Shown: one piece after another, positions 1-64,000 of the stretch
Numbering within the stretch: the stretch's first letter is position 1
Layout: every line of letters begins with the position of its first letter
NCBI GenBank assembly: GCA_002416285.1
Contig: DICM01000034.1
Location: 274-64,273 of the forward strand
Source: Bacillales bacterium UBA5026
GTDB taxonomy: Bacteria > Bacillota_I > Bacilli_A > RF39 > UBA660
Reading direction: 5' to 3'
DNA length: 64,000 nucleotides
Translations under genes and position numbers: made by a program
The notes under the pieces: generated by a model
Told to the model about the DNA's origin: nothing
Database searches by the model: none
Seen by the model: the letters and a program-made list of their open reading frames with translations, nothing else

Positions 1-531
1 ACCGTCATTATAAATCGGTTCAAACATACTAATTGTATCCTTCGTCGAGTCAATCGCATTCGTAATTTCATATTCTGTTTTTCCGAGTTGATCTGCAATC
101 ATCTTAATTGTTGGTTCCTGGCCTAATTCATTCGTTAATTGTTCCTTTACACGCAGTGCCTGATAGGCCATATCCTTTGTGCTTCTCGCAACTCGTACAC
201 TACTACTATCCCGTAGATAACGCCTTATTTCTCCTAAAATCATCGGTACTGCATAGGTACTAAATCGAACCTCATGACTGAGATCAAAATTATCGATCGC
301 CTTAATAAGACCAATACAACCGACTTGAAAAAGATCATCCATATTATCTGTTCGATTGGTAAATTTTTTTAAAATACTAAGGACTAATTTTAAATTTCCC
401 TGAATCAAATCATCTTTTGCAAAAGAATCTCCTTTTTGTAATTTTTTAAATAATTCTATTTGTTCTTCGTTTGTTAAAACTTTAATATTCGCAGTATTCA
501 CGCCACAAATTTCCACTTTATGACGTGCCAT
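1..531 (-). CDS. sigG: Sporulation sigma factor, SigG-like (3' end runs off the window)
   Basis: Reverse translation from the ATG at 531 gives MARHKVEICGVNTANIKVLTNEE...DDLFQVGCIGLIKAIDNFDLSHEVRFSTYAVPMILGEIRRYLRD. This matches the N-terminus and region 2 pattern of Bacillus SigG as I recall it. A ylmC/ymxH-like gene follows. Confidence 0.8.
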   Translation of the reverse strand, partial: MARHKVEICGVNTANIKVLTNEEQIELFKKLQKGDSFAKDDLIQGNLKLVLSILKKFTNRTDNMDDLFQVGCIGLIKAIDNFDLSHEVRFSTYAVPMILGEIRRYLRDSSSVRVARSTKDMAYQALRVKEQLTNELGQEPTIKMIADQLGKTEYEITNAIDSTKDTISMFEPIYNDG

Positions 532-624
532 AGAAATCTCCTTTCTAACCTATTATGAACATTGGTAGAAACTTTATACATCTATTTTTACCTTTTTTTA
601 CATATAGTACAGTAGGGTGGTTGT

Positions 625-855
625 ATGCGATTGTCTGATCTACAAAACAAAAATATTATTAATATTGAAGACGGAAAATTAATTGGAACAATTATAGATG
701 TTTTAATTGATAAAGAAGGATTAACACAATCTTTGATTGTTCAAAAGAGCAAATTTTTTGCTAGTTTTTTACCATCATCAACCGAAGTAGAAATCAAATG
801 GAAACAGATAAAAAAAATAGGGGAAGATGTAATTTTAGTCAGCATGTCACTTTAA
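625..855 (+). CDS. YlmC/YmxH-family PRC-barrel sporulation protein
   Basis: 76 aa. The N-terminus MRLSDLQNKNIINIEDGKLIGTIIDVLID is typical of the YlmC/YmxH family, and the gene sits next to sigG. Confidence 0.7.
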   Translation: MRLSDLQNKNIINIEDGKLIGTIIDVLIDKEGLTQSLIVQKSKFFASFLPSSTEVEIKWKQIKKIGEDVILVSMSL

Positions 856-903
856 TTGCTTGTTTTTTAAAGCAGTTTTTGTTACAATTAAAGCGGTGAG
901 AAT

Positions 904-1932
904 ATGAAAGTATTACTTTATACTGAAGGTATGAAAACAATTGGAAAATCTGGACTTGGAAAGGCAATTCAACATCAGATTCGCGCTTTAGAATCAAATG
1001 GAATTACCTATACAACTGATTCAAAAGAGAAAGGTTTCGATATTGCTCATATCAATTTTTATGGGCCAAAATCATTTTTACTTGCACGTAAATTAAAAAG
1101 ACAAGGAATTAAAATCATATACCATGCTCATTCAACGGAAGAAGATTTTAAAAATTCATTTATTTTTTCAAATCAACTTTCACCTCTTTTTAAGTGGTGG
1201 ATTTGTAAATGCTACAATCTAGGAGACAGTATTATTACACCAACTATCTATTCTAAAAAATTGCTTACGAACTACGGAATTAAAAGGCCTATTTATGCTA
1301 TCTCAAATGGAATTGATACAAAATTTTTTGAACGTGATGTAGAGCTTGGAAAAAACTTTAGAGAAACGTATCACTATTCTGATGAAGATAAAGTGGTTGT
1401 TGGTATTGGTTTGTATATTGAGCGAAAAGGGATTTTGGATTTTGTCGAAATGGCGAAGCGACTCCCTCAATATAAATTTATTTGGTTTGGCTCAAGTCCT
1501 TTATCCGCATCGCCTCAAAAGATTCGTGATGCTGTACATACAAAGTTACCAAATTTAGTCTTTGCTGGATATGTAGAACAAAAGATGATTCATGCAGCAC
1601 TTTCTGGAGCGAATTTATTCTTTATGCCGACACAAGAAGAAACCGAAGGAATTCCTATTATGGAAGCTAGTATCTCTAAAATACCAACCCTTATCCGTGA
1701 TATTCCTATCTTCGAGGATTGGTTTAAGGACAATGTCGATATTTATAAAGGTAAGACACTCGATGAATTTGAAAGCAAAATTCAACAAATATTAGAGGGT
1801 CAAATTCCAAATTTAGTAGATAATGCCTATCATGTTGCGAAAAAAAGAGACGTGAAAATTGCAGGTGAACAATTAATCACTGCTTATACTGAAACATTAG
1901 ATGGAACTCAACAACCAGATAAAATTAATTAA
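904..1932 (+). CDS. Family 4 (GT-B) glycosyltransferase, possibly a glycolipid synthase
   Basis: 342 aa. The C-terminal half has the GT4 pattern (FFMPTQEETEGIPIMEA, an EX7E-like motif). Confidence 0.75.
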   Translation: MKVLLYTEGMKTIGKSGLGKAIQHQIRALESNGITYTTDSKEKGFDIAHINFYGPKSFLLARKLKRQGIKIIYHAHSTEEDFKNSFIFSNQLSPLFKWWICKCYNLGDSIITPTIYSKKLLTNYGIKRPIYAISNGIDTKFFERDVELGKNFRETYHYSDEDKVVVGIGLYIERKGILDFVEMAKRLPQYKFIWFGSSPLSASPQKIRDAVHTKLPNLVFAGYVEQKMIHAALSGANLFFMPTQEETEGIPIMEASISKIPTLIRDIPIFEDWFKDNVDIYKGKTLDEFESKIQQILEGQIPNLVDNAYHVAKKRDVKIAGEQLITAYTETLDGTQQPDKIN

Positions 1933-1975
1933 TCACAGAAATGTGATTTTTTATTTTTATGAACCATGATATAAT

Positions 1976-3010
1976 ATGATTGGTGATAATATGCAGAAAC
2001 AAATTAACAAAGGTATTTGGATCGCCGCTTTATTCTTAATGATTGTATTGATCAGTGTTATCGTATATCGATCTAACAATAGTTTAAAAGTGGTAACAAA
2101 AAATATCTTTTATATGGACACACAGATTTATATTAAACTTTACGGAAAAAATGAAAAAAAACTAAATGACGCCCTTCTACAAGTAGAAAATCTCTATAAG
2201 GAATACCATCAATTAACCGATCGTTATCAAAGTTATGATAATGTCATTAATCCATATTATATCTATCATAATAGTGATCAGTCAGACACTTTAACAATTG
2301 ATGAGAAACTTTATGCAGTTCTCAAATTAGCCCAAATGTGGCATGAAAAAAATAATTTATTTGATATTACAATTGGAAATGTCATCGATGTATGGAAGAA
2401 ATACCGCGAAGCTGGAACTGGTATTCCTACCGAAGAAGAGTTGGCATCAGCAAACAGTCAAAAAAAGGAATTAGTTCTTTTAGACGATTATGCAATTAAA
2501 AACAACCATGTAAGTATTGATCTAGGAAGTGTCGCAAAAGGTTATACGACCGAAGAGGCAGGAAAACTATTAAAAAAATTAGGAATTTCTACTTATTTAA
2601 TCAATGCTGGTGGGAATGTAATTGTTGGTGATTCTTATAATAAAAAAGATTATACAATCGGAATTGAAGATCCAACAAACAATCAAAAAGATATCTTTAC
2701 TGTTGTTCATGGGAAAAATATCAGTGTTGTGACGAGTGGAGGATATGAGCGTTTTTATGAATACAATGGTCAAAAATACCATCACATCATCAATCCTATA
2801 ACACTCTATCCTAGTTCTTATAGTAAAAGTGTAACGGTCATTACAAAGAATAGCGCTAAAGCAGATATACTCTCTACTATTTTATTTCTTCTTCCTATTG
2901 ATGAAGGTATGTCTCTAGTGGAAAGCCTAGATGATACAGAAGCGATTTGGTATACAGAGGATAACTTAATCGTCCGTTCTTCAGGAATGAAAAACTATGA
3001 AACGAAATGA
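1976..3010 (+). CDS. apbE: FAD:protein FMN transferase (ApbE family)
   Basis: 344 aa with an N-terminal membrane anchor. It shows ApbE-type motifs (DLGSVAKGY, GGNVIV, SGGYERF, HHIINP). The start could instead be the ATG at 1991, because a TGaTATAAT box lies at 1966-1974. Confidence 0.8.
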   Translation: MIGDNMQKQINKGIWIAALFLMIVLISVIVYRSNNSLKVVTKNIFYMDTQIYIKLYGKNEKKLNDALLQVENLYKEYHQLTDRYQSYDNVINPYYIYHNSDQSDTLTIDEKLYAVLKLAQMWHEKNNLFDITIGNVIDVWKKYREAGTGIPTEEELASANSQKKELVLLDDYAIKNNHVSIDLGSVAKGYTTEEAGKLLKKLGISTYLINAGGNVIVGDSYNKKDYTIGIEDPTNNQKDIFTVVHGKNISVVTSGGYERFYEYNGQKYHHIINPITLYPSSYSKSVTVITKNSAKADILSTILFLLPIDEGMSLVESLDDTEAIWYTEDNLIVRSSGMKNYETK

Positions 3011-3350
3011 TTTAATTTTAATAGGGATCGTTTTAGTAAGCTCCCTTGCACTATTATTTTTTCCTAAAAAAAGTGGAGATACAGCAATTGTAACACATCA
3101 AGGAAAAGAGGTTTTAACAATCGATTTACGGCAAAAAGAAGAAAAAGACTATGAAGTTACCGGAACCAATGGAACTGTTAAAATTCATATACGGGATGGA
3201 AAAATAAAAGTTAATGAGGAGAATAGTCCGTTGCATTTATGCTCAAAGCAAGGATATATTGAGAAAGCAGGGGAGAGTATCGTCTGTTTACCTAATGAAG
3301 TTGTAATAGAAATCATTGGTAAGCAAGAGTTAGATACCGTTGTAAGGTGA
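2997..3350 (+). CDS. NusG domain II-like (DUF1312) membrane-anchored protein
   Basis: 117 aa with an N-terminal TM. It overlaps the apbE stop and precedes a Gx-transporter-like gene, an arrangement I recall as recurrent. The call rests on context plus size. Confidence 0.55.
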   Translation: MKRNDLILIGIVLVSSLALLFFPKKSGDTAIVTHQGKEVLTIDLRQKEEKDYEVTGTNGTVKIHIRDGKIKVNEENSPLHLCSKQGYIEKAGESIVCLPNEVVIEIIGKQELDTVVR

Positions 3351-3354
3351 TAGG

Positions 3355-3861
3355 ATGACAATAAAAAAAATAACACGTTTATCAATGCTACTTGCAATTT
3401 CGATTGTGTGCTCTATCATAGAATCTTTTTTCCCGGTGTTAAATGGAATGATACCCGGACTCAAACTTGGCTTAGCGAATCTTGCAATCTTAGTTACACT
3501 TGATCTTTACGGTGTAAAAGAGGCCTTTTTTCTTTCGATAACAAGAGTGATATTGGTGGCTCTTTTAAGAACAGGTCTATTTAACGTATCCTTTTTCTTC
3601 AGTTTATTTGGTGCAATTTTTAGTGTACTAATGATGTCACTCGCTTACAAGTCAAAGTTATTTTCATTTGTCGGAATTAGTATTGTCGGTTCGTTAAGTC
3701 ATAGTATTGGTCAAATAATAGCAGCAGTTCTGTTTTTAGGAGCAAACATGATTCACTATTTACCAGTACTCTTATTATTTGCCCTTCCGACTGGCTTTTT
3801 TATAGGAATTTTAAGTCAAAAGTTTTTAGAATATTCCGTCAACATCTTGAAAGAAGCATAG
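3355..3861 (+). CDS. Gx transporter / heptaprenyl-diphosphate-synthase-component-I-like polytopic membrane protein
   Basis: 168 aa with about 5 TM segments, tightly linked to the NusG-II-like gene. Confidence 0.55.
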   Translation: MTIKKITRLSMLLAISIVCSIIESFFPVLNGMIPGLKLGLANLAILVTLDLYGVKEAFFLSITRVILVALLRTGLFNVSFFFSLFGAIFSVLMMSLAYKSKLFSFVGISIVGSLSHSIGQIIAAVLFLGANMIHYLPVLLLFALPTGFFIGILSQKFLEYSVNILKEA

Positions 3862-3896
3862 AATATGTTATAATTAGAATAGGGAGAGGATTTAGA

Positions 3897-4352
3897 ATGA
3901 AAAAATTTGTTGTTTTGATGGTTTTACCAGTGTTACTTCTATTAACAGGCTGTGAAAAGGTAGCTGAAGGAAAATATAAAGAAGGAACTTACATGGGACA
4001 TGTAACCGATACTTATGGTGGTTCTAATCAAGCAATCGCAGTAATTCATGTCAGTAAAGAAGGATTGATTGATTCAGTATACTTAGATACTACTTATACC
4101 AAAGATGATGCTGTTACAACAAAGAAAGCGCTTGGAGATGACTACAATATGAAAGCTAATCCAGCGGTTACGAAAGAATGGTATGAACAAGTAGATTTAC
4201 TTGAAAAGGCTGTTATTAAAGAGCAAGGAATCGATTTTATCAATTGGACAGATAGTGAACAATCTAAAACAGATTCTATTAGTGGGGTAACGATTAAGAT
4301 TGATGCTTTGTACCGAGCTTTGGATAGTGCTCTAAAACTTGGGAAAAAATAG
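3897..4352 (+). CDS. FMN-binding-domain lipoprotein (likely ApbE substrate)
   Basis: Lipobox LLLTGC. The C-terminal DSISGVTIK matches the [ST]G[AV][TS] flavinylation motif of FMN_bind domains. Confidence 0.65.
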   Translation: MKKFVVLMVLPVLLLLTGCEKVAEGKYKEGTYMGHVTDTYGGSNQAIAVIHVSKEGLIDSVYLDTTYTKDDAVTTKKALGDDYNMKANPAVTKEWYEQVDLLEKAVIKEQGIDFINWTDSEQSKTDSISGVTIKIDALYRALDSALKLGKK

Positions 4353-4561
4353 GAGCGAAAGCTCTTTTTCAATATGCAGAAATGGATTATTACCTTATCC
4401 CCACACGAAAAGAAATGTTACTATCTATATCAATACGAACAGGCAAAAAAGAAGAATGACATCGTGTTGATGAATTATTATTTAACACTTTTGGAAGAAA
4501 TGAAGGAGAATTTCACAAAAGAATCACATTCATCTGTATAATATAACACAGGAGGGATTAA

Positions 4562-5230
4562 ATGAACGTATTAGTAGTAGATGATGAGGAAGGAATTCGT
4601 CTTGTCATTCGCGAGTATTTAGAGAATGAAGGGTATATTGTTAGTGAAGCCTGTAATGGAACTGAAGCAATTAACCTTGTTAAACAAAACGATTACGACC
4701 TCATTATTATGGATATTATGATGCCGGTTACAGATGGCTTTATGGCGGTAGAAGCGATTAATAAAATCAAACCAATACCTACCATTATGTTGTCTGCTAG
4801 AAAAGAAGAATATGATAAGTTAATGGGATTTGAACTTGGGGTCGACGACTATATGACAAAACCATTTAGTCCTAAAGAGTTAGTAGCTCGTGTTAAGGCG
4901 CTAATGAAAAGAGTCCACCCGTCTCACGGTGACTATTGGTCTTATCAAAATCTTCGGATTGATTTTAAAGCACATGCCGTATTTTTAGCAGATAAAGAGC
5001 TTTCGTTAACACCAAAAGAATATGATTTATTGGTATATTTTGTCGAAAATGAACATATAGCGCTTTCTAGAGAGATTTTGTTAAGTAAATTATGGGGATA
5101 TGATTTCTTTGGAGATGACCGAACAATTGATACACATATCAAAATGCTTCGCAACAATTTAGGACCTTATCGTGATTTGATTACCACGGTTAGGGGAGTA
5201 GGTTATAAATTTGAAATCACAGAAAAATAG
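4562..5230 (+). CDS. OmpR-family response regulator
   Basis: Receiver domain (VLVVDDEE, DLIIMDIMMP, KPF) plus a winged-helix C-terminus (LTPKEYDLL, VRGVGYKF). Confidence 0.9.
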   Translation: MNVLVVDDEEGIRLVIREYLENEGYIVSEACNGTEAINLVKQNDYDLIIMDIMMPVTDGFMAVEAINKIKPIPTIMLSARKEEYDKLMGFELGVDDYMTKPFSPKELVARVKALMKRVHPSHGDYWSYQNLRIDFKAHAVFLADKELSLTPKEYDLLVYFVENEHIALSREILLSKLWGYDFFGDDRTIDTHIKMLRNNLGPYRDLITTVRGVGYKFEITEK

Positions 5231-6611
5231 TCTAAAAGCGAAAGTATGGTTCTATCTAATTTTATTTTCATTCGCTATTTTAGCTTTTCTATGGTTTTTT
5301 CAAGTTGTATCAATTAATTCATTCTATGAATGGTCGAAACGAAAAGAATTAACAACGGTTGTCAATGAAGTATTCTCAGCTTATGCGAAAGATGACTTTG
5401 TATCATCATTAGATAAAATTTCTAGAGATTATGGAGTCTGTATCGAAGTATATAGCTATAATCAATATACCTATTTATCAAATGATTATGGTAGAGGTTG
5501 TATGGGAGATGGGAATTTATTTTCACTAAATCAATATAAACGCGAATTTATCGAAAGTAACAAAAGTGTACAGGGTTACATCTTTTCTAATCCAAAATTT
5601 GATAATAAATCTTATATGTATGCACTCAAACTAAATACATCAGAATATGCCTTTATCAACGTATCCTTAGTGCCACTTGATTCTACTATTAATATTCTAA
5701 AAAAACAGTTCATCTATGTTTCGATTGTGGTTCTATTACTTTCTTTAACAATTGCTTATTTTATTTCTAAAAAAATATCAAAACCAATTGAGAAAATGAA
5801 CAAATCAGCAAAACTCTTAGCAAAAGGAAACTATGATGTAACGTTTTCTACTAATGTTGATATCTCTGAAATACAAGAACTATCCAACACACTAAATCAA
5901 GCAAAAGATGAATTATCTAAAACAGAGGCTTTGCGAAGAGAATTTATGGCTAATGTAAGTCACGATCTTAAGACCCCACTTACAATGATCCGAGCATATG
6001 CGGAAATGGTTCGTGATTTAACTTATAAAAACAAACAAAAAAGAGATGAAAATTTAAATGTAATTATCAAAGAAGCGGATCGATTAAATATTTTAGTAAA
6101 TGATATATTAGAACTTACCAAGATTCAATCAAAAACACAACCATTGGAAATGGCAACATTCGAACTAAATGAATTCATAAAAGGAATTTTAAAACAATAT
6201 CGTATCTATGAAGAACAACAAGAATTTCAATTCATTTATTCTGGCGTTGAAAATGCTGTTGTCAAAGCAGATTTAAAACGAATCGAACAAGTAATCTATA
6301 ATTTAATCAATAATGCGATTAATTATACAGGTAAAGATAAAAAAATCTCAATTATAGTAACTGATGAGGATCCTTATTATCGCATTTCGGTAAAAGATAC
6401 TGGCAAAGGAATTAAAGAAGAAGATATTCCACATATTTGGGATAAATATTATAAAGTGGATAAAAATTATTCTAGAGTTTCAATTGGAACGGGAATTGGA
6501 TTATCAATCGTCAAAAGTATTTTAGAACAACACCAATTTCCATACGGTGTCATATCGAAAAGAGGAAAAGGAACTAGTTTCTATTTTCTGATTAAAAAGG
6601 ATCAAGGATAA
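5211..6611 (+). CDS. Sensor histidine kinase
   Basis: Two TM segments, HAMP, H-box (FMANVSHDLKTPLT), N-box (NLINNAINYT) and G-boxes (DTGKGI, GTGIGLSIV). TTG start overlaps the regulator gene. Confidence 0.9.
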   Translation: MKSQKNSLKAKVWFYLILFSFAILAFLWFFQVVSINSFYEWSKRKELTTVVNEVFSAYAKDDFVSSLDKISRDYGVCIEVYSYNQYTYLSNDYGRGCMGDGNLFSLNQYKREFIESNKSVQGYIFSNPKFDNKSYMYALKLNTSEYAFINVSLVPLDSTINILKKQFIYVSIVVLLLSLTIAYFISKKISKPIEKMNKSAKLLAKGNYDVTFSTNVDISEIQELSNTLNQAKDELSKTEALRREFMANVSHDLKTPLTMIRAYAEMVRDLTYKNKQKRDENLNVIIKEADRLNILVNDILELTKIQSKTQPLEMATFELNEFIKGILKQYRIYEEQQEFQFIYSGVENAVVKADLKRIEQVIYNLINNAINYTGKDKKISIIVTDEDPYYRISVKDTGKGIKEEDIPHIWDKYYKVDKNYSRVSIGTGIGLSIVKSILEQHQFPYGVISKRGKGTSFYFLIKKDQG

Positions 6612-6632
6612 AAGTACTCAGGTACTTTTTTT
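6610..6632 (+). terminator. Rho-independent terminator after the kinase gene
   Basis: 7-bp stem AAAGTAC/GTACTTT, loop TCAG, then a T-run. Confidence 0.65.
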
Positions 6633-6709
6633 CTTCACTCTTTTTTCACGATTCTTTCTTATTACTTTCACAAAAAATATCTATACTGTTTATTGAAAGG
6701 AGAATAAAC

Positions 6710-8149
6710 ATGTATATTTTAAAAAATGCTTGGATAAATGTGAAACGTGCAAAAGGAAGAAATTTACTAATTGGAATTATTATTACAATTGTAACATTAG
6801 CTGCCTGTATTGCTCTTGCAATTTATCATTCTGCATCCACTTTAGTCAAACATTATCAAGAAACAAATTCCTTAGAAATCACATTTGCAATTGATCGAAT
6901 GGGATTCCGTGAGAATAGAGAATCCAACACTGAACTAACAATTGAGCCTTTAAACGAGGAGTTGATTGCTAAAATCGGAGATTCTGATTATATTAGTAGC
7001 TACTATTATACGATGGAGGGAAGTGCTTCTTCCAATCAAATTACAGCGGTTACAGACAATTTTTTTGGCAATAAAGGGGACTCAAATACTGAAAACTCTA
7101 AGAATACTTCTGAAAAATTTATTAGTAGAGGTGGAATGAATATTGGAGACTATCGTTTTACTGCATATTCTGATGTTTCTTATCTCGATTCCTTTTTAAC
7201 TGGTACAAGTAAAATTACTTCTGGATCGTTCTTTACGAATGATGAAGTGGAACCAGTTATGGTAATCAGTGAAGAACTCGCGAATGAAAATAATCTAGCC
7301 GTAGGAGATACCGTTACCTTTTATACGACAGATAGTACGAATACCTTTACCTTAACAATTGTTGGAATCTATTCTACCACTGAAGATACTAGTAGTGATA
7401 ACTTTATGGGAATGAGCGCCATGAACGTTGGCAATCAAATTTATACCAATTTATCTACTATGAATACATACTTTAGTACAGATAATAATAAAAACCAGCT
7501 AAGTCCAAAATTTTATTTAAAAACAGCTTCCGATTATGACGCTTTTGTGGCAGAAGCGAAAGAAAAGGGACTTAGTGAATATTATACCGCTACATCTAAT
7601 TTGGATACACTAATGGAACAACTAGAGCCTATTAGTAATGTAAGTAACTTTTCAATGATTTTTCTGGTAATCATTTTAATCGTAGGTGGAGTGGTTATTG
7701 CTATTATTAATTCCATTCAAATTCGCGAACGAAAATATGAAGTTGGAGTTATGCGAGCAATTGGAATGAGTAAAAGAAAAGTAATTATGCAATTTTTATC
7801 AGAAATTTGTATTGTTGCTATTTTGTCTTTACTAATTGGATCGACGAGTGGAACCCTTCTATCTCAACCAGTTACAAATCAATTATTACAATCCGAAATC
7901 AGTAAACAACAAGAAAGTGTTGATGATCGAAATACGAATTTCGGAAGAACAAACATGGATCGTGGAAGCTTTAGCATAGGGAACAATCCTAAAATAACTT
8001 ATATAGACTCACTTGATGTACAAGTATCTTTTGGAACTGTTATGGGAATATTTGGAATAAATTTAGTTCTTATTATGATTGGTGGATTGATTTGTGCTAT
8101 ATTTATTAATCAATATGAACCAAATAAAATTCTACAGAATCGAACATAG
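6710..8149 (+). CDS. ABC transporter permease, FtsX/MacB type
   Basis: N-terminal TM, large extracytoplasmic domain, and a C-terminal 3-TM FtsX-like module. The next gene encodes a MacB-type ATPase. Confidence 0.8.
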   Translation: MYILKNAWINVKRAKGRNLLIGIIITIVTLAACIALAIYHSASTLVKHYQETNSLEITFAIDRMGFRENRESNTELTIEPLNEELIAKIGDSDYISSYYYTMEGSASSNQITAVTDNFFGNKGDSNTENSKNTSEKFISRGGMNIGDYRFTAYSDVSYLDSFLTGTSKITSGSFFTNDEVEPVMVISEELANENNLAVGDTVTFYTTDSTNTFTLTIVGIYSTTEDTSSDNFMGMSAMNVGNQIYTNLSTMNTYFSTDNNKNQLSPKFYLKTASDYDAFVAEAKEKGLSEYYTATSNLDTLMEQLEPISNVSNFSMIFLVIILIVGGVVIAIINSIQIRERKYEVGVMRAIGMSKRKVIMQFLSEICIVAILSLLIGSTSGTLLSQPVTNQLLQSEISKQQESVDDRNTNFGRTNMDRGSFSIGNNPKITYIDSLDVQVSFGTVMGIFGINLVLIMIGGLICAIFINQYEPNKILQNRT

Positions 8150-8160
8150 GAGGTGAATCG

Positions 8161-8814
8161 ATGAATATTTTAACATTGGAACATGTCAATTATTCTTATG
8201 ACGGAATAAAAGATGTTTTAAAAGATATCACGCTTTCTTTTGAAACTGGTAAAGTTTACGGAATATTTGGAAAAAGTGGAGCAGGGAAAAGTACACTTCT
8301 TTCTATCATGGCTGGTCTTGAACGTTATCAAACTGGTAGTATTAAATATCGTGGCAAAGAATTAAAAGCATGGAATTACGACAACTATCGTGGAAATGAA
8401 ATTGGTATTATTTTCCAAAGTTATAACTTACTTCCACATTTAAATGCTTTAGAAAATATCATTTTGTCAATGAATATCAGCCGAAAAAAAGAGACAAACC
8501 CAAAAGAAAAGGCGATACAATTACTCAAAAAGGTTGGGATTGATGAGGAACAAGCAAAAAGACCTATCTTACAACTCTCTGGTGGAGAACAACAACGCGT
8601 AAGCATTGCTAGAGCTCTTTCTTATGATGCAGAGTTGTTATTTGCCGATGAACCAACGGGAAATTTAGATAAAGATACCGAAGAAGATATATTAAATATT
8701 TTTTCAGATTTAGCGCACAAAGAAGGGAAGTGTGTCATTATTATTTCTCACTCACATCGCGTAAAAGAACTAGCAGATATCGTATATGAATTAAAGAACG
8801 GAAAAGTAGAATAA
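8161..8814 (+). CDS. ABC transporter ATP-binding protein
   Basis: Walker A GKSGAGKST, signature LSGGEQQR, Walker B LLFADEPT. Confidence 0.92.
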   Translation: MNILTLEHVNYSYDGIKDVLKDITLSFETGKVYGIFGKSGAGKSTLLSIMAGLERYQTGSIKYRGKELKAWNYDNYRGNEIGIIFQSYNLLPHLNALENIILSMNISRKKETNPKEKAIQLLKKVGIDEEQAKRPILQLSGGEQQRVSIARALSYDAELLFADEPTGNLDKDTEEDILNIFSDLAHKEGKCVIIISHSHRVKELADIVYELKNGKVE

Positions 8815-8958
8815 ACCTCCGTTTTTTCTTTTTTCTCTTGCTGGTTACTCTGAAATGGTGTAAAATAGAGGAGTATTATCAATAAAACTAATTCACTTGT
8901 TACTTTCGCTTTTGGATGTACCATATGGTGAGAAAATTAAATTGTAGGAGTTGTTGGT

Positions 8959-9903
8959 ATGGTATATTTATTTTATGGAACAGAACCATTTTTTATCAAA
9001 AAAGAAATAGAAAAAATAATAAAAAAATACAATTTTGATGCAATACAATGTAGTGAATATGATCTCGAGAATGATTTTCTTGAAAACGTTATAGAAGATG
9101 CAGAAACAATCTCTCTATTTGATTCTAGAAAGTTAATTGTTGCTAGTAACGCTAATTTTTTAACAGGTACTACAGTTAAAAAAGGTATTGAACAAAATAT
9201 GGTAGTATTAGAAAACTACTTAGATCATCCTAATCCTGATTCTATTTTAATTTTTTTAGTAGAAAAAGAGAAGTTAGACGACCGAAAAAAAATTGTAAAA
9301 AAATTAAAGCAAATTGCAACAGTAAAAGAATTTAATCAAGTTGCAAACATTGAAGAAACTATTCAAACTTTCTTTTCTCCTTATATCATTAAAAGAAATG
9401 ATTTAAAATTATTAATTGATCGTGTTGGTAATAATCTCATGATTTTACACCAAGAAGTAGAGAAAATAAAGATTTATAAAGGTGACAGTTTAGAGATCAC
9501 AGAACAGGATATCCTAGAACTAACTACTAAAAATATCGATACAGATCTATTTCATTTCATCGAAAATATTGTTGATCACAAATTAGAACAGGCTTTAGAA
9601 AGTTATCATGAAATGATTCATTTAGGAGAAGAACCTATTAAAATAATTATTCTGCTAGCAAATCAGTTTCGTTTAATTTATCAGGCAAAACAATTGTATC
9701 GTCAAGGATACAGTGAAAAGGATATCGCAAGTGAGTTAGAGATTCATCCATATCGTATTAAACTTGCTTTACAGAAAGGTAGAACATTTACCGATGATAT
9801 TCTATTAGATTATTTAAATAAATTAGCAGATCTAGATTATAGCATTAAATCCGGAAAAATAGATAAAGAAATCGGGCTAGAATTATTTTTAATTGAGTCT
9901 TAA
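8959..9903 (+). CDS. holA: DNA polymerase III delta subunit
   Basis: 314 aa. N-terminus VYLFYGTEPFFIKKEI and overall length fit HolA of Bacillota. Confidence 0.75.
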   Translation: MVYLFYGTEPFFIKKEIEKIIKKYNFDAIQCSEYDLENDFLENVIEDAETISLFDSRKLIVASNANFLTGTTVKKGIEQNMVVLENYLDHPNPDSILIFLVEKEKLDDRKKIVKKLKQIATVKEFNQVANIEETIQTFFSPYIIKRNDLKLLIDRVGNNLMILHQEVEKIKIYKGDSLEITEQDILELTTKNIDTDLFHFIENIVDHKLEQALESYHEMIHLGEEPIKIIILLANQFRLIYQAKQLYRQGYSEKDIASELEIHPYRIKLALQKGRTFTDDILLDYLNKLADLDYSIKSGKIDKEIGLELFLIES

Positions 9904-9927
9904 GTATAGAAGAATCTATACTTTTTT
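9902..9927 (+). terminator. Terminator after holA
   Basis: 9-bp stem AAGTATAGA/TCTATACTT, loop AGAA, then a T-run. Confidence 0.7.
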
Positions 9928-9932
9928 ATATG

Positions 9933-9955
9933 AAAAAAACTATCTTTCGATAGTT
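9933..9955 (-). terminator. Terminator after the pilus ATPase gene
   Basis: 7-bp stem AACTATC/GATAGTT with a T7 run on the minus strand, abutting the stop codon. Confidence 0.6.
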
Positions 9956-11288
9956 AAAATTCAATATTCATAAAGTCATCGTCTTTGGTTGTTACTTCTG
10001 GCTTGGCAGGCTCTGGTGCATGCTGAGCTATTTTCGTATTATCCAGGGCAGATTTTAAATCATAATGTCCACCATGATTTTGATCATTTAAATCTTCTGA
10101 ATCTAATTCGATAAGTTTTAGAATTTCCTCGAAAGTAGTTTCTCCAGATACTACTTTTTCTAGTCCATCTTGAAGTAGCGTAATAACATCTGATCCATAT
10201 ACTAGATCACGTAATTTCTCTTTTCTAAGATTACTAGAAATCGCATCTCTTATCTCTTGATTAATTAACAATACTTCATGAATTGCAATACGACCTTTAT
10301 AACCATTACCACATTCTTCGCAGCCTTCCGTCATATAAACGTGATCAACTTCTTTATGGAGAACCCTTTTGAATAACTCTTTTTCATAATTGTTAGTAGG
10401 TCTTAATTTGCGACATTTCTGACAGAGTCTTCTCGCTAATTTTTGTGATATAATTCCAGTTAAAGCACTTGCAAGTAAGTAACGTTCAACTTCCATATCA
10501 AGCAGACGTTCAATTGTATTTAAGGAACTATTAGTATGGATTGTCGATAATACTAAGTGTCCTGTAATTGAGGCACGCACAGCGATACGAGCAGTTTCAG
10601 TATCACGAATTTCTCCGATCATAATAATATTCGGGTCCTGACGCAAAATAGAACGTAGGGCATTCGCGAAGGTTAATCCAATTTCAGAATTCGTCTGAAC
10701 CTGATTGATTCCTTCAATATTCATTTCTATTGGATCTTCAACTGTAATAATATTTGTATCTTCCTTATTTAATCTTTGTAAGATAGAGTATACAGTCGTT
10801 GATTTACCACTACCAGTAGCACCCGTTACCAGGATAATTCCACTAGGGGTGGCAATCATCTGAAGTACTTTTTCATAATTTGATTCACTAAATCCTAGTG
10901 CTTCAAGTCCACTAGCACTCATTGTATAATCCAAAATACGAATTACGATTTTTTCACCATCTTGAGTAGGTAAGGCAGAAACACGTAAATCGAGATTAAC
11001 GCCTTGAAGTGATGCTTTAATCGCACCATCTTGTGGCAAACGTGATTCTGTTATATTCATTCCAGCAATGATCTTTACACGAGTAATTAGATTCTTTTTA
11101 ATAGAATTCGGGATTTCAGCATAGTCAATTAATGATCCGTCAATTCGAATCCGTAGCTTCATGTAGTCCGTTAAAGGATCAAAGTGGATATCACTGGCTC
11201 CTCTTTTACTTGCGTCAACTAAAATGTCATTGACAATTTCCACCACTGGCATTTTGTCAAAATCAAACTTTCTTAACATATTATTCAT
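9954..11288 (-). CDS. Type II/IV secretion ATPase (GspE/PilB/ComGA family)
   Basis: Walker A GATGSGKST, Walker B IMIGEIRD, His box GHLVLSTIHTN, and a tetracysteine CQKC...CEEC. Confidence 0.88.
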   Translation of the reverse strand: MNNMLRKFDFDKMPVVEIVNDILVDASKRGASDIHFDPLTDYMKLRIRIDGSLIDYAEIPNSIKKNLITRVKIIAGMNITESRLPQDGAIKASLQGVNLDLRVSALPTQDGEKIVIRILDYTMSASGLEALGFSESNYEKVLQMIATPSGIILVTGATGSGKSTTVYSILQRLNKEDTNIITVEDPIEMNIEGINQVQTNSEIGLTFANALRSILRQDPNIIMIGEIRDTETARIAVRASITGHLVLSTIHTNSSLNTIERLLDMEVERYLLASALTGIISQKLARRLCQKCRKLRPTNNYEKELFKRVLHKEVDHVYMTEGCEECGNGYKGRIAIHEVLLINQEIRDAISSNLRKEKLRDLVYGSDVITLLQDGLEKVVSGETTFEEILKLIELDSEDLNDQNHGGHYDLKSALDNTKIAQHAPEPAKPEVTTKDDDFMNIEF

Positions 11289-11376
11289 CCCCTTTTATTC
11301 AATTTGGACTAGCTTTTATCCTAGAACTATTATATAATAGAATTATATTAATTACAATAAGAAGGGGCGAACTTCT

Positions 11377-11898
11377 ATGAAAAAAACCGATAACACTGGA
11401 TTTGCACTAACTGAAACATTGATTGTATCAGTCTTTATTTTAGGGGTTTTAGTTTACATTTTTGTACAATTTTCCGCTTTACGACAAAATTACGACAATT
11501 CTTTTACTTATAATACTGTTCCTGGCATATATGGTGCTTATCATGTTAAAAATTATATTTTAAATCAAGAAAGAGGAGTATTCAGCTCTACAATTTCCAA
11601 GAATGTAAAAACACTTGATAATCATCATGAAAACATTACTTTGTGCGAATTTGCGAGCGGAACTAATTCTAAGAATTTCTGTCAAGATTTATTTCAAAAA
11701 CTTAAAGTAAAAACAGTACTAGTGGTAGAAGATGACCTTACAAATTTTAAAGAATACTTAAAAACAGATTCTACTTATAGCGAAACATTGAAGCAATTTT
11801 TGAATCACTTAGAGGGGCATCCCGGAAGTAGTGATTATAGAATTATTGTAGAATATCAAGATGGGACTTGTGCTTCAGTTCCAATGAATTATCTTTAG
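11377..11898 (+). CDS. Prepilin-type (class III signal) pseudopilin
   Basis: N-terminus MKKTDNTG/FALTE with Glu at +5, followed by a hydrophobic helix. Divergent from the ATPase gene. Confidence 0.65.
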   Translation: MKKTDNTGFALTETLIVSVFILGVLVYIFVQFSALRQNYDNSFTYNTVPGIYGAYHVKNYILNQERGVFSSTISKNVKTLDNHHENITLCEFASGTNSKNFCQDLFQKLKVKTVLVVEDDLTNFKEYLKTDSTYSETLKQFLNHLEGHPGSSDYRIIVEYQDGTCASVPMNYL

Positions 11899-11907
11899 GA
11901 GAGTGCT

Positions 11908-12390
11908 ATGAAAAAGAAAAACGGATTTACACTTATTGAAATGGCAGTATCTTTTTGTTTAGTTGCTGCAGTTAGTATATTACTTTTTCAAATCATTGCG
12001 AATATGAAAGAGCTTTATTTGAGTGGTGATGTAAAGACAACTTTATTAAATCGCCAAGCTATTATGTCTAAAAAAATATATGATCAATTAAATAATGACA
12101 CTCTAACAAGTGTCACTAGTTGTGGAAATGAATGCCTAAAATTTCAATTTTCAAGCGGAGATTCATCTAATTTTGTAATTGATCATACTCGTGGAACGGT
12201 AAGTTATGGCGGATATCAACTTACCTATGGAGAGAGTAGTCAATTAGGTTCTCTTGAAGTTTTTAATCAAAATTATGGAACGTATTCTATTTTAAATATT
12301 GTTATTCCAATTACGAATAAAATGGTGAATGGTGATTTTGGTATTCAAATACTTGTTCAATATACCGCATCTACTACGGTAACAATTTAA
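11908..12390 (+). CDS. Prepilin-type N-terminal cleavage/methylation domain protein
   Basis: N-terminus MKKKNG/FTLIEM plus a hydrophobic helix. Confidence 0.72.
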   Translation: MKKKNGFTLIEMAVSFCLVAAVSILLFQIIANMKELYLSGDVKTTLLNRQAIMSKKIYDQLNNDTLTSVTSCGNECLKFQFSSGDSSNFVIDHTRGTVSYGGYQLTYGESSQLGSLEVFNQNYGTYSILNIVIPITNKMVNGDFGIQILVQYTASTTVTI

Positions 12391-13367
12391 AGAAACATCA
12401 TCCAAACATCAAAAAGAGTCGATACTAAAATCCCAGATATTGCTGCATGTAAAAGACGGGCTGTAAAAAAGGGAAGATATTTAATTTTAGTATCACTCAG
12501 AATGCTCAATACTTGCATATGGACACTTAGTCCCCCAAAAGAAAGTATCATGACCGTCATGATGCTTTTATATTTGAGTGGAATTGCTAGTAAACTGACA
12601 TATTTAAGACCTTGTGTCATTTCAACAAATCCATTTAGAATACTTTGATAATAGCTCCCCAATGATAGATTGTGATCCAATATCGTCGTCACAATTAAAA
12701 ACATAGTTACCGTACCTAAAATAAGAAGAAGGGTATTTATACTATTCATCAAGGCTTTACTTACTACGCTCCCAAAACTTTTTTTACTACTCATTCGTTT
12801 TTGATGCATTGCTAAAATAGCTTTTTTTAATGAAACCCGTTCTGGTTTTTGTTTGGTTTTGTACCAATTTCGAAACAGAAACCCGATAATGAAATTGGTT
12901 ATATAATGACAAAGTAAAATAAATAGACCAATTTCTTTATTTTGCAAAAACAATAAGGAAACGGTTCCTAAAATAAAAAGAGGATTGGAAAAATGAGTAA
13001 ACATTAATAATTTTGTCGATTCTGATTCATCTAATAATCCTTTTAAATAAAGTTCTCTTATATATTTCGCACTGCTTGGAAATCCGGAAATCATACTCAT
13101 AACAAAAACAAAAGAAGCATTTCCACTCATTCGAAAAAAGCGATACATGAATCCTTTTAGTAGTTCACTTAAGAATTCGACAAATCCATAATGAATTAAT
13201 AATTCAGAAAGCACAAAAAAAGGAAATAGAGAAGGAAATATATTTTTATACCAAATTTGAAAAGAAAATAAAACGGAATTCATGATTGCTTCAGATTCTG
13301 TTAAAATTTCTATTCCTACACATACTAATACAATAAGAATGAGAATGCTCTCTAGTATTTTCTTCAT
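12387..13367 (-). CDS. ylbJ: Sporulation integral membrane protein YlbJ-like (nucleoside-recognition-domain family)
   Basis: Polytopic membrane protein next to a ylbL-like gene, as in Bacillus. The start was set at the ATG preceded by AAGGAGG (13373-13379). Confidence 0.65.
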   Translation of the reverse strand: MKKILESILILIVLVCVGIEILTESEAIMNSVLFSFQIWYKNIFPSLFPFFVLSELLIHYGFVEFLSELLKGFMYRFFRMSGNASFVFVMSMISGFPSSAKYIRELYLKGLLDESESTKLLMFTHFSNPLFILGTVSLLFLQNKEIGLFILLCHYITNFIIGFLFRNWYKTKQKPERVSLKKAILAMHQKRMSSKKSFGSVVSKALMNSINTLLLILGTVTMFLIVTTILDHNLSLGSYYQSILNGFVEMTQGLKYVSLLAIPLKYKSIMTVMILSFGGLSVHMQVLSILSDTKIKYLPFFTARLLHAAISGILVSTLFDVWMMFL

Positions 13368-13414
13368 AAATTCCTCCTTCATATGATACAATAGATTAGA
13401 GAGGGTGATTCACC

Positions 13415-14431
13415 ATGATTAATAAAGTATATGAGAAAATAAAAGAATTGATTAAAGAAAATATCGGTTTTTTAGTTTTCTTTTTTGTTATTCTTTTTCT
13501 CACAACTTTTGAATTTCCATATTATATCGATGCTCCAGGAGGAACAATCGATGTAAATTCGCGAATTACAATTGAAAATAGCTATAATGGAGAGGGAAGT
13601 TTTAATCTAGCTTATGTCTCTGAACTAAAGGCAACAATACCAACTTTAATTATGGCTAAATTAAAAAAAGATTGGGATATCATTCCTAAAAGTGAAGTTG
13701 TTGCATCAAATGAGAATACATCTGATGTTGCTTTTAGAGATCAGTTGATGCTTAAAAATGCCAATCAAAATGCTATTATCGTAGGTTACACTAAAGCAGG
13801 AATGAAAGTGGACATTACTGAACAAAAACTCTATGTCACTTATCGTTTAGAGGAAAGCAAAACCAATTTAGAAATTGGAGATCAAATTATTTCGATTAAT
13901 AAAACCCCTGTTTTGAATACAGCAGAAGTTTCTCATCTACTCGAACAGGTTAATGTTGGTGATACTGTTTCTTTCGAAGTAAAAAAAGAAGACAAAATCA
14001 TTACTAAAACAGCCACTGTTATCAATTATAATGATAGTAAAATTCTAGGAATTATGCTCACAAAAGATCAGTCAATTACAACTGATCCTAGTGTGGAGTT
14101 TCATTTTAAATCATCTGAATCGGGTCCTTCTGGTGGTCTAATTATGAGCCTTTCTATCTATGATTTATTAACAAAAGAGGATTTAACTTGTGGTAAAAAA
14201 ATCGTTGGAACAGGCACCATTGATGAGGATGGGACAGTTGGTAGTATCGATGGAGTAAAATATAAATTAAAAGGTGCCATGAAATCGAAGGCGGATTTAT
14301 TTTTGGTTCCAGCCGGTCGAAATTATGAAGAAGCGATAAACTATGCACAAAAGCAAGGATATGATATTCCGATTATTGCAATCTCAACATTTGATGAAGC
14401 TGTTTCAGAATTACAGCAACAATGTTCTTAG
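13415..14431 (+). CDS. PDZ-domain Lon-like S16 serine protease (YlbL/SepM family)
   Basis: N-terminal TM, PDZ (IGDQIISIN), and a Lon catalytic-domain motif SGPSGGL with a downstream Lys (KYKLKGA). Confidence 0.8.
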   Translation: MINKVYEKIKELIKENIGFLVFFFVILFLTTFEFPYYIDAPGGTIDVNSRITIENSYNGEGSFNLAYVSELKATIPTLIMAKLKKDWDIIPKSEVVASNENTSDVAFRDQLMLKNANQNAIIVGYTKAGMKVDITEQKLYVTYRLEESKTNLEIGDQIISINKTPVLNTAEVSHLLEQVNVGDTVSFEVKKEDKIITKTATVINYNDSKILGIMLTKDQSITTDPSVEFHFKSSESGPSGGLIMSLSIYDLLTKEDLTCGKKIVGTGTIDEDGTVGSIDGVKYKLKGAMKSKADLFLVPAGRNYEEAINYAQKQGYDIPIIAISTFDEAVSELQQQCS

Positions 14432-14446
14432 TCATTGTTTTCTTAG

Positions 14447-14470
14447 AAAAAAGAGGGATACCTCTTTTTC
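14447..14470 (+). terminator. Terminator after the ylbL-like gene
   Basis: Stem AAAAGAGG/CCTCTTTT, loop GATA, T-run. Confidence 0.7.
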
Positions 14471-14544
14471 ATATGTAAAACTAATCTCTTGATAAGAATA
14501 GAAAATGGGAATACTATAATAGTTATCTTTACGGGGGTAAAAAA

Positions 14545-14987
14545 ATGAAGGAACAAAATACTTTTAGCAAAGAGACACTAGGTGAATGTTTAAGACTACT
14601 GAGAATTACTAATGATATTCCAACAGTAGCACTACTTGTAAAAAAACAGGGATTTCTTCATCTTATTTAAGAGAGGTGGAGCACGGTAAAAAAATGATTA
14701 GCAGTGATCTTTTGTTTCGAATATTAGAAATTCATGAAATATCTATTCAACAATTGTCTGAACTATTAATTCAATATGATCAACTTCAGAAAAAAGAAAA
14801 GAATCTTTCAAAATTATATATAAAGATGTTGATCTATATTTTAGGTAACATTTATAATGTAGCAGGAAAGAAAAATAATAAAGAAAAAATAAAATTAAAC
14901 GAAGATTTAAATCTTTTAAATTCTCATGTTATTGATAATCCAACGAGTGATCATAAACAAATTCAAGCAGTATTCTCTCTAAAATAA
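14545..14987 (+). pseudogene. XRE-family HTH regulator interrupted by a frameshift in an A7 run (14640-14646)
   Basis: Frame 1 reads MKEQNTFSKETLGECLRLLRITNDIPTVALLVKK and then stops at 14668. The -1 frame continues TGISSSYLREVEHGKKMISSDLL, the rest of a canonical HTH_XRE motif, into the 14676..14987 ORF. One extra A would restore a roughly 147-aa protein. Confidence 0.75.
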
Positions 14988-15011
14988 AAAATACGAATTA
15001 ATCGTATTTTT
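14986..15011. terminator. Bidirectional terminator between convergent genes
   Basis: Stem ATACGA/TCGTAT flanked by an A-run and a T-run. Confidence 0.6.
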
Positions 15012-15929
15012 TTATGCTTCCAAATAAATTGATTTATCGTATTTATGTTCACTTCTATTTTCTGTTTCTAAAGTAGAGGAACTAATTAAAAAATAGGTAT
15101 CTAGTAACACATTCACCCCTGTATCTGTTACAGGATCATCCCATGTTAAATCTAAATGCTTCCATTCACCATCAATATACACTAAATTCCAGATATGAGT
15201 TTCACTAGCAACCCGATAATTTGGAATATTCATCCGGTCTAGAAATAACGCCATGGCATCCGTGTATCCACCACATATTCCAGCTCCATTAAAAAGTGGT
15301 CCATATGCAATACTCGTTTTCTTAGGATGAACAGACTTATTTAAATAATCACCAGTTTCTTCCTCTTGCAGATAAACAGTATGATTGATAATATAATCGT
15401 GAATAGCCTTAATATTATCTTTTGTTGAGCGATTACTTTTTACTAATGTAGGGTATAATTGTTCTATTTTTTGATTAATTAAGTTCATTTCGGAAGTCGT
15501 ATACATTTTTTCGACATGAACTCGAATGATTCCATAACCATCAATCGCAAAACTAAGGCGCTGATAACTATTGTATGGGGCAACAAAATTATTAATATTG
15601 GCAATTTCATAATTATTGTCAATTAATTCTTTCATATCATTTGGGCAATCTTTATATTCTTTAGAACAAAAGAATGCGAAATCATCATATCCGCGATCAA
15701 GTGCAGTATAAATAATATTTAAAATGTCTTGTTTCGTCTTTGGCTCAAAGCGAGACTCCACCTGAACATATTTAAAATCGACACTTCTCTCATAGTTATT
15801 TGCACTTTTCTCTTCAAACTCTGTTTTATATATATAATTTACCATTATATATTGTATGAAATCTCGTCTATAAAAATAAATAGCCGCTATCAATAATAAT
15901 AAAAATATTGTACTTAAAAATTTCTTCAT
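15012..15929 (-). CDS. Transglutaminase-like cysteine protease-fold protein, membrane anchored
   Basis: N-terminal TM and a Cys-His-Asp core pattern (GICGGYTDAMALFL ... THIWNLVYIDGEWKHLDLTWDD). Confidence 0.7.
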   Translation of the reverse strand: MKKFLSTIFLLLLIAAIYFYRRDFIQYIMVNYIYKTEFEEKSANNYERSVDFKYVQVESRFEPKTKQDILNIIYTALDRGYDDFAFFCSKEYKDCPNDMKELIDNNYEIANINNFVAPYNSYQRLSFAIDGYGIIRVHVEKMYTTSEMNLINQKIEQLYPTLVKSNRSTKDNIKAIHDYIINHTVYLQEEETGDYLNKSVHPKKTSIAYGPLFNGAGICGGYTDAMALFLDRMNIPNYRVASETHIWNLVYIDGEWKHLDLTWDDPVTDTGVNVLLDTYFLISSSTLETENRSEHKYDKSIYLEA

Positions 15930-16006
15930 TTCTTCACCTTACTATTATTATAGCATCATTCTTCTTTTTGAAACAACTAACTTCTCGGACAAATAAAAAA
16001 AGTAAA

Positions 16007-16270
16007 TTATTCCATTGAATTTACTTTCTTAGTTAAGCGAGATTTATTACGTGCAACGAAGTTACTAGTTACAACACCAGCAGCACATGCTTTATCAATA
16101 CGTTTGATCGCTACTGTTAAGTTTTCAGTTGCTTTTGCTTTATCTTTTGCTAATACTGCTTTTTCAACATTTTTGATAGCTGTTTTCATACTAGCTTTAA
16201 ATTCATTGTTATTTTGTTTTTTCTTGGCAATTGTCAATACTGCTTTTTTCGCATTCTTCATATTTGGCAT
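16007..16270 (-). CDS. rpsT: 30S ribosomal protein S20
   Basis: MPNMKNAKKAVLTIAKKKQNNNEFKASMKTAIKNV matches the S20 pattern. GGAGGTG lies 6 nt upstream of the chosen ATG. Confidence 0.9.
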   Translation of the reverse strand: MPNMKNAKKAVLTIAKKKQNNNEFKASMKTAIKNVEKAVLAKDKAKATENLTVAIKRIDKACAAGVVTSNFVARNKSRLTKKVNSME

Positions 16271-16371
16271 ATTTTTCACCTCCAAGTCATTGATCTATCT
16301 TATTTTAACAAAGATTGGAAAAAAAAGCAATAAAAACTGGCTTTTTGGTCAAAATAATTCTAGGTGATAAC

Positions 16372-17388
16372 ATGAAACATGAAATTGATTTAGGAAAATA
16401 TCAGGTACATACGGACTTAGCAATTGATACGATTCCAAGAGAGTCAGACTATTTAAAAATCTCTGAAAAAGATGGAGTAAAAGTTACAATTGCTGAGATT
16501 GATGATTCTACAGGAAAAACAATCGGTAAAAAAGCTGGTCTCTATACGACGATTGAATTTCAAGATGTAACAGATTTTGACAATCGAAAAAAAGTAGAAG
16601 ATGTAGTAACGAGCGAACTGTCTAAATTTTTAAAACAAAAAAAGATATCAAAAGATGATCATGGATTAATTATTGGTCTTGGAAATGAAAGATCAACACC
16701 CGATTCGTTAGGTCCTTTAACAATCGATAAAATTTTAGTTACAAATCATCTTGCTCTTCTTGGTGACATGGAAGAGGGTTTTCGACCTATTTCTGCTTTT
16801 GCACCAGGGGTAATGGGGGAGACTGGAATTGAAACCAGTGATTTAATCAAAAGTACAATTACTGCTATTAAACCGGACTTTGTAATTGTCATTGATGCTC
16901 TTGCAAGTTCCTCTATCGAACGATTAAATAAAACTATTCAAATGAGCGATGCTGGAATTCACCCAGGAAGTGGGGTAGGCAACAATCGTAAGGAAATTAG
17001 TAGTGAACAGTTAGGAATTCCTGTTATTGCAATTGGTATTCCTACTGTCGTTGATGCAGTAACATTAGTAAGTGACACTTTAGTCTATATGGAAAAACAT
17101 TATGCATTTCATAGACAATTCTCTAAAAAAGCAGTTAGTAGATTAGTAGTCGCTAGTACAGTTGATTTTCGAAAGAATACGATTGAAGCAAATGACTCAG
17201 ATAATCAGCAATTACTTGGACTCGTTGGTTCGTTAAATGCAGAAGAAAAAAAAGAACTTCTTTTTGAAGTCTTAAATCCTATTGGTTATAATTTTATGGT
17301 AACACCAAAAGAAATTGATTTTTTAATGGAAGAACTCAGTCAAGTTCTTGGCAATGCATTAAATAGAGCACTGCATCAAAAATATTAA
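16372..17388 (+). CDS. gpr: Spore germination protease Gpr
   Basis: YQVHTDLAIDT and GLGNERSTPDSLGP motifs. Divergent from rpsT as in Bacillus. The start was set at the ATG after GGTGA. Confidence 0.85.
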   Translation: MKHEIDLGKYQVHTDLAIDTIPRESDYLKISEKDGVKVTIAEIDDSTGKTIGKKAGLYTTIEFQDVTDFDNRKKVEDVVTSELSKFLKQKKISKDDHGLIIGLGNERSTPDSLGPLTIDKILVTNHLALLGDMEEGFRPISAFAPGVMGETGIETSDLIKSTITAIKPDFVIVIDALASSSIERLNKTIQMSDAGIHPGSGVGNNRKEISSEQLGIPVIAIGIPTVVDAVTLVSDTLVYMEKHYAFHRQFSKKAVSRLVVASTVDFRKNTIEANDSDNQQLLGLVGSLNAEEKKELLFEVLNPIGYNFMVTPKEIDFLMEELSQVLGNALNRALHQKY

Positions 17389-17486
17389 ATCAAAAAGAAA
17401 CTTGAAATAATCATCGCAACCATACCAATTAATAAAATAAGGGCAAAAATGCGTTGGGTATTGACTTTTTTCTTTTTCTTAGCCAT
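17385..17486 (-). CDS. Small membrane protein (33 aa), unannotated in the ORF track
   Basis: GAGGTGA RBS followed by MAKKKKKVNTQRIFALILLIGMVAMIISSFFLI. Its stop overlaps the gpr stop. Confidence 0.35.
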   Translation of the reverse strand: MAKKKKKVNTQRIFALILLIGMVAMIISSFFLI

Positions 17487-17575
17487 ATTTTCACCTCGTA
17501 TTCCTATTATAATATATTTTTAAAAAAATTGGAATAACTAGCTTGTCTATTCATATGCTTTATTAGAGGTGGCAC

Positions 17576-18205
17576 ATGAAAAAAGTAATGGACAAACTAA
17601 AAACTAAAGTAAAAATTAACAAAAAAATGTTTTTCTTTCTCGCTGGACTAGCTATTATTGGTTTCCTTTTTGGAACATTCTTTATCACTATTTTATCTGG
17701 TAATGATCAAACCCTCGTAAAAAATTATATTTCTGATTTTATGACAATGATCGATCAGGATAAAATCAATTATCAAAATACTTTTATTAATACTCTAGTA
17801 TCACATTTCAGTTTTATTGGTACTATTTGGGTTTTAGGTATTTCTATTATTGGAATTCCTATCACACTATTTATGTATTTTTCAAAGGCATTTATGTTAG
17901 GTTTTTCCATAGGTTCTTTCATCTTACAATATAAATTAAAGGGAACATTGCTGGCATTTTTTTATATTTTTCCTCATCATATTATTAATTTAGCAATTCA
18001 TACCTTATTAATGGTATATTCAATAAAATTTTCAATAAAACTGATTGATAGTATCTTTCGAAAAAAAACAGTTAATTTTAAAGCAATTATAAATGTATAT
18101 CTGGGAGTTTTAATCTTTTCAATAATTGTTGTTTTCATTAGTTCTATTCTTGAAGTATTTGTAGTTCCCTTTATTTTTAAGAAACTTCTATTTTTAATTC
18201 ACTAA
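17576..18205 (+). CDS. spoIIM: Stage II sporulation protein M
   Basis: 209-aa polytopic membrane protein of SpoIIM/DUF95 size and topology in a sporulation gene context. Confidence 0.7.
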   Translation: MKKVMDKLKTKVKINKKMFFFLAGLAIIGFLFGTFFITILSGNDQTLVKNYISDFMTMIDQDKINYQNTFINTLVSHFSFIGTIWVLGISIIGIPITLFMYFSKAFMLGFSIGSFILQYKLKGTLLAFFYIFPHHIINLAIHTLLMVYSIKFSIKLIDSIFRKKTVNFKAIINVYLGVLIFSIIVVFISSILEVFVVPFIFKKLLFLIH

Positions 18206-18254
18206 ACAGTATAAAAACTACTGTTTTTTTGGTATAATGTGTCTGGTGAAGTTT

Positions 18255-19358
18255 ATGAAAACAGTTGTTGTAGGAATGAGTGGGGGAGTCGATAGTAGTG
18301 TCGCTGCTATTCTACTCAAAAATGCAGGATATGAAGTAATTGGACTTTTTATGCGAAATTGGGATAGTAGCCTGAATAATGACATTTTAGGCAATCCAAC
18401 CCTTCAAAATAATATATGTCCCCAAGAACAAGATTATAATGATGCTCTAGCTGTTTGCGAGAGGCTTGATATTCCTTTGCACCGTATTGATTTTGTAAAA
18501 GAATATTGGGATTATGTTTTTACTTATTTTCTAAAGGAATTAGAACATGGTAGAACCCCTAACCCTGATATTATGTGTAATAAGTATATTAAATTTGATA
18601 TGTTTGCAAAAGAAGCAAAAAAATTAGGTGCTGATTTCATTGCTACGGGACATTATGCCAGAATGAAAGACGGTCATTTATTACGTGGAATTGATTCAAA
18701 TAAGGATCAAAGTTATTTTCTATCACAAGTTAGCAAAGACCAATTACAAAATGTATTGTTCCCAGTTGGAGATTTAGAAAAACCAGTAGTTCGAAAGATT
18801 GCTCAAGAATATGGATTAATAACAGCCGAGAAAAAGGATTCTACTGGAATTTGTTTTATTGGTGAAAGACATTTTAAAGATTTTTTAGAGAACTATCTAC
18901 CAAATATTCCTGGTGATATTTATAATATTGAAACAAATGAAAAATTAGGGACTCATATCGGCCTTATGTATTATACCATTGGGCAGAGACGAGGACTTAA
19001 TTTAGGTGGTTCTGAAAATAGAATGTTTGTCGTCGGAAAGAATTTAAAGGATAATATTTTATATGTTGCCGAAGGAGAAGAAAGTAACTATCTATATAGT
19101 GATGCCTGTTTAATTGAAGACGTTAACTTTATCAGTGATGAAAGACCGGTAGCTTGCACAGCAAAATTTCGTTATCGTCAAGTTGATTACCCTGTTACTT
19201 TAGAATATTTAGAGGATGCCATTTTAGTAAAATATCCTGAAAAAATAAAGTCAGTCACTCCTGGTCAAGCTTGCGTTTTATATAGTAAAGAAGAGTGTCT
19301 CGGTGGGGGATTTATCAAAGAAGTTTACAAAGATGGACAAAAATTAACCTATTTATAA
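18255..19358 (+). CDS. mnmA: tRNA 2-thiouridine(34) synthase
   Basis: PP-loop VVGMSGGVDSSV, plus CNKYIKF and DSTGICFIGE motifs. Confidence 0.92.
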   Translation: MKTVVVGMSGGVDSSVAAILLKNAGYEVIGLFMRNWDSSLNNDILGNPTLQNNICPQEQDYNDALAVCERLDIPLHRIDFVKEYWDYVFTYFLKELEHGRTPNPDIMCNKYIKFDMFAKEAKKLGADFIATGHYARMKDGHLLRGIDSNKDQSYFLSQVSKDQLQNVLFPVGDLEKPVVRKIAQEYGLITAEKKDSTGICFIGERHFKDFLENYLPNIPGDIYNIETNEKLGTHIGLMYYTIGQRRGLNLGGSENRMFVVGKNLKDNILYVAEGEESNYLYSDACLIEDVNFISDERPVACTAKFRYRQVDYPVTLEYLEDAILVKYPEKIKSVTPGQACVLYSKEECLGGGFIKEVYKDGQKLTYL

Positions 19359-19420
19359 GAAAATATTTCTATTTTCTTTTTTTATGTACCTTTATGAAAT
19401 GCAAAATTTGTCATATATTA

Positions 19421-19449
19421 TTGAATTTATAAGATGTATATGTTATAAT
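19421..19449 (+). promoter_or_regulatory. Sigma-A-type promoter (TTGAAT-17-TATAAT with TGt extended -10)
   Basis: -35 at 19421-19426, 17-nt spacer, -10 at 19444-19449, upstream of the 19545 ORF. Confidence 0.55.
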
Positions 19450-19544
19450 TAGTGTATAAAATTGTAAAGTAGAAGAAAAAATATTGACGTAGTTAAAGTA
19501 TTGTGTCTTTTTTCTTTGACGATTCGGTAAGGGGAGAGAATAGC

Positions 19545-20315
19545 ATGGATAAATTAAATGATATTTTACATGAATTAGGTATTTCAAAGGTCAAATTAGC
19601 AAAGTTTTTAGGTGTATCTAGACAAATGATTTATAATTATTTAGAGTTAGATGATATTAACAAATGGCCTAAGGATAAAAAGGTATTATTACTAAATTTA
19701 CTCGGAATTAAATCTTCAGATGAATTAGATAGTATTAGAATTGATACAGATTATATTTTAAACGTTGAAAGTCGCTTAAATAGTTTGGTTGATTTAAATG
19801 CGAAAAACGAATATGGCGATAGTCTTTACAATGGTCTTGGAAAAAAACAACGTGAACTATTTTCAAATATTATTGCCCTTGTAAAAGATGGATTGGAAGA
19901 TGATTCAGAGGAAAGCTATGAAACCTATAAATATCTTTATCATTTTTTACAGGCACTGGAAAACTCTGATGAACTTAAATATATTTTAGGTTATGTAGCA
20001 AAAGCAAATGGATTTGTAAAACCACTTGAATTTGTATTTGATGAGGAAAATCAATTTATGTTTGAAAGTTTTATGTTCTCTGCTATGACCCTATATCAAA
20101 ATGGGAATGGGGTATCAAAGTCTAAGATTGCGGAATCACATCGTCGTTTTGTAAATCAAATTGAGCATAAAATGGAAGAGAAAATGAGTCGTACATTAGA
20201 ATTAAATGCGGTTAAAGTTCAAGCATTACGAGAACTTGGTTATACTGAAATCAATGAGAAGAATGCTGCTGAAGTATTTGAAAAGATAGCTGAAATTCAA
20301 TCTAGGGGAGTTTAA
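19545..20315 (+). CDS. HTH-domain protein of unknown function
   Basis: N-terminal HTH (ISKVKLAKFLGVSRQMIYNYLE). GGGGAG RBS precedes the ATG at 19545. Confidence 0.6.
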   Translation: MDKLNDILHELGISKVKLAKFLGVSRQMIYNYLELDDINKWPKDKKVLLLNLLGIKSSDELDSIRIDTDYILNVESRLNSLVDLNAKNEYGDSLYNGLGKKQRELFSNIIALVKDGLEDDSEESYETYKYLYHFLQALENSDELKYILGYVAKANGFVKPLEFVFDEENQFMFESFMFSAMTLYQNGNGVSKSKIAESHRRFVNQIEHKMEEKMSRTLELNAVKVQALRELGYTEINEKNAAEVFEKIAEIQSRGV

Positions 20316-20332
20316 TAAAACTTCTTTTTTAT

Positions 20333-20358
20333 TAAAAAAAAATAGGATTTTTCCTATT
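20333..20358 (-). terminator. Terminator after the DUF2726 pseudogene
   Basis: Stem AATAGGA/TCCTATT, loop TTTT, and a long T-run on the minus strand. Confidence 0.6.
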
Positions 20359-20957
20359 CTAAAAACTTTTTACCACAGTTGTTATATTATCATTGATATT
20401 AAACTTTTCTTTCTTTTTAATTCCATCATTTGTTAGAATTCGTCTAATCCGCTCTTGAACATAATTTTTTTCATTCGGCATATTAGTATAATATTTAATT
20501 AGCTTGATATTAGCATTATCGCATATTTGATCCACTTTGTAATCCCTTTTATGTCTTTTAAAAGTATTATGTGTGTACGATCATTGATTTCTATTAATAA
20601 AAGCAAGTCTTTGTAATCAGATGTAAATATTGCAAAGTCGATATTTCGATATAATTCATTCTGATAATGAGACCCAGGTTTATCAATAATAGTTGCCAAA
20701 TTGACTTGTGGCTGTATTACAATATCAAATTCATCTTCCAGTTTTTTGAAAATAGAGTAGAAGTAATATTCAGTTTTTGTCATAAATGGTTTTTTATAAT
20801 AATCCTTTTTTCTTGGTAGAGTAGGTGTTTTATCAATGGAATCATTTGCATAGCTAGATTTTTCTTTCCGTTTTCTTTTGTTATTTTCTGTAATATGTCT
20901 AGCAGATATAAATATCAATAAATATGAACTTACAATTAGTATAGTTATCCATAGCAT
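20359..20957 (-). pseudogene. DUF2726-family (restriction-endonuclease-like fold) membrane protein, frameshifted at an (AC)3 run near 20571-20577
   Basis: The track ORF ends ...LLLLIEINDRTH and then reads out-of-family sequence. The -1 frame continues HNTFKRHKRDYKVDQICDNANIKLIKYY... to a TAG at 20359-20361, completing the D-x-x-H...R-x-x-RD...hydrophobic C-terminal pattern I associate with DUF2726. Confidence 0.65.
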
Positions 20958-21065
20958 CTTATTTTATCATCCCTTCAAAACAACAAACAACATACTACTA
21001 TAACTTATAACAATATTAATTGTAGCATAGAGTTCCTTGATTTAACAGAAGAGAATAAAAAAAGA

Positions 21066-21236
21066 CTAGAACCTTTTACAATTACCGTTACCACAATTAT
21101 TTCTACAATTACCACAACCACCACAGAGGCAATTAAAAATAAAATTAATAAATCCAAATATTAGAACAAATGGAAGAAATAAGAAACAAAATGGTAATAC
21201 AAAGATAAAGCCTAAAAATAATAATAATATACACAT
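21066..21236 (-). CDS. Small Cys-rich hydrophobic peptide (56 aa), not in the ORF track
   Basis: GAGGTA RBS followed by MCILLLFLGFIFVLPFCFLFLPFVLIFGFINFIFNCLCGGCGNCRNNCGNGNCKRF. Confidence 0.4.
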   Translation of the reverse strand: MCILLLFLGFIFVLPFCFLFLPFVLIFGFINFIFNCLCGGCGNCRNNCGNGNCKRF

Positions 21237-21335
21237 AAAAATACCTCTTTTACTATGTTATTTATTATATTAAATGTGGTAGATTTCATTTTGATAATAA
21301 CAGAGAACTATATTAGAAATCAATTTATTTTTATT

Positions 21336-21363
21336 AGTTAACATAATATAGACTAGCGAAACA
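21336..21363 (-). other. attL: hybrid dif-like site (intact XerD arm and central region, degenerate XerC arm)
   Basis: The minus strand reads TGTTTCGCTAG-TCTATA-TTATGTTAACT. The last 17 nt are identical to the dif at 29121-29148, and the XerC arm matches only 6 of 11. Confidence 0.7.
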
Positions 21364-21401
21364 AAAATGTTCTGATAAAATTTTTGAAAGGAGAATAGGG
21401 T

Positions 21402-21533
21402 ATGCTTATTGAAAAAATTACAATATCAAAATTAATTGAAATATTGCAAGAAATGAACGAACAACGAATGCATAGAAATACCGTGCTAGATGTTATAATT
21501 AAAATCAATAAAAAACAGTCAGCTTATGACTGA
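21402..21533 (+). CDS. Small prophage protein (43 aa)
   Basis: AAAGGAG RBS followed by MLIEKITISKLIEILQEMNEQRMHRNTVLDVIIKINKKQSAYD. Below the ORF-track cut-off. Confidence 0.4.
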   Translation: MLIEKITISKLIEILQEMNEQRMHRNTVLDVIIKINKKQSAYD

Positions 21534-21538
21534 CTGTT
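21514..21538. terminator. Shared hairpin between convergent small ORFs (T-run only on the minus strand)
   Basis: 9-bp stem AACAGTCAG/CTGACTGTT with a 7-nt loop. Confidence 0.55.
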
Positions 21539-21562
21539 GCAAACATGCTGCACTTAATATAT

Positions 21563-21655
21563 TTAAATAGAATTATATAATATAATTCCTATTATAATTA
21601 TCAATAGTGCTAGAAAGAAGAATTCTCGAAATTCTTTTTTTATTTTTTCAAACAT
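21563..21655 (-). CDS. 30-aa hydrophobic peptide (type I toxin-like or holin-like)
   Basis: GGAGGTG RBS followed by MFEKIKKEFREFFFLALLIIIIGIILYNSI, then the hairpin terminator. Confidence 0.4.
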   Translation of the reverse strand: MFEKIKKEFREFFFLALLIIIIGIILYNSI

Positions 21656-21720
21656 GTTGCACCTCCAATCTAGAAAAGTCTAAGACTTTTCCCCTAATCT
21701 TAAAATTCTAGATAGGAGTA

Positions 21721-21761
21721 TAGCTAGAGTGTGAGGCATTTTCCCACGAGCACTCTAGCTA
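21721..21761. other. Stable 11-bp hairpin upstream of the 30-aa peptide gene
   Basis: TAGCTAGAGTG - 19 nt - CACTCTAGCTA, unusually GC-balanced for this region. Confidence 0.5.
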
Positions 21762-21767
21762 ATAAAA

Positions 21768-21800
21768 TTTATATAAAAACCTGTACTAGCATTCTTATAT
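21768..21800. repeat. Copy A of a roughly 32-nt direct repeat (internally palindromic)
   Basis: TTTATATAAAAACCTGTACTAGCATTCTTATA. About 28 of 32 positions are identical to copy B. Confidence 0.6.
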
Positions 21801-21802
21801 CA

Positions 21803-21961
21803 TTATTTTTCTAATATTGCGAAAAAGGCATATGGCTGAAATGCATTTTTTGAAATGCTAAAATTTCCTGTTATGATTTTATATCCGTCATTAACTAATT
21901 CATTTAATTTTTTTTCGAATTGTTTTCCTTCGGTTAATAATAAAACTTTTACATCTTTCAT
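21803..21961 (-). CDS. Small prophage protein (52 aa)
   Basis: GAAAGGAG RBS followed by MKDVKVLLLTEGKQFEKKLNELVNDGYKIITGNFSISKNAFQPYAFFAILEK. Vaguely DUF4177-like; flanked by the 32-nt repeats. Confidence 0.45.
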   Translation of the reverse strand: MKDVKVLLLTEGKQFEKKLNELVNDGYKIITGNFSISKNAFQPYAFFAILEK

Positions 21962-21980
21962 TTTTCTACTCCTTTCATTA

Positions 21981-22012
21981 TTTATATAAAAATCTATACT
22001 AGCCTTTTTATA
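21981..22012. repeat. Copy B of the roughly 32-nt direct repeat
   Basis: TTTATATAAAAATCTATACTAGCCTTTTTATA, immediately after the XRE gene stop. Confidence 0.6.
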
Positions 22013-22014
22013 AC

Positions 22015-22245
22015 TTAAATATCTTTTCTTAATAAATCTTTTACTTGAAACTTTTCATTATTTCCAATGAAATAAATTTTATAACCACATTGATTAGCTA
22101 TGTTTTCTAGAGTTTCAAAATTAATGTCTGTTTTTTCTCTCTCATAATCACTTAAAGTAGTTCTTCCGATATTGACTAATTTACTTAGTTTTTCTTGGCT
22201 TAAATGACTGTTTGCTCGCATTTTTTTTATTGCCTTTCCTATCAT
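22015..22245 (-). CDS. XRE/Cro-CI-family HTH repressor of the prophage
   Basis: LSQEKLSKLVNIGRTTLSDYEREK is a canonical HTH_XRE motif. Divergent from the phage forward operon. Confidence 0.8.
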   Translation of the reverse strand: MIGKAIKKMRANSHLSQEKLSKLVNIGRTTLSDYEREKTDINFETLENIANQCGYKIYFIGNNEKFQVKDLLRKDI

Positions 22246-22274
22246 AAGTCCTCCTTTTCTTTATTGTCGCAAAA

Positions 22275-22337
22275 TTCCACAAAAAATACTTGACTTGTGG
22301 AGAAACTCGGAGTAAAATAATACATATAGATGTGGAG
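22275..22337 (+). promoter_or_regulatory. Forward phage promoter (TTGACT-17-TAAAAT) overlapped by three TGTGGAG-type half-sites
   Basis: -35 at 22290-22295 and -10 at 22313-22318. TTCCACA (22275-22281) is inverted relative to TGTGGAG (22296-22302), and a third TGTGGAG lies at 22331-22337. Confidence 0.6.
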
Positions 22338-22363
22338 TTATTCGACATCAGTAGGAGGAAAAA

Positions 22364-22645
22364 ATGAGAAAAATAAATAGTACAATAATTAATGCAGAAT
22401 TAAAACAAATACCAAACGAGAAAACAGGTGTTGTTAATGAATATACAACGGTAAAATATACCATGGAGCGAGAAAATAGCGATATTGCTGTTGGAGTTGC
22501 GATTATGGAATGCTGGATACCTAAGAATTGTCTTGATGCGATTAAAGGCTACATCATGAAACCAGTTCAAATGGAACTTAGAGAAATCTTTAATGATAAA
22601 GGTTGTAAATTTCGAATTTCAAAAATAAATAACAATGCAATTTAA
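22364..22645 (+). CDS. Prophage protein (93 aa); candidate ssDNA-binding protein by position and size only
   Basis: AGGAGG RBS. It is the first gene of the forward operon, where gene V sits in the circular map (Rep - attP - regulators - this gene - coat genes). Confidence 0.45.
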   Translation: MRKINSTIINAELKQIPNEKTGVVNEYTTVKYTMERENSDIAVGVAIMECWIPKNCLDAIKGYIMKPVQMELREIFNDKGCKFRISKINNNAI

Positions 22646-22880
22646 TGTTTTAGTTACTTACCGAAAACCGAATGGGAAAACACTTACTAGAGAATTGAGT
22701 AGCTGTGATTATAGAGTAGGGCATATCAACTCTTACGGTTGGGAAGTAATTGAGATACAAGTATTTTATCAAGGAAAATATATGCAACTAGAAACGTTTG
22801 AAAGATTACGTTACCAATATGACTATGAACGTCATAAAAAGAAGAGTATATTTTCTAAGTTTTCCAAAAAAAACAAATGA
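22635..22880 (+). CDS. Prophage hypothetical protein (81 aa)
   Basis: Its start overlaps the end of the upstream gene (22635 vs 22645), consistent with translational coupling. No recognisable motif. Confidence 0.45.
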   Translation: MQFNVLVTYRKPNGKTLTRELSSCDYRVGHINSYGWEVIEIQVFYQGKYMQLETFERLRYQYDYERHKKKSIFSKFSKKNK

Positions 22881-23423
22881 TGATAAATGTAATATGGGTG
22901 GTTAATTTTAAATGCTAGTAAAGGTTTGAAATTGAATAAAAATTATAAGTTAGTATTATAGCACTCCAATCTAGAAAATCACACAAGACTTAAATTTAAA
23001 GTACCTACTTACTATACTTTCTTAAAATCTATACAAGATTAGCAAAATACTTCGCTTATAAATAGGGTAAATAATAGGGAATTACATTATTATCAAAACT
23101 AAAAAAGGTTATCACAAAAAATCAGCAAGATATTATGCCGAGAAAATTATTTAAAAAAAGTCGTTTTTGATAAGCTGAAAGGCTAAAAAGATGCGAAACA
23201 TCAGAGGCATACCTCTTGATGATAGCAATCCACTTGTTACATCTTTAAAATCAAAAAAACGGTTACTTTTTTAAAATAAGGAATTGGAATAAATCAACAA
23301 GAAAAAACAAGATAACCTTATCGTTCAGCGAACGGGGTAAAATTTTGCTCAAGGGCTTAGCGAAGAAAAAACTTTCTACAATTTCTATAAGAAAAAGATA
23401 TTTTGAAAAGAGGGGAAAAACTT

Positions 23424-23567
23424 ATGACAGAAGTGCAGGCAACAACATTACTAGAAGAAATTACAACAATGAGAATCTTGCTTCAAGGAGTATGTGGAAT
23501 CTTAATGCTTGTGGTATTAGTAGCTGTAATATATGCCTTCTATAAGTTTTTCAAAATATTCTTTTAA
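23424..23567 (+). CDS. 47-aa coat-like membrane protein (minor or alternative coat)
   Basis: AGAGGGG RBS followed by MTEVQATTLLEEITTMRILLQGVCGILMLVVLVAVIYAFYKFFKIFF. Acidic N-terminus, TM core, basic tail. Missing from the ORF track. Confidence 0.5.
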   Translation: MTEVQATTLLEEITTMRILLQGVCGILMLVVLVAVIYAFYKFFKIFF

Positions 23568-23593
23568 AAAAGAGTGGAAAGGGGTTTTGAAAA

Positions 23594-23761
23594 ATGGAAG
23601 GAACAACTTCAATTTTTGACGGAGCTATCACATCAGCTACATTACAACCTGTTTTAGACGGTATTAAAGAATTACTACCAGTAGTAATTCCAGTAGCAGT
23701 AGGATTCTTAGCATTCCGTAAAGGTTGGTCATTTGTAATGTCAACCGTAAAAGGAGCGTAA
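23594..23761 (+). CDS. 55-aa putative major coat protein (Pf3-like architecture, no signal peptide)
   Basis: MEGTTSIFDGAITSATLQPVLDGIKELLPVVIPVAVGFLAFRKGWSFVMSTVKGA. Acidic N-terminal part, hydrophobic core of about 20 residues, and basic residues (R, K, K) in the C-terminal tail. Missing from the ORF track. Confidence 0.6.
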   Translation: MEGTTSIFDGAITSATLQPVLDGIKELLPVVIPVAVGFLAFRKGWSFVMSTVKGA

Positions 23762-23797
23762 GCTCTTCTTATAATAAAAGAAAGGACGTGAAGAAAA

Positions 23798-25423
23798 ATG
23801 AAAAAATTACTATTTGTAACAATCATTGCCTTCATGTCTTTTTTCTATATAGATAATGTAAACGCAGAAGAGATACAACATTTTACTTTGAATTATGATA
23901 ATCAAGAATTTAATGTTGATATACCTGTTAAATATTTACAAAATAATTATATTGGTACAATGTCTAAAAATAGTTCTACTGGTTCTTATCTTTTTCGATT
24001 ATTTTATGATTTTAATTATGTGGGTTTACGTTATTCAACAAGTGGAACGCAAAAAGATATTTCTTTTTATTTTAAAGATACTTCTGATGCAATAGATTCC
24101 GGTTCTGTAAATGCTTTAATTTATAATTTTACTACTAAAACATTTACAGAAGATTCTGGTGTTTATATTCCACGTTTTGCTTTAAATGATGAAATAACTG
24201 ATAATTATGTTCCCGTTGATTTTTTTATAAAATATGATAATAAAATTTATTTGGATGGGAGAAATATCAATTCTAATTTAACTTATAAAATAAATAATGT
24301 TGATTATAAAAAAGGTGATGAAGTTTTCTTTGGTGGTTCTTCAATAAGATTCGGTATTGTTGACTCAGAAACGGAAGTTATAAATGGAATAACTTATTAT
24401 AAGTCTAAAACAGTTCGTATGACATTGCAAGGAAAAAACAATACGAAATATTATTATGAATATACAACAGATAATGGAGCGAGTTGGATTACATTGTTAC
24501 TTACTCAAAAAGATTATTTTGATATTAAGTTTACTACAAATACAGTTTTGTTAGTAAGAATACGAGAACGTAATACGTTTGATGTGTTAAATGATTATAC
24601 ATTTACACTTTCCGGAATTGCGACTGACGAACTTACTAGTGAATATGAAGAAATTCCTTTAAGAGGGCATGAGGGTATTATTCTCTATGCAAAAAATACT
24701 TATCAAGATTTAATTTCTACAGTATATATGGAAACAGGAAATATCCATGTTACAAAATATTCAAATGGTAAAATTGTACAGCAAATGAGGGATATTGCAG
24801 TAGATTTTCAAGTAACATTAGGTCCACGCGATACAGATTATTATTTAATAAAAAATAATGATACAAGTATTAATACCGTATTACGCGTTTTGAAAGATAA
24901 ATTTGCTTATTATTATTTGAATGACGCGCTTAGTACGATTACAATTGAAAATCCAAATACGGGAGAGGCAGAAGTATTAGGGAGCATTTATGAGAGCGAA
25001 CAATACTATAAAGACCATGTTGAACAGGATTCGGACGTAGTTGAAAACAACTGGTTATTGAAAATCTTAAAAATGGCATTTGTTCCGGACTTAAGCGCGT
25101 TTAATAATTTAGTATCTATGTTTAACCGAAAGTTTGGAATCTTTTCACAGTTGGCAAGTACATTACCGGATTTGTTCCAGTTTGGGGGAGAAGACCCACC
25201 CGAATTTAATATGACAATTTACGGAACTACTGTTAATATTGTTGACTTTTCAGCATTTGAAATTGTACGTACATTCTTACACGGACTCATTCTCGCATTC
25301 GCATGGTATGGATTTATAAGACGTTGTTATGAACGAGCACCAGCATTTATAGGTGGATTCTTTAGCTTTGAACGTGCTGTTGGTGATATTTCTGTACCAA
25401 GTTCAAAAGGGGGTAAAAAATGA
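23798..25423 (+). CDS. Secreted 541-aa protein with a C-terminal membrane anchor (pIII-position adsorption/minor coat candidate)
   Basis: Signal peptide MKKLLFVTIIAFMSFFYIDNVNA/EE and a C-terminal hydrophobic helix LHGLILAFAWYGFIRR. Lies directly downstream of the coat-like genes. Confidence 0.55.
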   Translation: MKKLLFVTIIAFMSFFYIDNVNAEEIQHFTLNYDNQEFNVDIPVKYLQNNYIGTMSKNSSTGSYLFRLFYDFNYVGLRYSTSGTQKDISFYFKDTSDAIDSGSVNALIYNFTTKTFTEDSGVYIPRFALNDEITDNYVPVDFFIKYDNKIYLDGRNINSNLTYKINNVDYKKGDEVFFGGSSIRFGIVDSETEVINGITYYKSKTVRMTLQGKNNTKYYYEYTTDNGASWITLLLTQKDYFDIKFTTNTVLLVRIRERNTFDVLNDYTFTLSGIATDELTSEYEEIPLRGHEGIILYAKNTYQDLISTVYMETGNIHVTKYSNGKIVQQMRDIAVDFQVTLGPRDTDYYLIKNNDTSINTVLRVLKDKFAYYYLNDALSTITIENPNTGEAEVLGSIYESEQYYKDHVEQDSDVVENNWLLKILKMAFVPDLSAFNNLVSMFNRKFGIFSQLASTLPDLFQFGGEDPPEFNMTIYGTTVNIVDFSAFEIVRTFLHGLILAFAWYGFIRRCYERAPAFIGGFFSFERAVGDISVPSSKGGKK

Positions 25424-25674
25424 TAGTAACGATTATTATTAACCTTTTATTAGCACTTCCAACATTTTTACTTTCATTACTTCCGGATAATGTAGTAACT
25501 CTTCCAGATAATGTATTTAATATTATGCATGAAGTATTTTATGGGATTGGTTATGTGTTACCTATGGCTGGACTAGCTTCAATTATGGTAATTTCTACAG
25601 CGCTTATTGGAATGCAAATAACTTGGTCTATTATTTTGAGGATTAAGTCTTTTATACCAACAATGGGGGCATAG
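25420..25674 (+). CDS. 84-aa polytopic membrane protein (pVI position)
   Basis: Overlaps the upstream stop (ATGA). Has 2-3 TM segments. Confidence 0.5.
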   Translation: MIVTIIINLLLALPTFLLSLLPDNVVTLPDNVFNIMHEVFYGIGYVLPMAGLASIMVISTALIGMQITWSIILRIKSFIPTMGA

Positions 25675-25765
25675 TGCGTTGTTATTATGCGAACTTTAAG
25701 AGTTTAGTATTTGTTTATGTATTCGTGTACGTGAATAATTCCTAGGGGGTATTTTTTAAACCGCC

Positions 25766-25785
25766 ACACACGGAGTGTGTTTTAT
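25766..25785 (+). terminator. Weak internal terminator/attenuator between the structural and assembly genes
   Basis: ACACAC-GGA-GTGTGT followed by TTTTAT. Confidence 0.4.
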
Positions 25786-25811
25786 ATAGATTTTAGTTAG
25801 GAGGTAGAACT

Positions 25812-26657
25812 TTGTTAGTAGGATTTATAGGAGTATTAAAAATGCTCTTTGAATTAATCTTATGGTGTATTAAATGGGTAGGTATTGCACTTTTACCGAT
25901 TGTTATTATGATGATATATTTCTATATTCATTATTATATAAAAGGTTATCGTATGAAACCACGTACTACACCAGTTTATAAAAAACCGTCTTTCTTTAAA
26001 CGGCTTCTTATACAGTTTCCCAAGCGATTTATATTAGACCTCTTTGCACGTGACCCCGACGCATTTACGGATTACGGGGTGCATTTGGTCTGTGGAGAGC
26101 AGGGAAGCGGGAAAACTATGACGGTTGTCTATTTACTTCAAGAATATCAAAAACGGTTTCCTAAAATGAATGTGAAAACGAATTTTAATTATTTGAAACA
26201 AGACGATGAAATAACGCATTGGCGAGATATTGTATTTTCAAATAATGGAATCTATGGAGAAATTGACGTTTTAGACGAAATACAAACGTGGTTTAGTTCT
26301 ATGCAGTCACTCAATTTTCCAGTTGAAATGTTGCAAGAAATATCACAACAACGTAAACAAAGAAAAGCAATTTATGGAACAGCTCAAGTGTTTACAAAAA
26401 TAGGTAAGAGTATTCGGGAACAGACAACCTTTTTGTATCTTCCGATTACAATCGCAGGTTGTCTCACAATATGTCGAAAGTATGCCTTAAGACTTGATTC
26501 CGAGGGTCAGATTAAGGAAAAACATTTAAGACGAACATTTTTCTTTGTTCATACGGAAGAGCTTAGAAATAGCTATGATACGTATAAAAGAATCGAACGT
26601 TTGGCAAAAGACGGTTTTAAAGAGACAATTACAGATAAGATTATAGAAAGTAGGTAG
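25812..26657 (+). CDS. Membrane-anchored P-loop NTPase (pI/Zot-position morphogenesis ATPase candidate)
   Basis: N-terminal TM, Walker A GEQGSGKT, Walker B IDVLDEIQ. TTG start after AGGAGG; an alternative ATG lies at 25842. Confidence 0.6.
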   Translation: MLVGFIGVLKMLFELILWCIKWVGIALLPIVIMMIYFYIHYYIKGYRMKPRTTPVYKKPSFFKRLLIQFPKRFILDLFARDPDAFTDYGVHLVCGEQGSGKTMTVVYLLQEYQKRFPKMNVKTNFNYLKQDDEITHWRDIVFSNNGIYGEIDVLDEIQTWFSSMQSLNFPVEMLQEISQQRKQRKAIYGTAQVFTKIGKSIREQTTFLYLPITIAGCLTICRKYALRLDSEGQIKEKHLRRTFFFVHTEELRNSYDTYKRIERLAKDGFKETITDKIIESR

Positions 26658-26662
26658 ATTTA

Positions 26663-26863
26663 ATGACAAAAAAAGAATTTCTTAGTGATTTTATACATTA
26701 TTTAATTTTTACAGTTTTGTTTTTAATTTTGTTTAAAATCTTTAAGATTAAATTTTATGCCGTTGGTTATATTGTTAGTTTTGTTTTAACTTGTTCTAGT
26801 TTAGTTTATCATATAAAAATGTTATATCGTGAATATAAACTAAAAAAAGTAGAAAGTAGGTAG
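26663..26863 (+). CDS. 66-aa membrane protein
   Basis: Two TM segments. Preceded by the junction motif GAAAGTAGGTAG. Confidence 0.45.
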   Translation: MTKKEFLSDFIHYLIFTVLFLILFKIFKIKFYAVGYIVSFVLTCSSLVYHIKMLYREYKLKKVESR

Positions 26864-26868
26864 GTTTT

Positions 26869-27132
26869 ATGGTTGATGGTTTTGAATTTATAGTTTCGTG
26901 CGTTTTTTGTTTTACTTTGGGTACTGTATTTGGTGGAACTTTTGATTATAAAAAAACGTATTCAAAATATGATAAACTTAGAAATTTTTATAATTTTCTA
27001 AAAGTAAATGGTTATATTGTCGCAAAAAGCGAAAAAGAAATTGTACTTGCTTTTTTGAAAAAAGAAGAATCACAGCATGAAACAATTTGTAATGAAGTTA
27101 AATATAAAATGTTTAAGGATGATGTTTTATGA
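26869..27132 (+). CDS. Prophage hypothetical protein (87 aa)
   Basis: N-terminal TM. Preceded by the junction motif GAAAGTAGGTAG. Confidence 0.45.
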   Translation: MVDGFEFIVSCVFCFTLGTVFGGTFDYKKTYSKYDKLRNFYNFLKVNGYIVAKSEKEIVLAFLKKEESQHETICNEVKYKMFKDDVL

Positions 27133-27347
27133 TAGAAGAACGTCTGAAAGAAAAAATTGACTTGGTTTTATTCGATTATTATTTTAATAATAAATTATCA
27201 TGGTTTGATAGTAAAATTATTGATTTTTTAGTAAGAAAAAAGAAGTATAAGGATTATGCCTTAATTCGTATTAAGTATTACATACGACAAGTCAAAAATG
27301 ATAATTTTTGGAGTCTTCTAGTCTCGCTAGACCATGTGCGTGCCTAA
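27129..27347 (+). CDS. Prophage hypothetical protein (72 aa)
   Basis: Its ATG lies within an ATGA overlap with the upstream stop. Its 3' end runs into the GC-rich island. Confidence 0.4.
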   Translation: MIEERLKEKIDLVLFDYYFNNKLSWFDSKIIDFLVRKKKYKDYALIRIKYYIRQVKNDNFWSLLVSLDHVRA

Positions 27348-27405
27348 TGTTTCCGGGGTCCCAGTGGGAGTTTGGAAACATGGGCCGGAAATGGGTCCCA
27401 AAATA
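27320..27405. other. GC-rich structured island (nested inverted repeats, GGGTCCCA x2)
   Basis: ATGTTTCC (27347-27354) pairs with GGAAACAT (27374-27381). TTTCCGG (27350-27356) pairs with CCGGAAA (27385-27391). GGGTCCCA occurs at 27356-27363 and 27393-27400. Confidence 0.55.
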
Positions 27406-27427
27406 GGTTGAAAGTAGGTGATTTTGA

Positions 27428-27625
27428 ATGAAAAAGAATTTAATGCTACAACTTCTTTTAGATTTTCTATTTTTGGCTTTAGCAATCGCAATAATTCTAT
27501 GGCTTAAAAACATGTTTGTAACTATTACACTTTTATTGTATTTTGCTTTCTTACTGTTTGTTGATTTCTGTAATTTTCGGAAAGCAAAGAAGCAAAAATC
27601 GACTGTAGTTGATATAGTTGAGTAA
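27428..27625 (+). CDS. 65-aa membrane protein
   Basis: Two TM segments. Preceded by TGAAAGTAGGTGA. Confidence 0.4.
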   Translation: MKKNLMLQLLLDFLFLALAIAIILWLKNMFVTITLLLYFAFLLFVDFCNFRKAKKQKSTVVDIVE

Positions 27626-27722
27626 TTATACCAGGTCATCAAAGACTAAATACTATACAAAACAAGATAATTTACAGTATAAAAGCGATAAATTAACGTA
27701 TTTAAAAGGACTACAAGGAACA

Positions 27723-27745
27723 CCGGCGCGTCGTGAGACGCCCGG
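27723..27745. other. GC-rich hairpin with a GTGA tetraloop just upstream of the Rep ATG
   Basis: CCGGCGCGTC-GTGA-GACGCCCGG (9 bp plus one bulge) in an otherwise AT-rich context. Confidence 0.55.
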
Positions 27746-27800
27746 ATGTTCTTTACTTGATAGTAGTCTCATATCTCCACACCCCTTAAAAGTTTATTCC

Positions 27801-28748
27801 ATGAAAATAATTGAAACTGGCGATTTTATAGAAGTTTATGATTATAACGATATTAAAACTCGAAAAGATGTAAACTTTGAAAAAATTGAACGAAAAAAAA
27901 TAAAAGGAATTAAACGTAGCTTTGAAACAAAAGAAATAGGAAAGTGGGGGAGTCATTCTACATTATTAGAAAATGGTTCTATAACATTTATTAATTATCA
28001 AAAGATTCAAACGAAGTATGCTTTAGAACATATGAATAATGAAACGTTTGTAATTCGCGATTCTGTTCCAAAAGAAAAGAAAATTGAGCTGAAGAATATT
28101 CTTCGTAGTAAGTTTGCTATGGAACGTATTGTAAAAGCAAATATGAATGAATTTAAAACATTTATCACATTAACATTTGCAGAGAATATCATTAATATTG
28201 ATGAGGCAAATAAAAAGTTCGACACATGGCGAACTCATATAAAAGCATTAAAAAGAGACTTTAAATATGTCTGTGTTCCGGAATTTCAAAAGTTAAGAGA
28301 ACGAAAAACCGGATATGCAGTAGTACATTATCATTTACTAACTAATTTAGACATAATTAAAGACTCGGATATTATTATATCACAAAAAGAATTTACAGAA
28401 AAACAGTTGCTAGAAATGAGCGGACGGCAACGTAGTAAATGTTATGATGTACGTTATTGGAATTATGGCTTTGTTAGAGTCGATACATTAAAAGATATGA
28501 ATGTAGTAGGGTATATATCAAAGTACATGACGAAAGACATAGATAATAGGCTTTGGGGAAAACGACGTTATCTATATAGTCAAAATTTAAAAAAACCTAG
28601 TGTATCATATTTAAACTTTAGTAATATTGAAGATTTTAAACATTATGTAAATAATTTGAATGGCTTTGAATTGAATTTTGAAAAGGTGTATGCTGATAAA
28701 TTCGGACAGGCAATAGAATATAAAGAATACAAGAAAGTAGGCGCTTAA
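27801..28748 (+). CDS. HUH rolling-circle replication initiator (Rep)
   Basis: Motif I FITLTF, motif II (HUH) VVHYHLLTN, motif III GYISKYMTKD. The track ORF extends to a TTG at 27618, so the N-terminus is uncertain. Confidence 0.7.
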   Translation: MKIIETGDFIEVYDYNDIKTRKDVNFEKIERKKIKGIKRSFETKEIGKWGSHSTLLENGSITFINYQKIQTKYALEHMNNETFVIRDSVPKEKKIELKNILRSKFAMERIVKANMNEFKTFITLTFAENIINIDEANKKFDTWRTHIKALKRDFKYVCVPEFQKLRERKTGYAVVHYHLLTNLDIIKDSDIIISQKEFTEKQLLEMSGRQRSKCYDVRYWNYGFVRVDTLKDMNVVGYISKYMTKDIDNRLWGKRRYLYSQNLKKPSVSYLNFSNIEDFKHYVNNLNGFELNFEKVYADKFGQAIEYKEYKKVGA

Positions 28749-28942
28749 TGAAAAAAATGCTGTTATTAATTGTAATTATCATTTTATTCACCGGATGTAC
28801 TTTTAAAAAATGTATAAAGTCTCATGAAATAGAAACTACTTGTACGAAATATACTTATATATCAAACGGAAAAACACTTTTTGCCGTTCCGGTTGATAAT
28901 TACTCATATGTTAAAACTGTTTGTGATGAATATGAAAAATAA
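28748..28942 (+). CDS. Small prophage lipoprotein (64 aa)
   Basis: Lipobox ILFTGC. Preceded by AGAAAGTAGGCGC; its ATG abuts the Rep stop (TAATG). Confidence 0.55.
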   Translation: MKKMLLLIVIIILFTGCTFKKCIKSHEIETTCTKYTYISNGKTLFAVPVDNYSYVKTVCDEYEK

Positions 28943-28959
28943 AAGGAGAAAAATTCAGT

Positions 28960-29103
28960 ATGTATAAAATCGAAATGCAAGACTTAACTACAAAAGAGAT
29001 ATTTAGTCGAGTTACAGATAGTCTGTACAAAATAGAACGTCTCAAAAAGAGATGTAGATATTCTAAGAAAGTTAAAATAAGAGCTATTACAAAGTTAACA
29101 TAA
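28960..29103 (+). CDS. Small basic prophage protein (47 aa)
   Basis: AAAAGGAG RBS followed by MYKIEMQDLTTKEIFSRVTDSLYKIERLKKRCRYSKKVKIRAITKLT. Last gene before dif. Confidence 0.4.
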   Translation: MYKIEMQDLTTKEIFSRVTDSLYKIERLKKRCRYSKKVKIRAITKLT

Positions 29104-29120
29104 ATTTAAGAATATATATT

Positions 29121-29148
29121 AGTTAACATAATATAGATTATCGGAAGT
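29121..29148 (-). other. dif: Chromosomal dif site (XerC arm - 6-nt centre - XerD arm), serving as prophage attR
   Basis: The minus strand reads ACTTCCGATAA-TCTATA-TTATGTTAACT. This matches 24 of 28 positions of the B. subtilis dif as I recall it (ACTTCCTAGAA-TATATA-TTATGTAAACT). It lies at the point where the gene-strand bias switches. Confidence 0.8.
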
Positions 29149-29877
29149 TATTGATGTGCTTACATTTAAGTGCTATTATATTGCTTTATACTATAAAAAT
29201 TAGCTTTTAAATCGTTCAATTATTCCAATATAATACTTAATATTATGTTTATCCATTATGATATGCTTATCTAGAAATATGTACTAAATAATATAAATGT
29301 CTTGTTCAGTTAAATAATAATATAAATAATAATATTTCTATATTCAACAATTCATTATATTTACTACATATACACTTAGTCATACATTTCATTGTCCTAA
29401 ATCCGTTTATTAGAATATTTTTTCAATTTCAATATAAATTATTACTTCTATCCTATAATTAAAATAATTTGAGCTGATAAGTTATTCACTAAGATCTTTC
29501 TCGAATGCTCTCAGAACGCCTATCAAAACACTTTAATATAAAATACTCAAATACCTTGCTACACACAATGAGGTAAAATAATAAAATTAACTTATAATTA
29601 AATTATAAAGTAGGGGAAATAGATTGGAAAAGAGCAGAAAAAAATTTTAACTATTCCCTACTTTTTAAATTAATAACTTAACATAATTTATTTGTATCTA
29701 AAGCAGATTATTTATCTTATCTATAAATCTATCTATATTGTTTTTAAAACAAATAGGAAGGAGATTTAAGCTTGTTTATTAGATCTACTCTACCCTAGTT
29801 TCAATCGTTTCTTAACTCCCCTACTTGTAATTTTTCATAATTCGTCATTCTTTTTCATATTCTTTAATGGTGATAAT

Positions 29878-30621
29878 ATGGACAAGATTATGTTTCCGTT
29901 TATTCTAACAAGTTTAGCTGGTTTATCAACAATGATTGGGTGTATCTTTCTTTATATAAAGCCTAAAAAAGAAAATCATGTCATTATCAGTGGTCTATCA
30001 TTTGCCGCTGCAGTAATGATAACTGTTTCTTTTACAGATTTATTACCTGAATCTTTTAGCTTACTTAAAATGATTTATAAACCATTTCCAATGGTAATTT
30101 TAGTGTTAATATCATTAAATATTGGAATGTTGATATCATTCTTATTGGATAAATATCTTCCAAACCAGGAGGAATCTCTTTATCGTGTAGGTATTATCTC
30201 TATGTTAGCTATTATTATTCATAATATTCCTGAAGGTATTGCAACCTATATGGCTGGATCAACCAATACTAATTTAGGAATTACATTAGCTGTTGCTATC
30301 GCATTACATAATATTCCTGAAGGTATCAGTATTTCTATTCCAATTTATTATGCAACAAAAAGTAGGAAAAAAGCACTATTATATACTTTTATATCCGGAT
30401 TATCAGAACTATTTGGTGCTATATTTACCTATTTATTTTTGAAATCATTTATTAATAATCAAATACTAGGATTCCTGTTTGCGGGAATCGCAGGTATTAT
30501 GTTACATATTGCACTTTATGAATTATTACCAACTGCTTGGAAATATAAGAATAAAAAATTAGTATATTTATTTTTTCTTATAGGGTTCTTATTTATGCTC
30601 ATTAATCATATTATTTTTTAA
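29878..30621 (+). CDS. zupT: ZIP-family zinc transporter ZupT
   Basis: The HNIPEGIA / HNIPEGIS motif occurs twice, with about 8 TM segments. Confidence 0.85.
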   Translation: MDKIMFPFILTSLAGLSTMIGCIFLYIKPKKENHVIISGLSFAAAVMITVSFTDLLPESFSLLKMIYKPFPMVILVLISLNIGMLISFLLDKYLPNQEESLYRVGIISMLAIIIHNIPEGIATYMAGSTNTNLGITLAVAIALHNIPEGISISIPIYYATKSRKKALLYTFISGLSELFGAIFTYLFLKSFINNQILGFLFAGIAGIMLHIALYELLPTAWKYKNKKLVYLFFLIGFLFMLINHIIF

Positions 30622-30624
30622 GTA

Positions 30625-30647
30625 AAAAAGAGACTAAGTCTCTTTTT
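30625..30647. terminator. Bidirectional terminator
   Basis: 10-bp stem AAAAAGAGAC/GTCTCTTTTT, loop TAA. Confidence 0.75.
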
Positions 30648-30651
30648 GGGT

Positions 30652-30852
30652 TTAACGAAGTTCGAATGAATGATCGTCATTGTCATCTAATTCAAATGAA
30701 TGAGAGTCATTATCAAATCCAATTGTTTTATCTTGTTTGTTTGTAACTTTATTGGATTTTGAACTATTCGTTACATTTGAACGATTACAGTTTGTTACAT
30801 TATTGTTATTTTTGTTTGTAACATTAGCATTATTCTTATTTGCTTTTTTCAT
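30652..30852 (-). CDS. Asn-rich repetitive small protein (66 aa)
   Basis: GGGTGA RBS. Contains NVTN x3 plus KVTN, and a tandem D-rich DSHSFEL / DDHSFEL C-terminus. Confidence 0.5.
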   Translation of the reverse strand: MKKANKNNANVTNKNNNNVTNCNRSNVTNSSKSNKVTNKQDKTIGFDNDSHSFELDDNDDHSFELR

Positions 30853-30968
30853 CTTTCATCACCCATTAATAATATGGACAAAAGCATAAAAAATATAGTT
30901 GGAAAAATATGTTATTTGTTATTTTTTTATTTTTACATATATTAATAGTATGAATTGTTTTTTTTAAA

Positions 30969-31406
30969 TTATTTCAAACTGCTTCTAATCATCCATAATT
31001 CTTTGTCAAAGTACATATTTTGATCTGTCAACATAGAACTAGTATATAGATCATTTTCCTTAGAAAATTCAAGTGCGAGATCCTTAGAATATTCTGTGAT
31101 AAAACCAAAGTCATTCTCTAATACTTCTAAGACTTGTTGTCCCGTAAAGTCCATACTTCGCATTGATTTAAAAGTTGAAATTTCTTCGATTTTAGGCAGA
31201 GATGTCTCTGGATATCCACCTAACATTTTGATGCGTTCTGCAGTAGCATCATAAAACTTTCCAATCATTTCATAGTATTCTTGTAATTTTCGATGTAATC
31301 CAAAAAATGAACTTCCGACTATATTAAAATGCATATTGTAGAGATTATTTTCTAAGACTTTTAAATTGGCCATGTACTCATTTAAAATTTGATAGTTTTG
31401 TTTCAT
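30969..31406 (-). CDS. dps: Dps-family DNA-protection / ferritin-like protein
   Basis: LNEYMANLKVLENNLYNMHFNIVGSSFFGLHRKLQEYY fits the Dps ferroxidase-region pattern. Start set after GGGAGG. Confidence 0.8.
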   Translation of the reverse strand: MKQNYQILNEYMANLKVLENNLYNMHFNIVGSSFFGLHRKLQEYYEMIGKFYDATAERIKMLGGYPETSLPKIEEISTFKSMRSMDFTGQQVLEVLENDFGFITEYSKDLALEFSKENDLYTSSMLTDQNMYFDKELWMIRSSLK

Positions 31407-31442
31407 AAAAAAGCCTCCCATACTAATATATGAGAGACTAGC

Positions 31443-32114
31443 CTAATAAGTTTCTAAAAGTCGTAACTTTTTGCGTTCTTGTAACGGTATTTGTCTAGAT
31501 TCAATACATTTTTGAATCGTTTTTCGATAAGTCCAAGCGTCTAGTAATTTAATATAGTTCATCGCCAACTCTGCATTTTTTACATATGCCATCGACATAA
31601 GCCATGCGATTGCCATTTTAACATAATAGTGCTGATTATTAAGTATAACTAACCTTTTTAAGATATCTTCAAAATAATCTGTATTTAAATAATAGTTCAA
31701 ATACATCACAATAGCAAACCGGACGACAAAAGGATTATCATTTAATAATAACGTTTCTAAATAAGAATACCCATCATCAAGCCAATTTTTCCAACCTTTA
31801 AAAGAGCTCGACAACAAATCTGTCGTCTCCCAATTATCAAAACTGAGAAATGCCTTTTCTAATTGTTTACAAAAATCAAATCTAGTCAAATTCATCGAAC
31901 TTAAACTAAATCCATAGATTAAAATTGATTCACGTGAATTAAAAATAATATTTTTCCAAAAATCAGAATTCTCACTTAATAGTTTTTTAGTAATATTTTT
32001 TAGTGCTGGAACTCGAACACCAATAATCGGATATTTTGTCTGTACAAGACGTTCTGTAAATGCTTTATATTTTTTATCTTGATATGGTAAGAGGATATCT
32101 GTTAAATCCATCAT
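31443..32114 (-). CDS. DNA alkylation repair protein (AlkD-like HEAT-repeat family)
   Basis: 223 aa. The N-terminal pattern YQDKKYKAFTERLVQTKYPIIGVRVPALKNI is typical of this family. Confidence 0.65.
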   Translation of the reverse strand: MMDLTDILLPYQDKKYKAFTERLVQTKYPIIGVRVPALKNITKKLLSENSDFWKNIIFNSRESILIYGFSLSSMNLTRFDFCKQLEKAFLSFDNWETTDLLSSSFKGWKNWLDDGYSYLETLLLNDNPFVVRFAIVMYLNYYLNTDYFEDILKRLVILNNQHYYVKMAIAWLMSMAYVKNAELAMNYIKLLDAWTYRKTIQKCIESRQIPLQERKKLRLLETY

Positions 32115-33481
32115 AACAAACCATTTAAAATATCAGTAAATTCTGTTTGAAGTTCTTCTAATCGTTCTTTTGTAGTCGCTTCAAAACGCACAGTTAAATC
32201 AGGTCCAGTATTAGAAGCTCGTACTAAAGCCCAACTATCTTCAAAATTTACTCGGACACCATCGATATCAATGATAGAATATCCTTTATCAATTGCGTAA
32301 TTTTTTATTCCGGTTACGATATCAAATTTCTTCTCATCGGTTGTTCGAATTTTTATTTCTGGTGTTGATTCGTAGTGAGAGATATTCTCTAATAATGCAC
32401 TCATGGGTTCTTCTATATTCGTCAAGATTTCAAGCAGCCTAAGTCCTGCATAAATTCCATCGTCAAACCCAAGAAATCGATCACGAAAGAATACATGACC
32501 GGAGTATTCACCACCAAAATCAAAATCCCCTTCTTGCATCATCATATTTGTATAAGAATTACCCGTACGATACATAACTGGTTCAAGTCCCAATTCTTTT
32601 ACACCATCGATTAAGGTCTTTGAACACTTCACATCAAACAATGCTTTTTTATTATGCATATTTTTAACAATATTGCGATAAATCATAAGCATATATAAAT
32701 CAGCAGATAAAATTGTTCCATTTTCATCAACGACCCCTACTCGATCGGCATCGCCATCAATACCAAAACCAAAGTCTAATTTCATTTCTTTAACGGTATC
32801 ACTTAATGTAACCATATTTTCTGGGACAGCAGGATCAGAAGGATGATTTGGGAATGTTCCATCACTCTCACAGAAAAGTGGCACATAATCGACGTTTAAA
32901 GCCTTTAAAACGTCATTTATAATAATCGATCCAGTTCCATTCCCACAATCGACTGCAATCTTTCTTTTATATGGTCCAAGGTGAATTGATTTCTTCAAAT
33001 ATTCGACATATAAATTATAAATATTAAAATTAATAATTCGTCCACTACCCTCTTTAAAATCCCCTGCAAATGTATAGTCACGAAAATCATAAATTAATTT
33101 TCCGTAAGCATTTCCTATATCCGAAAAAGCGATTTTAAAACCGTTTTGATCCTTTGGATTATGACTGGCAGTAATCATAACACCAGTATTTTTTTTAAGA
33201 TGTTTTCTTGCATAGTAATACATAGGAGTCGTAACAATTCCTAAATCTATAATGTTCATTCCACTATCTACAACCCCCTGAATAAAGCCTCTTGATAGTG
33301 TTGGAGAAGATAGCCGATTGTCATGTCCAACTAGAGTTTCGGTTTCTCCAAAACCTTGTATGTATGAACCAAAACTTTTACCCAAAGTGTAAGCAACATC
33401 TTCTGTTAAGTCTTGCCCATAGACACCTCTTAAATCATATTCACGAAATATATTTGAATTTATTTCTTTTGTTATTTGCAT
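32111..33481 (-). CDS. Phosphomannomutase/phosphoglucomutase-family enzyme
   Basis: Active-site loop GVMITASHNPKDQNGFK and the metal loop GIDGDADR. Confidence 0.88.
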   Translation of the reverse strand: MQITKEINSNIFREYDLRGVYGQDLTEDVAYTLGKSFGSYIQGFGETETLVGHDNRLSSPTLSRGFIQGVVDSGMNIIDLGIVTTPMYYYARKHLKKNTGVMITASHNPKDQNGFKIAFSDIGNAYGKLIYDFRDYTFAGDFKEGSGRIINFNIYNLYVEYLKKSIHLGPYKRKIAVDCGNGTGSIIINDVLKALNVDYVPLFCESDGTFPNHPSDPAVPENMVTLSDTVKEMKLDFGFGIDGDADRVGVVDENGTILSADLYMLMIYRNIVKNMHNKKALFDVKCSKTLIDGVKELGLEPVMYRTGNSYTNMMMQEGDFDFGGEYSGHVFFRDRFLGFDDGIYAGLRLLEILTNIEEPMSALLENISHYESTPEIKIRTTDEKKFDIVTGIKNYAIDKGYSIIDIDGVRVNFEDSWALVRASNTGPDLTVRFEATTKERLEELQTEFTDILNGLL

Positions 33482-33495
33482 TTTACTCTTCCTCT

Positions 33496-34392
33496 CTATT
33501 CTCCATGTGGATGGTAAGTTTGATAATTTTGCTCTAAAAAATGGTCTGATAAGTGAGTATAAATCTGTGTAGTTGAAATATCGGTATGTCCCAGTAATTC
33601 CTGAACACTTCTTAAATCAGCGCCATTTTCTACAAGATGGGTTGCAAATGAATGCCGTAAAGTGTGTGGTGACAATTCTTTTTTTATGCCTTGCTCTGTT
33701 GCAATCTGTCTCACTATTTTAAAAAATGCTTGTCTTGTCATCGAACTTCCTCGACTACTCAAAAACAAATCATCATTAAGCTCTCTTTTCAAAAGTTGAC
33801 TACGATAATCCACAAGATAGATTGATAGGGCTGCTAAAGCATAATCGCCAATTGGAATAATCCGTTCTTTATTTCCTTTACCGAATACTTTTACAGTCGC
33901 CATCTCTAAATTCACATCATGAACCTTTAAATGAATTAGCTCACTAATTCTAAGTCCAGAAGCATACATCAATTCAAGCATGGTTTTATTTCTAAAATCA
34001 TATTTGGTTTTTAATGGAAAACTTAATAATTTATCTACTTCCTCATGCGTAAGCACTTTAGGAAGTACCTTTTTTAGTTTTGGTTGAGCTATCCCATCAA
34101 TTGGGTTTTCCTTTGTAATTTTTTCAATCTTCAAATATTTATAAAATTGTCTTAGTACTGTTAATTTATGTGCAATACTTCGCTCATCATTTTTCATTAA
34201 ATCCAAGTACTTAAGGTAGTTTCGAATAACTGTTTTATCAATTTGTTCAAGTGTGTTCAAATTCAATTTATCTAAGAATTCAATAAATTGATCCAAATCG
34301 TTTTCATACGATTTTTTTGTATTCACACTGTATTTGCGATCAATTAATAAATAATTTAAAAAGTCTTGTTCCAATTCTTTTATCATATTCAT
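33496..34392 (-). CDS. xerD: Tyrosine site-specific recombinase, XerD/XerC type
   Basis: 298 aa. Catalytic pattern: GLRISEL (Arg), HTLRHSFATHL (H-x-x-R), LLGHTDISTTQIYTHL (His and Tyr). Confidence 0.85.
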   Translation of the reverse strand: MNMIKELEQDFLNYLLIDRKYSVNTKKSYENDLDQFIEFLDKLNLNTLEQIDKTVIRNYLKYLDLMKNDERSIAHKLTVLRQFYKYLKIEKITKENPIDGIAQPKLKKVLPKVLTHEEVDKLLSFPLKTKYDFRNKTMLELMYASGLRISELIHLKVHDVNLEMATVKVFGKGNKERIIPIGDYALAALSIYLVDYRSQLLKRELNDDLFLSSRGSSMTRQAFFKIVRQIATEQGIKKELSPHTLRHSFATHLVENGADLRSVQELLGHTDISTTQIYTHLSDHFLEQNYQTYHPHGE

Positions 34393-34497
34393 CTACCCTA
34401 TAATCATTATACAATAGAAATAGGTATTTTTCACGTATAAAGCCAAAATTATCCGAAAAGTTGACAAAAAATGTGCTAAAATGGTGATGGTGATATT

Positions 34498-35709
34498 ATG
34501 AATGAACCTTTAGCAATCAAGTTAAGACCAACTTGCTTAGATGAAATTATCGGTCAACAGCATCTCGTTGGAGAAAATCAAATTTTTAGAAACCTTGTGA
34601 ACAATAAGCGACTTTTCTCTATGATTTTGTACGGAAAACCAGGTATCGGAAAAACAACGATTGCTCTAGCGATTGTTCAAGAATTAAAATTACGTTATCG
34701 AATGTTAAATGCGGTCATTCATAGTAAAAAAGATTTTGATATCGTTATCGAAGAAGCGAAGATGTATGGTAGTATGATTGTCATTATGGATGAGATTCAT
34801 CGTTTAAATAAAGATAAACAGGATCTATTACTTCCCTATTTAGAGAGTGGTTTAGTTACATTAATCGGAATGACAACATCTAATCCTTATCACAAAATTA
34901 ATCCAGCAATTCGAAGTAGATGTCAAATATTTGAATTAAAAGAGTTGACAGAGGATGATATTGTTCTAGCAATTCAAAAGGCTGTTGCTTCCTCACTTTT
35001 AGCGTCGATTTCGATCGATGAAGAAAGTATTCATTATATAGCTACTCTATCCGGTGGTGATTTACGGTTTGCATATAATCTTTTAGAGATGGCTTACTAC
35101 TCTTCTAATGGAAAAATCGACTTAGAATTATTGAAAAAAATTAATACAAAACCAGTATTTTTTCACGATAAAAATGATGATGGTCATTATGATGTTATCA
35201 GTGCTTTTCAAAAATCAATTCGTGGTAGTGATGCGAATGCTGCTTTGCATTATTTAGCAAGACTAATTGAGGCTGGAGATCTAGATATTATTTATCGACG
35301 TATGACCGTTATTGCTTATGAAGATATCGGTCTTGCAAATCCATCGATGGGTCCTAAGGTAGATGCAGCTATCAATGCTTGTGAACGATTAGGTTTACCA
35401 GAAGCCAGAATCCCACTTGCAGATGTCGTTGTTGAATTAGCATTATCGCCTAAATCAAATAGTGCTCATTTGGCACTCGACATGGCGATTAATGACATTC
35501 ATAAAGGGAACGTTGGGAACGTTCCACCACATCTTAGAACTTCATCTCCAGATTATAAATACCCCCATAATTATCCTAATGCTTTTGTAAAACAACAATA
35601 TCTTCCAGATAATCTCAAAGGAAAAAAATATTATCAACCGAAAACAACTAGTAAATATGAACAATCATTAAAACAAGTGTATGATAAAATAGATGAATTA
35701 CAAAAATAA
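34498..35709 (+). CDS. rarA: Replication-associated recombination protein A (AAA+)
   Basis: Walker A GKPGIGKTT, Walker B IVIMDEIHR, and the MgsA C-terminal domain (YDVISAFQKSIRGSD). Confidence 0.9.
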   Translation: MNEPLAIKLRPTCLDEIIGQQHLVGENQIFRNLVNNKRLFSMILYGKPGIGKTTIALAIVQELKLRYRMLNAVIHSKKDFDIVIEEAKMYGSMIVIMDEIHRLNKDKQDLLLPYLESGLVTLIGMTTSNPYHKINPAIRSRCQIFELKELTEDDIVLAIQKAVASSLLASISIDEESIHYIATLSGGDLRFAYNLLEMAYYSSNGKIDLELLKKINTKPVFFHDKNDDGHYDVISAFQKSIRGSDANAALHYLARLIEAGDLDIIYRRMTVIAYEDIGLANPSMGPKVDAAINACERLGLPEARIPLADVVVELALSPKSNSAHLALDMAINDIHKGNVGNVPPHLRTSSPDYKYPHNYPNAFVKQQYLPDNLKGKKYYQPKTTSKYEQSLKQVYDKIDELQK

Positions 35710-35718
35710 TTTCAAATC

Positions 35719-35746
35719 AAAGCGATGATTATAATCATCGCTTTTG
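35719..35746 (+). terminator. Terminator after rarA
   Basis: 10-bp stem AAGCGATGAT/ATCATCGCTT, loop TATA, then TTT. Confidence 0.7.
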
Positions 35747-35873
35747 TAAGTCTCATATAAATTGAAATGTATTATAGTTTTTGTCAATTAATCATTATAA
35801 TTACATAAAATTTGACAAATAGAAAGTTTTGATGTATTATAACAACATTTTCATGAAAAAAGGGGGAGTTTTG

Positions 35874-36077
35874 GTGAAATTAAACTATAATAAAATTATT
35901 TATCTAACATTACATTCTGTAGCAGTAGGACTATTAATTATTCTGTCATGCTTATTATTATTTACAAATTATGTAATGTATACATATTTATCATTCTTTA
36001 CTACATATGCACTGGGAATCTTACTAATTAAAAAGATTCATAAATATCCATTATGGATTCAAAAAGGAAACAATTAA
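35874..36077 (+). CDS. Small membrane protein (67 aa)
   Basis: GTG start 5 nt after AAGGGGGAG. Two TM segments. Confidence 0.4.
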   Translation: MKLNYNKIIYLTLHSVAVGLLIILSCLLLFTNYVMYTYLSFFTTYALGILLIKKIHKYPLWIQKGNN

Positions 36078-36088
36078 ATGTTTCCTTT

Positions 36089-36859
36089 TTATATCGTATG
36101 AGTCAAAAATGAAAGTAAAGAATTAAAATCAATTTTTAAGAAAAACAGAATCATCGCACCAACTGCCAAAAAAGGGCCGAATGGAATAATATGATCTTTT
36201 TTCTTATATAGAATAATTAAAGATATCGGTAATCCAATAAACGATGCAATGAATATAGCAATGATTGTCATCTCATATCCAAGAACTAACCCAAATAGAA
36301 ACATTAACTTAATGTCTCCTCCCCCCATCGATTCTTGCTTGAATAGAAAATCACCAAACTTTTTCAATAAAAACATAATAAGAAAAGCAGCAACACCATT
36401 CAACAGTGCGATTCCCAATTGATTCCATCCACTTTTTAAGAATATTTCAATTGATAACATTACTACTGATACAATCAATATCTCATCTGGAATAATCATT
36501 GTTTGATAATCACTAATAATTATTATTAATAATGTAGAAACAAATGTTAGTGCAATTGCTAGATCAATTGAAAAACCAAAAATAAGATATGATAATGAGA
36601 ATAACAAGCCTGTTGTAAGTTCAAAAATTGGATAGAACAAAGAGATTCCTTGCTTACAGTTTTTGCACTTTCCTCCTAAGAATAAATAAGAGAATACAGG
36701 TATTAATTCACTTGCTCCAAGGCGATGTCCACAATTTGGACAATGGCTCGGCGGGGATACAATTGATTCCCCTTTTGGTAAACGATACCCTACTACATTG
36801 TAAAAAGAACCTAATACAATGCCAAAGAGAAATAAAACGACTGTGTAATAAATTTCCAT
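36089..36859 (-). CDS. Prepilin peptidase (A24 family, PilD/ComC)
   Basis: Zinc-ribbon CPNCGHRL...CKNCKQ, and GGGDIKL containing the second catalytic Asp. Confidence 0.88.
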   Translation of the reverse strand: MEIYYTVVLFLFGIVLGSFYNVVGYRLPKGESIVSPPSHCPNCGHRLGASELIPVFSYLFLGGKCKNCKQGISLFYPIFELTTGLLFSLSYLIFGFSIDLAIALTFVSTLLIIIISDYQTMIIPDEILIVSVVMLSIEIFLKSGWNQLGIALLNGVAAFLIMFLLKKFGDFLFKQESMGGGDIKLMFLFGLVLGYEMTIIAIFIASFIGLPISLIILYKKKDHIIPFGPFLAVGAMILFFLKIDFNSLLSFLTHTI

Positions 36860-36897
36860 TTAGCCACTCCTTAATAAGAAAAGGAATTCTCATTCCT

Positions 36898-38784
36898 TTA
36901 ATAACTTTGAACTGTTTGATACATATTAAACATTGGAATAATAATAGCGAGAATAATAAATCCTACAATTACTGTTAAAAAAATGGTAATGAATGGTTCA
37001 ATAACAGTTTTAATACGAGTAACAGAGTCTTTATGTAATCCCTGATAGTATGAGGATACTTTTCCCATCATCTCTGGAAGTTCTCCTGTTTTTTCACCAG
37101 TTACCAACATTTCATATGCCGGTATTGGAAACGCCCAATGATCTTTAAACGCTGCTGAGATTTTATCTCCACGAGCTAAATTCGTAATCGTATCTAAGAT
37201 TAACATTTTATAAATTTCATTGTTGGTAATTTTATTTAGGATCTCCATACTTTCTGTAATGAAGACATTATGACTTAATAATGAACTAAATGTTTTTGTA
37301 AACATTGTTACTTCATTATAGATAATAGTTTGTCCAATAAATGGTAAATGCATGGCAAACCACTGGCAAATTGTTCTAAAGATTTTGACGTTTCTATATA
37401 GATAAACGAAAATTGCAAGGAAAATAACTAATCCTACAAAAATCCATATAATATATGATTTTAAGAAAGCACTTATAGCGATTACTAATTTCGTAAATGC
37501 TGGAATCTTAGAAGCATCCATACTTTCATAAATCTCAACAAATTGTGGTATAACGAACATTAAAATAAATGTGATAACGGCAACAGACATAATAAAGACG
37601 ATGGAAGGATACATCATAGCTGTAATCATCTGTTTTCTCGTTTGTTCACTTTCAGTATAATATTCTGCCATATCATCTAGAACTTCTGGTAGTTCTCCTG
37701 TCATTTCCGCGGTTTTAATCATATTGATTAACAGCCTTGGAAAGGCAACATTCTGTTTTAATAAAGCATCACTGAAATTTTCTCCCATTGTAAGATCGTA
37801 AATAACGCTTTTGAATATTTTCTGATAAGATTTTTTCTTATATTGTCTAGATAGAATTCGAAGTGATTCTACAAGTGGGATACCAGCCTTGATATAAGTT
37901 GATAACTGAGTTAAAAAGAAAATTAAATCTTTTGTTTTAAAGCGGGTGTGATTAACAGAATCTCCACCGTGTAAAAAACGAATCCACCAACTTGTTTTAA
38001 TGCTATATACTTCAAATCCTTCACTTAGTAAGAAGGAGTGAACTTCAACTTTTGAGAATGCCTCAAAATATCCTGTTACAACGTTCCCTTCTGGATCTTT
38101 AGCAATATATTGATATAGTAACTTTGTATCACTTTTCTCTGCATCTTCACTATTGAAATCGATCAGTAATGCTTCTTTCTGCATAGTTTCTTTATTACGA
38201 CGATTTTTTGCAAATGAATTGTTTTTTAATTTATCAGCAATTCTTTTGGGAAAATCGGAAATTGAAAGCCATGTTTTATGCAGATTAGCTCCCATTCCAT
38301 GCCCTTTAATTCTTACCTTTTTATCAGAGTAAATATCAATTGGCTTCTGTAACTCTTCAGCTCTTTTTATTTTAGCAAGTTCTTGTTTTCTTCTTCGTTC
38401 CTCAATTGCTGCTTTTTTAATATTTTCTCGTTCTTCTCGTTGAATTTTCTCCAATTCCTCAAAACTCAATTTTCTCGCTTTTGTAGAAACAGGTTCAATT
38501 GTCTCTGCAAAGAAAATGTCATCTTTACGGAACCTTGATATTCGTTGTGTTTTCTTTTGTGCAAATGCTTTGTTTGACCGTACTGCAGGAATTAACAAAT
38601 AAATAAGAAATAAGAATCCCTTATAAATATATTTTAATAATTTCCAAATTCCTTCTGATAGCGAAATAATTGTAAATGTAATTCCTAAAAATACATACTT
38701 CACAAATAAAAAAGGAATGATCAATATTGTTTTCACAATCCTATACACCCAAATACATGGTATTAAATATATTGGTTTGTGCAT
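36898..38784 (-). CDS. Type II secretion system F / PilC-family platform protein with a roughly 230-aa N-terminal extension
   Basis: The C-terminal ~400 aa carry two T2SSF repeats (MIKTAEMTGELPEVLDDMA and MLVTGEKTGELPEMMGKVS). The N-terminal part has TM segments plus a K/E-rich stretch. Confidence 0.8.
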   Translation of the reverse strand: MHKPIYLIPCIWVYRIVKTILIIPFLFVKYVFLGITFTIISLSEGIWKLLKYIYKGFLFLIYLLIPAVRSNKAFAQKKTQRISRFRKDDIFFAETIEPVSTKARKLSFEELEKIQREERENIKKAAIEERRRKQELAKIKRAEELQKPIDIYSDKKVRIKGHGMGANLHKTWLSISDFPKRIADKLKNNSFAKNRRNKETMQKEALLIDFNSEDAEKSDTKLLYQYIAKDPEGNVVTGYFEAFSKVEVHSFLLSEGFEVYSIKTSWWIRFLHGGDSVNHTRFKTKDLIFFLTQLSTYIKAGIPLVESLRILSRQYKKKSYQKIFKSVIYDLTMGENFSDALLKQNVAFPRLLINMIKTAEMTGELPEVLDDMAEYYTESEQTRKQMITAMMYPSIVFIMSVAVITFILMFVIPQFVEIYESMDASKIPAFTKLVIAISAFLKSYIIWIFVGLVIFLAIFVYLYRNVKIFRTICQWFAMHLPFIGQTIIYNEVTMFTKTFSSLLSHNVFITESMEILNKITNNEIYKMLILDTITNLARGDKISAAFKDHWAFPIPAYEMLVTGEKTGELPEMMGKVSSYYQGLHKDSVTRIKTVIEPFITIFLTVIVGFIILAIIIPMFNMYQTVQSY

Positions 38785-38903
38785 ACAAACACCATCCAAT
38801 CTCTCTCTATTCTTTTACATTACTATAAGTATAACACATTCTATCATATTTTGTAAAACATTTTTTGCTCGATTCATATAATATTCTAGAAAGGAGTATA
38901 GGT

Positions 38904-39275
38904 ATGAATTATTATAACCCTTATTTCTCAATCTATCCAACCATGTCTGCTCCTACTAGTACAGGAATTTTAGGAAGTGCTCTAAGAGGTGGACTCCGTG
39001 GTGGTATTAATTTTAGTAGTATTCTCTCTGGTACACAAAAAGTATTAGGTATTGCTAATCAAGCAATTCCTCTTGTAAAACAAGCTGCACCAGTTATGAA
39101 AAATGCGAAAACGATGTTTCATTTAATGAACGAGTTTAAAAAAGTAGATACCCCTAAAGTACCTGTCACAGATACTAGAAATGAAACCGATTCTTTAAAT
39201 AACGGACCTACAGATACTACTGAGGTTTCAGATGCAGTTGTTGCTTCTAAAGAAGGACCAACATTTTTCTTATAA
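38904..39275 (+). CDS. YqfQ/VrrA-like protein
   Basis: FSSILSGTQKVLGIANQAIPLVKQAAPVMKN resembles the YqfQ pattern. Sits next to trmK-sigA-dnaG as in Bacillus. Confidence 0.5.
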   Translation: MNYYNPYFSIYPTMSAPTSTGILGSALRGGLRGGINFSSILSGTQKVLGIANQAIPLVKQAAPVMKNAKTMFHLMNEFKKVDTPKVPVTDTRNETDSLNNGPTDTTEVSDAVVASKEGPTFFL

Positions 39276-39288
39276 AAAAAAGAAGATT

Positions 39289-39942
39289 TTAAATCATCTT
39301 TTCTAGTTTCCGAATTTGCTTTTTTAAGATATGGGTTTGGATGTAGTTCTTTTTAGGAATATGTGATAATATATTCCTTTTTTGCTTTATTAAAAATTGA
39401 AAATAATCTCTACTAATTTCACTATTTGAGCAAAGGTAAGGGCCAAATTCATACTCCCACCATCGATATCTTTTTCTCCCCTTTTTCCATTTTATAATTA
39501 CGTAATAAATATTTCGATCAAGAATTACCGTTTCTTCCAAAATTTGATATCCCAATTTTGTTATAAAACGTCTCAATTCTGATAATTCATTATTGCTCTG
39601 TACAATAATTGTATCGCAAAGAGTTCGTTTTGAATGACTTAAAATATGCTTCATTGTAGAAGTTCCCATACCAGAGATAATTAGTGTTGTTCCTTTTTTT
39701 ACATCAATTTGTTCTAGTCCATCACTTAAAACAGTTGTAATTTGTGCTTTCAAATTATATTTTTCTATATTTTGTTTAGCATTCATTAATGCGTTTTCAT
39801 TGATATCACTTGCGGTACAACTATTTCCGTTATAAAGTGTTAGATAAATATCTAAAAACGCATGATCACACCCGATATCAACAACGGGTACACCTTTATC
39901 TACAAGTTTAGCAATCTCTCTAAGTCTACGTCTAATCTGCAT
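39289..39942 (-). CDS. trmK: tRNA (adenine22-N1)-methyltransferase
   Basis: SAM motif VVDIGCDHAFL. Lies directly downstream of sigA as in Bacillus (yqfN). Confidence 0.78.
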   Translation of the reverse strand: MQIRRRLREIAKLVDKGVPVVDIGCDHAFLDIYLTLYNGNSCTASDINENALMNAKQNIEKYNLKAQITTVLSDGLEQIDVKKGTTLIISGMGTSTMKHILSHSKRTLCDTIIVQSNNELSELRRFITKLGYQILEETVILDRNIYYVIIKWKKGRKRYRWWEYEFGPYLCSNSEISRDYFQFLIKQKRNILSHIPKKNYIQTHILKKQIRKLEKMI

Positions 39943-41018
39943 TAATCACCTAGATAATCTTTTAGTTTTCTTGAGCGAGATGGATGACGTAATTTTCGAA
40001 GAGCTTTCGCTTCGATTTGACGGATACGTTCACGTGTTACACCAAACAATTGTCCAACTTCTTCTAATGTTCTAGATTTTCCATCTTCAAGTCCAAAACG
40101 TAAACGAATAACCTTCTCTTCACGTTCTGTCAATGTTTTTAACACTTCAGAAATTTCATCTTTTAACATTTCATTTGTGGCGAATTCTTCTGGACTGACA
40201 TTTCTCTCATCTTTGATAAAATCTCCTAGATGAGAATCATCCTCCTCACCAATTGGTGTTTCAAGTGATACTGGTTCTTGACTAATTTTATAAATGTCAC
40301 GAATTTTATCTACTGATATATTCATTTTTTTTGCTAATTCTTCTTCTGAAGGTTCACGGTTTAATTCCAATGTCAATTGACGTTGAATACGAGCTAGTTT
40401 ATTAATGGTCTCAACCATGTGAACTGGGACACGAATCGTTCTCGCTTGATCGGCGATAGCTCTGGTAATTGCTTGACGAATCCACCATGTAGCATAGGTT
40501 GAAAATTTATATCCTTTACTAACATCAAATTTTTCAACAGCCTTCATAAGACCGATGTTTCCTTCTTGAATTAGATCAAGAAATAACATTCCTCTCCCCA
40601 CATATCTTTTTGCAATACTGACAACTAGACGAAGATTGGCTTCCGCTAAACGAGCTTTCGCGTCTTGATCTCCTTCTAAAATAAGATCTGCAAGCGCTAA
40701 TTCCTCATCCATAGTAAGTAATTTTATTTGTCCAATTTCCTTTAAATACATACGAACTGGGTCATTGATGGTAAGGTCCTTCGTAAGGATTGCATCATCT
40801 AATAAAAGCTTGTCCCCGCTTTGATCATCTTCATCCTCTGCTGATACAATAGCGATGCTATTTTCATTAAACAAGTTATATAACTCATCTAATGAATCCG
40901 CATCTAGTTCTAAACCTTTTAGCGCATTTGCTAATTCTTCATAGGTAATAAATCCTTTTTCTTTTCCATTTTTTACTAGTTCCTTTTTTCTGTCTTCAAA
41001 TGTTTTTATTTCGTTCAT
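39942..41018 (-). CDS. sigA: Primary RNA polymerase sigma factor
   Basis: Regions 2-4 are highly conserved ([74 protein letters not shown]). Confidence 0.95.
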
Positions 41019-41028
41019 ATTTTTCTCC

Positions 41029-42771
41029 TTATAATTCGTTTCCTATTCTTAATTCGACTATTTTCTGTGCGAGTCGGGCTTTTTCTAATGGATCAGTCTC
41101 ATTCCGAATTTTTTCCTGTACTCGTTTACATTCATATTTAATATTATACTCTTTAATCGTTTTTACATAATCATCGATTTCTTCTTCGGAATAATTTTCC
41201 TTTAAATTTAATTTTAGTATCTCATTAATTGTCGTTTGGTTCTCCTCAGTTGCTTCTGTGAAAAAATCAGCTAAATTATAAAATTGATGTTGATGATAGA
41301 AACCCCAAAGTGAATTTGCAAGTTTGCGATACTTATCTGTAGGCATATAAGCTACTTTATTATGATAGATTTGAATAATAGTAAGATCATTCAACATGTA
41401 ATAAAGCAAATTTTGTTCGGCTTTCCGATACTTATTTTGTTTTGGTATTGATTTTTCTTGGATTGTTTTCACTTCACGTACACTTGCTTTTTCTTCCATT
41501 TCCTTTTTTAGCAAATCCATACTGAGTTTGGATTCTGTACTTAGTTTTTGTAAGGTTAATTCTTTTAATACTGGATCGTCAATTTTCGCTAATTCCTCAA
41601 TAATCGTATGAATATATTTAGAATATTCTAGTTGATTTCCTAGATCCTTATCCTTTTTTAAGTAATTGAATTTAAAATCCATAATATTCATCGGATTTTC
41701 GATTTTTCGTAAGAATTTTTCTTTTCCATATTTCTGAATATATTCATCCGGATCAAGATTTTCTTCTAGTCTTACTATTTTTGGCGTAATACCAATTTCT
41801 AACAGTTCATTACTACAAGATAAGGTAGCTTTTGCCCCTGCCTCATCGCCATCAAAACAAAGGATTACTTCTTTTGCCATTCTTTTTATCAGATTAGCTT
41901 GTATCTTTGTAACAGCTGTTCCCATCATTGCAATAGCATTGGTTATTCCAACACTATATGCACGAATAACATCCATAAAACCTTCCATTACAATTATGTA
42001 TCCTTCTAGTCTAGAAGTTTCTTTCGCACGATGATAATTGTATATAAGTTCCCCTTTTTTAAAGATTTCTGTTTCCCTGGTATTGATATATTTTGAAGTA
42101 TCAGTCGTATTATAGATTCGACCACTATAACCTACTACTTGTCCATTTAAATCCCATAGCGGGAACATGATTCGATTGTAATAAAGGTCTTGGTAACCAT
42201 AATCATTTTTGGTAATTAATCCAGTTTTAGTTAAATCATTAGGATTATATTGTTTTTGAAGTAATAATTTTGCTAAAACATCACGTTTTGTTAGTGATAA
42301 TCCTATTCCAAATTCTTTCACCAACTCTTTATCAATTTTTCTTTTTTCTAAATAGTCTCTAGCTTCTTTTCCTTCCGCTGTATTAATATTATTCTGATAA
42401 AACTTTTGACTAATTTCATAGATATCATATAATGTTTGATTTTTTTGAACAGTTTTATAAGTTGAGGTTAAATTTAATGGAATTCCAGCTTTGTCTGCCA
42501 ATAATTTCATCGCCTCTATAAATGATATATGCTCGTAATCCATGACAAATTTGAAGACATTACCACCGGCACCACAAGAAAAACAATGATAAATTTGTTT
42601 CTCCTTTGAAACACTCATACTTGGTGAGTGATCGTCATGAAAAGGACAAACGCCAAAGAAATTCTTTCCTTTTCCTGTTAAAGGTAAATATCCACTTATA
42701 ACATCGACAATATCCACACTGCTACGAACTTTTTGAATTAAATCTTCATCTATTTTGTCAACTGCTGTCAT
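41029..42771 (-). CDS. dnaG: DNA primase
   Basis: Zinc ribbon [13 protein letters not shown]...CFSCGAGG and the Toprim motif EGFMDVI. Start set at MTAVDK; the upstream extension in the track ORF looks non-coding. Confidence 0.9.
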
Positions 42772-42906
42772 AGTATCAAACTCCCTATAACTTAAATATA
42801 CGACATTTTTCTTTAAAATCCTTTTTTTGTAAGAAAAAAAGTGAACTTTTTTGATATTTTTGGCTATTTTTTGCTTTTTTGGATAAAATAATAGCAGGTT
42901 ACGTGT

Positions 42907-43449
42907 ATGAATTTGAAACATTGGAAAATAATAGATACTTTATTGTTGTTTGGCATTTCCTTTTTAGTGCATTTTTTGTATGAATGGTTTCCCAATCCTC
43001 TCAGTGCAGTATTCGCACCAGTGAATGAAAGTATATGGGAACATATGAAATTGCTTTCTACTACATTCTTTCTAAATGCGATATTAGAATATTTCCTATT
43101 TTATATATTAAAATGGAAATATGAAAATCTATTCTTGGGTGCTTTTCTTTCGGCATTGCTTAGTATTCCAATTTATTTCCTGTTTTATTTACCAGTTCAT
43201 TATTTATTTGGTTATTTCATGTGGTATGCAATACTTTTATTATTTTTAATATTCTTATTTTTTAATATTTTCATGTATTTATTCCTACAGAGAAAATACT
43301 ACAAGAATGGAAATACCGTTGCTTTTATTGGATTTATTGCATTATTTATCTTATTTAGTTATTTAACTTATCGACCAATTAAGCAAGACTTATTTTTTGA
43401 TCATAAAGAGCAAAAATACAGTATAAACAATTATGTTATCGCATCATAA
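42907..43449 (+). CDS. Polytopic membrane protein of unknown function
   Basis: 180 aa, about 5 TM segments, NESIWEHMKL motif. Confidence 0.5.
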   Translation: MNLKHWKIIDTLLLFGISFLVHFLYEWFPNPLSAVFAPVNESIWEHMKLLSTTFFLNAILEYFLFYILKWKYENLFLGAFLSALLSIPIYFLFYLPVHYLFGYFMWYAILLLFLIFLFFNIFMYLFLQRKYYKNGNTVAFIGFIALFILFSYLTYRPIKQDLFFDHKEQKYSINNYVIAS

Positions 43450-43471
43450 AAGGGAAGAAAATCTTCCCTTT
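43449..43471. terminator. Bidirectional terminator
   Basis: 9-bp stem AAAGGGAAG/CTTCCCTTT. Confidence 0.7.
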
Positions 43472-43473
43472 GT

Positions 43474-45486
43474 CTATGTAAACGCTAATGCATTAGCGGC
43501 CCCGAAGGCTATTTTATACTTTTTCTCTTGATAAAAAATAAATCTTATCATTCCTTGCCTACTTGTCATTAACACATTAATATTTCGCTTATAAAGTTTT
43601 TCTAGGACCTCTTTAGATGGATGACCATAAGTGTTTTTTAAGCCAACCGATATAATTCCAAAATTCGGTTTTACAAAGTCTAGAAACAAATCTGAAGTAC
43701 TCGTTTTCGATCCATGGTGACCTATCTTTAGTATATCCACAGGTAGCGTGGAATATTCCTCTAAAATTCTTTTTTCAACTTCCGTAGATGCATCTCCCAT
43801 TAGTAGGATATGTCTCTCTTGCAATTTTGTGTATAATACTAAACTATTATTGTTCTCATTCGTATATTGTTTTTGATTGATAGAATAAAAATGAATGGAT
43901 CCCACTTTTAAAGTTAAGTCCGTTAAATGGTTCCAAGAAATATTCTCTTTGGTAGCCTTGTGTTGAATCAAAAGTTCTAATTCGTTACTATCACCTAAAT
44001 TAAAATAAATTTTTTTAATAGGAAATCTACCAATTAAATTAAGTGCTTCTCCGGCATGATCTTGATCTCCATGGGTTAAAATTAAAGCAGATAAAGAATG
44101 GATTCCACGTGCTTTTAAATATGGGATCAAAATAGAATCTGTTATGGAAATTGTGTTTCTTTTTTTCCAGTCTTCCTGTTTAAATTCTATTTTCCCACCC
44201 GTATCGATTAATACAACAGTGTCACGTTGGATCAATAATGTTGCATCTCCTTGCCCTACATCAAAAGAAATGAGCTCTGTTGTTGGAAATAGGTAAAAAT
44301 GATAATGATGGATAATCAGAAAAAGAACTAACAACAATATCAAAATTCTCTTTTTGTAATATAAAATACCGATAATTAAAGCAATAAGAAATAGTAGTGA
44401 AATCATATCTAGATATCCAAATGAGATTTTACTAGGAATACTATTTAATAAATTGCTAAACCATTCTAACAAAACAATTGCTAAATGAAAAAATGGTTCT
44501 GCAAAAGGAATGATTAATATAATAATTGAAAGAGGAAAAACTAAAAAGCTTACATACGGAATATAGATAATATTAAATATTGGTGTTAAAACATTGATTG
44601 AATAAAAATAGTTAATGGTTATAGGCATGCTTACTAAAAACGAAATCAAGGAACAATGATATAGTTTTCGAATGTATGATACTTTATTATCTTGCCGAAA
44701 ATAAATAAGTGAGAAAGATACTAAAAAACTATAAAGAAAACCCAAATGGTACCAGTAATAAGGATTCCATATTAAAAATATAAAAAACGTTACAATAAGA
44801 AGTTCTAAGGAATTGTACTTCCAATGCATAATTTTTTTTATCTCGATGAGAAAAAACATGACAATTGCCCTTAAAACAGAAGGAGTAAAATCTACTAAAA
44901 AAGCAAAAAAGAATAAAATGCTGACACAGAAGACTACTGTTGTCTTTTTCTTTTTCGGAAGAAAAAATAAAATAATATCTACTATAATGGCAATGTGCGA
45001 TCCTGAAACTGCCATTAAGTGGCTCACTCCTAAATCACGATAGGTACTCATCATTTCTTCTCCCTGGATATCGGTGATTCCAAAAAGAAATAATTTTATA
45101 TTTGATCCTTCATGAAAAGATTCGATATAGTTTAATGTTTTATTCTTTATCTGATAAAATACATTAATCTTTTTGCTCTTAATTGATAAAGTATCGATTT
45201 CCATAATCCAGTTGATCTTTCTTGATTTCAAATATGTCATATAATTGAACTGATATGGATTACTTGGTCCGGTTGGATTTTTTAATGTCCCGGATAATTC
45301 TATTTTCATTCCCAGTTTTAATTGCTGTGATAGTTCTTTCATTTCTTTTTCAGTTTTAAAATAATAAAATCCTATTACTTTTTCTTTTCCTTTTATAATA
45401 ATCTGTAACTGGTTTCCTTCAATTTTATAATTGATTATATTCCCATTTATTGAGGTTGTAGAATCATTATACTTGGTAAAGTTCAC
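43474..45486 (-). CDS. comEC: DNA internalisation competence protein ComEC/Rec2
   Basis: OB-like N-terminus, polytopic competence domain, and C-terminal metallo-beta-lactamase (THGDQDHAGE, GHHGS). GTG start. Confidence 0.85.
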   Translation of the reverse strand: MNFTKYNDSTTSINGNIINYKIEGNQLQIIIKGKEKVIGFYYFKTEKEMKELSQQLKLGMKIELSGTLKNPTGPSNPYQFNYMTYLKSRKINWIMEIDTLSIKSKKINVFYQIKNKTLNYIESFHEGSNIKLFLFGITDIQGEEMMSTYRDLGVSHLMAVSGSHIAIIVDIILFFLPKKKKTTVVFCVSILFFFAFLVDFTPSVLRAIVMFFLIEIKKIMHWKYNSLELLIVTFFIFLIWNPYYWYHLGFLYSFLVSFSLIYFRQDNKVSYIRKLYHCSLISFLVSMPITINYFYSINVLTPIFNIIYIPYVSFLVFPLSIIILIIPFAEPFFHLAIVLLEWFSNLLNSIPSKISFGYLDMISLLFLIALIIGILYYKKRILILLLVLFLIIHHYHFYLFPTTELISFDVGQGDATLLIQRDTVVLIDTGGKIEFKQEDWKKRNTISITDSILIPYLKARGIHSLSALILTHGDQDHAGEALNLIGRFPIKKIYFNLGDSNELELLIQHKATKENISWNHLTDLTLKVGSIHFYSINQKQYTNENNNSLVLYTKLQERHILLMGDASTEVEKRILEEYSTLPVDILKIGHHGSKTSTSDLFLDFVKPNFGIISVGLKNTYGHPSKEVLEKLYKRNINVLMTSRQGMIRFIFYQEKKYKIAFGAANALAFT

Positions 45487-45538
45487 TTGAAAAGAAATTC
45501 ATAAAAAGGAAAAGAGAATAGAAAAACAAAATAATAAT

Positions 45539-46204
45539 TTAAATGATAATCTGATCTTTGATTTTAGCAAAAACAGATTCTCCAATTCCTTTTACATTCA
45601 TGATATCTTCAATTGATTCAAAAGGTTGGCTTTCACGGTAACTAATAATATCTTTTGCTTTTGCTTCACCAATCCCGCTCAATGTCATAAGCTCCTCTTT
45701 TGAAGCTTTATTGATTGAAATCTTCGTTGATTTTTTATCTGGCTCACTTGGTTCAGCTGGATAACTACAAGCATCATTAATAGTATCTGGGCAATTGCAT
45801 GGAATTGGTACCTCAACATATTCTGTAACTACTTTACTCTTTTCATATGTCGCAATTTCTTCTTTAGTATAGACATAGATTGTCATTTGATCTTCAAGTC
45901 GCTTACTCAAATTTAAATAATAGATATCAGATTCTTCTAATATCCCACCAGCATAATTAATCGCATCATTGACACGATCTCCTGACGTTACTTCATAAAC
46001 CCCCGGATTTACAACAGCACCTTTCACATCAACTTTAAAGGTTTGGACTTCAGAAGGAGCTGGTTCTTCTTTTAAATTTAATTCAACCGGAGCAGCCTCA
46101 GTAGATTCCTTTCCTTTTACAAACCAAAAACTACCAACTAAACAAATTAGAAGAAAACCTATTATATACAAGCGATATTGATATATATATTTCTTCATAT
46201 TCAC
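45539..46204 (-). CDS. comEA: Competence DNA receptor ComEA (SLBB + helix-hairpin-helix)
   Basis: N-terminal TM, SLBB (VNPGVYEV), tandem HhH (LSGIGEAKAKDII, VKGIGESVFAKI). Confidence 0.85.
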   Translation of the reverse strand: MNMKKYIYQYRLYIIGFLLICLVGSFWFVKGKESTEAAPVELNLKEEPAPSEVQTFKVDVKGAVVNPGVYEVTSGDRVNDAINYAGGILEESDIYYLNLSKRLEDQMTIYVYTKEEIATYEKSKVVTEYVEVPIPCNCPDTINDACSYPAEPSEPDKKSTKISINKASKEELMTLSGIGEAKAKDIISYRESQPFESIEDIMNVKGIGESVFAKIKDQIII

Positions 46205-46246
46205 CTCCTAAAACAACATACAAAAAAAAGAGGTCATTTCCTCTTT

Positions 46247-46588
46247 TTACAACCATTTTGTTTGCTCATGACCAGCGCCTAAAAGTTCATAAGCCATTTT
46301 TAAGCGATCTAATTCATCTTTAAAATCTAAATAATAAGGTAAATTATCAGAGTAGTAGTTTTCCTGAACAAAATCAAAGAAGTGAAGATCGGTTACATAT
46401 AACCCCACTATTTGATCTACTCTTTTTACTTCGTCAATGCATTCTTCCATAGTTTCCATCGAACGAATATAATCTTTGTAAGAATTAATTAGATTTTTAC
46501 TGATTAAATCAGCACGTTGATAATTGTAATTAACAATTTTATCGTAATTTGGACAGTGTTCTAATAAGTTTAATACTGCTCCCACCAT
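46247..46588 (-). CDS. Hypothetical protein (113 aa)
   Basis: ORF on the same strand as its flanking genes. No motif recognised. Confidence 0.45.
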   Translation of the reverse strand: MVGAVLNLLEHCPNYDKIVNYNYQRADLISKNLINSYKDYIRSMETMEECIDEVKRVDQIVGLYVTDLHFFDFVQENYYSDNLPYYLDFKDELDRLKMAYELLGAGHEQTKWL

Positions 46589-46599
46589 AGTACTTCCTC

Positions 46600-47637
46600 C
46601 TAAAATAAACGAATAATATCATTAAAAGTAATTACAACCATAAGTAACATTAATATTACAAATCCTACTGCATGAATTGTATTTTCAAGTTTTGGTTCGA
46701 CAGGTTTTCCTTTTATTTTTTCAATAATCAAGAATAAAAGTCGACCACCATCGAACGCTGGAAAAGGAATAATATTTATAAATCCAACATTAATACATAA
46801 ATAAGCAATTAAATAAACAATGCTTAAGAATCCCGCTCGAGCGCTTTCTCCTACAACATTAAAGATTCCAACGGGTCCTGATAGACTATTTAAACTTAGT
46901 TTACCTGAAAATAAATAACCTAGAATCAAGCACATTTGTTCCATTAAACTTCCTGTTTTTAAAAATGCATATTTGATTGATTCCCAAATTCCATGTTTCG
47001 CACTATTATCAAGAGCAAAGCCATAGGAATAACTTGTTTTCTCATCTTTTACTATCTTCTCAGGTTTTATCTGAACTGTTTTAGAAGTTCCATCTTTGCT
47101 CTCTATTTTTAGAGATATCGTATCTCCGATTCTTACTTGAAATTCTAATAGAAACCGATCTACTGTCGATAGTTTAGTATTATCGATTGCTCTAATTTTA
47201 TCTCCAGCTTGTAAACCAGCAATGGCAGAAGGCGAATCCTCTTCTACATATGATATTCGTGGAGTCATCGTTGGAGCACCATTGATTAATGCGATTACAA
47301 ACAGTAAAATAAGCGCTAACAAGAAATTGAATAAAACTCCTGCTGTAATTGTTAGAAAACGCTGCCACCAAGTTTTTGCTTGCATCGTTTTTTCAAACGG
47401 AATATCTCGGTCAGCTTCGATATCTTCACCGGCCATACTAACGTATCCTCCAATTGGAAATAACCGAATAGAATATGTCGTTTCATCATTTTTTCGATTG
47501 AAACTATATAACTTTGGACCCATTCCAAGTGAAAATTCATAGACATAAATTCCTGCCTTCTTCGCAAATAGGAAATGCCCAAACTCATGGATCATAATTG
47601 TGACTAACAATACAAAAATAAAGTAAATTATTGTCAT
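46600..47637 (-). CDS. rseP: Site-2 (M50) zinc metalloprotease RseP/RasP
   Basis: HEFGHF, a PDZ domain, and the C-terminal NIIPFPAFDGG motif. Confidence 0.88.
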   Translation of the reverse strand: MTIIYFIFVLLVTIMIHEFGHFLFAKKAGIYVYEFSLGMGPKLYSFNRKNDETTYSIRLFPIGGYVSMAGEDIEADRDIPFEKTMQAKTWWQRFLTITAGVLFNFLLALILLFVIALINGAPTMTPRISYVEEDSPSAIAGLQAGDKIRAIDNTKLSTVDRFLLEFQVRIGDTISLKIESKDGTSKTVQIKPEKIVKDEKTSYSYGFALDNSAKHGIWESIKYAFLKTGSLMEQMCLILGYLFSGKLSLNSLSGPVGIFNVVGESARAGFLSIVYLIAYLCINVGFINIIPFPAFDGGRLLFLIIEKIKGKPVEPKLENTIHAVGFVILMLLMVVITFNDIIRLF

Positions 47638-47650
47638 AGACGCCTCTTTT

Positions 47651-48445
47651 CTATATGATTGGTAAGAAGAATATAAAGCCTAAAACCAAGAAAATCATAC
47701 TGTCAAAGCGGTCTAATATTCCACCATGACCTGGCAAAAGATTGGAAAAATCTTTCACACCATAATATCTTTTAACAGATGATAACACTAAATCACCAAA
47801 CTGACTTAAAACGGATAGAAATAAACTCATAAAAATGACTGCGGCAATGGATAAAGTTGGATCAACTACAACATGAAAGAATAAAGTGCTGATACAAACT
47901 CCAAAGAACGTTCCACCAATCATTCCCTCAAGTGTTTTTTTTGGAGAGATGACGGTTAACGGGTGTTTTCCAATAAAGTATCCGACAAAATAAGCATATG
48001 TATCCGTAAATACTGAGATACAAAATAAATATAACAACATATTTAATCCTGTATTACGGACTAAAATTAGTAAGGAGAAAGAGAGCCCTAGAAAAAATAT
48101 TCCTCCTATTAAATAAAATGCATCCACAACACTATAAATACTTCTATCATGATATAAAACAACAGGGGTTAAAAATACTAAAAAGACTCCTGCAAGAATA
48201 CGAAAATCAATTGTAAATGATATTCCTGACCCCGAATCTGATAAGACGATTAGTGCCATCATTATATAAGAAATAAGACTTATAAAGAGTGGCAATTCTT
48301 TCTTTGCTTGCTTTACATTTAAAAACTCATGAAGTGCAAGAAGCGAAATAATAAAGATTCCTAATTTAAAAACAGTTCCACCCTGTATCATTACAGGTAA
48401 GGCAATTGCTAGCGCAATAATAGCTGTTATAACGCGTTGTAACAT
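47651..48445 (-). CDS. cdsA: Phosphatidate cytidylyltransferase
   Basis: Signature SSVKRYYGVKDFSNLLPGHGGILDRFDS. Confidence 0.88.
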   Translation of the reverse strand: MLQRVITAIIALAIALPVMIQGGTVFKLGIFIISLLALHEFLNVKQAKKELPLFISLISYIMMALIVLSDSGSGISFTIDFRILAGVFLVFLTPVVLYHDRSIYSVVDAFYLIGGIFFLGLSFSLLILVRNTGLNMLLYLFCISVFTDTYAYFVGYFIGKHPLTVISPKKTLEGMIGGTFFGVCISTLFFHVVVDPTLSIAAVIFMSLFLSVLSQFGDLVLSSVKRYYGVKDFSNLLPGHGGILDRFDSMIFLVLGFIFFLPII

Positions 48446-48553
48446 AGTTAAAACCTCCCTATTTTCTTACTCATTATAATATATTTTATGTTTTTTTACA
48501 AGTAAAAAGGAGAAAAATATACTTCTTCTCCTATTAAGCTCATCATTTTATTT

Positions 48554-49063
48554 TTATTCTGCTTTCACAATATATTTTAAAACTTCATGATCTTGTATTT
48601 TCTTACGGATTGGCATTTCATAAAAATCGTTCATATTAAATGATTTTTTTAGTTGCTCTTCACTGGTACTTGTTGTATATAAACTTACCATAACTAGTTC
48701 TACATCAATTGCAATACCATGTTTTTCTAAACTAATTTTAACCGGAATTTTATTCCCGTTTCGTTCTCCAAAGGCAGCAACTACATTATAGATTGTTTCT
48801 CTTTCCCAAAGTCCATTTTTACTAAGTGCAAGTTCTAATTTTCCCTCTTCATAAGTTTGATTTGAAAGCTCATCTAAAGATATAAAAGAAGATGTATCAA
48901 AGACAAACTCAATTGTTCCATTTACAATTTGTTCTCCAATTTGTCTTGGATAAAATCCCATAACTCCTTGAATACTCACAATTGCTTGTCCCTGATAATT
49001 ACGACTCCTAAAGTTTAGTTCTGAATTAGATACCTGAAATTCATGATTATTGATTTTTAACAT
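48554..49063 (-). CDS. Hypothetical cytoplasmic protein (169 aa) downstream of the large pilin
   Basis: Same strand, 38 nt after the pilin stop. No motif recognised. Confidence 0.45.
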   Translation of the reverse strand: MLKINNHEFQVSNSELNFRSRNYQGQAIVSIQGVMGFYPRQIGEQIVNGTIEFVFDTSSFISLDELSNQTYEEGKLELALSKNGLWERETIYNVVAAFGERNGNKIPVKISLEKHGIAIDVELVMVSLYTTSTSEEQLKKSFNMNDFYEMPIRKKIQDHEVLKYIVKAE

Positions 49064-49101
49064 TCTATCACCCTATCCATTATATCACAAAATTATAGTT
49101 T

Positions 49102-50742
49102 TTAATTAGTTATTGATACTACAGGACGGAACGAAAATCCGCTATGTGGACCACTATACGCACTGCTGAAACTACCCAGCCCAGCAAACGATGTGTAATA
49201 GAAAGAGGCACCACGATTGAACCACGGAAGAGAGGCATGTGGCAGGTAACTATGCTTTGTGCTCCATCCTCCTCGGTCTGTACCACTCCATGCTGTTCCA
49301 TCATATCGGTTAGCTCCATTACTCGTTTCATAGACTCCATCTCCATATACGGTTGCATCATAATCCATTCCTACACTGTTTAATAGATTACTTGTTGGGG
49401 TTGTATATTTCGTAATATGTGTATTTGCTATTTTATTGTACTCTTCTGCCCCGAATCCACTACTTGCTAACAAATTATTATATACTGCCATTGTTCTTTC
49501 CCATGATCCACCACTCATATCATATACACCAGTGATGTTCCATGTAGTACTTGCTTTTACTCCAATTTCACTATCATATGGATTTTTACAAGTCGCTAAA
49601 GTTGATGTACTCGCACTTGCAGTATCTCCTGCACATCCTGTTATATAATTTTGATTATTGTTAATGTAGACCTCATTTGTATTTGCACCATAACTAGAGA
49701 GGGTTAAATAGTAAATTGCTCCCCATTCTAGATTTGTTGCCATGTGTGTGTCGACACTAGATGAAGTCCATCCATAGGTTGCATTATCTTTCATTGCTAA
49801 ACTTGCTTTATATGCATTTGATATGTTCATACATCTCCATGAATTAACATTTGGAACTACTTTAATAGTCTTTGTTGCTACATTATCTCCTGCCACTGGA
49901 CAAGTCCAATCAGAATAATATCCATTAGCTATTCCCTCAACTGCGGTTGGTTCAAATTTTGCTACCCAAAATCCATTCTGATTAATATCATTTTGAAAAG
50001 CTGGATGGGTAAAATAATACATAGATGTATCTTTGGTTCCTGCTACATATCCACTAGTCTCAATATTTGTTCCATCAGCTGTTGTATCACCTGTTCCTTT
50101 TAGAAACTTCACATCGATAGTACCTGCGGTACTGCTGTGATAGCCACTGGTGATTTTATAGGCATATCTTGGGATCCATACCCAGTATGATCCGTCAATT
50201 GTTTTAACATTGGCCCATAATTGATTGCTGTAGTCATACCACTCTGGATCATCCACAGTCGTTACTGTTTCTACTCCATTCACCCACTTTATTGGTGTCA
50301 TTCCTTCACTTAAAACTGGGGCATTGGCTGCTTCTTTTTCCGTCGCTGGCTCACAACTTACTTCTGTTTTTTCACTATTGACCTTAGCTTTCCCATTTGC
50401 ATAATCCACAATATATTGATCAAACTGAAACGAGCCACTCCCGACCGTTCCATCTTTGATGATGACACAAACTGCTGTTGGTTCTTTTCCTTTATAATTC
50501 ACATTGGTTAAAGTGCTTAAATCATAGGTACCATCAACTCTAGTTGTATAGTTTCCGGTATCGATCATATTTTGTAGATCTGATTTTTCTATCGCATCAA
50601 TATAGCCATAAGTACTTGATTCTGCTGCTCCTTTTTTTGCACTATCAATCACACCCAAGATCATTGGGGTTGCGATAAGCGCTATAATCGCTAATATTAC
50701 AATTACTGCTAATAATTCGATTAAGGTAAATCCTTTTTTCAT
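49102..50742 (-). CDS. Large type IV pilin-like protein fused to an FGE-sulfatase (SUMF1)-like domain
   Basis: MKKG/FTLIELLAVIVILAIIALIA prepilin signal after AAGGAGTG. The C-terminal part has GVYDMSGGSWE, NRGASF and FSFRPV, which resemble the FGE-sulfatase-domain hallmarks. Confidence 0.7.
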   Translation of the reverse strand: MKKGFTLIELLAVIVILAIIALIATPMILGVIDSAKKGAAESSTYGYIDAIEKSDLQNMIDTGNYTTRVDGTYDLSTLTNVNYKGKEPTAVCVIIKDGTVGSGSFQFDQYIVDYANGKAKVNSEKTEVSCEPATEKEAANAPVLSEGMTPIKWVNGVETVTTVDDPEWYDYSNQLWANVKTIDGSYWVWIPRYAYKITSGYHSSTAGTIDVKFLKGTGDTTADGTNIETSGYVAGTKDTSMYYFTHPAFQNDINQNGFWVAKFEPTAVEGIANGYYSDWTCPVAGDNVATKTIKVVPNVNSWRCMNISNAYKASLAMKDNATYGWTSSSVDTHMATNLEWGAIYYLTLSSYGANTNEVYINNNQNYITGCAGDTASASTSTLATCKNPYDSEIGVKASTTWNITGVYDMSGGSWERTMAVYNNLLASSGFGAEEYNKIANTHITKYTTPTSNLLNSVGMDYDATVYGDGVYETSNGANRYDGTAWSGTDRGGWSTKHSYLPHASLPWFNRGASFYYTSFAGLGSFSSAYSGPHSGFSFRPVVSITN

Positions 50743-50832
50743 TTTCTCACTCCTTCTTACTTTACTACACGAAAAAGAACTTAACCACTTAGTCAAGTTC
50801 CTTTATCATAAATCTTACAATACTTTAGAGGG

Positions 50833-50868
50833 CTAAATACCCCCCCCCGGTTGCTTTTTGTATATCAT
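50833..50868 (-). CDS. 11-codon leader uORF containing the G9 tract
   Basis: GGAGG, 7 nt, then ATG ATA TAC AAA AAG CAA CCG GGG GGG GGT ATT TAG. Lies between a good promoter and the pilin gene. Confidence 0.35.
   Translation of the reverse strand: MIYKKQPGGGI
50840..50848 (-). repeat. Homopolymeric G9 (C9 on the plus strand) tract
   Basis: The only long G/C homopolymer I noticed in this AT-rich window. It lies 98 nt upstream of the pilin ATG. Confidence 0.9.
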
Positions 50869-50900
50869 TTTTAGTCCTCCTAGTTTTCTTATCCTTCTTT

Positions 50901-50929
50901 ATTCTAGCATATATTAATTTCTCATTCAA
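50901..50929 (-). promoter_or_regulatory. Sigma-A-type promoter for the leader/pilin transcript (TTGAAT-17-TAGAAT, TGc extended -10)
   Basis: -35 at 50924-50929 and -10 at 50901-50906 on the minus strand. Confidence 0.55.
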
Positions 50930-50973
50930 CTATTTTTTTACAATAGGACTTATAATTATACAAAAAAAGAAGC

Positions 50974-52782
50974 CTAAGCCTCTTCTTCTTCAAATTGTGA
51001 ATTATACAATTTCGCATAAAAACCATCTTTTTTCAATAATTCCTCATGTGAACCTTGTTCCACAATATCCCCTTGATCCATTACTAGAATCATATCGGCA
51101 TTTTTAATTGTAGAAAGTCTATGAGCAATAACAAAACTAGTTCTGCCTTCCATTAGATGATCCATTGCATCTTGAATCAACAATTCAGTTCTCGTATCGA
51201 CATTACTTGTTGCCTCATCTAGAATTAAAATTTTAGGATCTGCTAATATAACTCTGGCAATTGTCAATAATTGCTTTTGACCACCAGAAATATTATCTGC
51301 CTCTTCATTCAATTCCATATCATACCCTTCTGGTAACGTTTTTACAAAATGATCAACACTAGCCGCTTTACAAGCCGCTTCAATATCTACTTCACTAGCA
51401 TCGTGATTTCCATATCTGATATTGTCTTTAATGGTTCCATGAAACAACCAAGTATCCTGTAAAACCATCCCAAATAATTTTCTCAAATCACTACGATTGA
51501 AATCTCGGATATCGTGACCATCTACTTTGATTGCTCCCGCATTGACATCGTAAAAGCGCATCAATAGTTTAATCATTGTCGATTTACCAGCACCAGTAGG
51601 ACCAACAATTGCTATTTTTTGTCCTTTTTTTACTGTAGCACTAAAATCATTGATAATTGTTTTATTTTCATTATATCCAAAATGAACATGATCAAATTCG
51701 ATATTTCCATCAATATTCAAAGTTGAAACTGGTTTTTCAACATCTGGTATTTCCTCTTCTTCATTTAAGAATTCGAATACACGTTCTGCTGCTGCTGCTG
51801 TCGATTGAAACATATTCATAATTTGAGCAGCTTGAGCAATAGTCATATTAAATGTTCTTACATATTGAATGAAAGATACAATATCCCCAACTTCTATTTT
51901 CTTTTTGATGGTTAAATATCCACCTAGCATTGATACTACAACATATCCCAGGTTTCCAATAAAACTCATAATTGGGTGCATCATTCCTGATAGAAATTGA
52001 CTCTTCCATGCGGTATGATAAAGTGTTTCGTTGATTTCATCAAAATTTTGAGAAGATTTTTCTTCTGCATTAAAGGCTTTGACAATATCATGACCACCAT
52101 ATAATTCTTCTGTCATTCCATTGATGTCCCCTAAATATTTTTGTTGTTTCACGAAGAAAGTTTGACTCTTCTTAACAATGAATCCCATACATCCAACTGA
52201 TATAGGTAAAATCAAGAATGCTGCAATAGTCATCGTTGGACTGATAGATAACATCATAATTACAACACCAACCAACATTGTTACAGAAGTAATCAACTGA
52301 GTCATACTTTGATTTAACCCTTGGCTTAATGTATCGACATCGTTTGTAATTCTTGATAATACTTCTCCATGGGTCTTGGTATCAAAATAACGCATTGGTA
52401 GACGGTGAATTTTTTCTGATATTTCTTTTCTTAGACGATAAGATATCTTCTGTGAAATAGTTCCCATAACATAACCTTGTATAAAGGAAAACAAAGCACT
52501 TATCGCATATAAACCAAATAGAAATAAAACCGTTTTCCCAATTTTAGAAAAATCAATTCCACCGGTATTACTAATTTTAGCCATTAGACCATTAAAGATT
52601 TCTGTTGTTATATTTCCACTTATTTTAGGACCTACAATCGAGAATGCTGTTCCACCGACTGCAAAGATTAGAACTAGAAGAATTCCAACCCAATACTGTC
52701 TTAAATATTTGGACAAGGTTTTAAATGTCGCTTTAAAGTTTTTTGCTTTTTCTGGCATTGCAGCCCCATGACCATTATTCAT
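50974..52782 (-). CDS. ABC exporter, fused permease/ATPase (heterodimer partner)
   Basis: 6-TM domain plus Walker A GPTGAGKST, LSGGQKQ, ILILDEATS. Confidence 0.9.
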   Translation of the reverse strand: MNNGHGAAMPEKAKNFKATFKTLSKYLRQYWVGILLVLIFAVGGTAFSIVGPKISGNITTEIFNGLMAKISNTGGIDFSKIGKTVLFLFGLYAISALFSFIQGYVMGTISQKISYRLRKEISEKIHRLPMRYFDTKTHGEVLSRITNDVDTLSQGLNQSMTQLITSVTMLVGVVIMMLSISPTMTIAAFLILPISVGCMGFIVKKSQTFFVKQQKYLGDINGMTEELYGGHDIVKAFNAEEKSSQNFDEINETLYHTAWKSQFLSGMMHPIMSFIGNLGYVVVSMLGGYLTIKKKIEVGDIVSFIQYVRTFNMTIAQAAQIMNMFQSTAAAAERVFEFLNEEEEIPDVEKPVSTLNIDGNIEFDHVHFGYNENKTIINDFSATVKKGQKIAIVGPTGAGKSTMIKLLMRFYDVNAGAIKVDGHDIRDFNRSDLRKLFGMVLQDTWLFHGTIKDNIRYGNHDASEVDIEAACKAASVDHFVKTLPEGYDMELNEEADNISGGQKQLLTIARVILADPKILILDEATSNVDTRTELLIQDAMDHLMEGRTSFVIAHRLSTIKNADMILVMDQGDIVEQGSHEELLKKDGFYAKLYNSQFEEEEA

Positions 52783-55018
52783 CTTCTAATTCCTCCTTAC
52801 TAAGTTGTGATAAGGCAATTTCTCTATAAATATCACTTGTTTTCATTAATTCTTCATGTGTTCCCATTCCAGCGATTTTACCTTCATTTAATACAATAAT
52901 TTGATCTGCATTCATAACGGTACTGATTCTTTGTGCAACGATTAATACAGTACTATCTGCAGTGACTTTTTTTAATTCAGCACGTAAAACAGCATCGGTT
53001 TTGAAATCAAGTGCAGAAAAGCTGTCATCGAAGATATAGATATCAGGATGAATGGCAATTGCTCTGGCAATCGATAAACGTTGTTTTTGACCTCCAGAAA
53101 CATTGGTACCACCTTGCGATATTGGAGCATCATATCCACCATCTAAACGTTCAATAAACTCAGATGCTTGTGCAATGCGTGCAGCTTCAATCATATCTTC
53201 ATCACTCATGTTCTCGTTTCCATATTTGATATTGGAGCGAACCGTACCATTAAATAAAATCCCTTTTTGTGGTACAAACCCAATTTTACTATGAAGATCT
53301 TTCAAAGTAATATCTTTGATATTAACTCCATCAATTAAAATTTCACCTGAAGTAATATCGTAAAATCTTGGTATTAAACTAATTAAAGTTGATTTACCAG
53401 ATCCGGTGCTTCCAATAAAGGCTGTGGTTTTTCCTGGTTCTGCTTTAAAACTAACATGTTCGATAACATCGACATCAGCATCCGCATAACGGAAATTAAC
53501 ATCTTTAAATTCTACAACTCCGTGTCCAGTAGTTGGAATTGAAGTTGGATTTGTTGGATCTTTAATACTTGGCTCTTTTTCTAATACTTCACTAATTCGT
53601 TTTGCGGAAATACTAGCACGTGGCCACATAATAGATACAATTGAAATCATTAGGAATGCCATGATAATCTGCATTGTATATTGGATAAATGCCATCATGT
53701 CCCCTACTTGCATCGCCCCTGTATCAATCTGTTTTGCAGCAATCCAAATAATTAAAATAACAACTCCGTTCATGATAAAATTCATAGCTGGCATCATGAA
53801 CGCCATGATACGATTGACAAAAATCTGAACCTTTGTTAATTCTTGGTTTGCATCATCAAATCTTTTTTCTTCTTGTTTTTCGGTACTGAAAGCACGAATA
53901 ACTGGAAGTCCACTTAAAATTTCTCTTGAAACTAGATTTAGTTTATCTACTAATTTTTGAATTACTTTAAATTTCGGCATAGCTACTGCGAATAACATAA
54001 TAACAAGTGATAGAATTGCCATAATAGCAACTGCAATAATCCATCCCATTGACGTATTAGTATTTAAACTTTTAATAACCCCACCAATTCCAATTAATGG
54101 AGCATAGAAAACAGTTCTTAACATCATGACCAATACCATTTGAACTTGTTGAATATCATTTGTTGTTCTGGTAATCAATGATGCTGTACTGAAATCTTTC
54201 ATTTCTGTCTTTGAAAAATCCATTACTTTACGGAATACTTTGCTTCTTAATACTTGTGCAAGACGTGCTGCTAATCTAGCACCAATTAGACCGACTAAAA
54301 TAGTTGCTACCATACTGATAAGTGCTAAACCAAGCATCTGTAGACCAGATAACAAGATATAATTTGTTTGAATTTTGTCTGTATTCATCCCAACTGTTTT
54401 ATATTCCGTTTTGTTAAAAGCAACAGCGGCTTGAGAAACCATCATGTCTGGAAAGTCTTTTAATTTTGTTTCCATTTCTTTTAACATTTGATCTCTTGCT
54501 TCTTGTGGTAAATAAGTCAATGCTTCTAACAATGTCATATTACTTGTGTCAAGTCCAGCAGATTGTAATGACGAAAATAACTGTTCTTTCATCGTCTTTG
54601 TTTCTTCTGTATCCTGCGCTAAAACACTTACCATTAAGATTGGTTTAGCAAGTATTTCATCTAGACGATCACTATCACTTTTCTTTTCATAAAGTGTCTC
54701 TTGTTTTAGAATTGGATATTTTTCCGTCTTATTCTGATACTCCTCTTTACTGAGATTTGTATCATTTAATAAGGTATATTGTTCTAAAACATATTTCTTA
54801 TCATCACTCGATACAAATAATAGAATCGAATCCATTAATGTTGAGCGAATGATTTTAGGTGATGTTTCTGTAATTCCCCCCTGTTGGATACCAACATTGA
54901 CGATTCTCGATGTGTAATCAGGCAATGTTAAATCACATATTGCCTGGACGATCAATAATGCAATAATAAGCATTATTGATAAAAAAGATTTTTTTAAATA
55001 GCGAAATAGCTTTAGCAT
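52775..55018 (-). CDS. ABC exporter, fused permease/ATPase with a large extracytoplasmic insertion after TM1
   Basis: Walker A GSTGSGKST, VSGGQKQR, IYIFDDSFS. About 190 extra residues lie between TM1 and TM2. Confidence 0.9.
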   Translation of the reverse strand: MLKLFRYLKKSFLSIMLIIALLIVQAICDLTLPDYTSRIVNVGIQQGGITETSPKIIRSTLMDSILLFVSSDDKKYVLEQYTLLNDTNLSKEEYQNKTEKYPILKQETLYEKKSDSDRLDEILAKPILMVSVLAQDTEETKTMKEQLFSSLQSAGLDTSNMTLLEALTYLPQEARDQMLKEMETKLKDFPDMMVSQAAVAFNKTEYKTVGMNTDKIQTNYILLSGLQMLGLALISMVATILVGLIGARLAARLAQVLRSKVFRKVMDFSKTEMKDFSTASLITRTTNDIQQVQMVLVMMLRTVFYAPLIGIGGVIKSLNTNTSMGWIIAVAIMAILSLVIMLFAVAMPKFKVIQKLVDKLNLVSREILSGLPVIRAFSTEKQEEKRFDDANQELTKVQIFVNRIMAFMMPAMNFIMNGVVILIIWIAAKQIDTGAMQVGDMMAFIQYTMQIIMAFLMISIVSIMWPRASISAKRISEVLEKEPSIKDPTNPTSIPTTGHGVVEFKDVNFRYADADVDVIEHVSFKAEPGKTTAFIGSTGSGKSTLISLIPRFYDITSGEILIDGVNIKDITLKDLHSKIGFVPQKGILFNGTVRSNIKYGNENMSDEDMIEAARIAQASEFIERLDGGYDAPISQGGTNVSGGQKQRLSIARAIAIHPDIYIFDDSFSALDFKTDAVLRAELKKVTADSTVLIVAQRISTVMNADQIIVLNEGKIAGMGTHEELMKTSDIYREIALSQLSKEELEDE

Positions 55019-55635
55019 ACTTCTCTCCTCTCAATTCCTTCTTTTAATAATTTTAATTTTTGTAAATAGATACGATTTGCTTCATCATTTGGTAATTCAT
55101 GCATAACAACCATCACTAAGGTATGAACTGTTATTGGCATAATAATATCCAAAGCGGCTATCAAATCATCTTCTGATTCTACATTTAAATTCTTTATATT
55201 GACTAACTTCAAAATCTCAGTAAAATGTTCTTTTTGGTGTAAGTGAGGTCTGTGTGGAATGATAAAATCTTCCTGTTTTGAGTTCATATTTAAGAGTACT
55301 TGTTTTAGAAATTTTTGATTATCTGGCTGATGCAGATAATCGTTTACTTTCCGAAACAACATTTTAAATCCTTCAAATAAATCTCCATTATTTGCTTCAA
55401 ATGATTCTCTCGTAATTTGATCAAAAATTTCTTTATGTTGTGATAATAGGTATTTAAAAAGATCTTCTTTATCCTCGAAATACATATAGAAACTTCCTCT
55501 TGAAATTTCAGCTTTTGCAATAATGGTATTGATCGATGCTTCGCTATAAGAAACAGACGAAAATTCTTCTATAGCAGCATCGGTTAACTTTTTCTTCTTT
55601 TCTTCTGATAAGCGATAAAATGTATTACTTGGCAT
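55012..55635 (-). CDS. TetR-family transcriptional regulator
   Basis: N-terminal HTH (YSEASINTIIAKAEISRGSFYMYF). Start set at the ATG after GGAGAG. Confidence 0.85.
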   Translation of the reverse strand: MPSNTFYRLSEEKKKKLTDAAIEEFSSVSYSEASINTIIAKAEISRGSFYMYFEDKEDLFKYLLSQHKEIFDQITRESFEANNGDLFEGFKMLFRKVNDYLHQPDNQKFLKQVLLNMNSKQEDFIIPHRPHLHQKEHFTEILKLVNIKNLNVESEDDLIAALDIIMPITVHTLVMVVMHELPNDEANRIYLQKLKLLKEGIERREVC

Positions 55636-55682
55636 ACTCTCACTCTCCAATATATGAAATTTTGTAGTCCGTGATACATTAT

Positions 55683-55701
55683 ATATGACAAGTTGTCATA
55701 T
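55683..55701. promoter_or_regulatory. Perfect 9-1-9 palindrome, candidate TetR operator
   Basis: ATATGACAA-G-TTGTCATAT, about 50 nt upstream of the TetR-ABC operon. Confidence 0.5.
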
Positions 55702-55784
55702 TGTCAAGTAGAAATTTTAAATTACTTCATTTTATTATGTTTAAATTAAGTTGAATTAAAATCAAAAAAGATGGCTTTTCCATC

Positions 55785-57581
55785 TTAATTAATATATCGC
55801 ATAATACGTAACGTATTTAAAATGCAAATTAAGGTTACTCCGACATCCGAAAATATTGCCATCCACATACTGATATATCCTAGTCCTGCGAATATTAACA
55901 CTAATAATTTGATAACAAATGCGAATGTAATATTTTCTGAAATAACATTCTTTACAAATTTAGCTACTTTCATTATCTCTACAATTTTATAAGGATCATC
56001 ATTCATAATAATAATGTCAGATACTTCTATAGCCGCATCACTTCCGCCTATTCCCATCGCAATTCCTATATCAGCAGCTGTTAGAACAGGTACATCATTT
56101 ACACCGTCTCCTATAAAAAAAGTAATACCATCTGTCTTAAAATGGTTAATTAAATTCACCTTTTCTTCGGGAAGAAGCTCCCCATAACTTTGATCCATTT
56201 TTAATCTACAACCAAATTTTTCTACAATATCTTTTCTGTCACCGGAAAGTATTGCTGTTTTTTTAACACCCATATTTTTTAGATCGTTGGCAAGGTCACA
56301 GACATTCTCTTTCATTTCATCGCTTATAACAAGCGCTCCTATGTAGATGTTTTCAACCGCCACGATTAGTTCAATACCTATTTCGTTACTTTCTGGATAA
56401 GCGATATGTTTCTCTTGCATAAAACCAATATTTCCAATTAGTACTTTTTGATTCTTAATAGTCACTTCAATACCACTATCAATGGTCTCTTTAAAATTTG
56501 AAATTTCTTCTTCATTGATTTCATCAACATATGTTTTTTTGATGATAGAAGTGATTGGATCCTTAGAATAATAGACTGCATGTGCAACTATTTTTAGAAA
56601 TTCATCTTCTGTTATTAGTTTCGATTTAACTTTTAAAATCTTAAAATTTCCCTTGGTTAAAGTCCCTGTTTTATCAAATGCTGCAGTTTTAATTTTGGTA
56701 AGATAATCAAAGCTCTTCCTTTCAGTAACTAAAACTCCTCTTTTTGAACTGGCATAAATAGCCGTTAAATACCCAAGTGGAATAGAGATCACAAATGCAC
56801 AAGGACAAGCAACTACTAAAAATATTAAAGCCCTATAACCCCATACTTGTGCTTCTCCGTTATAGAAAATAGTTGGAATTAAAAACAATGATAAAGATGC
56901 AAGTAAAATAAATGGTGTATACCATCTTATAAAAGTTTTGAAAAAGGAAAATTCTATTCCATCATCTTCATTCAAATCCACGGCTAATTTTGTAATTTTA
57001 TTAATAGTAGATTCACTATATGATTTTGTCACTTCTATTTTTAGAGTATTAGTTAAATTAATTGATCCCGAAAAAACCATATCCGTCTCTTCTACTCTTC
57101 TTGGAACCAATTCCCCTGAGAGGAGTGATATATCCAAATCGCTTGTACCTTTTTTGATAATTCCATCGACAGGAATTTTTTCGCCTGGTTCAACGGTTAA
57201 AATATCACCGATAGATAGTTTCTTTGAATTTACTTTACTACCATCTTTTCGAGTCATAATTCCGTCCTCTCGCTTCAAAAAGGCGAGTACGGAATGTTTG
57301 GTAGTTTCAATTGTTGTGTCACTGATATATTCCCCAATTCGATATAATAAGACAACGATAGTAGCCTCGTGAATTTTACCAATTAAAAAGGCAATAATAG
57401 TTGCGAGAAACATGAGTGTAAATTCACTCCAAAAACAATGCTTTTTGATTGTTTCATACATGTTTAAAACAATTGGATAAGTAAGAATAACATAACTTAA
57501 TCCAACTAGGTAAATTTGTAAAAAATCTGGTGTAAAAAAACTAACAACTAACAACACTACTCCTATACTAAATAGTAGCAT
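55785..57581 (-). CDS. Heavy-metal (Cd/Zn/Co-type) P1B-type ATPase lacking an N-terminal metal-binding domain
   Basis: CPC (VACPCAF), DKTGTLT, GDGVNDVP. Confidence 0.85.
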   Translation of the reverse strand: MLLFSIGVVLLVVSFFTPDFLQIYLVGLSYVILTYPIVLNMYETIKKHCFWSEFTLMFLATIIAFLIGKIHEATIVVLLYRIGEYISDTTIETTKHSVLAFLKREDGIMTRKDGSKVNSKKLSIGDILTVEPGEKIPVDGIIKKGTSDLDISLLSGELVPRRVEETDMVFSGSINLTNTLKIEVTKSYSESTINKITKLAVDLNEDDGIEFSFFKTFIRWYTPFILLASLSLFLIPTIFYNGEAQVWGYRALIFLVVACPCAFVISIPLGYLTAIYASSKRGVLVTERKSFDYLTKIKTAAFDKTGTLTKGNFKILKVKSKLITEDEFLKIVAHAVYYSKDPITSIIKKTYVDEINEEEISNFKETIDSGIEVTIKNQKVLIGNIGFMQEKHIAYPESNEIGIELIVAVENIYIGALVISDEMKENVCDLANDLKNMGVKKTAILSGDRKDIVEKFGCRLKMDQSYGELLPEEKVNLINHFKTDGITFFIGDGVNDVPVLTAADIGIAMGIGGSDAAIEVSDIIIMNDDPYKIVEIMKVAKFVKNVISENITFAFVIKLLVLIFAGLGYISMWMAIFSDVGVTLICILNTLRIMRYIN

Positions 57582-57873
57582 CCATTTCCTCCTTAATATG
57601 TTCTAACCCATATTCCAAAATAATTTTAATGTGATCATCCGCCAGCGAATAATAGACCTCTTTTCCTATTTTTTCATGACGAACAAAATTATTTAGGCGT
57701 AAAGTCTGTAATTGATGTGAAATAGAAGATTGCGTCATGTTTAATGCTTCAGCAATTTCATTCACATTCCGTTTTGATGCTTCTAGTAATAATAAAATAC
57801 GAATTCTAGTTTCATCGGCAAACATCTTATAAAATTGACTAAGTTGTATTCGAACTTCTCTATCTAACTCCAT
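57568..57873 (-). CDS. ArsR/SmtB-family metalloregulator
   Basis: FKMFADETRIRILLLL and VNEIAEALNMTQSSISHQLQTLR. Overlaps the ATPase gene start. Confidence 0.8.
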   Translation of the reverse strand: MELDREVRIQLSQFYKMFADETRIRILLLLEASKRNVNEIAEALNMTQSSISHQLQTLRLNNFVRHEKIGKEVYYSLADDHIKIILEYGLEHIKEEMDATI

Positions 57874-57999
57874 ACATAATACAATCCTTTCCTTCACCTC
57901 ATATAAACTCATTATATGTTGAATTAAAAAAAATAGCAAATGAAAACATATAATTTTTTCTTTTTTGATTGTTATATTTTATAAAAAAAGAAAATGAAA

Positions 58000-60489
58000 T
58001 CATACATTTTCTTTTTCATACTCTAAACTATTTCTTTTGTTTTTTTCGGAATACAACCAAATTAAACTAATGATTAGAGTAACTAGACTAATATACTTTC
58101 CAATATTAAAGTAAGGTGCTTCATATACTAGTTTTACAATATGTTTCCCAGTATTGATTTTAAATCCTAAAAAGGCAGTATTAACTTTTTCAACATCTAC
58201 TTCTACACCATCAATATAAGCTTTGAATCCTGAATCATATGGAATTGATGTTGCAAAATAACCATCAGCGGTAACATTAATTGTTCCAACAATACTATCT
58301 CCTTCGGATTTCTTAACGTCAATATTCCAAGCATCTAATTCTGAAATAGTGCTACTGATTTTAGCGCGATCAATTGTTTTCGCAATTATATTATCTAAAT
58401 AAAAGATTCCTTTACTAAAAGTAATTTTGAGATGATCAATTTCATCTTCTGAAATGACATAATGAAATGTTGTATTCTCATTATTGTATCCCCATTCTCT
58501 ACACGTCAATTTATTACTTTCATTGTTGATAATGATGGAGATATCTCCATCACTACAACTTGGTTTTTCTAATACATCAAATTGTAGTAATAGAATCTTA
58601 TTTTCTAATTTTTTACTTAAAGGTAATTCAACAGTTGTTTCTTTATCAACCTCTATTTTTAATCCTTTATCACTCTTAGTAACAACTAGGCTATCTAGCT
58701 GTTCTAAAGAAATATTATAATCATCTCCAAATAAAGTAGGTTCATCACCATCTGTTGTAATTACCCCTTCAAAAAGAGCCGTCATACGATCTAAGTCAGA
58801 AAGATTTTCATAATCATCTTGTGATATCCTTTTTGTTCTAGAATATCCGATTGGATATACTGAATTATTTTTATAAAGTGCTAATCCATTTTTTTCATCA
58901 ATTTTTTGATAACCTCCTCCAACGTTAAAATCAGAGATTAAATATTGAATTCCCATATAGGTTTCAAATAAATAATTGTTACTTGATCCATTCATAAACA
59001 TATTTCTATGGGGCATAGCCAGAGACATCGTCTCTTTGAAAAATTGATGATAATCTAAATTATAAGTAGAAGAATAAATACTGGTTCCATAAGATGGATA
59101 AAGACGATTAATATTCTCACCAGTAGATTGTAAATTTGCTAACCTGCTATGATCCTTCTTCGATTTTAGCATCCATTTTTCAACTGCGCTACTAGTATAT
59201 TCCTGATAAGCAGTTTTTGAAACAAAGGAATCAGTTCTACTAGTCATTACAGTTAAACTAAAACTTCCAATAATAAGTGGTATCGCTAAAAGATATGTCT
59301 TTTTAAATTTAATACTGAGATATAAAAGAGCGATTGTCCCTAGAAAGTCAAAATAATACTTTTGAAACCTTCCGCCTAAAAATAAAAAGTAAAAAGCTAA
59401 AACTAAAACCAACACTACAGTTAAGCGAGTTCGTTTTACTTCTACTCGATACCCTTCCAAAAATTCTGCTATGAGCAATACAAATAACGGAATAAACGGA
59501 ATTAAGGATTTATTTTTAATATATAATGCTCCGTTTAGTAGATATCGGAATAATGGAAAAGATAGTATTATACAAAGCATAACAGCAAGAAAAATGGATT
59601 CTTTTTTCTTGGTTGTTAAAGCATAGATAACAGCAAAAATTGAAATACCTGTTAATCCGATCGCATACGATCCATAAAGTATACCCCCTAAATTCAACTT
59701 TGGAATCAATAAGGTTGCTACCGAAACAGTATCATTTACTCTAGTATGATTACTTAACATGACACCAATCACTGGAAATAAAAGTAATGATGATAATAAG
59801 ATACCTAACACAATTGGAATTAAAAAGCGAAAGGCTGCTAGAAAGAAAGATTTAATATTAACATTCTCTGTTATTGTTAAATAGCGATATATAGCATAAA
59901 TCGATAGAACGACTAATCCTCCTACACTATAATAATAGCTTGTTAAAATCATTAAGAAAACCGCTAGGATTAAAAGAAGTGATTTCTTTTCAAAATGTCG
60001 ATCAATGCCAATAAGTCCTAACATTAAAAACGGCATATAACTTACAAACATTAAATGCCTATGTGCATGGAATAACAATGGAACTGCAAATAGGAAAAAC
60101 AAACTTCCATAAAGACTATTTAACGATTTATAATGTTTACTTAACCATTTATAACAGATACATCCACTTAGAATATACATTATGATACTTGATACAACTA
60201 AATAATCTACCATTGATACCATCGGTAAAAGATAGGATACTAATATAATTGGATTGAATAATCCATAATAAGCAAAATGAAAGATATTTTGCCCTGCACC
60301 CAAATGTTGAGCCAGGTTAGGAAAGATGTTTCCTGTTTCATAAAATAGATTTCGGAAATAATCTGGATATACGGTATGCTGATTCAACCAGTCTACTGTT
60401 GATCCAAATAAAAAACCAGATTTAGAACCTAAAAAAACGGCTAATAATCCACTTATTATAATGATTATATATGGATAATACTTTTTCAT
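58000..60489 (-). CDS. YfhO-family polytopic membrane protein (putative glycosyltransferase)
   Basis: 829 aa, more than 12 TM segments in the N-terminal two-thirds, an extracytoplasmic C-terminal domain, and a final TM. N-terminal pattern STVDWLNQHTVYPDYFR. Confidence 0.7.
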   Translation of the reverse strand: MKKYYPYIIIIISGLLAVFLGSKSGFLFGSTVDWLNQHTVYPDYFRNLFYETGNIFPNLAQHLGAGQNIFHFAYYGLFNPIILVSYLLPMVSMVDYLVVSSIIMYILSGCICYKWLSKHYKSLNSLYGSLFFLFAVPLLFHAHRHLMFVSYMPFLMLGLIGIDRHFEKKSLLLILAVFLMILTSYYYSVGGLVVLSIYAIYRYLTITENVNIKSFFLAAFRFLIPIVLGILLSSLLLFPVIGVMLSNHTRVNDTVSVATLLIPKLNLGGILYGSYAIGLTGISIFAVIYALTTKKKESIFLAVMLCIILSFPLFRYLLNGALYIKNKSLIPFIPLFVLLIAEFLEGYRVEVKRTRLTVVLVLVLAFYFLFLGGRFQKYYFDFLGTIALLYLSIKFKKTYLLAIPLIIGSFSLTVMTSRTDSFVSKTAYQEYTSSAVEKWMLKSKKDHSRLANLQSTGENINRLYPSYGTSIYSSTYNLDYHQFFKETMSLAMPHRNMFMNGSSNNYLFETYMGIQYLISDFNVGGGYQKIDEKNGLALYKNNSVYPIGYSRTKRISQDDYENLSDLDRMTALFEGVITTDGDEPTLFGDDYNISLEQLDSLVVTKSDKGLKIEVDKETTVELPLSKKLENKILLLQFDVLEKPSCSDGDISIIINNESNKLTCREWGYNNENTTFHYVISEDEIDHLKITFSKGIFYLDNIIAKTIDRAKISSTISELDAWNIDVKKSEGDSIVGTINVTADGYFATSIPYDSGFKAYIDGVEVDVEKVNTAFLGFKINTGKHIVKLVYEAPYFNIGKYISLVTLIISLIWLYSEKNKRNSLEYEKENV

Positions 60490-60608
60490 TTACACACCCA
60501 CTCTTTTTCTATTATAACATGTTTGATTTTATTTGTTCAAGTTAAAAGAATATGCAACTAAACAAGTTTCTTTTTGTGATAGATTTTCTAATTCACACAT
60601 ATATACAA

Positions 60609-60633
60609 TAAAAAAATTAGGTTTCCCTAATTT
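60609..60633 (-). terminator. Terminator after the cold-shock gene
   Basis: 8-bp stem AAATTAGG/CCTAATTT and a T-run on the minus strand. Confidence 0.65.
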
Positions 60634-60645
60634 AATGGTTTTCAA

Positions 60646-60852
60646 TTATTTAACTGATACATTTACTGCTCTATCTTTACCGCTTCTTGAATCTTTTTCA
60701 ACTTCATAAGTGACTTTTTGTCCTTCATTAAGTTCTTTAATTCCATCGTTTAATGCAGAAATGTGTACAAAAATTTCGTCATTTGTTTCATCATTTTTGA
60801 TAAAACCGAAACCTTTTACTGTGTTAAAAAATTTAACTGTACCTTGATTCAT
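60646..60852 (-). CDS. Cold-shock protein (CspA family)
   Basis: [15 protein letters not shown] and FVHISAL RNP motifs. Confidence 0.92.
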
Positions 60853-60973
60853 GTTCTTCCTCCTTTACAATTATACCCCTTTTATACAATAATAATTACA
60901 CTATTCGGAAGTACATATTAAGTATAACACATTCTTCATAATTTAGCAAATCTTTTTGACTGTTTTAATTTAT

Positions 60974-60996
60974 AAAAAAATCCTAAAAATAGGATT
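60974..60996 (-). terminator. Terminator after tRNA-Met
   Basis: Stem AATCCT/AGGATT and a T7 run on the minus strand. Confidence 0.5.
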
Positions 60997-61008
60997 CTAA
61001 TTTCTTTA

Positions 61009-61085
61009 TGGTAGCGACGGGGAGATTCGAACTCTCGACCTACCGGGTATGAACCGGTTGCTCTAGCCAGCTGAGCTACATCGCC
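61009..61085 (-). tRNA. tRNA-Met (CAU), elongator type
   Basis: GGCGATGTAGCTCAGCTGGCTAGAGCAACCGGTTCATACCCGGTAGGTCGAGAGTTCGAATCTCCCCGTCGCTACCA folds as a cloverleaf with an encoded CCA. It closely resembles the B. subtilis elongator tRNA-Met as I recall it. tRNA-Ile2 (lysidine) cannot be fully excluded. Confidence 0.88.
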
Positions 61086-61219
61086 ATGACAACAATATGA
61101 TTTTATCAAATATATTGCGTTTTGACAACTCTTTTTTGAAAAATTTTTAACTTTCTTCAATATCTAAATTTATATTACCCAGTTTTTAATAGAAATATAA
61201 AAAAATAACAGTTCTCCTG

Positions 61220-61615
61220 TTACTTTAATTTCATATTTAACATCTTTCTTAAATGCTCAATTTTATCAAATTCGGTATTATGGTTCATATCCATCATTAT
61301 TTTATACATTGAAAATAACTTTGCTACAACACCACTAAATGTTCCAACTACTAGAATAATACCTAAGAAGTAAATATCAATCATCAAAAAGTAAATTCCT
61401 GATCCCATTCCTATTAAACTGATAATTGTCAAAATAAGCAACCACATCTTATTTCGCATTTCCATTTCTAATAAGCTCACTTTTAATTTTAAATAGCGAA
61501 CTTGCTCCTCTTCTGATAATTCCATATTTTGAATTACATTGTTATAAATAATCTCACTTTTATTATTTTCAGTTCCATCAATTGTAATATTTATCATTCC
61601 GTTTTTTTGTTTCAT
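61220..61615 (-). CDS. Hypothetical membrane protein (131 aa)
   Basis: Two central TM segments. No motif recognised. Confidence 0.45.
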   Translation of the reverse strand: MKQKNGMINITIDGTENNKSEIIYNNVIQNMELSEEEQVRYLKLKVSLLEMEMRNKMWLLILTIISLIGMGSGIYFLMIDIYFLGIILVVGTFSGVVAKLFSMYKIMMDMNHNTEFDKIEHLRKMLNMKLK

Positions 61616-61665
61616 TCGTTTTCCCCCTTACGGCATATTATAACAAAACAATACTCTTTTTACAA

Positions 61666-62160
61666 CTATTTTATATTACCAAATGAAGAAAAAGGAAAGA
61701 GCGAAAAATCAACAATTCCTTTCAAATGCTTTTTATCGACCGGGCCAAATATTCTTCCGTCTAGAGAATTAACTCGATTGTCTCCTAAAACTAAATAATG
61801 ATTTTCTGGGATAACATCATATCCCAAATCTTTTATATCAAAATCATAAGTCTCTTCATGTGTGAAATTTTCTTCGGTTAGAGTTCCGTTTACGTAGAGT
61901 TTGTTATCACGATAAGCGATATGTTCTCCGGGTAATCCGATAATACGTTTGATTAATCTTTCCTTTTCATAATCTAATACTACTATTCGGAAACGATCAA
62001 AATTACGATCATACTTCTTTAATATTAATACCTCATTATCTTGTAAAGTTGGTAACATTGATTTCCCATCCACTTGGACTGGTGTAATAATGTAAGATCT
62101 CAGTAAAACAACAACCATTAATATAACAACATACGGCAAAATTTCTTTTATATATTTCAT
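61666..62160 (-). CDS. lepB: Signal peptidase I
   Basis: VDGKSMLPTL (catalytic Ser), IKRIIGLPGE (Lys), GDNRVNSLDGR. Start set after GGGGTG. Confidence 0.88.
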   Translation of the reverse strand: MKYIKEILPYVVILMVVVLLRSYIITPVQVDGKSMLPTLQDNEVLILKKYDRNFDRFRIVVLDYEKERLIKRIIGLPGEHIAYRDNKLYVNGTLTEENFTHEETYDFDIKDLGYDVIPENHYLVLGDNRVNSLDGRIFGPVDKKHLKGIVDFSLFPFSSFGNIK

Positions 62161-62227
62161 ATGTTCACCCCAATATATTATACCTGATTTTTCCAATTTT
62201 TAAAATAGAAAATGAAAAAAATAAGAC

Positions 62228-62590
62228 TTATGCAGCCTTATTTGTCTCTTTGTCTCGTCTTTCCTTAATTTTTGGTTGACTCACCAAATTACGGATATAA
62301 CCTAATTTTGCACGTCTTACTTTACCCTTACGGATTACTGTAACTCCAGCAATTTTTGGTGAATTAACTGGGAACGTTCTTTCCACTCCAACTCCACCTG
62401 ATTTTTTACGTACAATAAAGTTTTTAGAAACTCCACCACCTTGAATAGCCATAACAAGACCTTCAAATGCTTGGATTCTCTCTTTGTTTCCTTCAACGAT
62501 ACGTACATCAACACGAACTGTATCACCTACACGAAATTCAGGAATATCAGTTCTAATTTGACTTTTTGTAATTTTTTCGACTAAGTTCAT
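62228..62590 (-). CDS. rplS: 50S ribosomal protein L19
   Basis: [29 protein letters not shown] matches the L19 pattern. Confidence 0.92.
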
Positions 62591-62729
62591 CGATGTCACT
62601 CTTCCTTTCTTTATCATTTGATCATGAAATATATACTCAGCGGATCAATCTCTAACAATTTTAGCACAACTTCTTATTTTTCGCAACCATTTTTTTAAGT
62701 ATATGCTGTTTTTATGAATAATAGGCTAA

Positions 62730-63206
62730 TTATCTGCCCTTTCCTTTGGTTTCTTCTTCCACCGGGGTATAAATATTGTAAGGATTTACCGTTTTCCACT
62801 GCTGGTAAACAATTTTTGTTTTTAATTCATGTTCCAACAAACTTATTTTTTTTAATAGCAAATCAATATATTTATCATCTAGATACTTCCTGTATTTATA
62901 TTCAATAATATCACGGAAACGAGCTAGATCATTGAGTGCTATACTAAGCTTTCCACTATCTGTATCATTATCATCCAATATAGAAATGAGATATTGTAGA
63001 TAATAATCCAGTTTTTTTTGACTCTTCTTTTTTAACAATTTATCAATAAAACTAGGTTTCATGACGAAAAGAGAATCGACTTTGATCGCATCATGATATC
63101 GCACTTTATTTTTAGGTATAAAGTGATATCCAACATTCTTTTTAAAATTTGTGATACAATTCTTCCCATCATAAGGATTTTCTGTGATTACATACTTTTT
63201 CTTCAT
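62730..63206 (-). CDS. Hypothetical Lys-rich protein (158 aa) inserted between trmD and rplS
   Basis: ORF on the same strand as trmD and rplS. No motif recognised. Confidence 0.45.
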   Translation of the reverse strand: MKKKYVITENPYDGKNCITNFKKNVGYHFIPKNKVRYHDAIKVDSLFVMKPSFIDKLLKKKSQKKLDYYLQYLISILDDNDTDSGKLSIALNDLARFRDIIEYKYRKYLDDKYIDLLLKKISLLEHELKTKIVYQQWKTVNPYNIYTPVEEETKGKGR

Positions 63207-63210
63207 GATT

Positions 63211-63879
63211 TCATCTCTTTTCTAACAAATCAGGACGTCTTTCAATCGTTTTTTTCATACTTTGTTCTAATCGCCAATCAGCAATATTCTTGTGATGACC
63301 AGAGAGTAATACTTCCGGAACTTTCATACCCATAAAGTCGATAGGCTTAGTGTATACCGGATAATCAAGTAAATTGTCATGAAATGAATCTTGAACATGT
63401 GACTCTTCTTCAATTACTCCTTTTAACAGTCTAACAATACTATCTGTAATTACCATAGAAGGCAATTCTCCACCAGTTAATACAAAATCTCCAATACTGA
63501 TTTCCATATCTACCATTGAGCGAATTCTTTCATCAAAACCTTCATAATGTCCACAGAGTAAAATCAAGTGTTTTTCTTTACTTAAATCATATGCCATTTT
63601 TTGTTTGTATGGGATCCCTTGCGGAGTCATCATAATTATTTTGGAGTTTAGACTTTTCAAATCTTCCAAAGCATCAAAGATAGGTTGTGGCATTAAAACC
63701 ATGCCTTTCCCCCCACCGAATCCATAATCATCAACTTTACTATGAGGATCTTTGGAGTAATCTCTTATATTGTGAATACCTATTTCGACAAATTTATTCT
63801 CAATCGCCCTTTTGATGATTGATTCTGTTAGAAACCCACTATACATTTCAGGAAATAACGTCAGAATATCAATCTTCAT
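63211..63879 (-). CDS. trmD: tRNA (guanine37-N1)-methyltransferase
   Basis: MKIDILTLFPEMY, LLCGHYEGFDERI, GDFVLTGGELP. Confidence 0.93.
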   Translation of the reverse strand: MKIDILTLFPEMYSGFLTESIIKRAIENKFVEIGIHNIRDYSKDPHSKVDDYGFGGGKGMVLMPQPIFDALEDLKSLNSKIIMMTPQGIPYKQKMAYDLSKEKHLILLCGHYEGFDERIRSMVDMEISIGDFVLTGGELPSMVITDSIVRLLKGVIEEESHVQDSFHDNLLDYPVYTKPIDFMGMKVPEVLLSGHHKNIADWRLEQSMKKTIERRPDLLEKR

Positions 63880-64000
63880 CAAATAAGCCCTGCATTTCTA
63901 TAAAATAAATCTTGTGATTATCAATATCTATTTTCTCAATAAAAGAATCTAACTTTGGAACATAATAGTGTTTCTCACCTTGAATTTCAAATAAATCATG
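63869..64000 (-). CDS. rimM: 16S rRNA processing protein RimM (C-terminal fragment; 5' end outside the window)
   Basis: Reverse frame reads ...HDLFEIQGEKHYYVPKLDSFIEKIDIDNHKIYFIEMQGLFDED*, a PRC-barrel-like C-terminus overlapping the trmD start as usual. Confidence 0.65.
   Translation of the reverse strand, partial: HDLFEIQGEKHYYVPKLDSFIEKIDIDNHKIYFIEMQGLFDED

Follow-up and report, generated by a model that had tools for sequence, protein, structure and literature searches.

CTXφ, a filamentous phage that lacks an integrase, resides at dif and carries an XRE-like repressor with divergent promoters, integrates as folded ssDNA from two inverted attP sites. IMEX phages of the VGJφ type (VGJφ and VEJφ of Vibrio, Cf/φLf of Xanthomonas) are autonomous inoviruses of ~7.5 kb, also without an integrase, that use a single double-strand dif-like attP and, upon integration at dif, leave a functional dif and a hybrid site (PMC4246890). 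The VGJφ attP keeps both the XerC and the XerD arm, its match to dif being confined to the XerC side of the spacer. In TLCφ and the GGI, the attP consists of one bona fide recombinase arm, that of XerC, and a dif-identical spacer, the XerD arm being lost; the prophage has a functional dif at one end and a crippled site at the other, an arrangement thought to limit excision (PMC5357621, PMC9226527). Phages that hijack Xer have so far been described only in Gram-negatives. Inovirus prophages as such, with the pI-like ATPase as a hallmark gene, are known in Gram-positive spore-forming gut bacteria and Clostridia, namely, the Enterocloster/Hungatella prophages (PMC10061712) and the Firmicutes inoviruses (Roux et al. 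2019, PMC6813254), which resemble the element described here in size (6.5–8.5 kb) and in having direct repeats. In these descriptions, however, the repeats are not called dif and Xer is not invoked, and the supplementary material of Roux et al. contains neither term.

Here, we analyzed a 64-kb stretch of DNA (hereafter, the window) from an uncultured lineage of gut Bacilli that probably forms spores, given that it carries GPR and SpoIIM. Positions 21353–29137 (7,785 bp between repeats) very probably represent the genome of a temperate inovirus (Tubulavirales) without a recombinase, integrated by Xer at the host dif. Because such a phage, having no recombinase of its own, would enter via host Xer between a dif-like attP and dif, it can be classified as an IMEX in Bacillota. 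The preliminary description, which had proposed a filamentous-phage-like, integrase-less element at dif (a putative IMEX), is supported by inovirus homologues, empty sites and recurrence in relatives, and its remark that no Gram-positive case had been characterized agrees with the literature searched, in which we found no prior description of a dif-integrated inovirus in Bacillota. The element would thus extend the range of Xer-hijacking phages to Gram-positive gut bacteria, in this case an uncultured Firmicute.

The block is enclosed, as originally noted, by identical direct repeats: the 21-nt sequence TATTAGTTAACATAATATAGA occurs exactly twice, at 21332–21352 and 29117–29137, and at least two matches were obtained in 0 of 100 shuffles. 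The right repeat belongs to a complete 28-bp dif (attR, 29121–29148, plus strand), in which the phage contributes the XerD arm and the chromosome the XerC arm, TTATCGGAAGT, with the spacer between them. The minus-strand sequence of this site, from 29148 to 29121, is ACTTCCGATAA-TCTATA-TTATGTTAACT; 24 of its 28 positions agree with the B. subtilis dif as defined by experiment, and its XerD arm matches that of E. coli at 10 of 11 (reference sequences, including the E. coli XerD arm, from PMC3025954). The left repeat belongs to a hybrid dif-like site (attL, 21336–21363, plus strand), in which the XerD arm AGTTAACATAA and the spacer TATAGA are followed by a phage-derived, non-dif arm, CTAGCGAAACA, that matches the window's own XerC arm at 6 of 11 positions and lacks the conserved inner TTAT, so that the initial reading of a complete site on the right and a hybrid with a degenerate XerC arm on the left holds. 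The dif consensus of the family, AGTTAACATAA-TATATA-TTATAGGAAGT, is identical to B. subtilis dif at 26 of 28 positions and is present at 55 of the 80 loci examined from related species, compared with 3 of 200 shuffles. The cumulative GC skew of the window reaches its maximum at ~29 kb, with a skew of +0.063 in the left flank and −0.096 in the right (z = 6.1), placing the complete dif at the skew switch. Since the left skew exceeds the right at all 31 of 31 empty dif loci and occupied loci yield z = 6–9, dif lies at the chromosome terminus.

The reconstructed attP, ...GAATATATATT-AGTTAACATAA-TATAGA-CTAGCGAAACA-AAAATG..., combines a perfect XerD arm and a 6-bp spacer identical to that of the host (6/6) with a non-dif outer arm. 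In contrast to that of VGJφ, this attP matches the dif spacer in full (6/6) and has no recognizable XerC arm, and the element differs further in its host (Bacillota, not Gammaproteobacteria), the lack of a secretin and the topology of the ATPase. With respect to TLCφ and the GGI, it is a mirror image, with the XerD arm kept and the XerC arm lost, so that the new dif receives a phage-derived XerD arm here, not a XerC arm. Whereas TLCφ supplies the XerD activator XafT, profile searches detected no Xer-activator (XafT-like) homologue among the element ORFs. Unlike CTXφ, the element contains no inverted dif-like copy, the best candidate within it having 11 mismatches out of 28. Two additional direct copies of the XerD arm are located upstream of the core site (29070–29103, plus strand), one at 29070–29080 with a single mismatch and the other, exact, at 29093–29103; exact copies are expected 0.1 times per 64 kb, and this one is kept in the related phage of the closest other species (L002). 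Speculatively, these copies could serve as accessory XerD-binding sites.

The host xerD (33496–34392, minus strand; TIGR02225 XerD equivalog, 351.5 bits against a cutoff of 329.6) lies outside the element, 4.3 kb from it, and adjoins empty sites as well. No XerC gene was found within the 64-kb window, and a two-recombinase system is therefore assumed, the presumed catalyst being the host XerD together with a XerC encoded outside the window. The single dif-like attP would recombine site-specifically with the host dif through these two enzymes. On the side nearest Rep, integration would rebuild a perfect dif (29121–29148), preserving chromosome dimer resolution, and the repressor-proximal side would keep a crippled hybrid (21336–21363) without a XerC arm, from which Xer-driven excision should be disfavoured. 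Because conservation in attP is limited to the XerD arm and spacer, XerD-first strand exchange would be favoured, with resolution perhaps by weakly bound XerC or by replication. An attP without a recognizable XerC arm lacks a characterized precedent, which makes this catalytic pathway a conjecture.

Occupied and empty sites coexist in two species, at odds with the possibility, raised at the outset, that the genes belong to a fixed core genome. In five contigs of the same species (L255–L258, 97.6–99.9% identical to the window, and L263; ~98–99.9% across the five), the left and right outer flanks of the window are joined through one intact dif, which is the empty locus that the preliminary description had suggested looking for. 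Among these, L263 encodes the exact flanking-protein variant of the window, and the 119 nt downstream of its dif are 100% identical to the window from 29149 onward. In the sister species, with identical flanks, one locus is occupied (L249) and five are empty (L250–L254), and dif is empty in most species of the host family. These precisely empty sites in same-species, same-variant strains refute the interpretation that the block represents domesticated DNA, fixed beside dif and passed on vertically, with the repeats as relics, to which we assign a negligible probability even though a relative of the element occupies this locus in L002, with an overall divergence similar to that of the flanks. 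The polymorphism of the sister species argues against it as well, and so do dS values that are far lower in the Rep-side module (0.08–0.58) than in host genes (1.5–2.5), a difference that implies phage gene flow after host divergence.

The arrangement running from the hybrid site and XRE gene through the ATPase to Rep and dif recurs, in the same orientation, in eight more elements (L002, L032, L061, L070, L072, L090, L162 and L278). All of these are located at dif with the same repeats, and the earlier concern that such blocks might turn up at non-dif loci was not substantiated. In each, the XerD-arm and spacer variant is that of its own host and the non-dif outer arm is different. The two XerD arms of L061 are not identical (TTAC vs ATGC), a difference that attP x attB recombination would produce but target duplication would not, and IMG/VR already includes L278, a relative whose ends were trimmed at the dif-like repeats. 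Across nine independent elements, the crossover falls inside the 17 bp of the XerD arm and spacer, with similarity ending at the spacer/XerC-arm boundary, which makes it unlikely that the element relies on its own machinery instead of host Xer, be it the HUH Rep nicking and joining at a dif-like sequence or a small ORF encoding a novel dif-targeting recombinase or directionality factor. Although HUH enzymes are capable of integration in other systems, L032 encodes a Rep of an unrelated family (Rep_OBD/RepB) within an unchanged architecture, so that integration appears independent of Rep. A novel recombinase could be sought among the ~10 element ORFs without a family assignment, and the attP without a XerC arm is awkward for canonical XerCD synapsis; yet only the ATPase, Rep and pIII-like ORFs reach typical recombinase length, and relatives that do encode an integrase insert at att sites of other kinds, for instance tRNA genes.

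The gene content of the element is that of an inovirus. The block is short and tightly packed, as first described, but contains ~18 plausible ORFs rather than about 20 genes; otherwise, the described content was confirmed, including the reported absence of integrase, transposase, lysis, capsid, tail and secretin genes, none of these families being matched by any element ORF in profile searches. All genes are on the plus strand except for a 52-aa ORF (21803–21961; weak phrog_17689 match only) and an XRE/Cro-C1-type HTH repressor candidate (22015–22245; PF01381, 8.7e-13; phrog_3 transcriptional repressor), which is divergent from the plus-strand operon across a 118-nt gap containing promoter-like sites and might control lysogeny. 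The first gene inside the element, a 43-aa ORF (21402–21533), has no family match, its region aligning to the L002 element. Two small ORFs of 93 and 81 aa (22364–22880), the former kept in L061 and L072, yielded no family matches in profile searches and are predicted replication/ssDNA-binding genes by position. The adjacent 522-nt non-coding region (22881–23402), 77% conserved with L002, is strongly structured as ssDNA (fold z = −3.96; equal stability in 0 of 100 shuffles) and is a candidate origin/packaging region. It is followed by a 54-aa minor coat-like protein (23403–23567; C-terminal hydrophobic helix; 56% identity in L002) and a 55-aa major-coat-like protein (23594–23761) with an acidic N-terminus, a hydrophobic core, LLPVVIPVAVGFLAF, and a basic tail; many relatives, circular genomes included, encode a homologue of this protein (30–65% identity) ~2 kb upstream of the ATPase. 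The pIII position is occupied by a 541-aa secreted, C-terminally anchored protein (23798–25423), a candidate for receptor binding, with a signal-peptide-like N-terminus ending VNA-EE, a C-terminal TM helix and analogues in L032, L061, L070, L072 and L162; the pVI position is occupied by an 84-aa polytopic membrane protein (25420–25674) conserved in L002 and L003. Positions 26663–27625 contain four small ORFs (66, 87, 72 and 65 aa), of which two resemble membrane proteins, and the element ends with a 64-aa lipoprotein-like ORF, with weak Cor-like superinfection-exclusion matches, and a 47-aa ORF (28748–29103; 92% and 83% identity in L002).

The ATPase (25812–26657; likely start 25842, as in P0001) contains the motifs GEQGSGKT and VLDE and, unlike classical pI, has its TM helix at the N-terminus. 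Because its own score against Pfam Zot is 15.9 bits, under the 20.3 cutoff, its Zot/pI identity is based on homologues: among 886 of these, several have precomputed Pfam Zot assignments, and the protein matches Zot-like phrog_197 (1.5e-5), the 'Zot' of bajarodino virus 76, a circular gut inovirus (42% identity over 95%), and ATPases of porcine 'Inovirus sp.' (30–34%). The HUH rolling-circle replication initiator, Rep (27618–28748), matches PF23343 REP_ORF2-G2P (3.8e-16, 59.6 bits, cutoff 27.8) and phrog_3419 (2.5e-19) and carries the motifs FITLTF, HYHLL and YISKYMTK. The profile searches recommended in the preliminary description thus link both proteins to phage families rather than to non-phage families only. 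Rep would replicate the phage from the structured intergenic region, and the Zot-type ATPase would extrude it without a secretin. Among deposited phage genomes, those of bajarodino virus 76 (PQ006119.1) and of porcine 'Inovirus sp.' (MT1353xx) are the closest; they are circular, 4–9 kb and faecal, with Zot/ATPases 30–42% identical and a similar module order; PQ006119.1 differs in having another Rep and extra SprT-like and RstB-like genes, and a dif-like site resembling that of the window's host family was searched for in it and not found.

A circular junction or free genome of the window phage was searched for and none was found, and its exact proteins occur in one assembly only. Together with the short ATPase and its unusual N-terminal anchor, and the lack of family matches for the ORFs in the SSB position, this might suggest that the element descends from an inovirus and integrates at dif but has ceased to produce particles, being either a defective prophage or an IMEX of the satellite or plasmid-like kind, analogous to TLCφ/RS1. 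We consider this improbable, given that the insertion is recent, with occupancy varying between strains, that close ATPase relatives are found on circular phage-sized contigs of faecal viromes, and that all three modules (replication, structural and morphogenesis) are intact, their ORFs being collinear with those of the L002 phage and subject to purifying selection. The dN/dS values are 0.07 for the ATPase and 0.21 for Rep, and the fastest-evolving gene is that of the 541-aa protein (45% amino acid identity, dN/dS 0.39).

In the chromosome of Bacillales bacterium UBA5026, a 7,785-bp element (window 21353-29137) that carries the gene set of an inovirus and lacks an integrase is inserted inside dif, and a perfect dif has been regenerated. 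[quoted passage not shown] The element encodes no recombinase of its own, its target is the chromosomal dif at the replication terminus, and it is bounded by a dif and a hybrid site, with a single dif in the empty locus.

The 21-nt sequence TATTAGTTAACATAATATAGA occurs in exactly two copies in the window, at 21332-21352 and 29117-29137, a situation found in 0 of 100 shuffles, and the same pair was recovered by a motif-free search for repeats bracketing the ATPase gene, confirming the two identical direct repeats first noted. The right site (minus strand, 29148..29121) reads ACTTCCGATAA-TCTATA-TTATGTTAACT in an 11-6-11 layout, is identical to the experimentally defined Bacillus subtilis dif (ACTTCCTAGAATATATATTATGTAAACT) at 24 of 28 positions, and its right arm, on the minus strand, matches the Escherichia coli XerD arm (TTATGTTAAAT) at 10 of 11 (reference sequences from PMC3025954). 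The left site (21336-21363) shares this XerD arm and the spacer (6/6 spacer positions identical to dif), followed by CTAGCGAAACA in place of TTATCGGAAGT; this XerC-side arm agrees with the family consensus at 5 of 11 positions and with the window's own arm at 6 of 11, and it lacks the inner TTAT. The site alignment thus bears out the earlier proposal that the right repeat belongs to a complete dif and the left one to a hybrid with a degenerate XerC arm. The complete dif is unique within the window; cumulative GC skew reaches its maximum at ~29 kb, and the skew of the 10-kb flanks switches from +0.063 on the left to -0.096 on the right (z = 6.1), which places the complete dif at the expected position of the replication terminus.

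Upstream of the regenerated dif, two additional direct copies of the XerD arm (29070-29103), one at a distance of 51 nt with 1 mismatch and an exact one (29093-29103) at 28 nt, overlap the 3' end of a 47-aa ORF. The exact copy, of which 0.1 would be expected per 64 kb, is kept in the phage of a sister species (locus L002, 13115-13125), with the DNA from this copy to the core site not conserved, and may be an accessory binding site. A tRNA att site was considered and rejected, the sole tRNA of the window being located at 61009-61085. Between dif and the adjacent Zip transporter gene, ~730 nt (29149-29877) are strongly AT-rich, at 24% GC; they contain no ORF of at least 30 aa, match nothing in Rfam and do not align to the sister species at DNA level.

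The insertion could be compared with empty sites, using contigs found through the 90%-identity cluster of a 270-aa flanking protein, including its variants on long contigs. Four contigs (L255-L258), 97.6-99.9% identical to the window over ~20 kb with exactly the same gene order, contain a single dif, caatttatttttatt-AGTTAACATAA-TATAGA-TTATCGGAAGT-tattgatgtgcttac. Alignment of the window with these contigs runs to 21361 and resumes at 29117, so that the overlap is the site alone. In a further contig (L263), the dif is empty and the flanking protein is of exactly the variant encoded in the window; the 119 nt downstream of this dif are 100% identical to the window from 29149 onward vs 26% to the phage side. 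In the sister species, a phage 81% related to that of the window is bordered by a hybrid site and a perfect dif (L249, on the same contig as L002), whereas five other contigs (L250-L254) have flanks identical to those of L249 around a single dif. The empty dif locus that had been predicted for related genomes was therefore found in both species, and the insertion is precise, recent and polymorphic within each of them.

About 18 plausible ORFs are encoded in the element. A 118-nt gap with promoter-like sites separates the gene of an XRE-type HTH protein (PF01381, 8.7e-13) on the minus strand from a divergent operon on the plus strand. Two small early ORFs (93 and 81 aa) are followed by a 522-nt non-coding region with a predicted ssDNA fold far more stable than that of shuffled controls (z = -3.96). 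These two ORFs, candidate ssDNA-binding proteins, matched no Pfam or PHROGs family, a word-index search with them gave the query alone, and the AF2 single-sequence model had a pLDDT of 62.5. The structural genes comprise two ~55-aa proteins with one hydrophobic helix each, the second resembling a major coat protein in its acidic head, hydrophobic core and basic tail, and a C-terminally anchored 541-aa protein whose N-terminus resembles a signal peptide; an 84-aa polytopic protein follows. In many relatives, circular contigs included, a homologue of the 55-aa coat-like protein is encoded ~2 kb upstream of the ATPase, and pIII-like proteins are present in all sister elements.

The putative morphogenesis protein is a 281-aa P-loop ATPase that scores below the Pfam Zot cutoff (15.9 vs 20.3 bits) and matches phrog_197 (1.5e-5); the ATPases of sister elements exceed the Zot cutoff. 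Over 95% of its length, the window's ATPase shares 42% identity with the protein annotated as Zot in bajarodino virus 76, whose circular inovirus genome of 8.8 kb comes from rodent faeces; its identity to ATPases encoded by porcine 'Inovirus sp.' genomes is 30-34%. There are 886 homologues at E <= 1e-5, and precomputed annotation assigns a Pfam Zot domain to several of them. Four small ORFs separate the ATPase from a 376-aa HUH Rep (PF23343 ORF2/G2P, 59.6 bits vs a cutoff of 27.8; phrog_3419, 2.5e-19) with HUH and Tyr motifs, and a small lipoprotein-like ORF and the 47-aa ORF follow at the right end. The profile checks suggested for the pI-position and Rep proteins thus led to Zot/inovirus homologues and to PF23343 ORF2/G2P, respectively.

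All element ORFs of at least 30 aa, and the larger ORFs of sister elements, were scanned against Pfam and PHROGs, and none matched an integrase, resolvase or transposase family. Among the element ORFs, these scans also gave no match to lysis, capsid, tail or secretin families, in agreement with the absences listed earlier, or to a DUF3653/XafT-like activator. The size of the element falls within the 4-12 kb range of inovirus genomes, and relatives are found as circular contigs (L091, L117, L136, L153, L160, L173, L176). Judged by its genes, with a Zot/pI ATPase, coat-like, short membrane and large adsorption proteins and a rolling-circle initiator, the element is assigned to the inoviruses (Tubulavirales) and is predicted to form ssDNA-containing filaments.

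Collinear genes under purifying selection are shared with the L002 phage (dN/dS 0.07 for the ATPase, 0.21 for Rep and 0.39 for the pIII-like protein). The dS of the Rep-side module (0.08-0.58) is low relative to that of host genes (1.5-2.5), indicating that the module was exchanged after the hosts split. The predicted circular junction of the window phage is GAATATATATT-AGTTAACATAA-TATAGA-CTAGCGAAAC; IMG/VR contains no junction k-mers of this phage or of the L002 phage. The exact proteins of the element are seen in one assembly only, and exact-protein searches with Rep, the 541-aa protein, Zip and the ATPase homologue P0001 gave no match.

The arrangement of hybrid site, XRE...ATPase...Rep and complete dif recurs in constant relative orientation in nine listed loci. 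The XerD arm is AGTTAACATAA in the window phage (spacer TATAGA, non-dif outer arm CTAGCGAAACA), L002 (TATAGA, CTATTAGTGAA), L032 (TATCAA, TGATTATAAAG), L072 (TATATA, AAATGGCAATT) and L278, an IMG/VR entry trimmed at the repeats (TATAGA, TTTACCGAATA). It is AGTCAACATAA in L070 (TATGTA, ATTAAAGGAGG), AGTTTACATAA in L090, represented by the hybrid end only (TATAGA, TGCATAATATA), and ACATGACATAA in L162, from another host and with a skew switch of z = 8.8 (GATATA, TTTATTATAAC). In L061 (TATACA, TAATATCCACT), the hybrid site has TTACAACATAA and the dif ATGCAACATAA, a difference in the outer bases that is expected if two distinct sites recombined. The XerD arm and spacer variant of each phage is that of its own host, and the similarity between hybrid and dif stops exactly at the boundary between spacer and XerC arm; the inner TTAT, at least 98% conserved in real sites, is missing from 7/7 hybrid arms compared. 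In L032, Rep belongs to a different family (Rep_OBD/RepB) within the same layout, and the mode of integration is thus independent of the Rep type.

The genomic setting was examined with MnmA, encoded 2 kb left of the element, as query, which retrieved 80 species-level loci (best identity 77%), all from uncultured gut Bacilli variously labeled Bacilli, Tenericutes, Clostridium sp. CAG:710 / CAG:1193 and Ca. Faecisoma, the last filed by NCBI under Mycoplasmatota incertae sedis. Just downstream of mnmA and the conserved 270-aa gene, a dif-like site (at most 6 mismatches to the window dif) is present in 55 of these 80 loci vs 3 of 200 shuffled loci. The family consensus, AGTTAACATAA-TATATA-TTATAGGAAGT, is identical to B. 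subtilis dif at 26 of 28 positions, and GC skew falls across the site in all 31 empty dif loci with at least 5 kb on each side. A XerD equivalog (TIGR02225, 351.5 bits vs a cutoff of 329.6) is encoded 4.3 kb from dif (33496-34392, minus strand), and xerD is linked to dif, 2-8 kb away, in most relatives (loci L007-L086); no xerC or other second Xer gene was found within the 64-kb window. This synteny resembles the linkage in single-recombinase XerS/XerH systems, the site here being a classical 28-bp dif. The window also encodes the germination protease GPR (3.3e-115), SpoIIM, YfhO and type IV pilus/competence proteins; GPR, SpoIIM and the like make it a reasonable inference that the host is a Gram-positive spore former.

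Inserted elements of this type depart from the three characterized IMEX classes. CTXφ requires a pair of inverted dif-like sites, from which attP(+) forms by folding of the ssDNA, and such an attP was rejected for this element, in which the best inverted 28-mer has 11 mismatches. The lone attP of VGJφ has canonical arms for both XerC and XerD, and its spacer is homologous to dif only on the XerC side; the element also has a single attP, but its XerC arm is unrecognizable and its spacer is identical at 6/6 positions. In TLCφ and the GGI, the XerC arm and spacer are kept and the XerD arm is degenerate, with the XafT activator in TLCφ, whereas the opposite arm pattern is seen in 9/9 elements here. 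As each class fails its defining test, the attP architecture is new.

The reconstructed double-strand attP would be ...GAATATATATT-AGTTAACATAA-TATAGA-CTAGCGAAACA-AAAATG..., and host XerD, together with a XerC unseen here, would recombine it with dif. Spacer identity at 6/6 positions makes both strand exchanges chemically possible, and a XerD-first exchange is favored because the XerD arm alone is conserved; the second exchange could be performed by XerC recruited cooperatively, or replication could take its place. This proposed pathway mirrors the XerC-first route taken by CTXφ and VGJφ (PMC4246890). By analogy with TLCφ and the GGI, whose crippled site is proposed to limit excision (PMC9226527), the crippled hybrid site should guard the prophage against excision of the dimer-resolution type.

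A more inclusive model, which we regard as possible rather than probable, is that these elements represent a fourth, XerD-arm-only class of IMEX attP, common at the dif sites of gut Bacillota, which recombines XerD-first without an FtsK-type or phage activator, the Holliday junction being resolved by weakly bound XerC or by replication. Under this model, an activator would be dispensable because Firmicute XerD (RipX) would not be gated by SpoIIIE/SftA as proteobacterial XerD is by FtsK; Firmicutes SpoIIIE/SftA are reported not to activate Xer recombinases directly (PMC5357621). Such elements would occur in ~10% of species of the host family, with L162 as an independent case and possibly L124, L132 and L157, and they might drive dif-proximal inversions and gene capture, as of the DUF2726 gene.

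Other, close relatives within the ATPase family integrate in different ways: one in Tissierella (L003) encodes a large serine recombinase, five (L087-L089, L091, L130) encode tyrosine recombinases, with a circular 8.6-kb genome among them, and two (L151, L156) use tRNA att sites, 45-60 nt in length. Within this phage group, the integration module is thus freely swapped. When 155 metagenome and IMG/VR relatives were scanned with the family XerD arm, the matches were mostly random, and the scan was replaced by a motif-free search for flanking repeats. In more distant ATPase relatives (43-48% identity) on long human-gut contigs, namely L124/L125/L132/L157 (~5.3-13.8 kb) and L115 (4870/12727), a near-palindromic 11-6-11 site occurs together with a hybrid copy; the sites read ATTTCGCATAA-TCAAAG-TTATGCGAAAT, in the L124/L125/L132/L157 group, and ATTGCGTAAAA-TAAAAA-TTTTACGAATT. 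Despite this hybrid-plus-complete layout, these sites were not accepted as dif, there being no GC-skew switch in the 20-kb loci (z -2.9 to +2.0). L125 resembles a tandem array. In L075, Rep and the ATPase are near a dif-like site in non-matching orientation, with no second site, and the L017 contig ends short of any second site. Bajarodino virus 76 has no dif-like site of the type seen in the window's host family, and the Clostridium tetani prophages of an 'exploiting Xer' paper, being tailed and encoding serine recombinases, are irrelevant.

Xer-hijacking elements, such as the cholera toxin phage and the gonococcal island, have shaped the evolution of proteobacterial pathogens. To our knowledge, the mechanisms have been worked out in Proteobacteria only. 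Reviews and recent papers in the open-access literature describe no IMEX outside Proteobacteria, and the part of that literature searched contains no report linking IMEXs or XerCD exploitation with Bacillota, consistent with the initial remark that no characterized case was known in a Gram-positive endospore former. Roux et al. 2019 (PMC6813254) recorded such proviruses with 'non-canonical att sites', with no mention of Xer or dif in text or supplements, and the Enterocloster paper (PMC10061712) described Gram-positive inovirus prophages 'flanked with direct repeats' without mentioning Xer, dif or integrase. One relative in IMG/VR (L278, IMGVR_UViG_3300027800_000110) has the dif-like repeat TTAGTTAACATAATATAGATT at both ends, and another (L297) is likewise delimited by a dif-like repeat. 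Such entries indicate that part of the 'non-canonical att site' inoviruses in viral catalogues are probably unrecognized IMEXs, a share for which the present finding would account.

Recurrent, strain-polymorphic, integrase-less filamentous phages at the dif of Gram-positive gut bacteria thus extend the Xer strategy to another phylum, and their attP architecture is also new. The finding widens a known paradigm, with good support, and does not amount to a new category; given these hosts, the strategy also works in cells without an outer membrane. The XerD-arm-only attP offers a natural substrate for asking how Firmicutes control Xer recombination, and a duplicated XerD arm plus spacer at a skew switch provides a simple rule for delimiting prophages of this kind in gut MAGs.

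Several features of the surrounding region deserve mention. Type IV pili are common receptors of filamentous phages, which makes those of the host a candidate receptor; pilus/competence genes near the terminus (9954-11288, 36089-38799, 43474-46204 and 49102-50796) encode a T2SSE ATPase, T2SSF, a prepilin peptidase, a 564-aa protein with an N-terminal methylation motif, ComEC and ComEA. Dif and the adjacent Zip gene (29121-30621, compared with L007-L086) are inverted between lineages, the orientation relative to mnmA being '+' in the window, L002, L012, L023, L046 and L068 and '-' in most others, and phage orientation flips together with that of dif. A DUF2726 gene (20499-20957, minus strand) between the 270-aa gene and dif is chromosomal in the window's species, empty-site strains included, and is found inside the phage in the sister species (L002, 5732-6283) and in an IMG/VR inovirus (L087, 551-802), which suggests that genes move between the phages resident at dif and the chromosome next to it. 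Finally, a 66-aa ORF rich in repeated NVTN/SNVTN (30652-30852, minus strand), with a 30-nt tandem DNA repeat at 30661-30715, is kept as a 66-aa gene in same-species contigs.

Follow-up and report, generated by a model that had tools for sequence, protein, structure and literature searches.

To our knowledge, nearly all work on IMEXs has been done in Vibrio, Xanthomonas and Neisseria, and FtsK-type Xer activation is not established in Bacillota. Our literature search returned no described IMEX from Bacillota and none exploiting the Xer system of Bacillus subtilis, and a survey of inoviruses does not discuss dif (PMC6813254). The closest described architecture is that of the PM2-like double jelly-roll prophages of Vibrio and Pseudoalteromonas, dsDNA corticovirus-like elements of gamma-proteobacteria whose 17-bp "left-armed" attP consists of an XerD arm and a centre and is adjoined by a gene for XafT/P15 (DUF3653) (PMC12715192). 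DUF3653 is the domain of XafT, which TLC-phi of Vibrio cholerae needs (PMC6744903). The double-stranded attP of TLC-phi and of the gonococcal genetic island (GGI) has one good arm, that of XerC, a divergent XerD arm and a fully matched centre, giving a complete, in principle reversible crossover that rebuilds a functional dif; for the GGI, a stabilising effect of the poor arm on integration has been proposed (PMC5357621, PMC6744903). The centres of VGJ-phi and CTX-phi diverge on the XerD side and only the XerC strands are exchanged, VGJ-phi having both arms and a centre that matches on the XerC side only (PMC5357621). The CTX-phi attP is a single-stranded DNA hairpin of two inverted sites and its integration is irreversible.

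We analysed a stretch of 64,000 nucleotides, below called the window, in which the segment 21336-21363 is probably the repressor-side phage–host junction of a 7.8-kb integrase-less filamentous phage, integrated by recombination of a half-site attP with dif through the host XerC and XerD. The locus has features of an IMEX, being inserted at the chromosomal dif with dif-like direct repeats at its bounds and no recombinase of its own, in a host with both XerC and XerD. Like the PM2-like prophages, the element has no integrase, its attP shares only the XerD arm and the 6-bp centre with dif, a canonical dif is regenerated at one junction, the att site lies beside a leftward repressor operon, and both polarities occur within the group. 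Unlike them, it is an inovirus of uncultured gut Bacilli, without DUF3653 and with no conserved small gene at att.

The likeness to the double-stranded attP classes of Vibrio IMEXs drawn in a preliminary description of this DNA thus needs a narrower form: the site equals the 17-bp left-armed attP (PMC12715192) and is neither of the VGJ nor of the TLC type, but the mirror of the latter. It shares with TLC-phi and the GGI a double-stranded attP in which one arm is good and the centre matches fully, the rebuilt dif and, as we propose, the complete crossover, but the arms are reversed, with the XerD arm matching at 11/11 positions and the XerC arm at 6/11; where XerC anchors a TLC site that lacks an XerD arm, the anchoring proposed here is by XerD. 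The TLC-like polarity is found in four relatives, not in the window phage. VGJ-phi likewise is filamentous, integrates at dif from a double-stranded attP and leaves behind a dif that can still be used, but here the centre matches at 6/6 positions and the XerC arm is essentially absent. CTX-phi is also an integrase-less inovirus using XerCD at dif. A CTX-like hairpin attP was considered and rejected, as the XerD-arm copies at the locus all lie on one strand and there is no inverted copy with at most one mismatch. The dif of Bacillus subtilis, served by CodV/RipX, is of the same 28-bp Bacillota type with XerC- and XerD-class recombinases, but it is a plain chromosomal system. The half-site attP principle is thus already known from Vibrio and relatives; new here are the host group, gut Bacilli, and its use by inoviruses without XafT.

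The two att sites and the empty site

On the minus strand, positions 21363 to 21336 read TGTTTCGCTAG-TCTATA-TTATGTTAACT and positions 29148 to 29121 read ACTTCCGATAA-TCTATA-TTATGTTAACT. The hybrid site is composed of an XerD arm (21336-21346), a centre (21347-21352) and an 11-mer at the XerC position (21353-21363); the corresponding parts of the Rep-proximal site are at 29121-29131, 29132-29137 and 29138-29148. Our re-reading agrees with the preliminary description in that the XerD arms and centres are identical and the XerC arms match at 6/11 positions, a match that barely exceeds chance (P(≥6) = 0.05 with random 11-mers from the prophage). The identity runs 4 nt (AATA) past the XerD arm, so that the direct repeats, at 21332-21352 and 29117-29137, are 21 nt long. 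The 17-mer TCTATATTATGTTAACT, covering the centre and XerD arm, has exactly two copies in the window, against 0.06 expected, and exactly two in the source assembly, a 1.5-Mb metagenome-assembled genome (MAG) with 72% completeness. The dif consensus of 25 related genomes is ACTTCCTATAA-TNTATA-TTATGTTAACT; the site at 29121-29148 fits it and, judged by this consensus, is the canonical dif of the host clade. The cumulative GC skew has its maximum near 29 kb of the window, in agreement with a replication terminus there.

The borders of the element were resolved by an empty site. An exact-match scan of metagenome contigs with a pattern of the centre, the XerC arm and the right flank returned one contig (L086, 1,804 nt) from a strain with approximately 95% identity. 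Its positions 1-572 align to 29708..29117 of the window (94% identity) and positions 543-1804 to 21361..20099 (96% identity), and the two flanks are joined through one site only, ACTTCCGATAA-TCTATA-TTATGTTAACT, after which the contig reads AATAAAAATAAATTG. This fixes the ancestral dif sequence and the prophage borders, the unit being 7,785 bp (21353..29137, plus strand), and identifies the DNA to the left of 21336 as host, the host flank extending up to the XerD arm of the hybrid, and TGTTTCGCTAG as phage DNA. As the dif in L086 is identical to 29121-29148, integration left the dif at the Rep end unchanged, which bears out the earlier claim that a fully canonical dif is regenerated at the right end. 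A search of viral and metagenome contigs for an exact match to the junction 26-mer found none.

Some minor features were seen around the two sites. A 51-aa TTG-start ORF (21353-21508, minus strand), probably spurious, has its TAG stop within the phage 11-mer at the XerC position; by comparison, the attP of XacF1 is inside an ORF (PMC5666396). In three related genomes (G001, G002 and G024) a ZupT gene is found on the XerD side of dif and an HTH gene on the XerC side, and in the window (19503-20315 and 29878-30621) these sides are swapped, the block of dif and ZupT being inverted. L086 has the same inverted order, which is thus native to this species and no misassembly.

The phage end next to the canonical dif contains further copies of the XerD arm. 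A perfect copy of TTATGTTAACT is found at 29093..29103 (minus strand), 28 nt start-to-start from that of dif; 23 nt beyond it, at 29070..29080 (minus strand), lies a third copy, TTATTTTAACT, which has one mismatch. All three copies of the perfect 11-mer in the 1.5-Mb assembly belong to this locus, and the extra arms were not seen in the related phages. They may be fossil attP half-sites or additional XerD-binding sites, and the half-site attP model leaves them unexplained.

Gene content and host Xer machinery

Gene scans and the empty site delimit an element that, by its gene content, is an integrase-less inovirus-like prophage. An XRE-family repressor (22015..22245, minus strand; PF01381, 8.7e-13, and PHROG scan) lies approximately 650 nt from the hybrid junction. 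The plus strand encodes a Zot/pI-like P-loop morphogenesis ATPase (25812..26657; Zot match weak, phrog_197 at 1.5e-5), whose homologues in related loci are annotated as PF05707, and a rolling-circle replication initiator, Rep (27618..28748; PF23343, 3.8e-16; phrog_3419), with 1257 homologues. Further genes on this strand include a 93-aa gene kept across the phage family, a 541-aa secreted protein, a small lipoprotein and two hydrophobic genes of approximately 55 aa, called coat-like from their size and hydrophobicity only. The rolling-circle Rep, the Zot/pI-type ATPase with its weak match, the small hydrophobic coat-like genes, a length within 5-10 kb and a gene set lying mainly on one strand are those of an inovirus (Tubulavirales). 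A comparison of the whole prophage with annotated phage records gave no match, and no other record had an identical Rep protein.

The Pfam and PHROG scans of the ORFs detected no recombinase gene within the element, and all matches to PF00589 in the genome are outside it. Nor did we find DUF3653, the domain of XafT-like activators, in the ORFs of the element or in the genome, or a conserved small gene adjoining att when related loci were compared. A 52-aa ORF between the repressor and att (21803..21961, minus strand) matches no family, and none of the related loci has a homologue of it; it is thus not demonstrable as a Xer activation factor.

The host is a member of a family of uncultured gut Bacilli with small genomes (0.8-1.6 Mb), to which some records give the label "Tenericutes". 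Its xerD (33496..34392, minus strand; TIGR02225, 351.5 bits, above the cut-off of 329.6) is 4.3 kb from the prophage, XerC is encoded on contig C10 (TIGR02224, 335.5 bits), and an FtsK with a gamma domain is present. In this 72%-complete MAG, the tyrosine recombinases are only three: XerD, XerC and an integrase on contig C19. There, a second Rep-like gene (G000:C19:1180-4355, L018), 44% identical and interrupted by a stop codon, adjoins the integrase of 361 aa; the C19 element looks like an integrase-type relative of the phage, and no dif-like site was found near it.

Related prophages and their polarity

Rep has 1257 homologues in the protein collection; 42 loci were found in species genomes, and 29 of the 401 host-family genomes contained matches. 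We compared the att sites of prophages with both ends on a single contig and, for G002, on two. The flanks of these prophages are not unrelated sequences: 12 others, from different genera of uncultured gut Bacilli, have the same half-site layout (13 with the window: G002, L037, L038, L040, L042, L043, L045, L046, L047, L062, L064 and G404). With Rep on the plus strand, a canonical dif lies 50-1000 nt downstream on the minus strand, and a site 5-10 kb upstream shares its centre and XerD arm but has an unrelated 11-mer at the XerC position. The centres vary by host (TCTATA, TATATA, TACATA, TTTATA and TGTATA) but are identical within each pair, and the phage centre thus tracks that of its host.

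The XerC position was scored in 11 of the 13 pairs, leaving out L042 and G404. The phage 11-mer matched the XerC arm of its own host at a mean of 4.45/11 positions (range 1-8), against 3.06 by chance. The innermost base differed in 10 of the 11 pairs, so the identity ends exactly at the XerC cleavage position, the boundary between arm and centre. The inner A-T-A was somewhat enriched, being found in 7, 6 and 7 of the 11 pairs at the three positions where approximately 36% is expected by composition. A common "phage-type" XerC-arm consensus was looked for among the 11 phage 11-mers and none was visible. The "degenerate XerC arm" of the preliminary description therefore holds as a divergent phage 11-mer, as L086 confirms for the window, but, with the XerC position near random across the family, "half-site attP" is the better term.

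The double-stranded attP proposed earlier, with a host-like XerD arm and centre and an unlike XerC position, is carried by the relatives and also by three episome-like contigs. These are L080 (7,751 nt, with a complete gene set), the IMG/VR contig L078 (5,829 nt) and L081 (7,309 nt), each having one site of the attP kind, in which the XerD arm is perfect, the centre is of host type and the XerC position has 6-7 mismatches. The ends of L080 and L078 overlap by 29 and 21 nt, respectively, and the overlaps coincide with the att sequence; this suggests branching of the assembly graph at att, with more than one form of the junction, and would fit circular or tandem forms.

In three of the relatives, the repeat runs 51-104 nt past the XerD arm with 94-99% identity (4701-4784 and 10817-10900 in L046, 4948-5026 and 11333-11411 in L047, and 4264-4395 and 11157-11288 in L062). 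Tandem arrays were considered for these and rejected, as the identity ends after 51-104 nt and the DNA beyond is host, encoding a ZIP transporter among other host genes. The attP region of these phages seems to include a copy of host dif-flanking DNA.

The mirror half-site was found in four relatives (L041, L067, G254 and G072), and L039 and G255 probably are of this type as well. In these, the XerC arm and centre are identical to dif and the XerD arm diverges; with respect to the phage genes, the site has an inverted orientation. Whichever the type, every case has the rebuilt canonical dif at its Rep end and the hybrid at its repressor end. The two types are intermixed in the Rep tree and, while this is poorly resolved except for a few branches, the well-supported ones force at least two changes of polarity. 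A direct comparison of the XerD-armed and mirror 17-mers showed differences at only four outer-arm positions, and a polarity switch is thus a short mutational step.

Proposed integration mechanism and alternative explanations

Reasoning from established Xer biology (PMC5357621, PMC6744903, PMC9226527), we propose that the phage attP copies the 6-bp centre and the 11-bp XerD arm of the host exactly, and that its XerC position would consist of ordinary phage sequence in which the inner ATA survives as a vestige at most. The complex on attP would be anchored by arm-bound XerD, which would recruit XerC by protein–protein cooperativity. A crossover in the centre would join the host XerC arm to the phage centre and XerD arm, giving an unchanged dif at the Rep end, and would also join the phage 11-mer to the host XerD arm, giving the hybrid at 21336-21363. 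The rebuilt dif would retain dimer resolution and leave the site reusable. The fully matched centre would permit both strand exchanges, making the reaction conservative and in principle reversible, and the poor XerC position would make the hybrid a weak partner for dif, such that the prophage is not lost in each round of dimer resolution. Xer-dependent integration, a circular form and excision are predicted for this phage. Of the earlier expectation that the site would tell the order of strand exchange and the capacity for excision, the possibility of a complete, reversible crossover stands with the 6/6 centre, but XerC-first or XerD-first is unreadable from the sequence.

An alternative is that the phage 11-mer does serve XerC as an arm, though one of low affinity, and that recombination proceeds XerC-first as in VGJ and CTX, with one strand pair exchanged and the Holliday junction resolved by replication. 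The 6/11 match seen in both the window and G002, together with the inner A-T-A kept in 6-7 of the 11 pairs, above the proportion expected by composition, leaves room for a weak but real XerC recognition. Moreover, the XerC-first pathway has no activator requirement (PMC6744903) and none was found here, an absence that counts against the half-site model since the half-site IMEXs TLC and PM2-like have one. On the other hand, the family mean is close to chance and some members match at only 1/11 positions, the base beside the XerC cleavage point differs in nearly all pairs, and relatives of the mirror type within the same phage family lack an XerD arm. The VGJ and CTX centres diverge on the XerD side (PMC5357621), but here, as in TLC and the GGI, the centre is identical at 6/6 positions in every pair, which favours a complete, reversible crossover. 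Taken together, we regard a low-affinity XerC arm as unlikely.

The 21-bp repeat could also be the att core of another recombinase acting in trans, such as the tyrosine integrase on C19, with the overlap with dif being incidental. The third tyrosine recombinase of the genome does adjoin a second Rep-like gene, but the repeat consists of the centre and XerD arm of the clade dif and stops, in most relatives, where Xer cleaves, the pattern recurs in relatives from many genera with their own dif variants, mirror elements use the other arm, and the C19 element has no dif-like site nearby; we consider such an origin very improbable. A chance match or an artefact of assembly would be conceivable as the source of the repeat in an AT-rich genome known from an incomplete MAG, but we give this almost no credence, given two observed copies against 0.06 expected, the exact empty site in an independent metagenome contig and the same pattern in 12 other independent loci. 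Recombination of a half-site attP with dif by the host XerC and XerD thus remains our preferred reading.

In small-genome gut Bacilli, the locus provides a border-resolved example that comes with an empty site and with 16 related att pairs from other genomes, and it extends the logic of half-site attP, in both polarities, to another phylum and to inoviruses without XafT. For MAGs, it offers a practical rule by which to place prophage borders at dif, and the 17 bp with any flank make a simple substrate for asking how recombinases of the CodV/RipX type get activated. More tentatively, the relatives may represent an inovirus family, widespread in uncultured gut Bacilli, that integrates at dif with a single arm and the centre, using either arm with at least two polarity switches, and does so without a Xer activation factor; we see this as possible rather than probable. 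If true, the XerC/XerD of Bacillota (CodV/RipX-type) would recombine a half-site with dif unaided, and such phages would be a natural handle on Xer control in Bacillota.

Four loci (L037, L044, L058 and L060) have phages and a Bacilli-type dif in MAGs labelled as Muribaculaceae, labels that probably reflect binning contamination. In one genome, two Rep matches of equal score lie 2.8 kb apart (G136:C13:18342-19202 and 21132-21992) and may represent a tandem or duplicated small element.

Follow-up and report, generated by a model that had tools for sequence, protein, structure and literature searches.

The filamentous phages of the Ff group (M13/fd/f1) carry their virion and assembly genes in the order gVII/gIX, gVIII, gIII, gVI, gI, and their coat protein, pVIII, is a single helix with an acidic N-terminal part, a hydrophobic segment and a basic C-terminal part that is made as a procoat with a leader. 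The coat of Pseudomonas phage Pf3 (ORF44; M11912) has no leader. Its acidic N-terminal part is translocated, its centre is hydrophobic and its C-terminal tail is basic; the coat gene lies directly 5' of a large virion-protein gene. Propionibacterium phage B5 (AF428260) is a Gram-positive filamentous phage of the Paulinoviridae in which the small hydrophobic Orf3/Orf4 are followed by the coat-gene candidate Orf5, by genes for proteins of ~485 and ~90 aa and by a pI-like gene. Chopin et al., in 2002, reportedly determined experimentally that Orf5 of B5 is the coat. Inoviruses of gut Firmicutes have been obtained from metagenomes, among them the "Clade-1" viruses Ino-01 to Ino-06 (Sugimoto et al. 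2021, PMC8530359). They have a stand-alone Zot domain, and their longest gene, for a minor coat protein, comes after the major coat gene (PMC8530359; PMC6813254); their genomes measure 5-9 kb and their predicted hosts are Clostridiales. The coat set of Sugimoto et al. 2021 is InoMCP (PMC8530359), and the candidate set of Roux et al. 2019 includes 51 major-coat iPFs (PMC6813254).

Within the window, by which we mean the whole stretch of 64,000 nucleotides that was analysed, an inovirus-like (filamentous, M13-like) prophage of 7.8 kb is bounded by dif-like direct repeats spaced 7,785 bp apart and houses two small ORFs of 47 and 55 aa (Table 1). Both ORFs are present on the plus strand where the preliminary description of this DNA had placed them, the 55-aa sequence is as quoted there, and each ORF is preceded, as it had also stated, by a purine-rich ribosome-binding site (RBS). 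The host is a low-GC, spore-forming gut Firmicute known from a 72%-complete MAG of 1.5 Mb, and the flanks of the prophage encode a germination-protease-like protein and SpoIIM. The modules of the prophage follow the filamentous-phage order, with the small ORFs at the positions of gVII/gIX and gVIII and the 541-, 84- and 281-aa proteins at those of gIII, gVI and gI. The 541-aa protein matched no family in a Pfam search. The 281-aa protein gave weak matches to the Pfam Zot and AAA families and matched phrog_197 (Zot-like), phrog_1675 (protein I of M13) and phrog_20922; its identity to annotated Zot proteins is 42% for bajarodino virus 76 and 31-36% for porcine "Inovirus sp." records. The prophage had no blastn match among 50,697 phage records.

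Table 1. Positions in the window of the prophage features discussed in the text
Feature	Position	Strand	Remarks
dif-like direct repeat	21327-21361		prophage boundary
XRE repressor	22015-22245	-	PF01381, E 8.7e-13
Two small proteins, 93 aa and 81 aa	between XRE repressor and 47-aa ORF		540-bp gap after them
66-aa TTG-initiated out-of-frame ORF	23345-23545	+	overlaps the 47-aa gene; judged spurious
RBS AAAAGAGGGG of 47-aa ORF	23406-23415	+	purine-rich; 8 nt before ATG; read from the sequence
47-aa single-helix membrane protein MTEVQATTLLEEITTMRILLQGVCGILMLVVLVAVIYAFYKFFKIFF	23424-23567 (ATG-TAA)	+	gVII/gIX-like candidate
94-aa antisense ORF	23551-23835	-	judged not to be a gene; by-product of coat codon composition
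RBS GGAAAGGGG of 55-aa ORF	23576-23584	+	purine-rich; 9 nt before ATG
55-aa leaderless major-coat candidate (pVIII analogue)	23594-23761 (ATG-TAA)	+	
541-aa secreted protein	23798-25423	+	pIII-like (adsorption/minor coat) position; signal peptide and C-terminal membrane anchor
84-aa membrane protein	25420-25674	+	pVI-like position; kept in all related loci
281-aa Zot/pI-type assembly ATPase	25812-26657	+	stand-alone Zot domain, N-terminal TM helix, P-loop
Rolling-circle Rep	in prophage, listed after the 281-aa gene		PF23343, E 3.8e-16; phrog_3419
dif-like direct repeat	29112-29146		prophage boundary

The best explanation of the locus, to which we assign as a whole a probability of roughly 0.78, is that the element is an integrated filamentous phage of the order Tubulavirales whose structural and assembly module opens with the two small ORFs, that the 55-aa protein is its major coat and the 47-aa protein a minor or initiation protein, and that the 94-aa antisense ORF and the overlapping 66-aa ORF are not genes. 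Because the structural and assembly module is complete, the element may still make particles. It shares with the gut inoviruses (Clade-1, bajarodino, the porcine "Inovirus sp." and the families of Roux et al.) the stand-alone Zot domain, the succession of major coat gene and longest gene, a genome size within 5-9 kb and a host of the Clostridia type; bajarodino virus 76, however, has a different coat candidate of 106 aa that bears a leader (hhalign probability against the window coat, 0.7%). Unlike Ff, the element has no secretin (pIV), its pI is a stand-alone Zot domain, and it has one upstream protein of 47 aa where Ff has two of 32-33 aa. The gene order is also that of B5, where two very small ORFs of 32 and 27 aa take the upstream place of the single 47-aa one.

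The 55-aa ORF very probably encodes the major coat protein of the prophage, a conclusion drawn from sequence comparison and structure modelling. It follows from the existence of a conserved family, the fixed order with respect to the pI/Zot gene, homologues with a leader that ends in AxA, a single predicted helix and the acidic-N/basic-C layout. The N-terminal 26 residues are acidic or polar and are followed by a hydrophobic core (LLPVVIPVAVGFLAF) and a basic tail (RKGWSFVMSTVKGA), with charges of -3 on the N-side and +3 on the C-side. The positive residues of the tail are Arg42, Lys43 and Lys53; many relatives have four. In a Kyte-Doolittle analysis the core is short (~15 residues, approximately residues 27-41), with a best 19-mer of 1.84, and it includes two invariant prolines, which are unusual for a straight coat helix. 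The AlphaFold2 model, made with the family alignment, has one continuous helix at residues 14-54 (pLDDT 77). Helices and leaders were assigned throughout from hydropathy, inspection of motifs and AlphaFold2. An in-frame TGA at 23588-23590, two codons 5' of the ATG, means that the ORF has no N-terminal extension or hidden leader, and the relatives have an RBS, AAAGGAGG, at the equivalent position.

As criteria for structural proteins, Roux et al. 2019 used a length of 30-90 aa and one TMD (PMC6813254), and both small proteins lie within these limits. The length applies after removal of a signal peptide; the 55-aa protein has none, so that its full length is the one to be compared. As expected of a coat, it has a single hydrophobic helix flanked by an acidic N-terminal and a basic C-terminal side, and its gene lies in a pI/Zot context, 5' of the minor-coat and pI genes. 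No homology of the 55-aa protein to a curated or verified coat was detected among the Pfam coat models, the PHROG major-coat families and the coat chains of the PDB, and the assignment therefore rests on architecture, family content and gene order.

The resemblance to the Pf3-type coat that was proposed in the preliminary description holds for the architecture and the lack of a leader but does not extend to the sequence. The two proteins are leaderless single helices of ~44-55 aa with the same succession of acidic, hydrophobic and basic parts, the N-terminal part of the window protein being acidic or polar (net -3) with no cleavable signal peptide, and in both phages the coat gene is directly 5' of the gene for a large virion protein. 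In contrast, no homology is detectable by hhalign (probability ~1%; 1.1%), the part to be translocated would be ~26 residues long as compared with 18 in Pf3, and the window coat has two invariant prolines in its core and a host of the Gram-positive type. Orf5 of B5 (57 aa, versus 55) also has prolines within the hydrophobic core and a basic tail; its hhalign probability against the window coat, 4.5%, is not significant. The window coat differs from Ff pVIII in having no leader, and it matched none of the Pfam models of Ff and Pf1 coats.

A word-indexed search identified seven other close clusters at 57-85% identity to the 55-aa protein (eight including its own), with 21 invariant positions. 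In an HMM search of 1.84 billion representatives, at least 257 clusters, defined at 50% identity, were found at E<=1e-3, 23 of these at E<=1e-10; the alignment was built from 50 of the at least 257. The proteins come from MAGs of gut Clostridia, IMG/VR contigs and circular genomes of 5.3-5.8 kb, and share the core (V/I)L..I..L(L/I)P..(L/I)P.V(V/I)GF(I/L)AFRKG(W/I).F(L/V)... and the end (K/R)GA. A crude classification of the best 150 of the 257 clusters gave three groups. (i) At least 66 are short and leaderless, as is the window protein. (ii) At least 19 have 80-103 aa and comprise a signal peptide that runs to AxA and an acidic mature part of ~50 aa, an arrangement that mimics the Ff procoat with its AxA cleavage site; P0012, P0013, P0018, P0022 and P0035 are examples with an n-h-c signal peptide. 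(iii) About one quarter are proteins of 130-370 aa in which the coat-like segment is at the extreme C terminus. The mature part of the leader-bearing members aligns with the entire 55-aa window protein. The start of the window protein coincides with the start of the mature part, which argues more strongly than any other observation for a genuine leaderless coat.

Connections between this family and annotated coats are weak. A weak transitive link is provided by P0062, which has a leader and matches phrog_1646 ("major coat protein") at E 4.4e-5; seven members have a weak match to phrog_2186 ("virion structural protein"), and one member matches Phage_coatGP8 (PF19199) at E 0.053. The window protein matched nothing in Pfam or PHROG. 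A search of PDB sequences with the coat family profile gave a best E of 0.23, for unrelated proteins (chance matches to solute-binding proteins), and a Foldseek search with the coat model, which as a lone helix carries no fold signal, gave no match at E<=10 in the PDB and only unrelated entries at E>5 in BFVD. No match to the coat was obtained by tblastn in 50,697 deposited phage records. No coat homologue was found in 150 other genomes of the host family (one per genus); the prophage element is sporadic in that family.

The loci that were compared with the window are the prophages L004, which occupies the same mnmA-Zip site, and L011, together with seven contigs from gut Clostridia/Ruminococcus MAGs, two IMG/VR contigs and several contigs of 5.3-6.0 kb. 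Terminal overlaps in L003 (141 nt), L005/L006 (30), L009 (30), L017 (141) and L022 (21) indicate that these are circular assemblies of 5.3-5.8 kb. The order coat, C-terminal part of the 541-aa protein, 84-aa protein, pI was found in each of the 13 loci that extend far enough downstream, which include five distinct circular genomes and the two IMG/VR contigs; it is the C-terminal part of the 541-aa protein that is conserved beside the coat in the relatives. The replication module varies: the window, L004 and L011 have a PF23343 Rep, and L003, L007 and L009 have a PF02407 Viral_Rep and a helicase. Because the order is kept while the replication module is swapped, the coat is tied to the morphogenesis module.

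This linkage bears on the proposal that one or both of the small proteins are not virion components and act instead as prophage membrane effectors in superinfection exclusion or in a holin-like or toxin-like role. Small single-pass membrane peptides are common among the accessory genes of phages, and a few family members have weak matches to holin-type PHROGs (phrog_126, E 0.0042; phrog_689, E 0.015). We nevertheless regard an effector role as unlikely because both small genes are strictly linked to the morphogenesis module despite the exchange of PF23343 Rep and PF02407 Viral_Rep. Every inovirus requires a major coat of such size and design, the interval from the repressor to the pI gene contains no further ORF that would be suitable, and the 55-aa ORF is the sole match to the coat-core HMM in the whole window.

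The 47-aa ORF encodes, as judged by its conservation, a real small membrane protein that belongs to a family distinct from the coat. It has charges of -2 on the N-side and +2 on the C-side and a best Kyte-Doolittle 19-mer of 2.92 at residues 18-36, and AlphaFold2 with the family alignment predicts one continuous helix at residues 3-46 (pLDDT 84.5). The preliminary description had given both proteins an acidic N terminus, a hydrophobic helix and a basic C terminus, and had set a single helix as the expectation for structure prediction; the charges and the two predicted helices agree with it, and the conservation of both ORFs shows that the pattern did not arise by chance. The homologue in L004 has 47 aa and is 55% identical, that in L011 has 40 aa, and a profile search with the family added proteins of 39-46 aa. 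When 450 nt upstream of the coat were scanned in each of 15 loci, a homologous ORF of 39-58 aa was present directly 5' of the coat in 13. Conserved in the family are a helix glycine and the motif (I/V)Y..YK(F/L)F..FF at the C terminus; 14 members compared with Pfam and PHROG gave no meaningful match, to pVII/pIX or otherwise. A TTG start at 23403, which would give a protein of 54 aa, was rejected because the homologues begin at the conserved ATG with MT(E/Q); in addition, the RBS suits the ATG, and public gene calls do not include the 54-aa form.

Both proteins have the coat-like architecture that had been suggested. The 55-aa protein is supported as a coat by its family, its gene order and its leader-bearing homologues; the 47-aa protein belongs to a different family and has the gVII/gIX position. 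From analogy, the 47-aa protein is more likely to be a minor or assembly protein of the gVII/gIX kind than a second coat. Like pVII and pIX, it is very small and leaderless, with one hydrophobic helix, and is encoded 5' of the coat, and its size, lack of a leader, topology and position make it an analogue of Ff gVII/gIX and of B5 Orf3/Orf4. The pVII/pIX pair itself has no counterpart, there being, in the window as in the relatives, one such ORF in the interval from the 81-aa gene to the coat; since a single gene is found instead of a pair, a cap or initiation role is something that we infer.

The choice of the 55-aa over the 47-aa protein as major coat is made on indirect arguments, and an arrangement in which the roles are swapped or shared, with the 47-aa protein as the major coat or a second one and the 55-aa protein as a minor virion component, must be weighed. 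Such an arrangement could draw on the acidic N terminus, strong 23-residue hydrophobic helix and Lys-containing tail of the 47-aa protein, on a single helix predicted with higher confidence than that of the 55-aa protein, and on a presence among the loci that is almost as constant as that of the coat. It appears distinctly unlikely, however, because none of the 47-aa homologues that were found has a leader and none of the family members matches coat families, whereas the 55-aa family includes procoat-like members and the link to a PHROG major coat. Moreover, the tail of the 47-aa protein, YKFFKIFF, is mostly aromatic with only two positive charges, its gene is placed 5' of the coat as are Ff gVII/gIX and B5 Orf3/Orf4, and a comparison of the window with L004 shows lower identity for the 47-aa protein (55%) than for the coat (85%).

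The ORF track of the window does include, as the preliminary description stated, a 94-aa antisense ORF and a 66-aa out-of-frame ORF at this locus, and comparison of the frames indicates that both are artefacts, as it had also proposed. Between the window and L004, the sense-frame pN/pS values of 0.38 and 0.33 are the lowest, and in five other locus groups the sense frame gave 0.09-0.46; by gene, the ranges are 0.13-0.46 for the 47-aa and 0.09-0.46 for the 55-aa ORF. In six of seven comparisons, pN/pS is lower in the sense frame than in any of the other five, the exception being a pair with only 11 substitutions. The 66-aa frame has a pN/pS of 2.9 (window versus L004), and its product is highly basic and of low complexity.

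If the 94-aa minus-strand ORF were the real gene, the small plus-strand ORFs would be due to chance. The ORF is the longest at the locus, its frame is open in each of the six loci examined, its pN/pS of 0.19-0.56 is below 1, and a weak promoter-like match (9/12) lies 5' of it on the minus strand. Against this reading, its third codon positions are shared with the coat gene, so that the low pN/pS is inherited, and it exceeds the sense value in six of the seven comparisons. For the same reason dN/dS separates the strands weakly, and the strand was called mainly from the distant homologues, the gene order, the RBS and a simulation of composition. Stops in the antisense frame can occur only opposite T/C|TA or T|CA (Tyr, His and Gln contexts), and the coat contains no Tyr, no His and one Gln. 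When the synonymous codons of the coat protein were resampled according to the codon usage of the window, the antisense frame was stop-free across the coat in 47% of trials, as compared with 6% for ordinary 55-codon stretches, so that an open frame is to be expected from the coat composition (P=0.47). In the relatives the frame is open over 60-125 aa, and the length and the start differ among loci, with no conserved start. Besides overlapping three genes that share one orientation, the ORF has no RBS, no family match and no entry in public gene calls. The distant homologues, including their N-terminal signal peptides, are recognisable in the sense frame only. Promoter-like sites between 22200 and 24000 are at chance level (12, as compared with 8.7 +/- 2.8 expected), and the same interval contains no plus-strand terminator 3' of the coat gene. 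A gene on the minus strand is consequently extremely improbable, and the two small plus-strand ORFs are taken as the coding sequences.

With the 55-aa protein as major coat and the 47-aa protein as a minor component, a course of assembly can be outlined, in which the presence in virions, the route of insertion and the role of the 47-aa protein are what we infer from the known systems. The coat would be made without a leader and most likely inserted with its N terminus out and its C terminus in, the orientation suggested for both proteins by the positive-inside rule, so that the acidic 26-residue N terminus would face outward and the RK...K tail would be cytoplasmic. Insertion would probably proceed via a host insertase of the YidC/SpoIIIJ type, as for the Pf3 coat; this route is plausible because the coat is leaderless and a YidC-family insertase gene is present in the host genome (PF02096, E 9e-40). 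At the membrane-anchored pI/Zot ATPase, the coat would be pulled out of the membrane to polymerise around the extruding ssDNA, packing as one long helix with its basic tail facing and neutralising the ssDNA; assembly at a stand-alone Zot ATPase would need no secretin. The 47-aa protein, with the same topology and the gVII/gIX position, would most likely be a protein of the virion end or of assembly initiation.

The three groups found in the coat family can be accommodated in a broader reading, which we offer tentatively and rate at somewhat below even odds. The family would switch among three states: a leaderless state with Pf3-like insertion, a leader-bearing state with insertion like that of the Ff procoat, and a state in which the coat helix serves as a C-terminal anchor of secreted proteins of ~200-370 aa encoded right 3' of the coat gene. 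As part of this reading, the 47-aa family would be a single cap or assembly initiator that replaces the pVII/pIX pair. If this is true, the C-terminal anchor would represent a natural "coat-fusion display" of a minor virion protein, and the 47-aa family would be a previously unnamed, lineage-specific cap or initiator protein.

The pair of small genes is real but ordinary for filamentous viruses of this sort. Since gut Firmicute inoviruses of like design are already in print, the locus belongs to a known kind, and the current understanding of filamentous phages is unchanged. What is gained is a name for the hallmark structural gene of this prophage and the removal of two false ORFs. Inoviruses of gut Clostridia are known nearly only from sequence, and their coats have no curated models; the alignment of the coat family, in combination with the linked small upstream ORF, could mark such phages for finding and annotation. 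Because the family unites members with and without a leader, it is also a natural set in which to test how a coat can dispense with a signal peptide.

The small ORFs are invisible in the ORF track because of its 60-aa cut-off and for no other reason. The preliminary description predicted from this that an automated annotation would probably miss the hallmark protein. For the present assembly the prediction fails, since in an exact-sequence look-up both the 47-aa and the 55-aa proteins were found in public gene calls (NCBI, Logan), and the 94-, 66- and 54-aa forms were absent from them. The concern has some justification elsewhere: the 39-aa homologues of the 47-aa protein on L003, L005 and L009 are uncalled.

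In eight related loci, the coat gene, a homologue of the window's gene for the 55-aa leaderless major-coat-protein candidate, is followed directly on its 3' side by a gene encoding a secreted protein of ~205-245 aa, the final 25-35 residues of which are matched by the coat-core HMM (E values of 1e-7 to 7e-3 in the 8 loci). Proteins 130-370 aa in length and with a coat-like helix at the end make up about one-quarter of the best 150 library matches. The ~205-245-aa protein looks like a minor virion protein for which a major-coat paralogue would serve as the anchor, a natural form of coat-fusion display. The prophage in the window has no gene for such a secreted protein with a coat-like end.

Directly upstream of the coat gene, three circular assemblies (L003, L005, and L009) encode 39-aa homologues of the 47-aa ORF of the window. 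These are genuinely missed small genes, because they are not among the stored gene calls for the three contigs. The two neighbors appear joined in P0011, a 70-aa library match whose N-terminal ~28 residues (MNELEVLNSIYDILL...LITGCIQ) resemble the small upstream protein and whose remainder corresponds to the C-terminal ~42 residues of the coat. P0011 looks like a fusion, which could be the result of a deletion between the adjacent small-protein and coat genes or an assembly artefact.

Coordinates of the features in the window and in related loci
Feature	Location	Remark
Direct repeats, 35 nt	window 21327-21361 and 29112-29146	
39-aa homologue of 47-aa ORF	L003:2834-2953	directly upstream of coat gene
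39-aa homologue of 47-aa ORF	L005:1368-1487	directly upstream of coat gene
39-aa homologue of 47-aa ORF	L009:2101-2220	directly upstream of coat gene
Secreted-protein gene	L003:3203-3817	after coat
Secreted-protein gene	L005:1730-2365	after coat
Secreted-protein gene	L009:2408-3067	after coat
Secreted-protein gene	ORFs in L014, L015, L017, L021, L022	after coat
Replication initiator	window 27618-28748	PF23343 REP_ORF2-G2P
Replication initiator	L003:1320-2348	
Replication initiator	L007:212-1231	
Replication initiator	L009:399-1406	
Rep gene part	window about 28158-28291	matched by G000:C19:3874-4007

The otherwise tightly packed phage is interrupted by a ~540-bp gap (22881-23423) between the 81-aa and 47-aa genes, in which no convincing ORF was found. 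Within the gap, a promoter and terminator scan gave plus-strand sites at chance level only and a single minus-strand terminator-like hairpin (23141-23122). The prophage, which lacks an integrase gene, is bracketed by direct repeats 7,785 bp apart that share 86% identity, including a 21-nt core without mismatches, and their reverse complement resembles a Firmicute dif site.

Within the host family, this phage lineage occurs sporadically. The coat profile matched none of 150 other genomes of this family (one per genus; small genomes of ~0.8-1.3 Mb), and coat relatives occur instead in MAGs of Ruminococcus and other Clostridia.

Comparison of the window with L003, L007, and L009 indicates that the replication initiator is swapped between loci whereas the morphogenesis module is conserved. 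The window and the related prophages L004 and L011 have a PF23343 initiator; in the circular relatives of 5.3-6 kb, a circovirus-type PF02407 Viral_Rep is found together with a helicase. A different contig of the host MAG carries 134 nt (locus L002) with 70% identity to a segment of the prophage's Rep gene, which may represent either a remnant or a second element related to Rep.

Follow-up and report, generated by a model that had tools for sequence, protein, structure and literature searches.

Genomic context of the locus

The window analysed here, a stretch of 64,000 nucleotides (G000:C26:274-64273), belongs to a draft genome of 39 contigs, 1.50 Mb and 30% GC (G000), whose estimated completeness is ~72%, with 3% contamination. 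A 28-bp dif-type site and a small prophage that abuts it lie between a left part with genes mostly on the plus strand and a right part with genes mostly on the minus strand. The main features of the locus are as follows:

1..21335, plus strand: probable end of one replichore; genes mostly on the plus strand, GC skew +0.06
19503..20315, plus strand: gene for a 270-aa HTH protein, conserved left neighbour of dif; only weak N-terminal HTH matches
21336..21363, minus strand: hybrid dif-like site, TGTTTCGCTAG-TCTATA-TTATGTTAACT, at the far junction of the element, with the degenerate XerC arm TGTTTCGCTAG
21364..29120, plus strand: inovirus-like prophage of 7.8 kb with Rep, Zot-like and coat-like ORFs; flanks insert-free in relatives
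29121..29148, minus strand: very probable chromosomal dif site; XerC arm ACTTCCGATAA at 29148-29138, centre TCTATA at 29137-29132, XerD arm TTATGTTAACT at 29131-29121
29149..64000, minus strand: probable end of the other replichore; genes mostly on the minus strand, GC skew -0.15
33496..34392, minus strand: xerD (TIGR02225, 351.5 bits; cutoff 329.6), 4.3 kb from dif

Sequence and uniqueness of the 28-mer

The first-pass annotation had proposed a canonical dif on the minus strand at 29121-29148, and the 28-mer ACTTCCGATAA-TCTATA-TTATGTTAACT is present there as it was quoted, with the 11-6-11 architecture and the ATAA/TTAT inner-arm dyad. The B. subtilis and E. coli sites that the annotation had used for comparison agree exactly with those of Kono et al. 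2011 (PMC3025954), where the experimentally confirmed B. subtilis dif is given as ACTTCCTAGAATATATATTATGTAAACT and the E. coli dif as GGTGCGCATAATGTATATTATGTTAAAT. Against that listing the proposed match to B. subtilis holds at 9/11 positions of the XerC arm, 5/6 of the centre and 10/11 of the XerD arm, i.e., 24/28 identical positions over the whole experimentally defined site, and the XerD arm matches that of E. coli at 10/11 positions, also as claimed.

A site of this quality is not expected by chance. From the base composition of the assembly (35% A, 35% T), 0.003 28-mers with at most four mismatches to the B. subtilis dif are expected on both strands of the whole 1.5-Mb assembly, and one was observed; the next-best match has seven mismatches. 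The genome-wide search that had been proposed as a check returned a single full dif match in the assembled 1.5 Mb, so that uniqueness holds for the assembled part (~72%) of the genome. The only other similar 28-mer in the assembly, at 21336-21363, is the hybrid junction of the element.

Skew, gene orientation and the position of the terminus

GC skew was assessed contig by contig across the 39-contig draft, in place of one full-chromosome plot. Thirty-odd contigs exhibit a monotonic G-C walk with an absolute skew of 0.13-0.22, and a large internal maximum is found on C26 alone, the contig of the window; it rises 766 counts above the contig ends and adjoins dif, as the first-pass annotation had predicted. 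The maximum falls at C26:29431 (window 29158), 10 bp beyond the 28-mer, and the cumulative GC skew within the window is highest at 29-30 kb. Since an internal maximum marks the terminus in either contig orientation, the maximum on C26 indicates the terminus. The matching origin signal is found on C16, where dnaA (TIGR00362, 502 bits) lies 350 bp from an internal walk minimum at 2921, the minimum being upstream of the gene. We also considered C33 as the terminus and rejected it: its internal maximum reaches only 213 counts, its genes are of mixed orientation and its best dif-like match has at least seven mismatches.

Gene-strand counts were taken from a greedy non-overlapping ORF set. Left of the accessory region (1-21335) they amount to 19 plus and 6 minus, the same as the approximate figure of the first-pass annotation, while to the right (29149-64000) the strong minus bias that it described is confirmed but not its count of about 33 in 38, the present set giving 5 plus and 30 minus. 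Counted from dif out to the contig end, the right side holds 7 plus and 57 minus genes, and the accessory element itself 11 plus and 3 minus ORFs. The walk is monotonic over 21 kb in the left arm, where the skew is weak, and over 60 kb in the right arm.

The precision of 10 bp is partly due to the prophage, because the element left of dif is transcribed on the plus strand with a skew of +0.154, which pushes the maximum to its right edge. With the flanks joined in silico without the element, an identical 28-mer is regenerated and the maximum moves to a position 1,039 bp left of it; positions within 30 counts of the maximum form a plateau in which the reconstituted dif is still included. Thus, the skew switches within ~1 kb of dif with or without the element.

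The same inversion is seen in polar oligomers. On the contigs other than C26 the most skewed oligomers are AAGAGGGA (66:2), AGAGGGAA (60:2) and AGAGGGA (125:6), and the classical motifs GGGNAGGG and GAGAAGGG occur there at 19:1 and 10:1. A set of 73 strongly skewed 8-mers, chosen on those contigs, counts 54 plus and 20 minus on C26 left of dif vs 36 plus and 177 minus right of it, with the flip between the bins 24.7-29.7 kb and 29.7-34.7 kb. The KOPS-like inversion anticipated by the first-pass annotation is thus present at dif, but it is not independent of gene orientation, as the polarity follows the coding strand: inside lagging-strand genes it is lost or reversed, on tiny counts. An AGAGGGA-type guide motif is not claimed here, because AGAGGGA is the top of a generally skewed A3G4 class (range 0.67 to 0.95) whose polarity tracks gene orientation. 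GC skew behaves likewise, with +0.194 in leading-strand genes vs -0.095 in lagging-strand genes, and 88% of coding bases are on the leading strand. GC skew and polar oligomers both mostly follow gene orientation and are therefore not independent evidence; together with the gene-strand bias they are largely one signal, that of gene and replication co-orientation, which inverts at dif.

Xer and FtsK machinery

Genes for Xer, FtsK and DnaA were located by local motif scans and then confirmed with NCBIfam models. Besides the xerD of the window, the genome encodes XerC on C10 (TIGR02224, 335.7 bits; cutoff 335.15) and, on C3, an FtsK homolog of 743 aa with a C-terminal winged-helix gamma-domain segment. 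The best score of the XerS model, 113 bits, is below its cutoff of 267, and a third tyrosine recombinase, on C19, is phage-integrase-like.

By homology, and following the E. coli/B. subtilis XerCD/dif model, XerC would bind the ACTTCCGATAA arm and XerD the TTATGTTAACT arm of the site. The two dif copies of a chromosome dimer would be brought together at the septum by the FtsK-family translocase, and two pairs of sequential strand exchanges, catalysed by XerCD at the borders of TCTATA, would separate the monomers.

Tight linkage of a recombinase gene to dif is seen more typically in the XerS and XerH systems, which have a single recombinase. A XerD homolog lies less than 10 kb from dif in 16/22 loci of relatives, class-level relatives included. 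Kono et al. 2011 (PMC3025954) report an origin-proximal location for xerD genes in general.

The dif locus in related genomes

The relatives were scanned with the degenerate site ACTTCCNANAATNTATATTATGTWAACT, allowing up to two mismatches. The motif was found exactly once in 29/41 related genomes, and the reversed pattern, used as a control, gave no match in the 41. The consensus of the sites of 28 relatives is ACTTCCTATAATATATATTATGTTAACT; the dif of the window matches it at 26/28 positions, keeps all invariant columns and differs only at two variable ones. This family-level consensus can serve for a group of small, low-GC uncultured Firmicutes. Skew was examined over ±10 kb in 20 loci of relatives: it changes from positive on the left to negative on the right in 18 of them, and the local walk maximum is at most 350 bp from the motif in 14. 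The angle between dif and the origin was measured in closed relatives only, where the distance from dif to dnaA is 49.6% of the chromosome in G034, 50.3% in G038 and 44% in G026, the last with a DnaA match below the cutoff.

Across the family dif is embedded in a syntenic block, in which spoIIM, mnmA and the 270-aa HTH gene precede it, and ZupT/Dps/Pgm, XerD and RarA follow. In other genera dif alone separates the same flanking genes: in G024 the HTH gene is followed by 530 bp, dif, 440 bp and ZupT, and in G011 the gaps are 275 bp from the HTH gene to dif and 191 bp from dif to ZupT. These insert-free loci with the same flanks indicate that dif is ancestral at this place and that the 7.8-kb block of the window is an insertion.

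The same loci bear on the possibility that the 28-mer is only a phage attR imitating dif, the working host site lying in another part of the genome, possibly within the ~28% that is unassembled. The 28-mer does abut a prophage, whose other end duplicates the XerD arm and the centre, and the genome is incomplete. However, the XerC arm lies on the host side, insert-free relatives carry the same single-copy motif between the same flanks at the skew switch, and the skew maximum of the draft itself is at the 28-mer, which makes this explanation very improbable.

Conserved gene order likewise bears on a second alternative, that this is not the true terminus and the switch in strand and skew is an artefact of local origin, due to a mis-join of the metagenome assembly at the prophage or to a recent inversion. 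The assembly is a MAG with some contamination, mobile elements are common mis-join points, and C33 also has a small internal walk maximum. On the other hand, the gene order on both sides of the dif of the window is that of the block in more than 12 related genera, with dif in the same place, the arms are monotonic over their whole 21 and 60 kb, and C33, with its mixed gene orientation, has no dif-like site. We consider an artefact very unlikely.

The observed sequence of the site, its uniqueness in the assembly, its position at the skew and strand switch, the encoded Xer machinery and its conservation in relatives together lead us to conclude with high confidence that 29121-29148 on the minus strand is the dif of this chromosome, situated at the junction of the two replichores, and that the window spans the replication terminus. 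The placement of the terminus at the gene-strand switch, as first suggested from the window, is supported by the skew maximum, the strand counts, the Xer genes and the relatives. With the terminus fixed on C26 and the origin (dnaA) on C16, a replichore direction can be assigned to all 39 contigs.

The HTH gene has a homolog in 16 loci of relatives (L016-L032, L043, L044 range) and is transcribed toward dif in all of them, with a gap to dif of 8-1311 bp in 12/16 and often of 8-500 bp. This proximity may be plain synteny, or the protein may bind DNA in a role tied to the terminus or to dif. The HTH gene and dif are on the same strand in 13/16 relatives and on opposite strands in the window, G011, G016 and G037, a pattern indicating that the 28-mer has been inverted several times inside an otherwise conserved block.

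Two further stretches between the HTH gene and dif deserve mention. In the locus L026 (G016:C6) 7.5 kb separate the two, dif has the opposite orientation as in the window and no Rep homolog is present; this gap is possibly a different element integrated at dif. In the window itself, the region 20316-21335 between the HTH gene and the left hybrid site is of low GC (~26%) and holds a 152-aa ORF (20499-20957, minus strand), for which no family match and no homolog in the dif loci of relatives were found. An older insertion at dif may have left this region behind.

Comparison with the B. subtilis and E. coli sites

The dif of B. subtilis is reportedly paired with the recombinases CodV (XerC) and RipX (XerD) (Sciochetti et al. 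2001). The system described here shares with it the 28-bp 11-6-11 layout, the AT-rich centre, two paralogous tyrosine recombinases and the position of the site at the skew switch of a low-GC Gram-positive genome carrying sporulation genes (in the window, spoIIM at 17576-18205), and differs in two bases of the XerC arm, one of the centre and one of the XerD arm. It also differs in the linkage of xerD to dif, 4.3 kb in the window; in B. subtilis, ripX is not known to lie near dif. Moreover, a search of the genome (~72% complete) for an RTP-type terminator (PF02334) found none, and one FtsK/SpoIIIE-type translocase was identified in it, which are further differences from B. subtilis, to be read with the incompleteness of the genome in mind.

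With E. coli the site shares the XerD arm at 10/11 positions and the inner palindrome ATAA...TTAT, and the genome the FtsK with a gamma domain, whereas the XerC arm is unrelated in sequence and the whole site has seven mismatches. As with the KOPS of E. coli, G-rich polar oligomers converge on dif, their polarity here being inseparable from gene orientation.

An inovirus-like element inserted at dif

A dif at the terminus is a textbook, ordinary feature, here in an uncharacterised lineage, and the inserted small filamentous prophage is the more notable finding, for which dif serves mainly as an anchor. Insertion at a real, conserved dif is the premise for calling the element a Xer-exploiting prophage. 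The element contains the following features:

22015-22245, minus strand: XRE repressor; HTH_3 match
23403-23761, in the plus-strand element: small TM coat-like hydrophobic ORFs
23798-25423, in the plus-strand element: 541-aa secreted/TM protein
25812-26657: Zot-like P-loop protein; weak Zot-like matches (PHROGs)
27618-28748: rolling-circle Rep; PF23343 REP_ORF2-G2P, 59.6 bits (cutoff 27.8); phrog_3419
29093..29103, minus strand: third copy of the XerD-arm 11-mer TTATGTTAACT, 17 bp inside the prophage beside dif

No recombinase was found among the larger ORFs of the element with Pfam and PHROGs, and a tyrosine-recombinase motif scan of the genome gave none inside 21364-29120. The nearest matches of Rep in the phage database, to small rodent-faeces viruses and Clostridium phage phiSM101, have 25-33% identity. 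We refrained from naming a phage relative of the element from Rep, matches at this identity being too remote.

The element is flanked in direct orientation by dif and the hybrid site, both on the minus strand. The two sites share a 21-nt identical repeat (21332-21352 = 29117-29137); their centre and XerD arm are identical at 17/17 positions, and all five mismatches are in the XerC arm, of which 5 of 11 positions differ. Among the altered positions are 1, 8 and 11, at which the 28 relatives show no variation, and the arm bases beside the centre read CTAG in place of ATAA. Although the identical centre and XerD arm, and a skew maximum that without the element is nearer to the left site, would suit a reading in which 21336-21363 is the functional dif or both sites are used equally, the altered XerC arm with its three broken invariant positions and its CTAG beside the centre renders that extremely unlikely.

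On the preferred reading, in which the right-hand site is the dif of the chromosome, the element would have integrated at dif and left the hybrid with its poor XerC arm at 21336-21363, while a full dif would have been regenerated on the side that kept the host XerC arm. The present dif is also the right-hand junction of the element, made of the host-side XerC arm and an XerD arm that after integration would be element-derived, and it would be the competent site. The 11-mer TTATGTTAACT occurs three times in the whole 1.5-Mb assembly, each time at the dif locus, and 0.19 occurrences are expected from shuffles of the window. The third copy, at 29093-29103, could be a putative extra XerD-binding half-site of the phage attP or the scar of an earlier integration.

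Judged from its sequence, the element is built like an IMEX (integrative mobile element exploiting Xer), as it is flanked directly by dif and a dif-like site and has no detected recombinase of its own. Known IMEXs include CTXphi, VGJphi and TLCphi of Vibrio and the gonococcal genetic island (2017 Xer review, PMC5357621). Those in that review are from Proteobacteria only, and it lists no example of a Xer-exploiting prophage in a Gram-positive-type host (PMC5357621). We found no Gram-positive IMEX in the literature searched, although one may have been described. The present element is like the described ones a filamentous-phage-type element at dif with the same direct flanks and no detected recombinase, and differs from them in its host, a Gram-positive-type Firmicute, and in the extra XerD-arm copy 17 bp inside the element. 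In TLCphi and the gonococcal genetic island the XerD arm diverges, whereas here the presumed attP diverges in the XerC arm and is identical in the centre and the XerD arm.

Homologs of Rep are present in 7/150 genomes of the family. In two other genera, G002 and G072, a Rep homolog is at most 400 bp from a full dif, and in G072 a Zot-like gene lies beside it. A filter-based look for a hybrid site beside these two Rep-bearing elements found none. We lean towards the view that inovirus-like phages without a recombinase repeatedly dock at the dif of this Gram-positive-type lineage by means of the host XerCD, via a type of attP outside the described classes. Such an attP would consist of a centre and XerD arm identical to those of the host, together with an XerC arm that diverges and an additional XerD-arm copy whose start is 28 bp from that of the first. 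Repeated Xer-mediated traffic of this kind might be the cause of the several flips of dif orientation in the family.

A second Rep homolog in the same genome (G000:C19:1183-4157, outside the window) has 44% identity and one in-frame TAA. A phage-type tyrosine integrase is encoded ~1.2 kb away, and the locus looks like another inovirus-like element, possibly decayed, which would use its own integrase rather than Xer. In a relative (L046, G136:C13:18348-21743), two Rep homolog copies with identical scores are arranged in tandem, 2.8 kb apart, with no dif-like site within the stretch examined.

On the right side of the window, a gene for a PilC/GspF-type platform protein with an N-terminal extension of ~230 aa (36898-38799, minus strand) indicates that type IV or competence pilus genes are located near the terminus. 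Speculatively, such a pilus could be the receptor for the filamentous phage.
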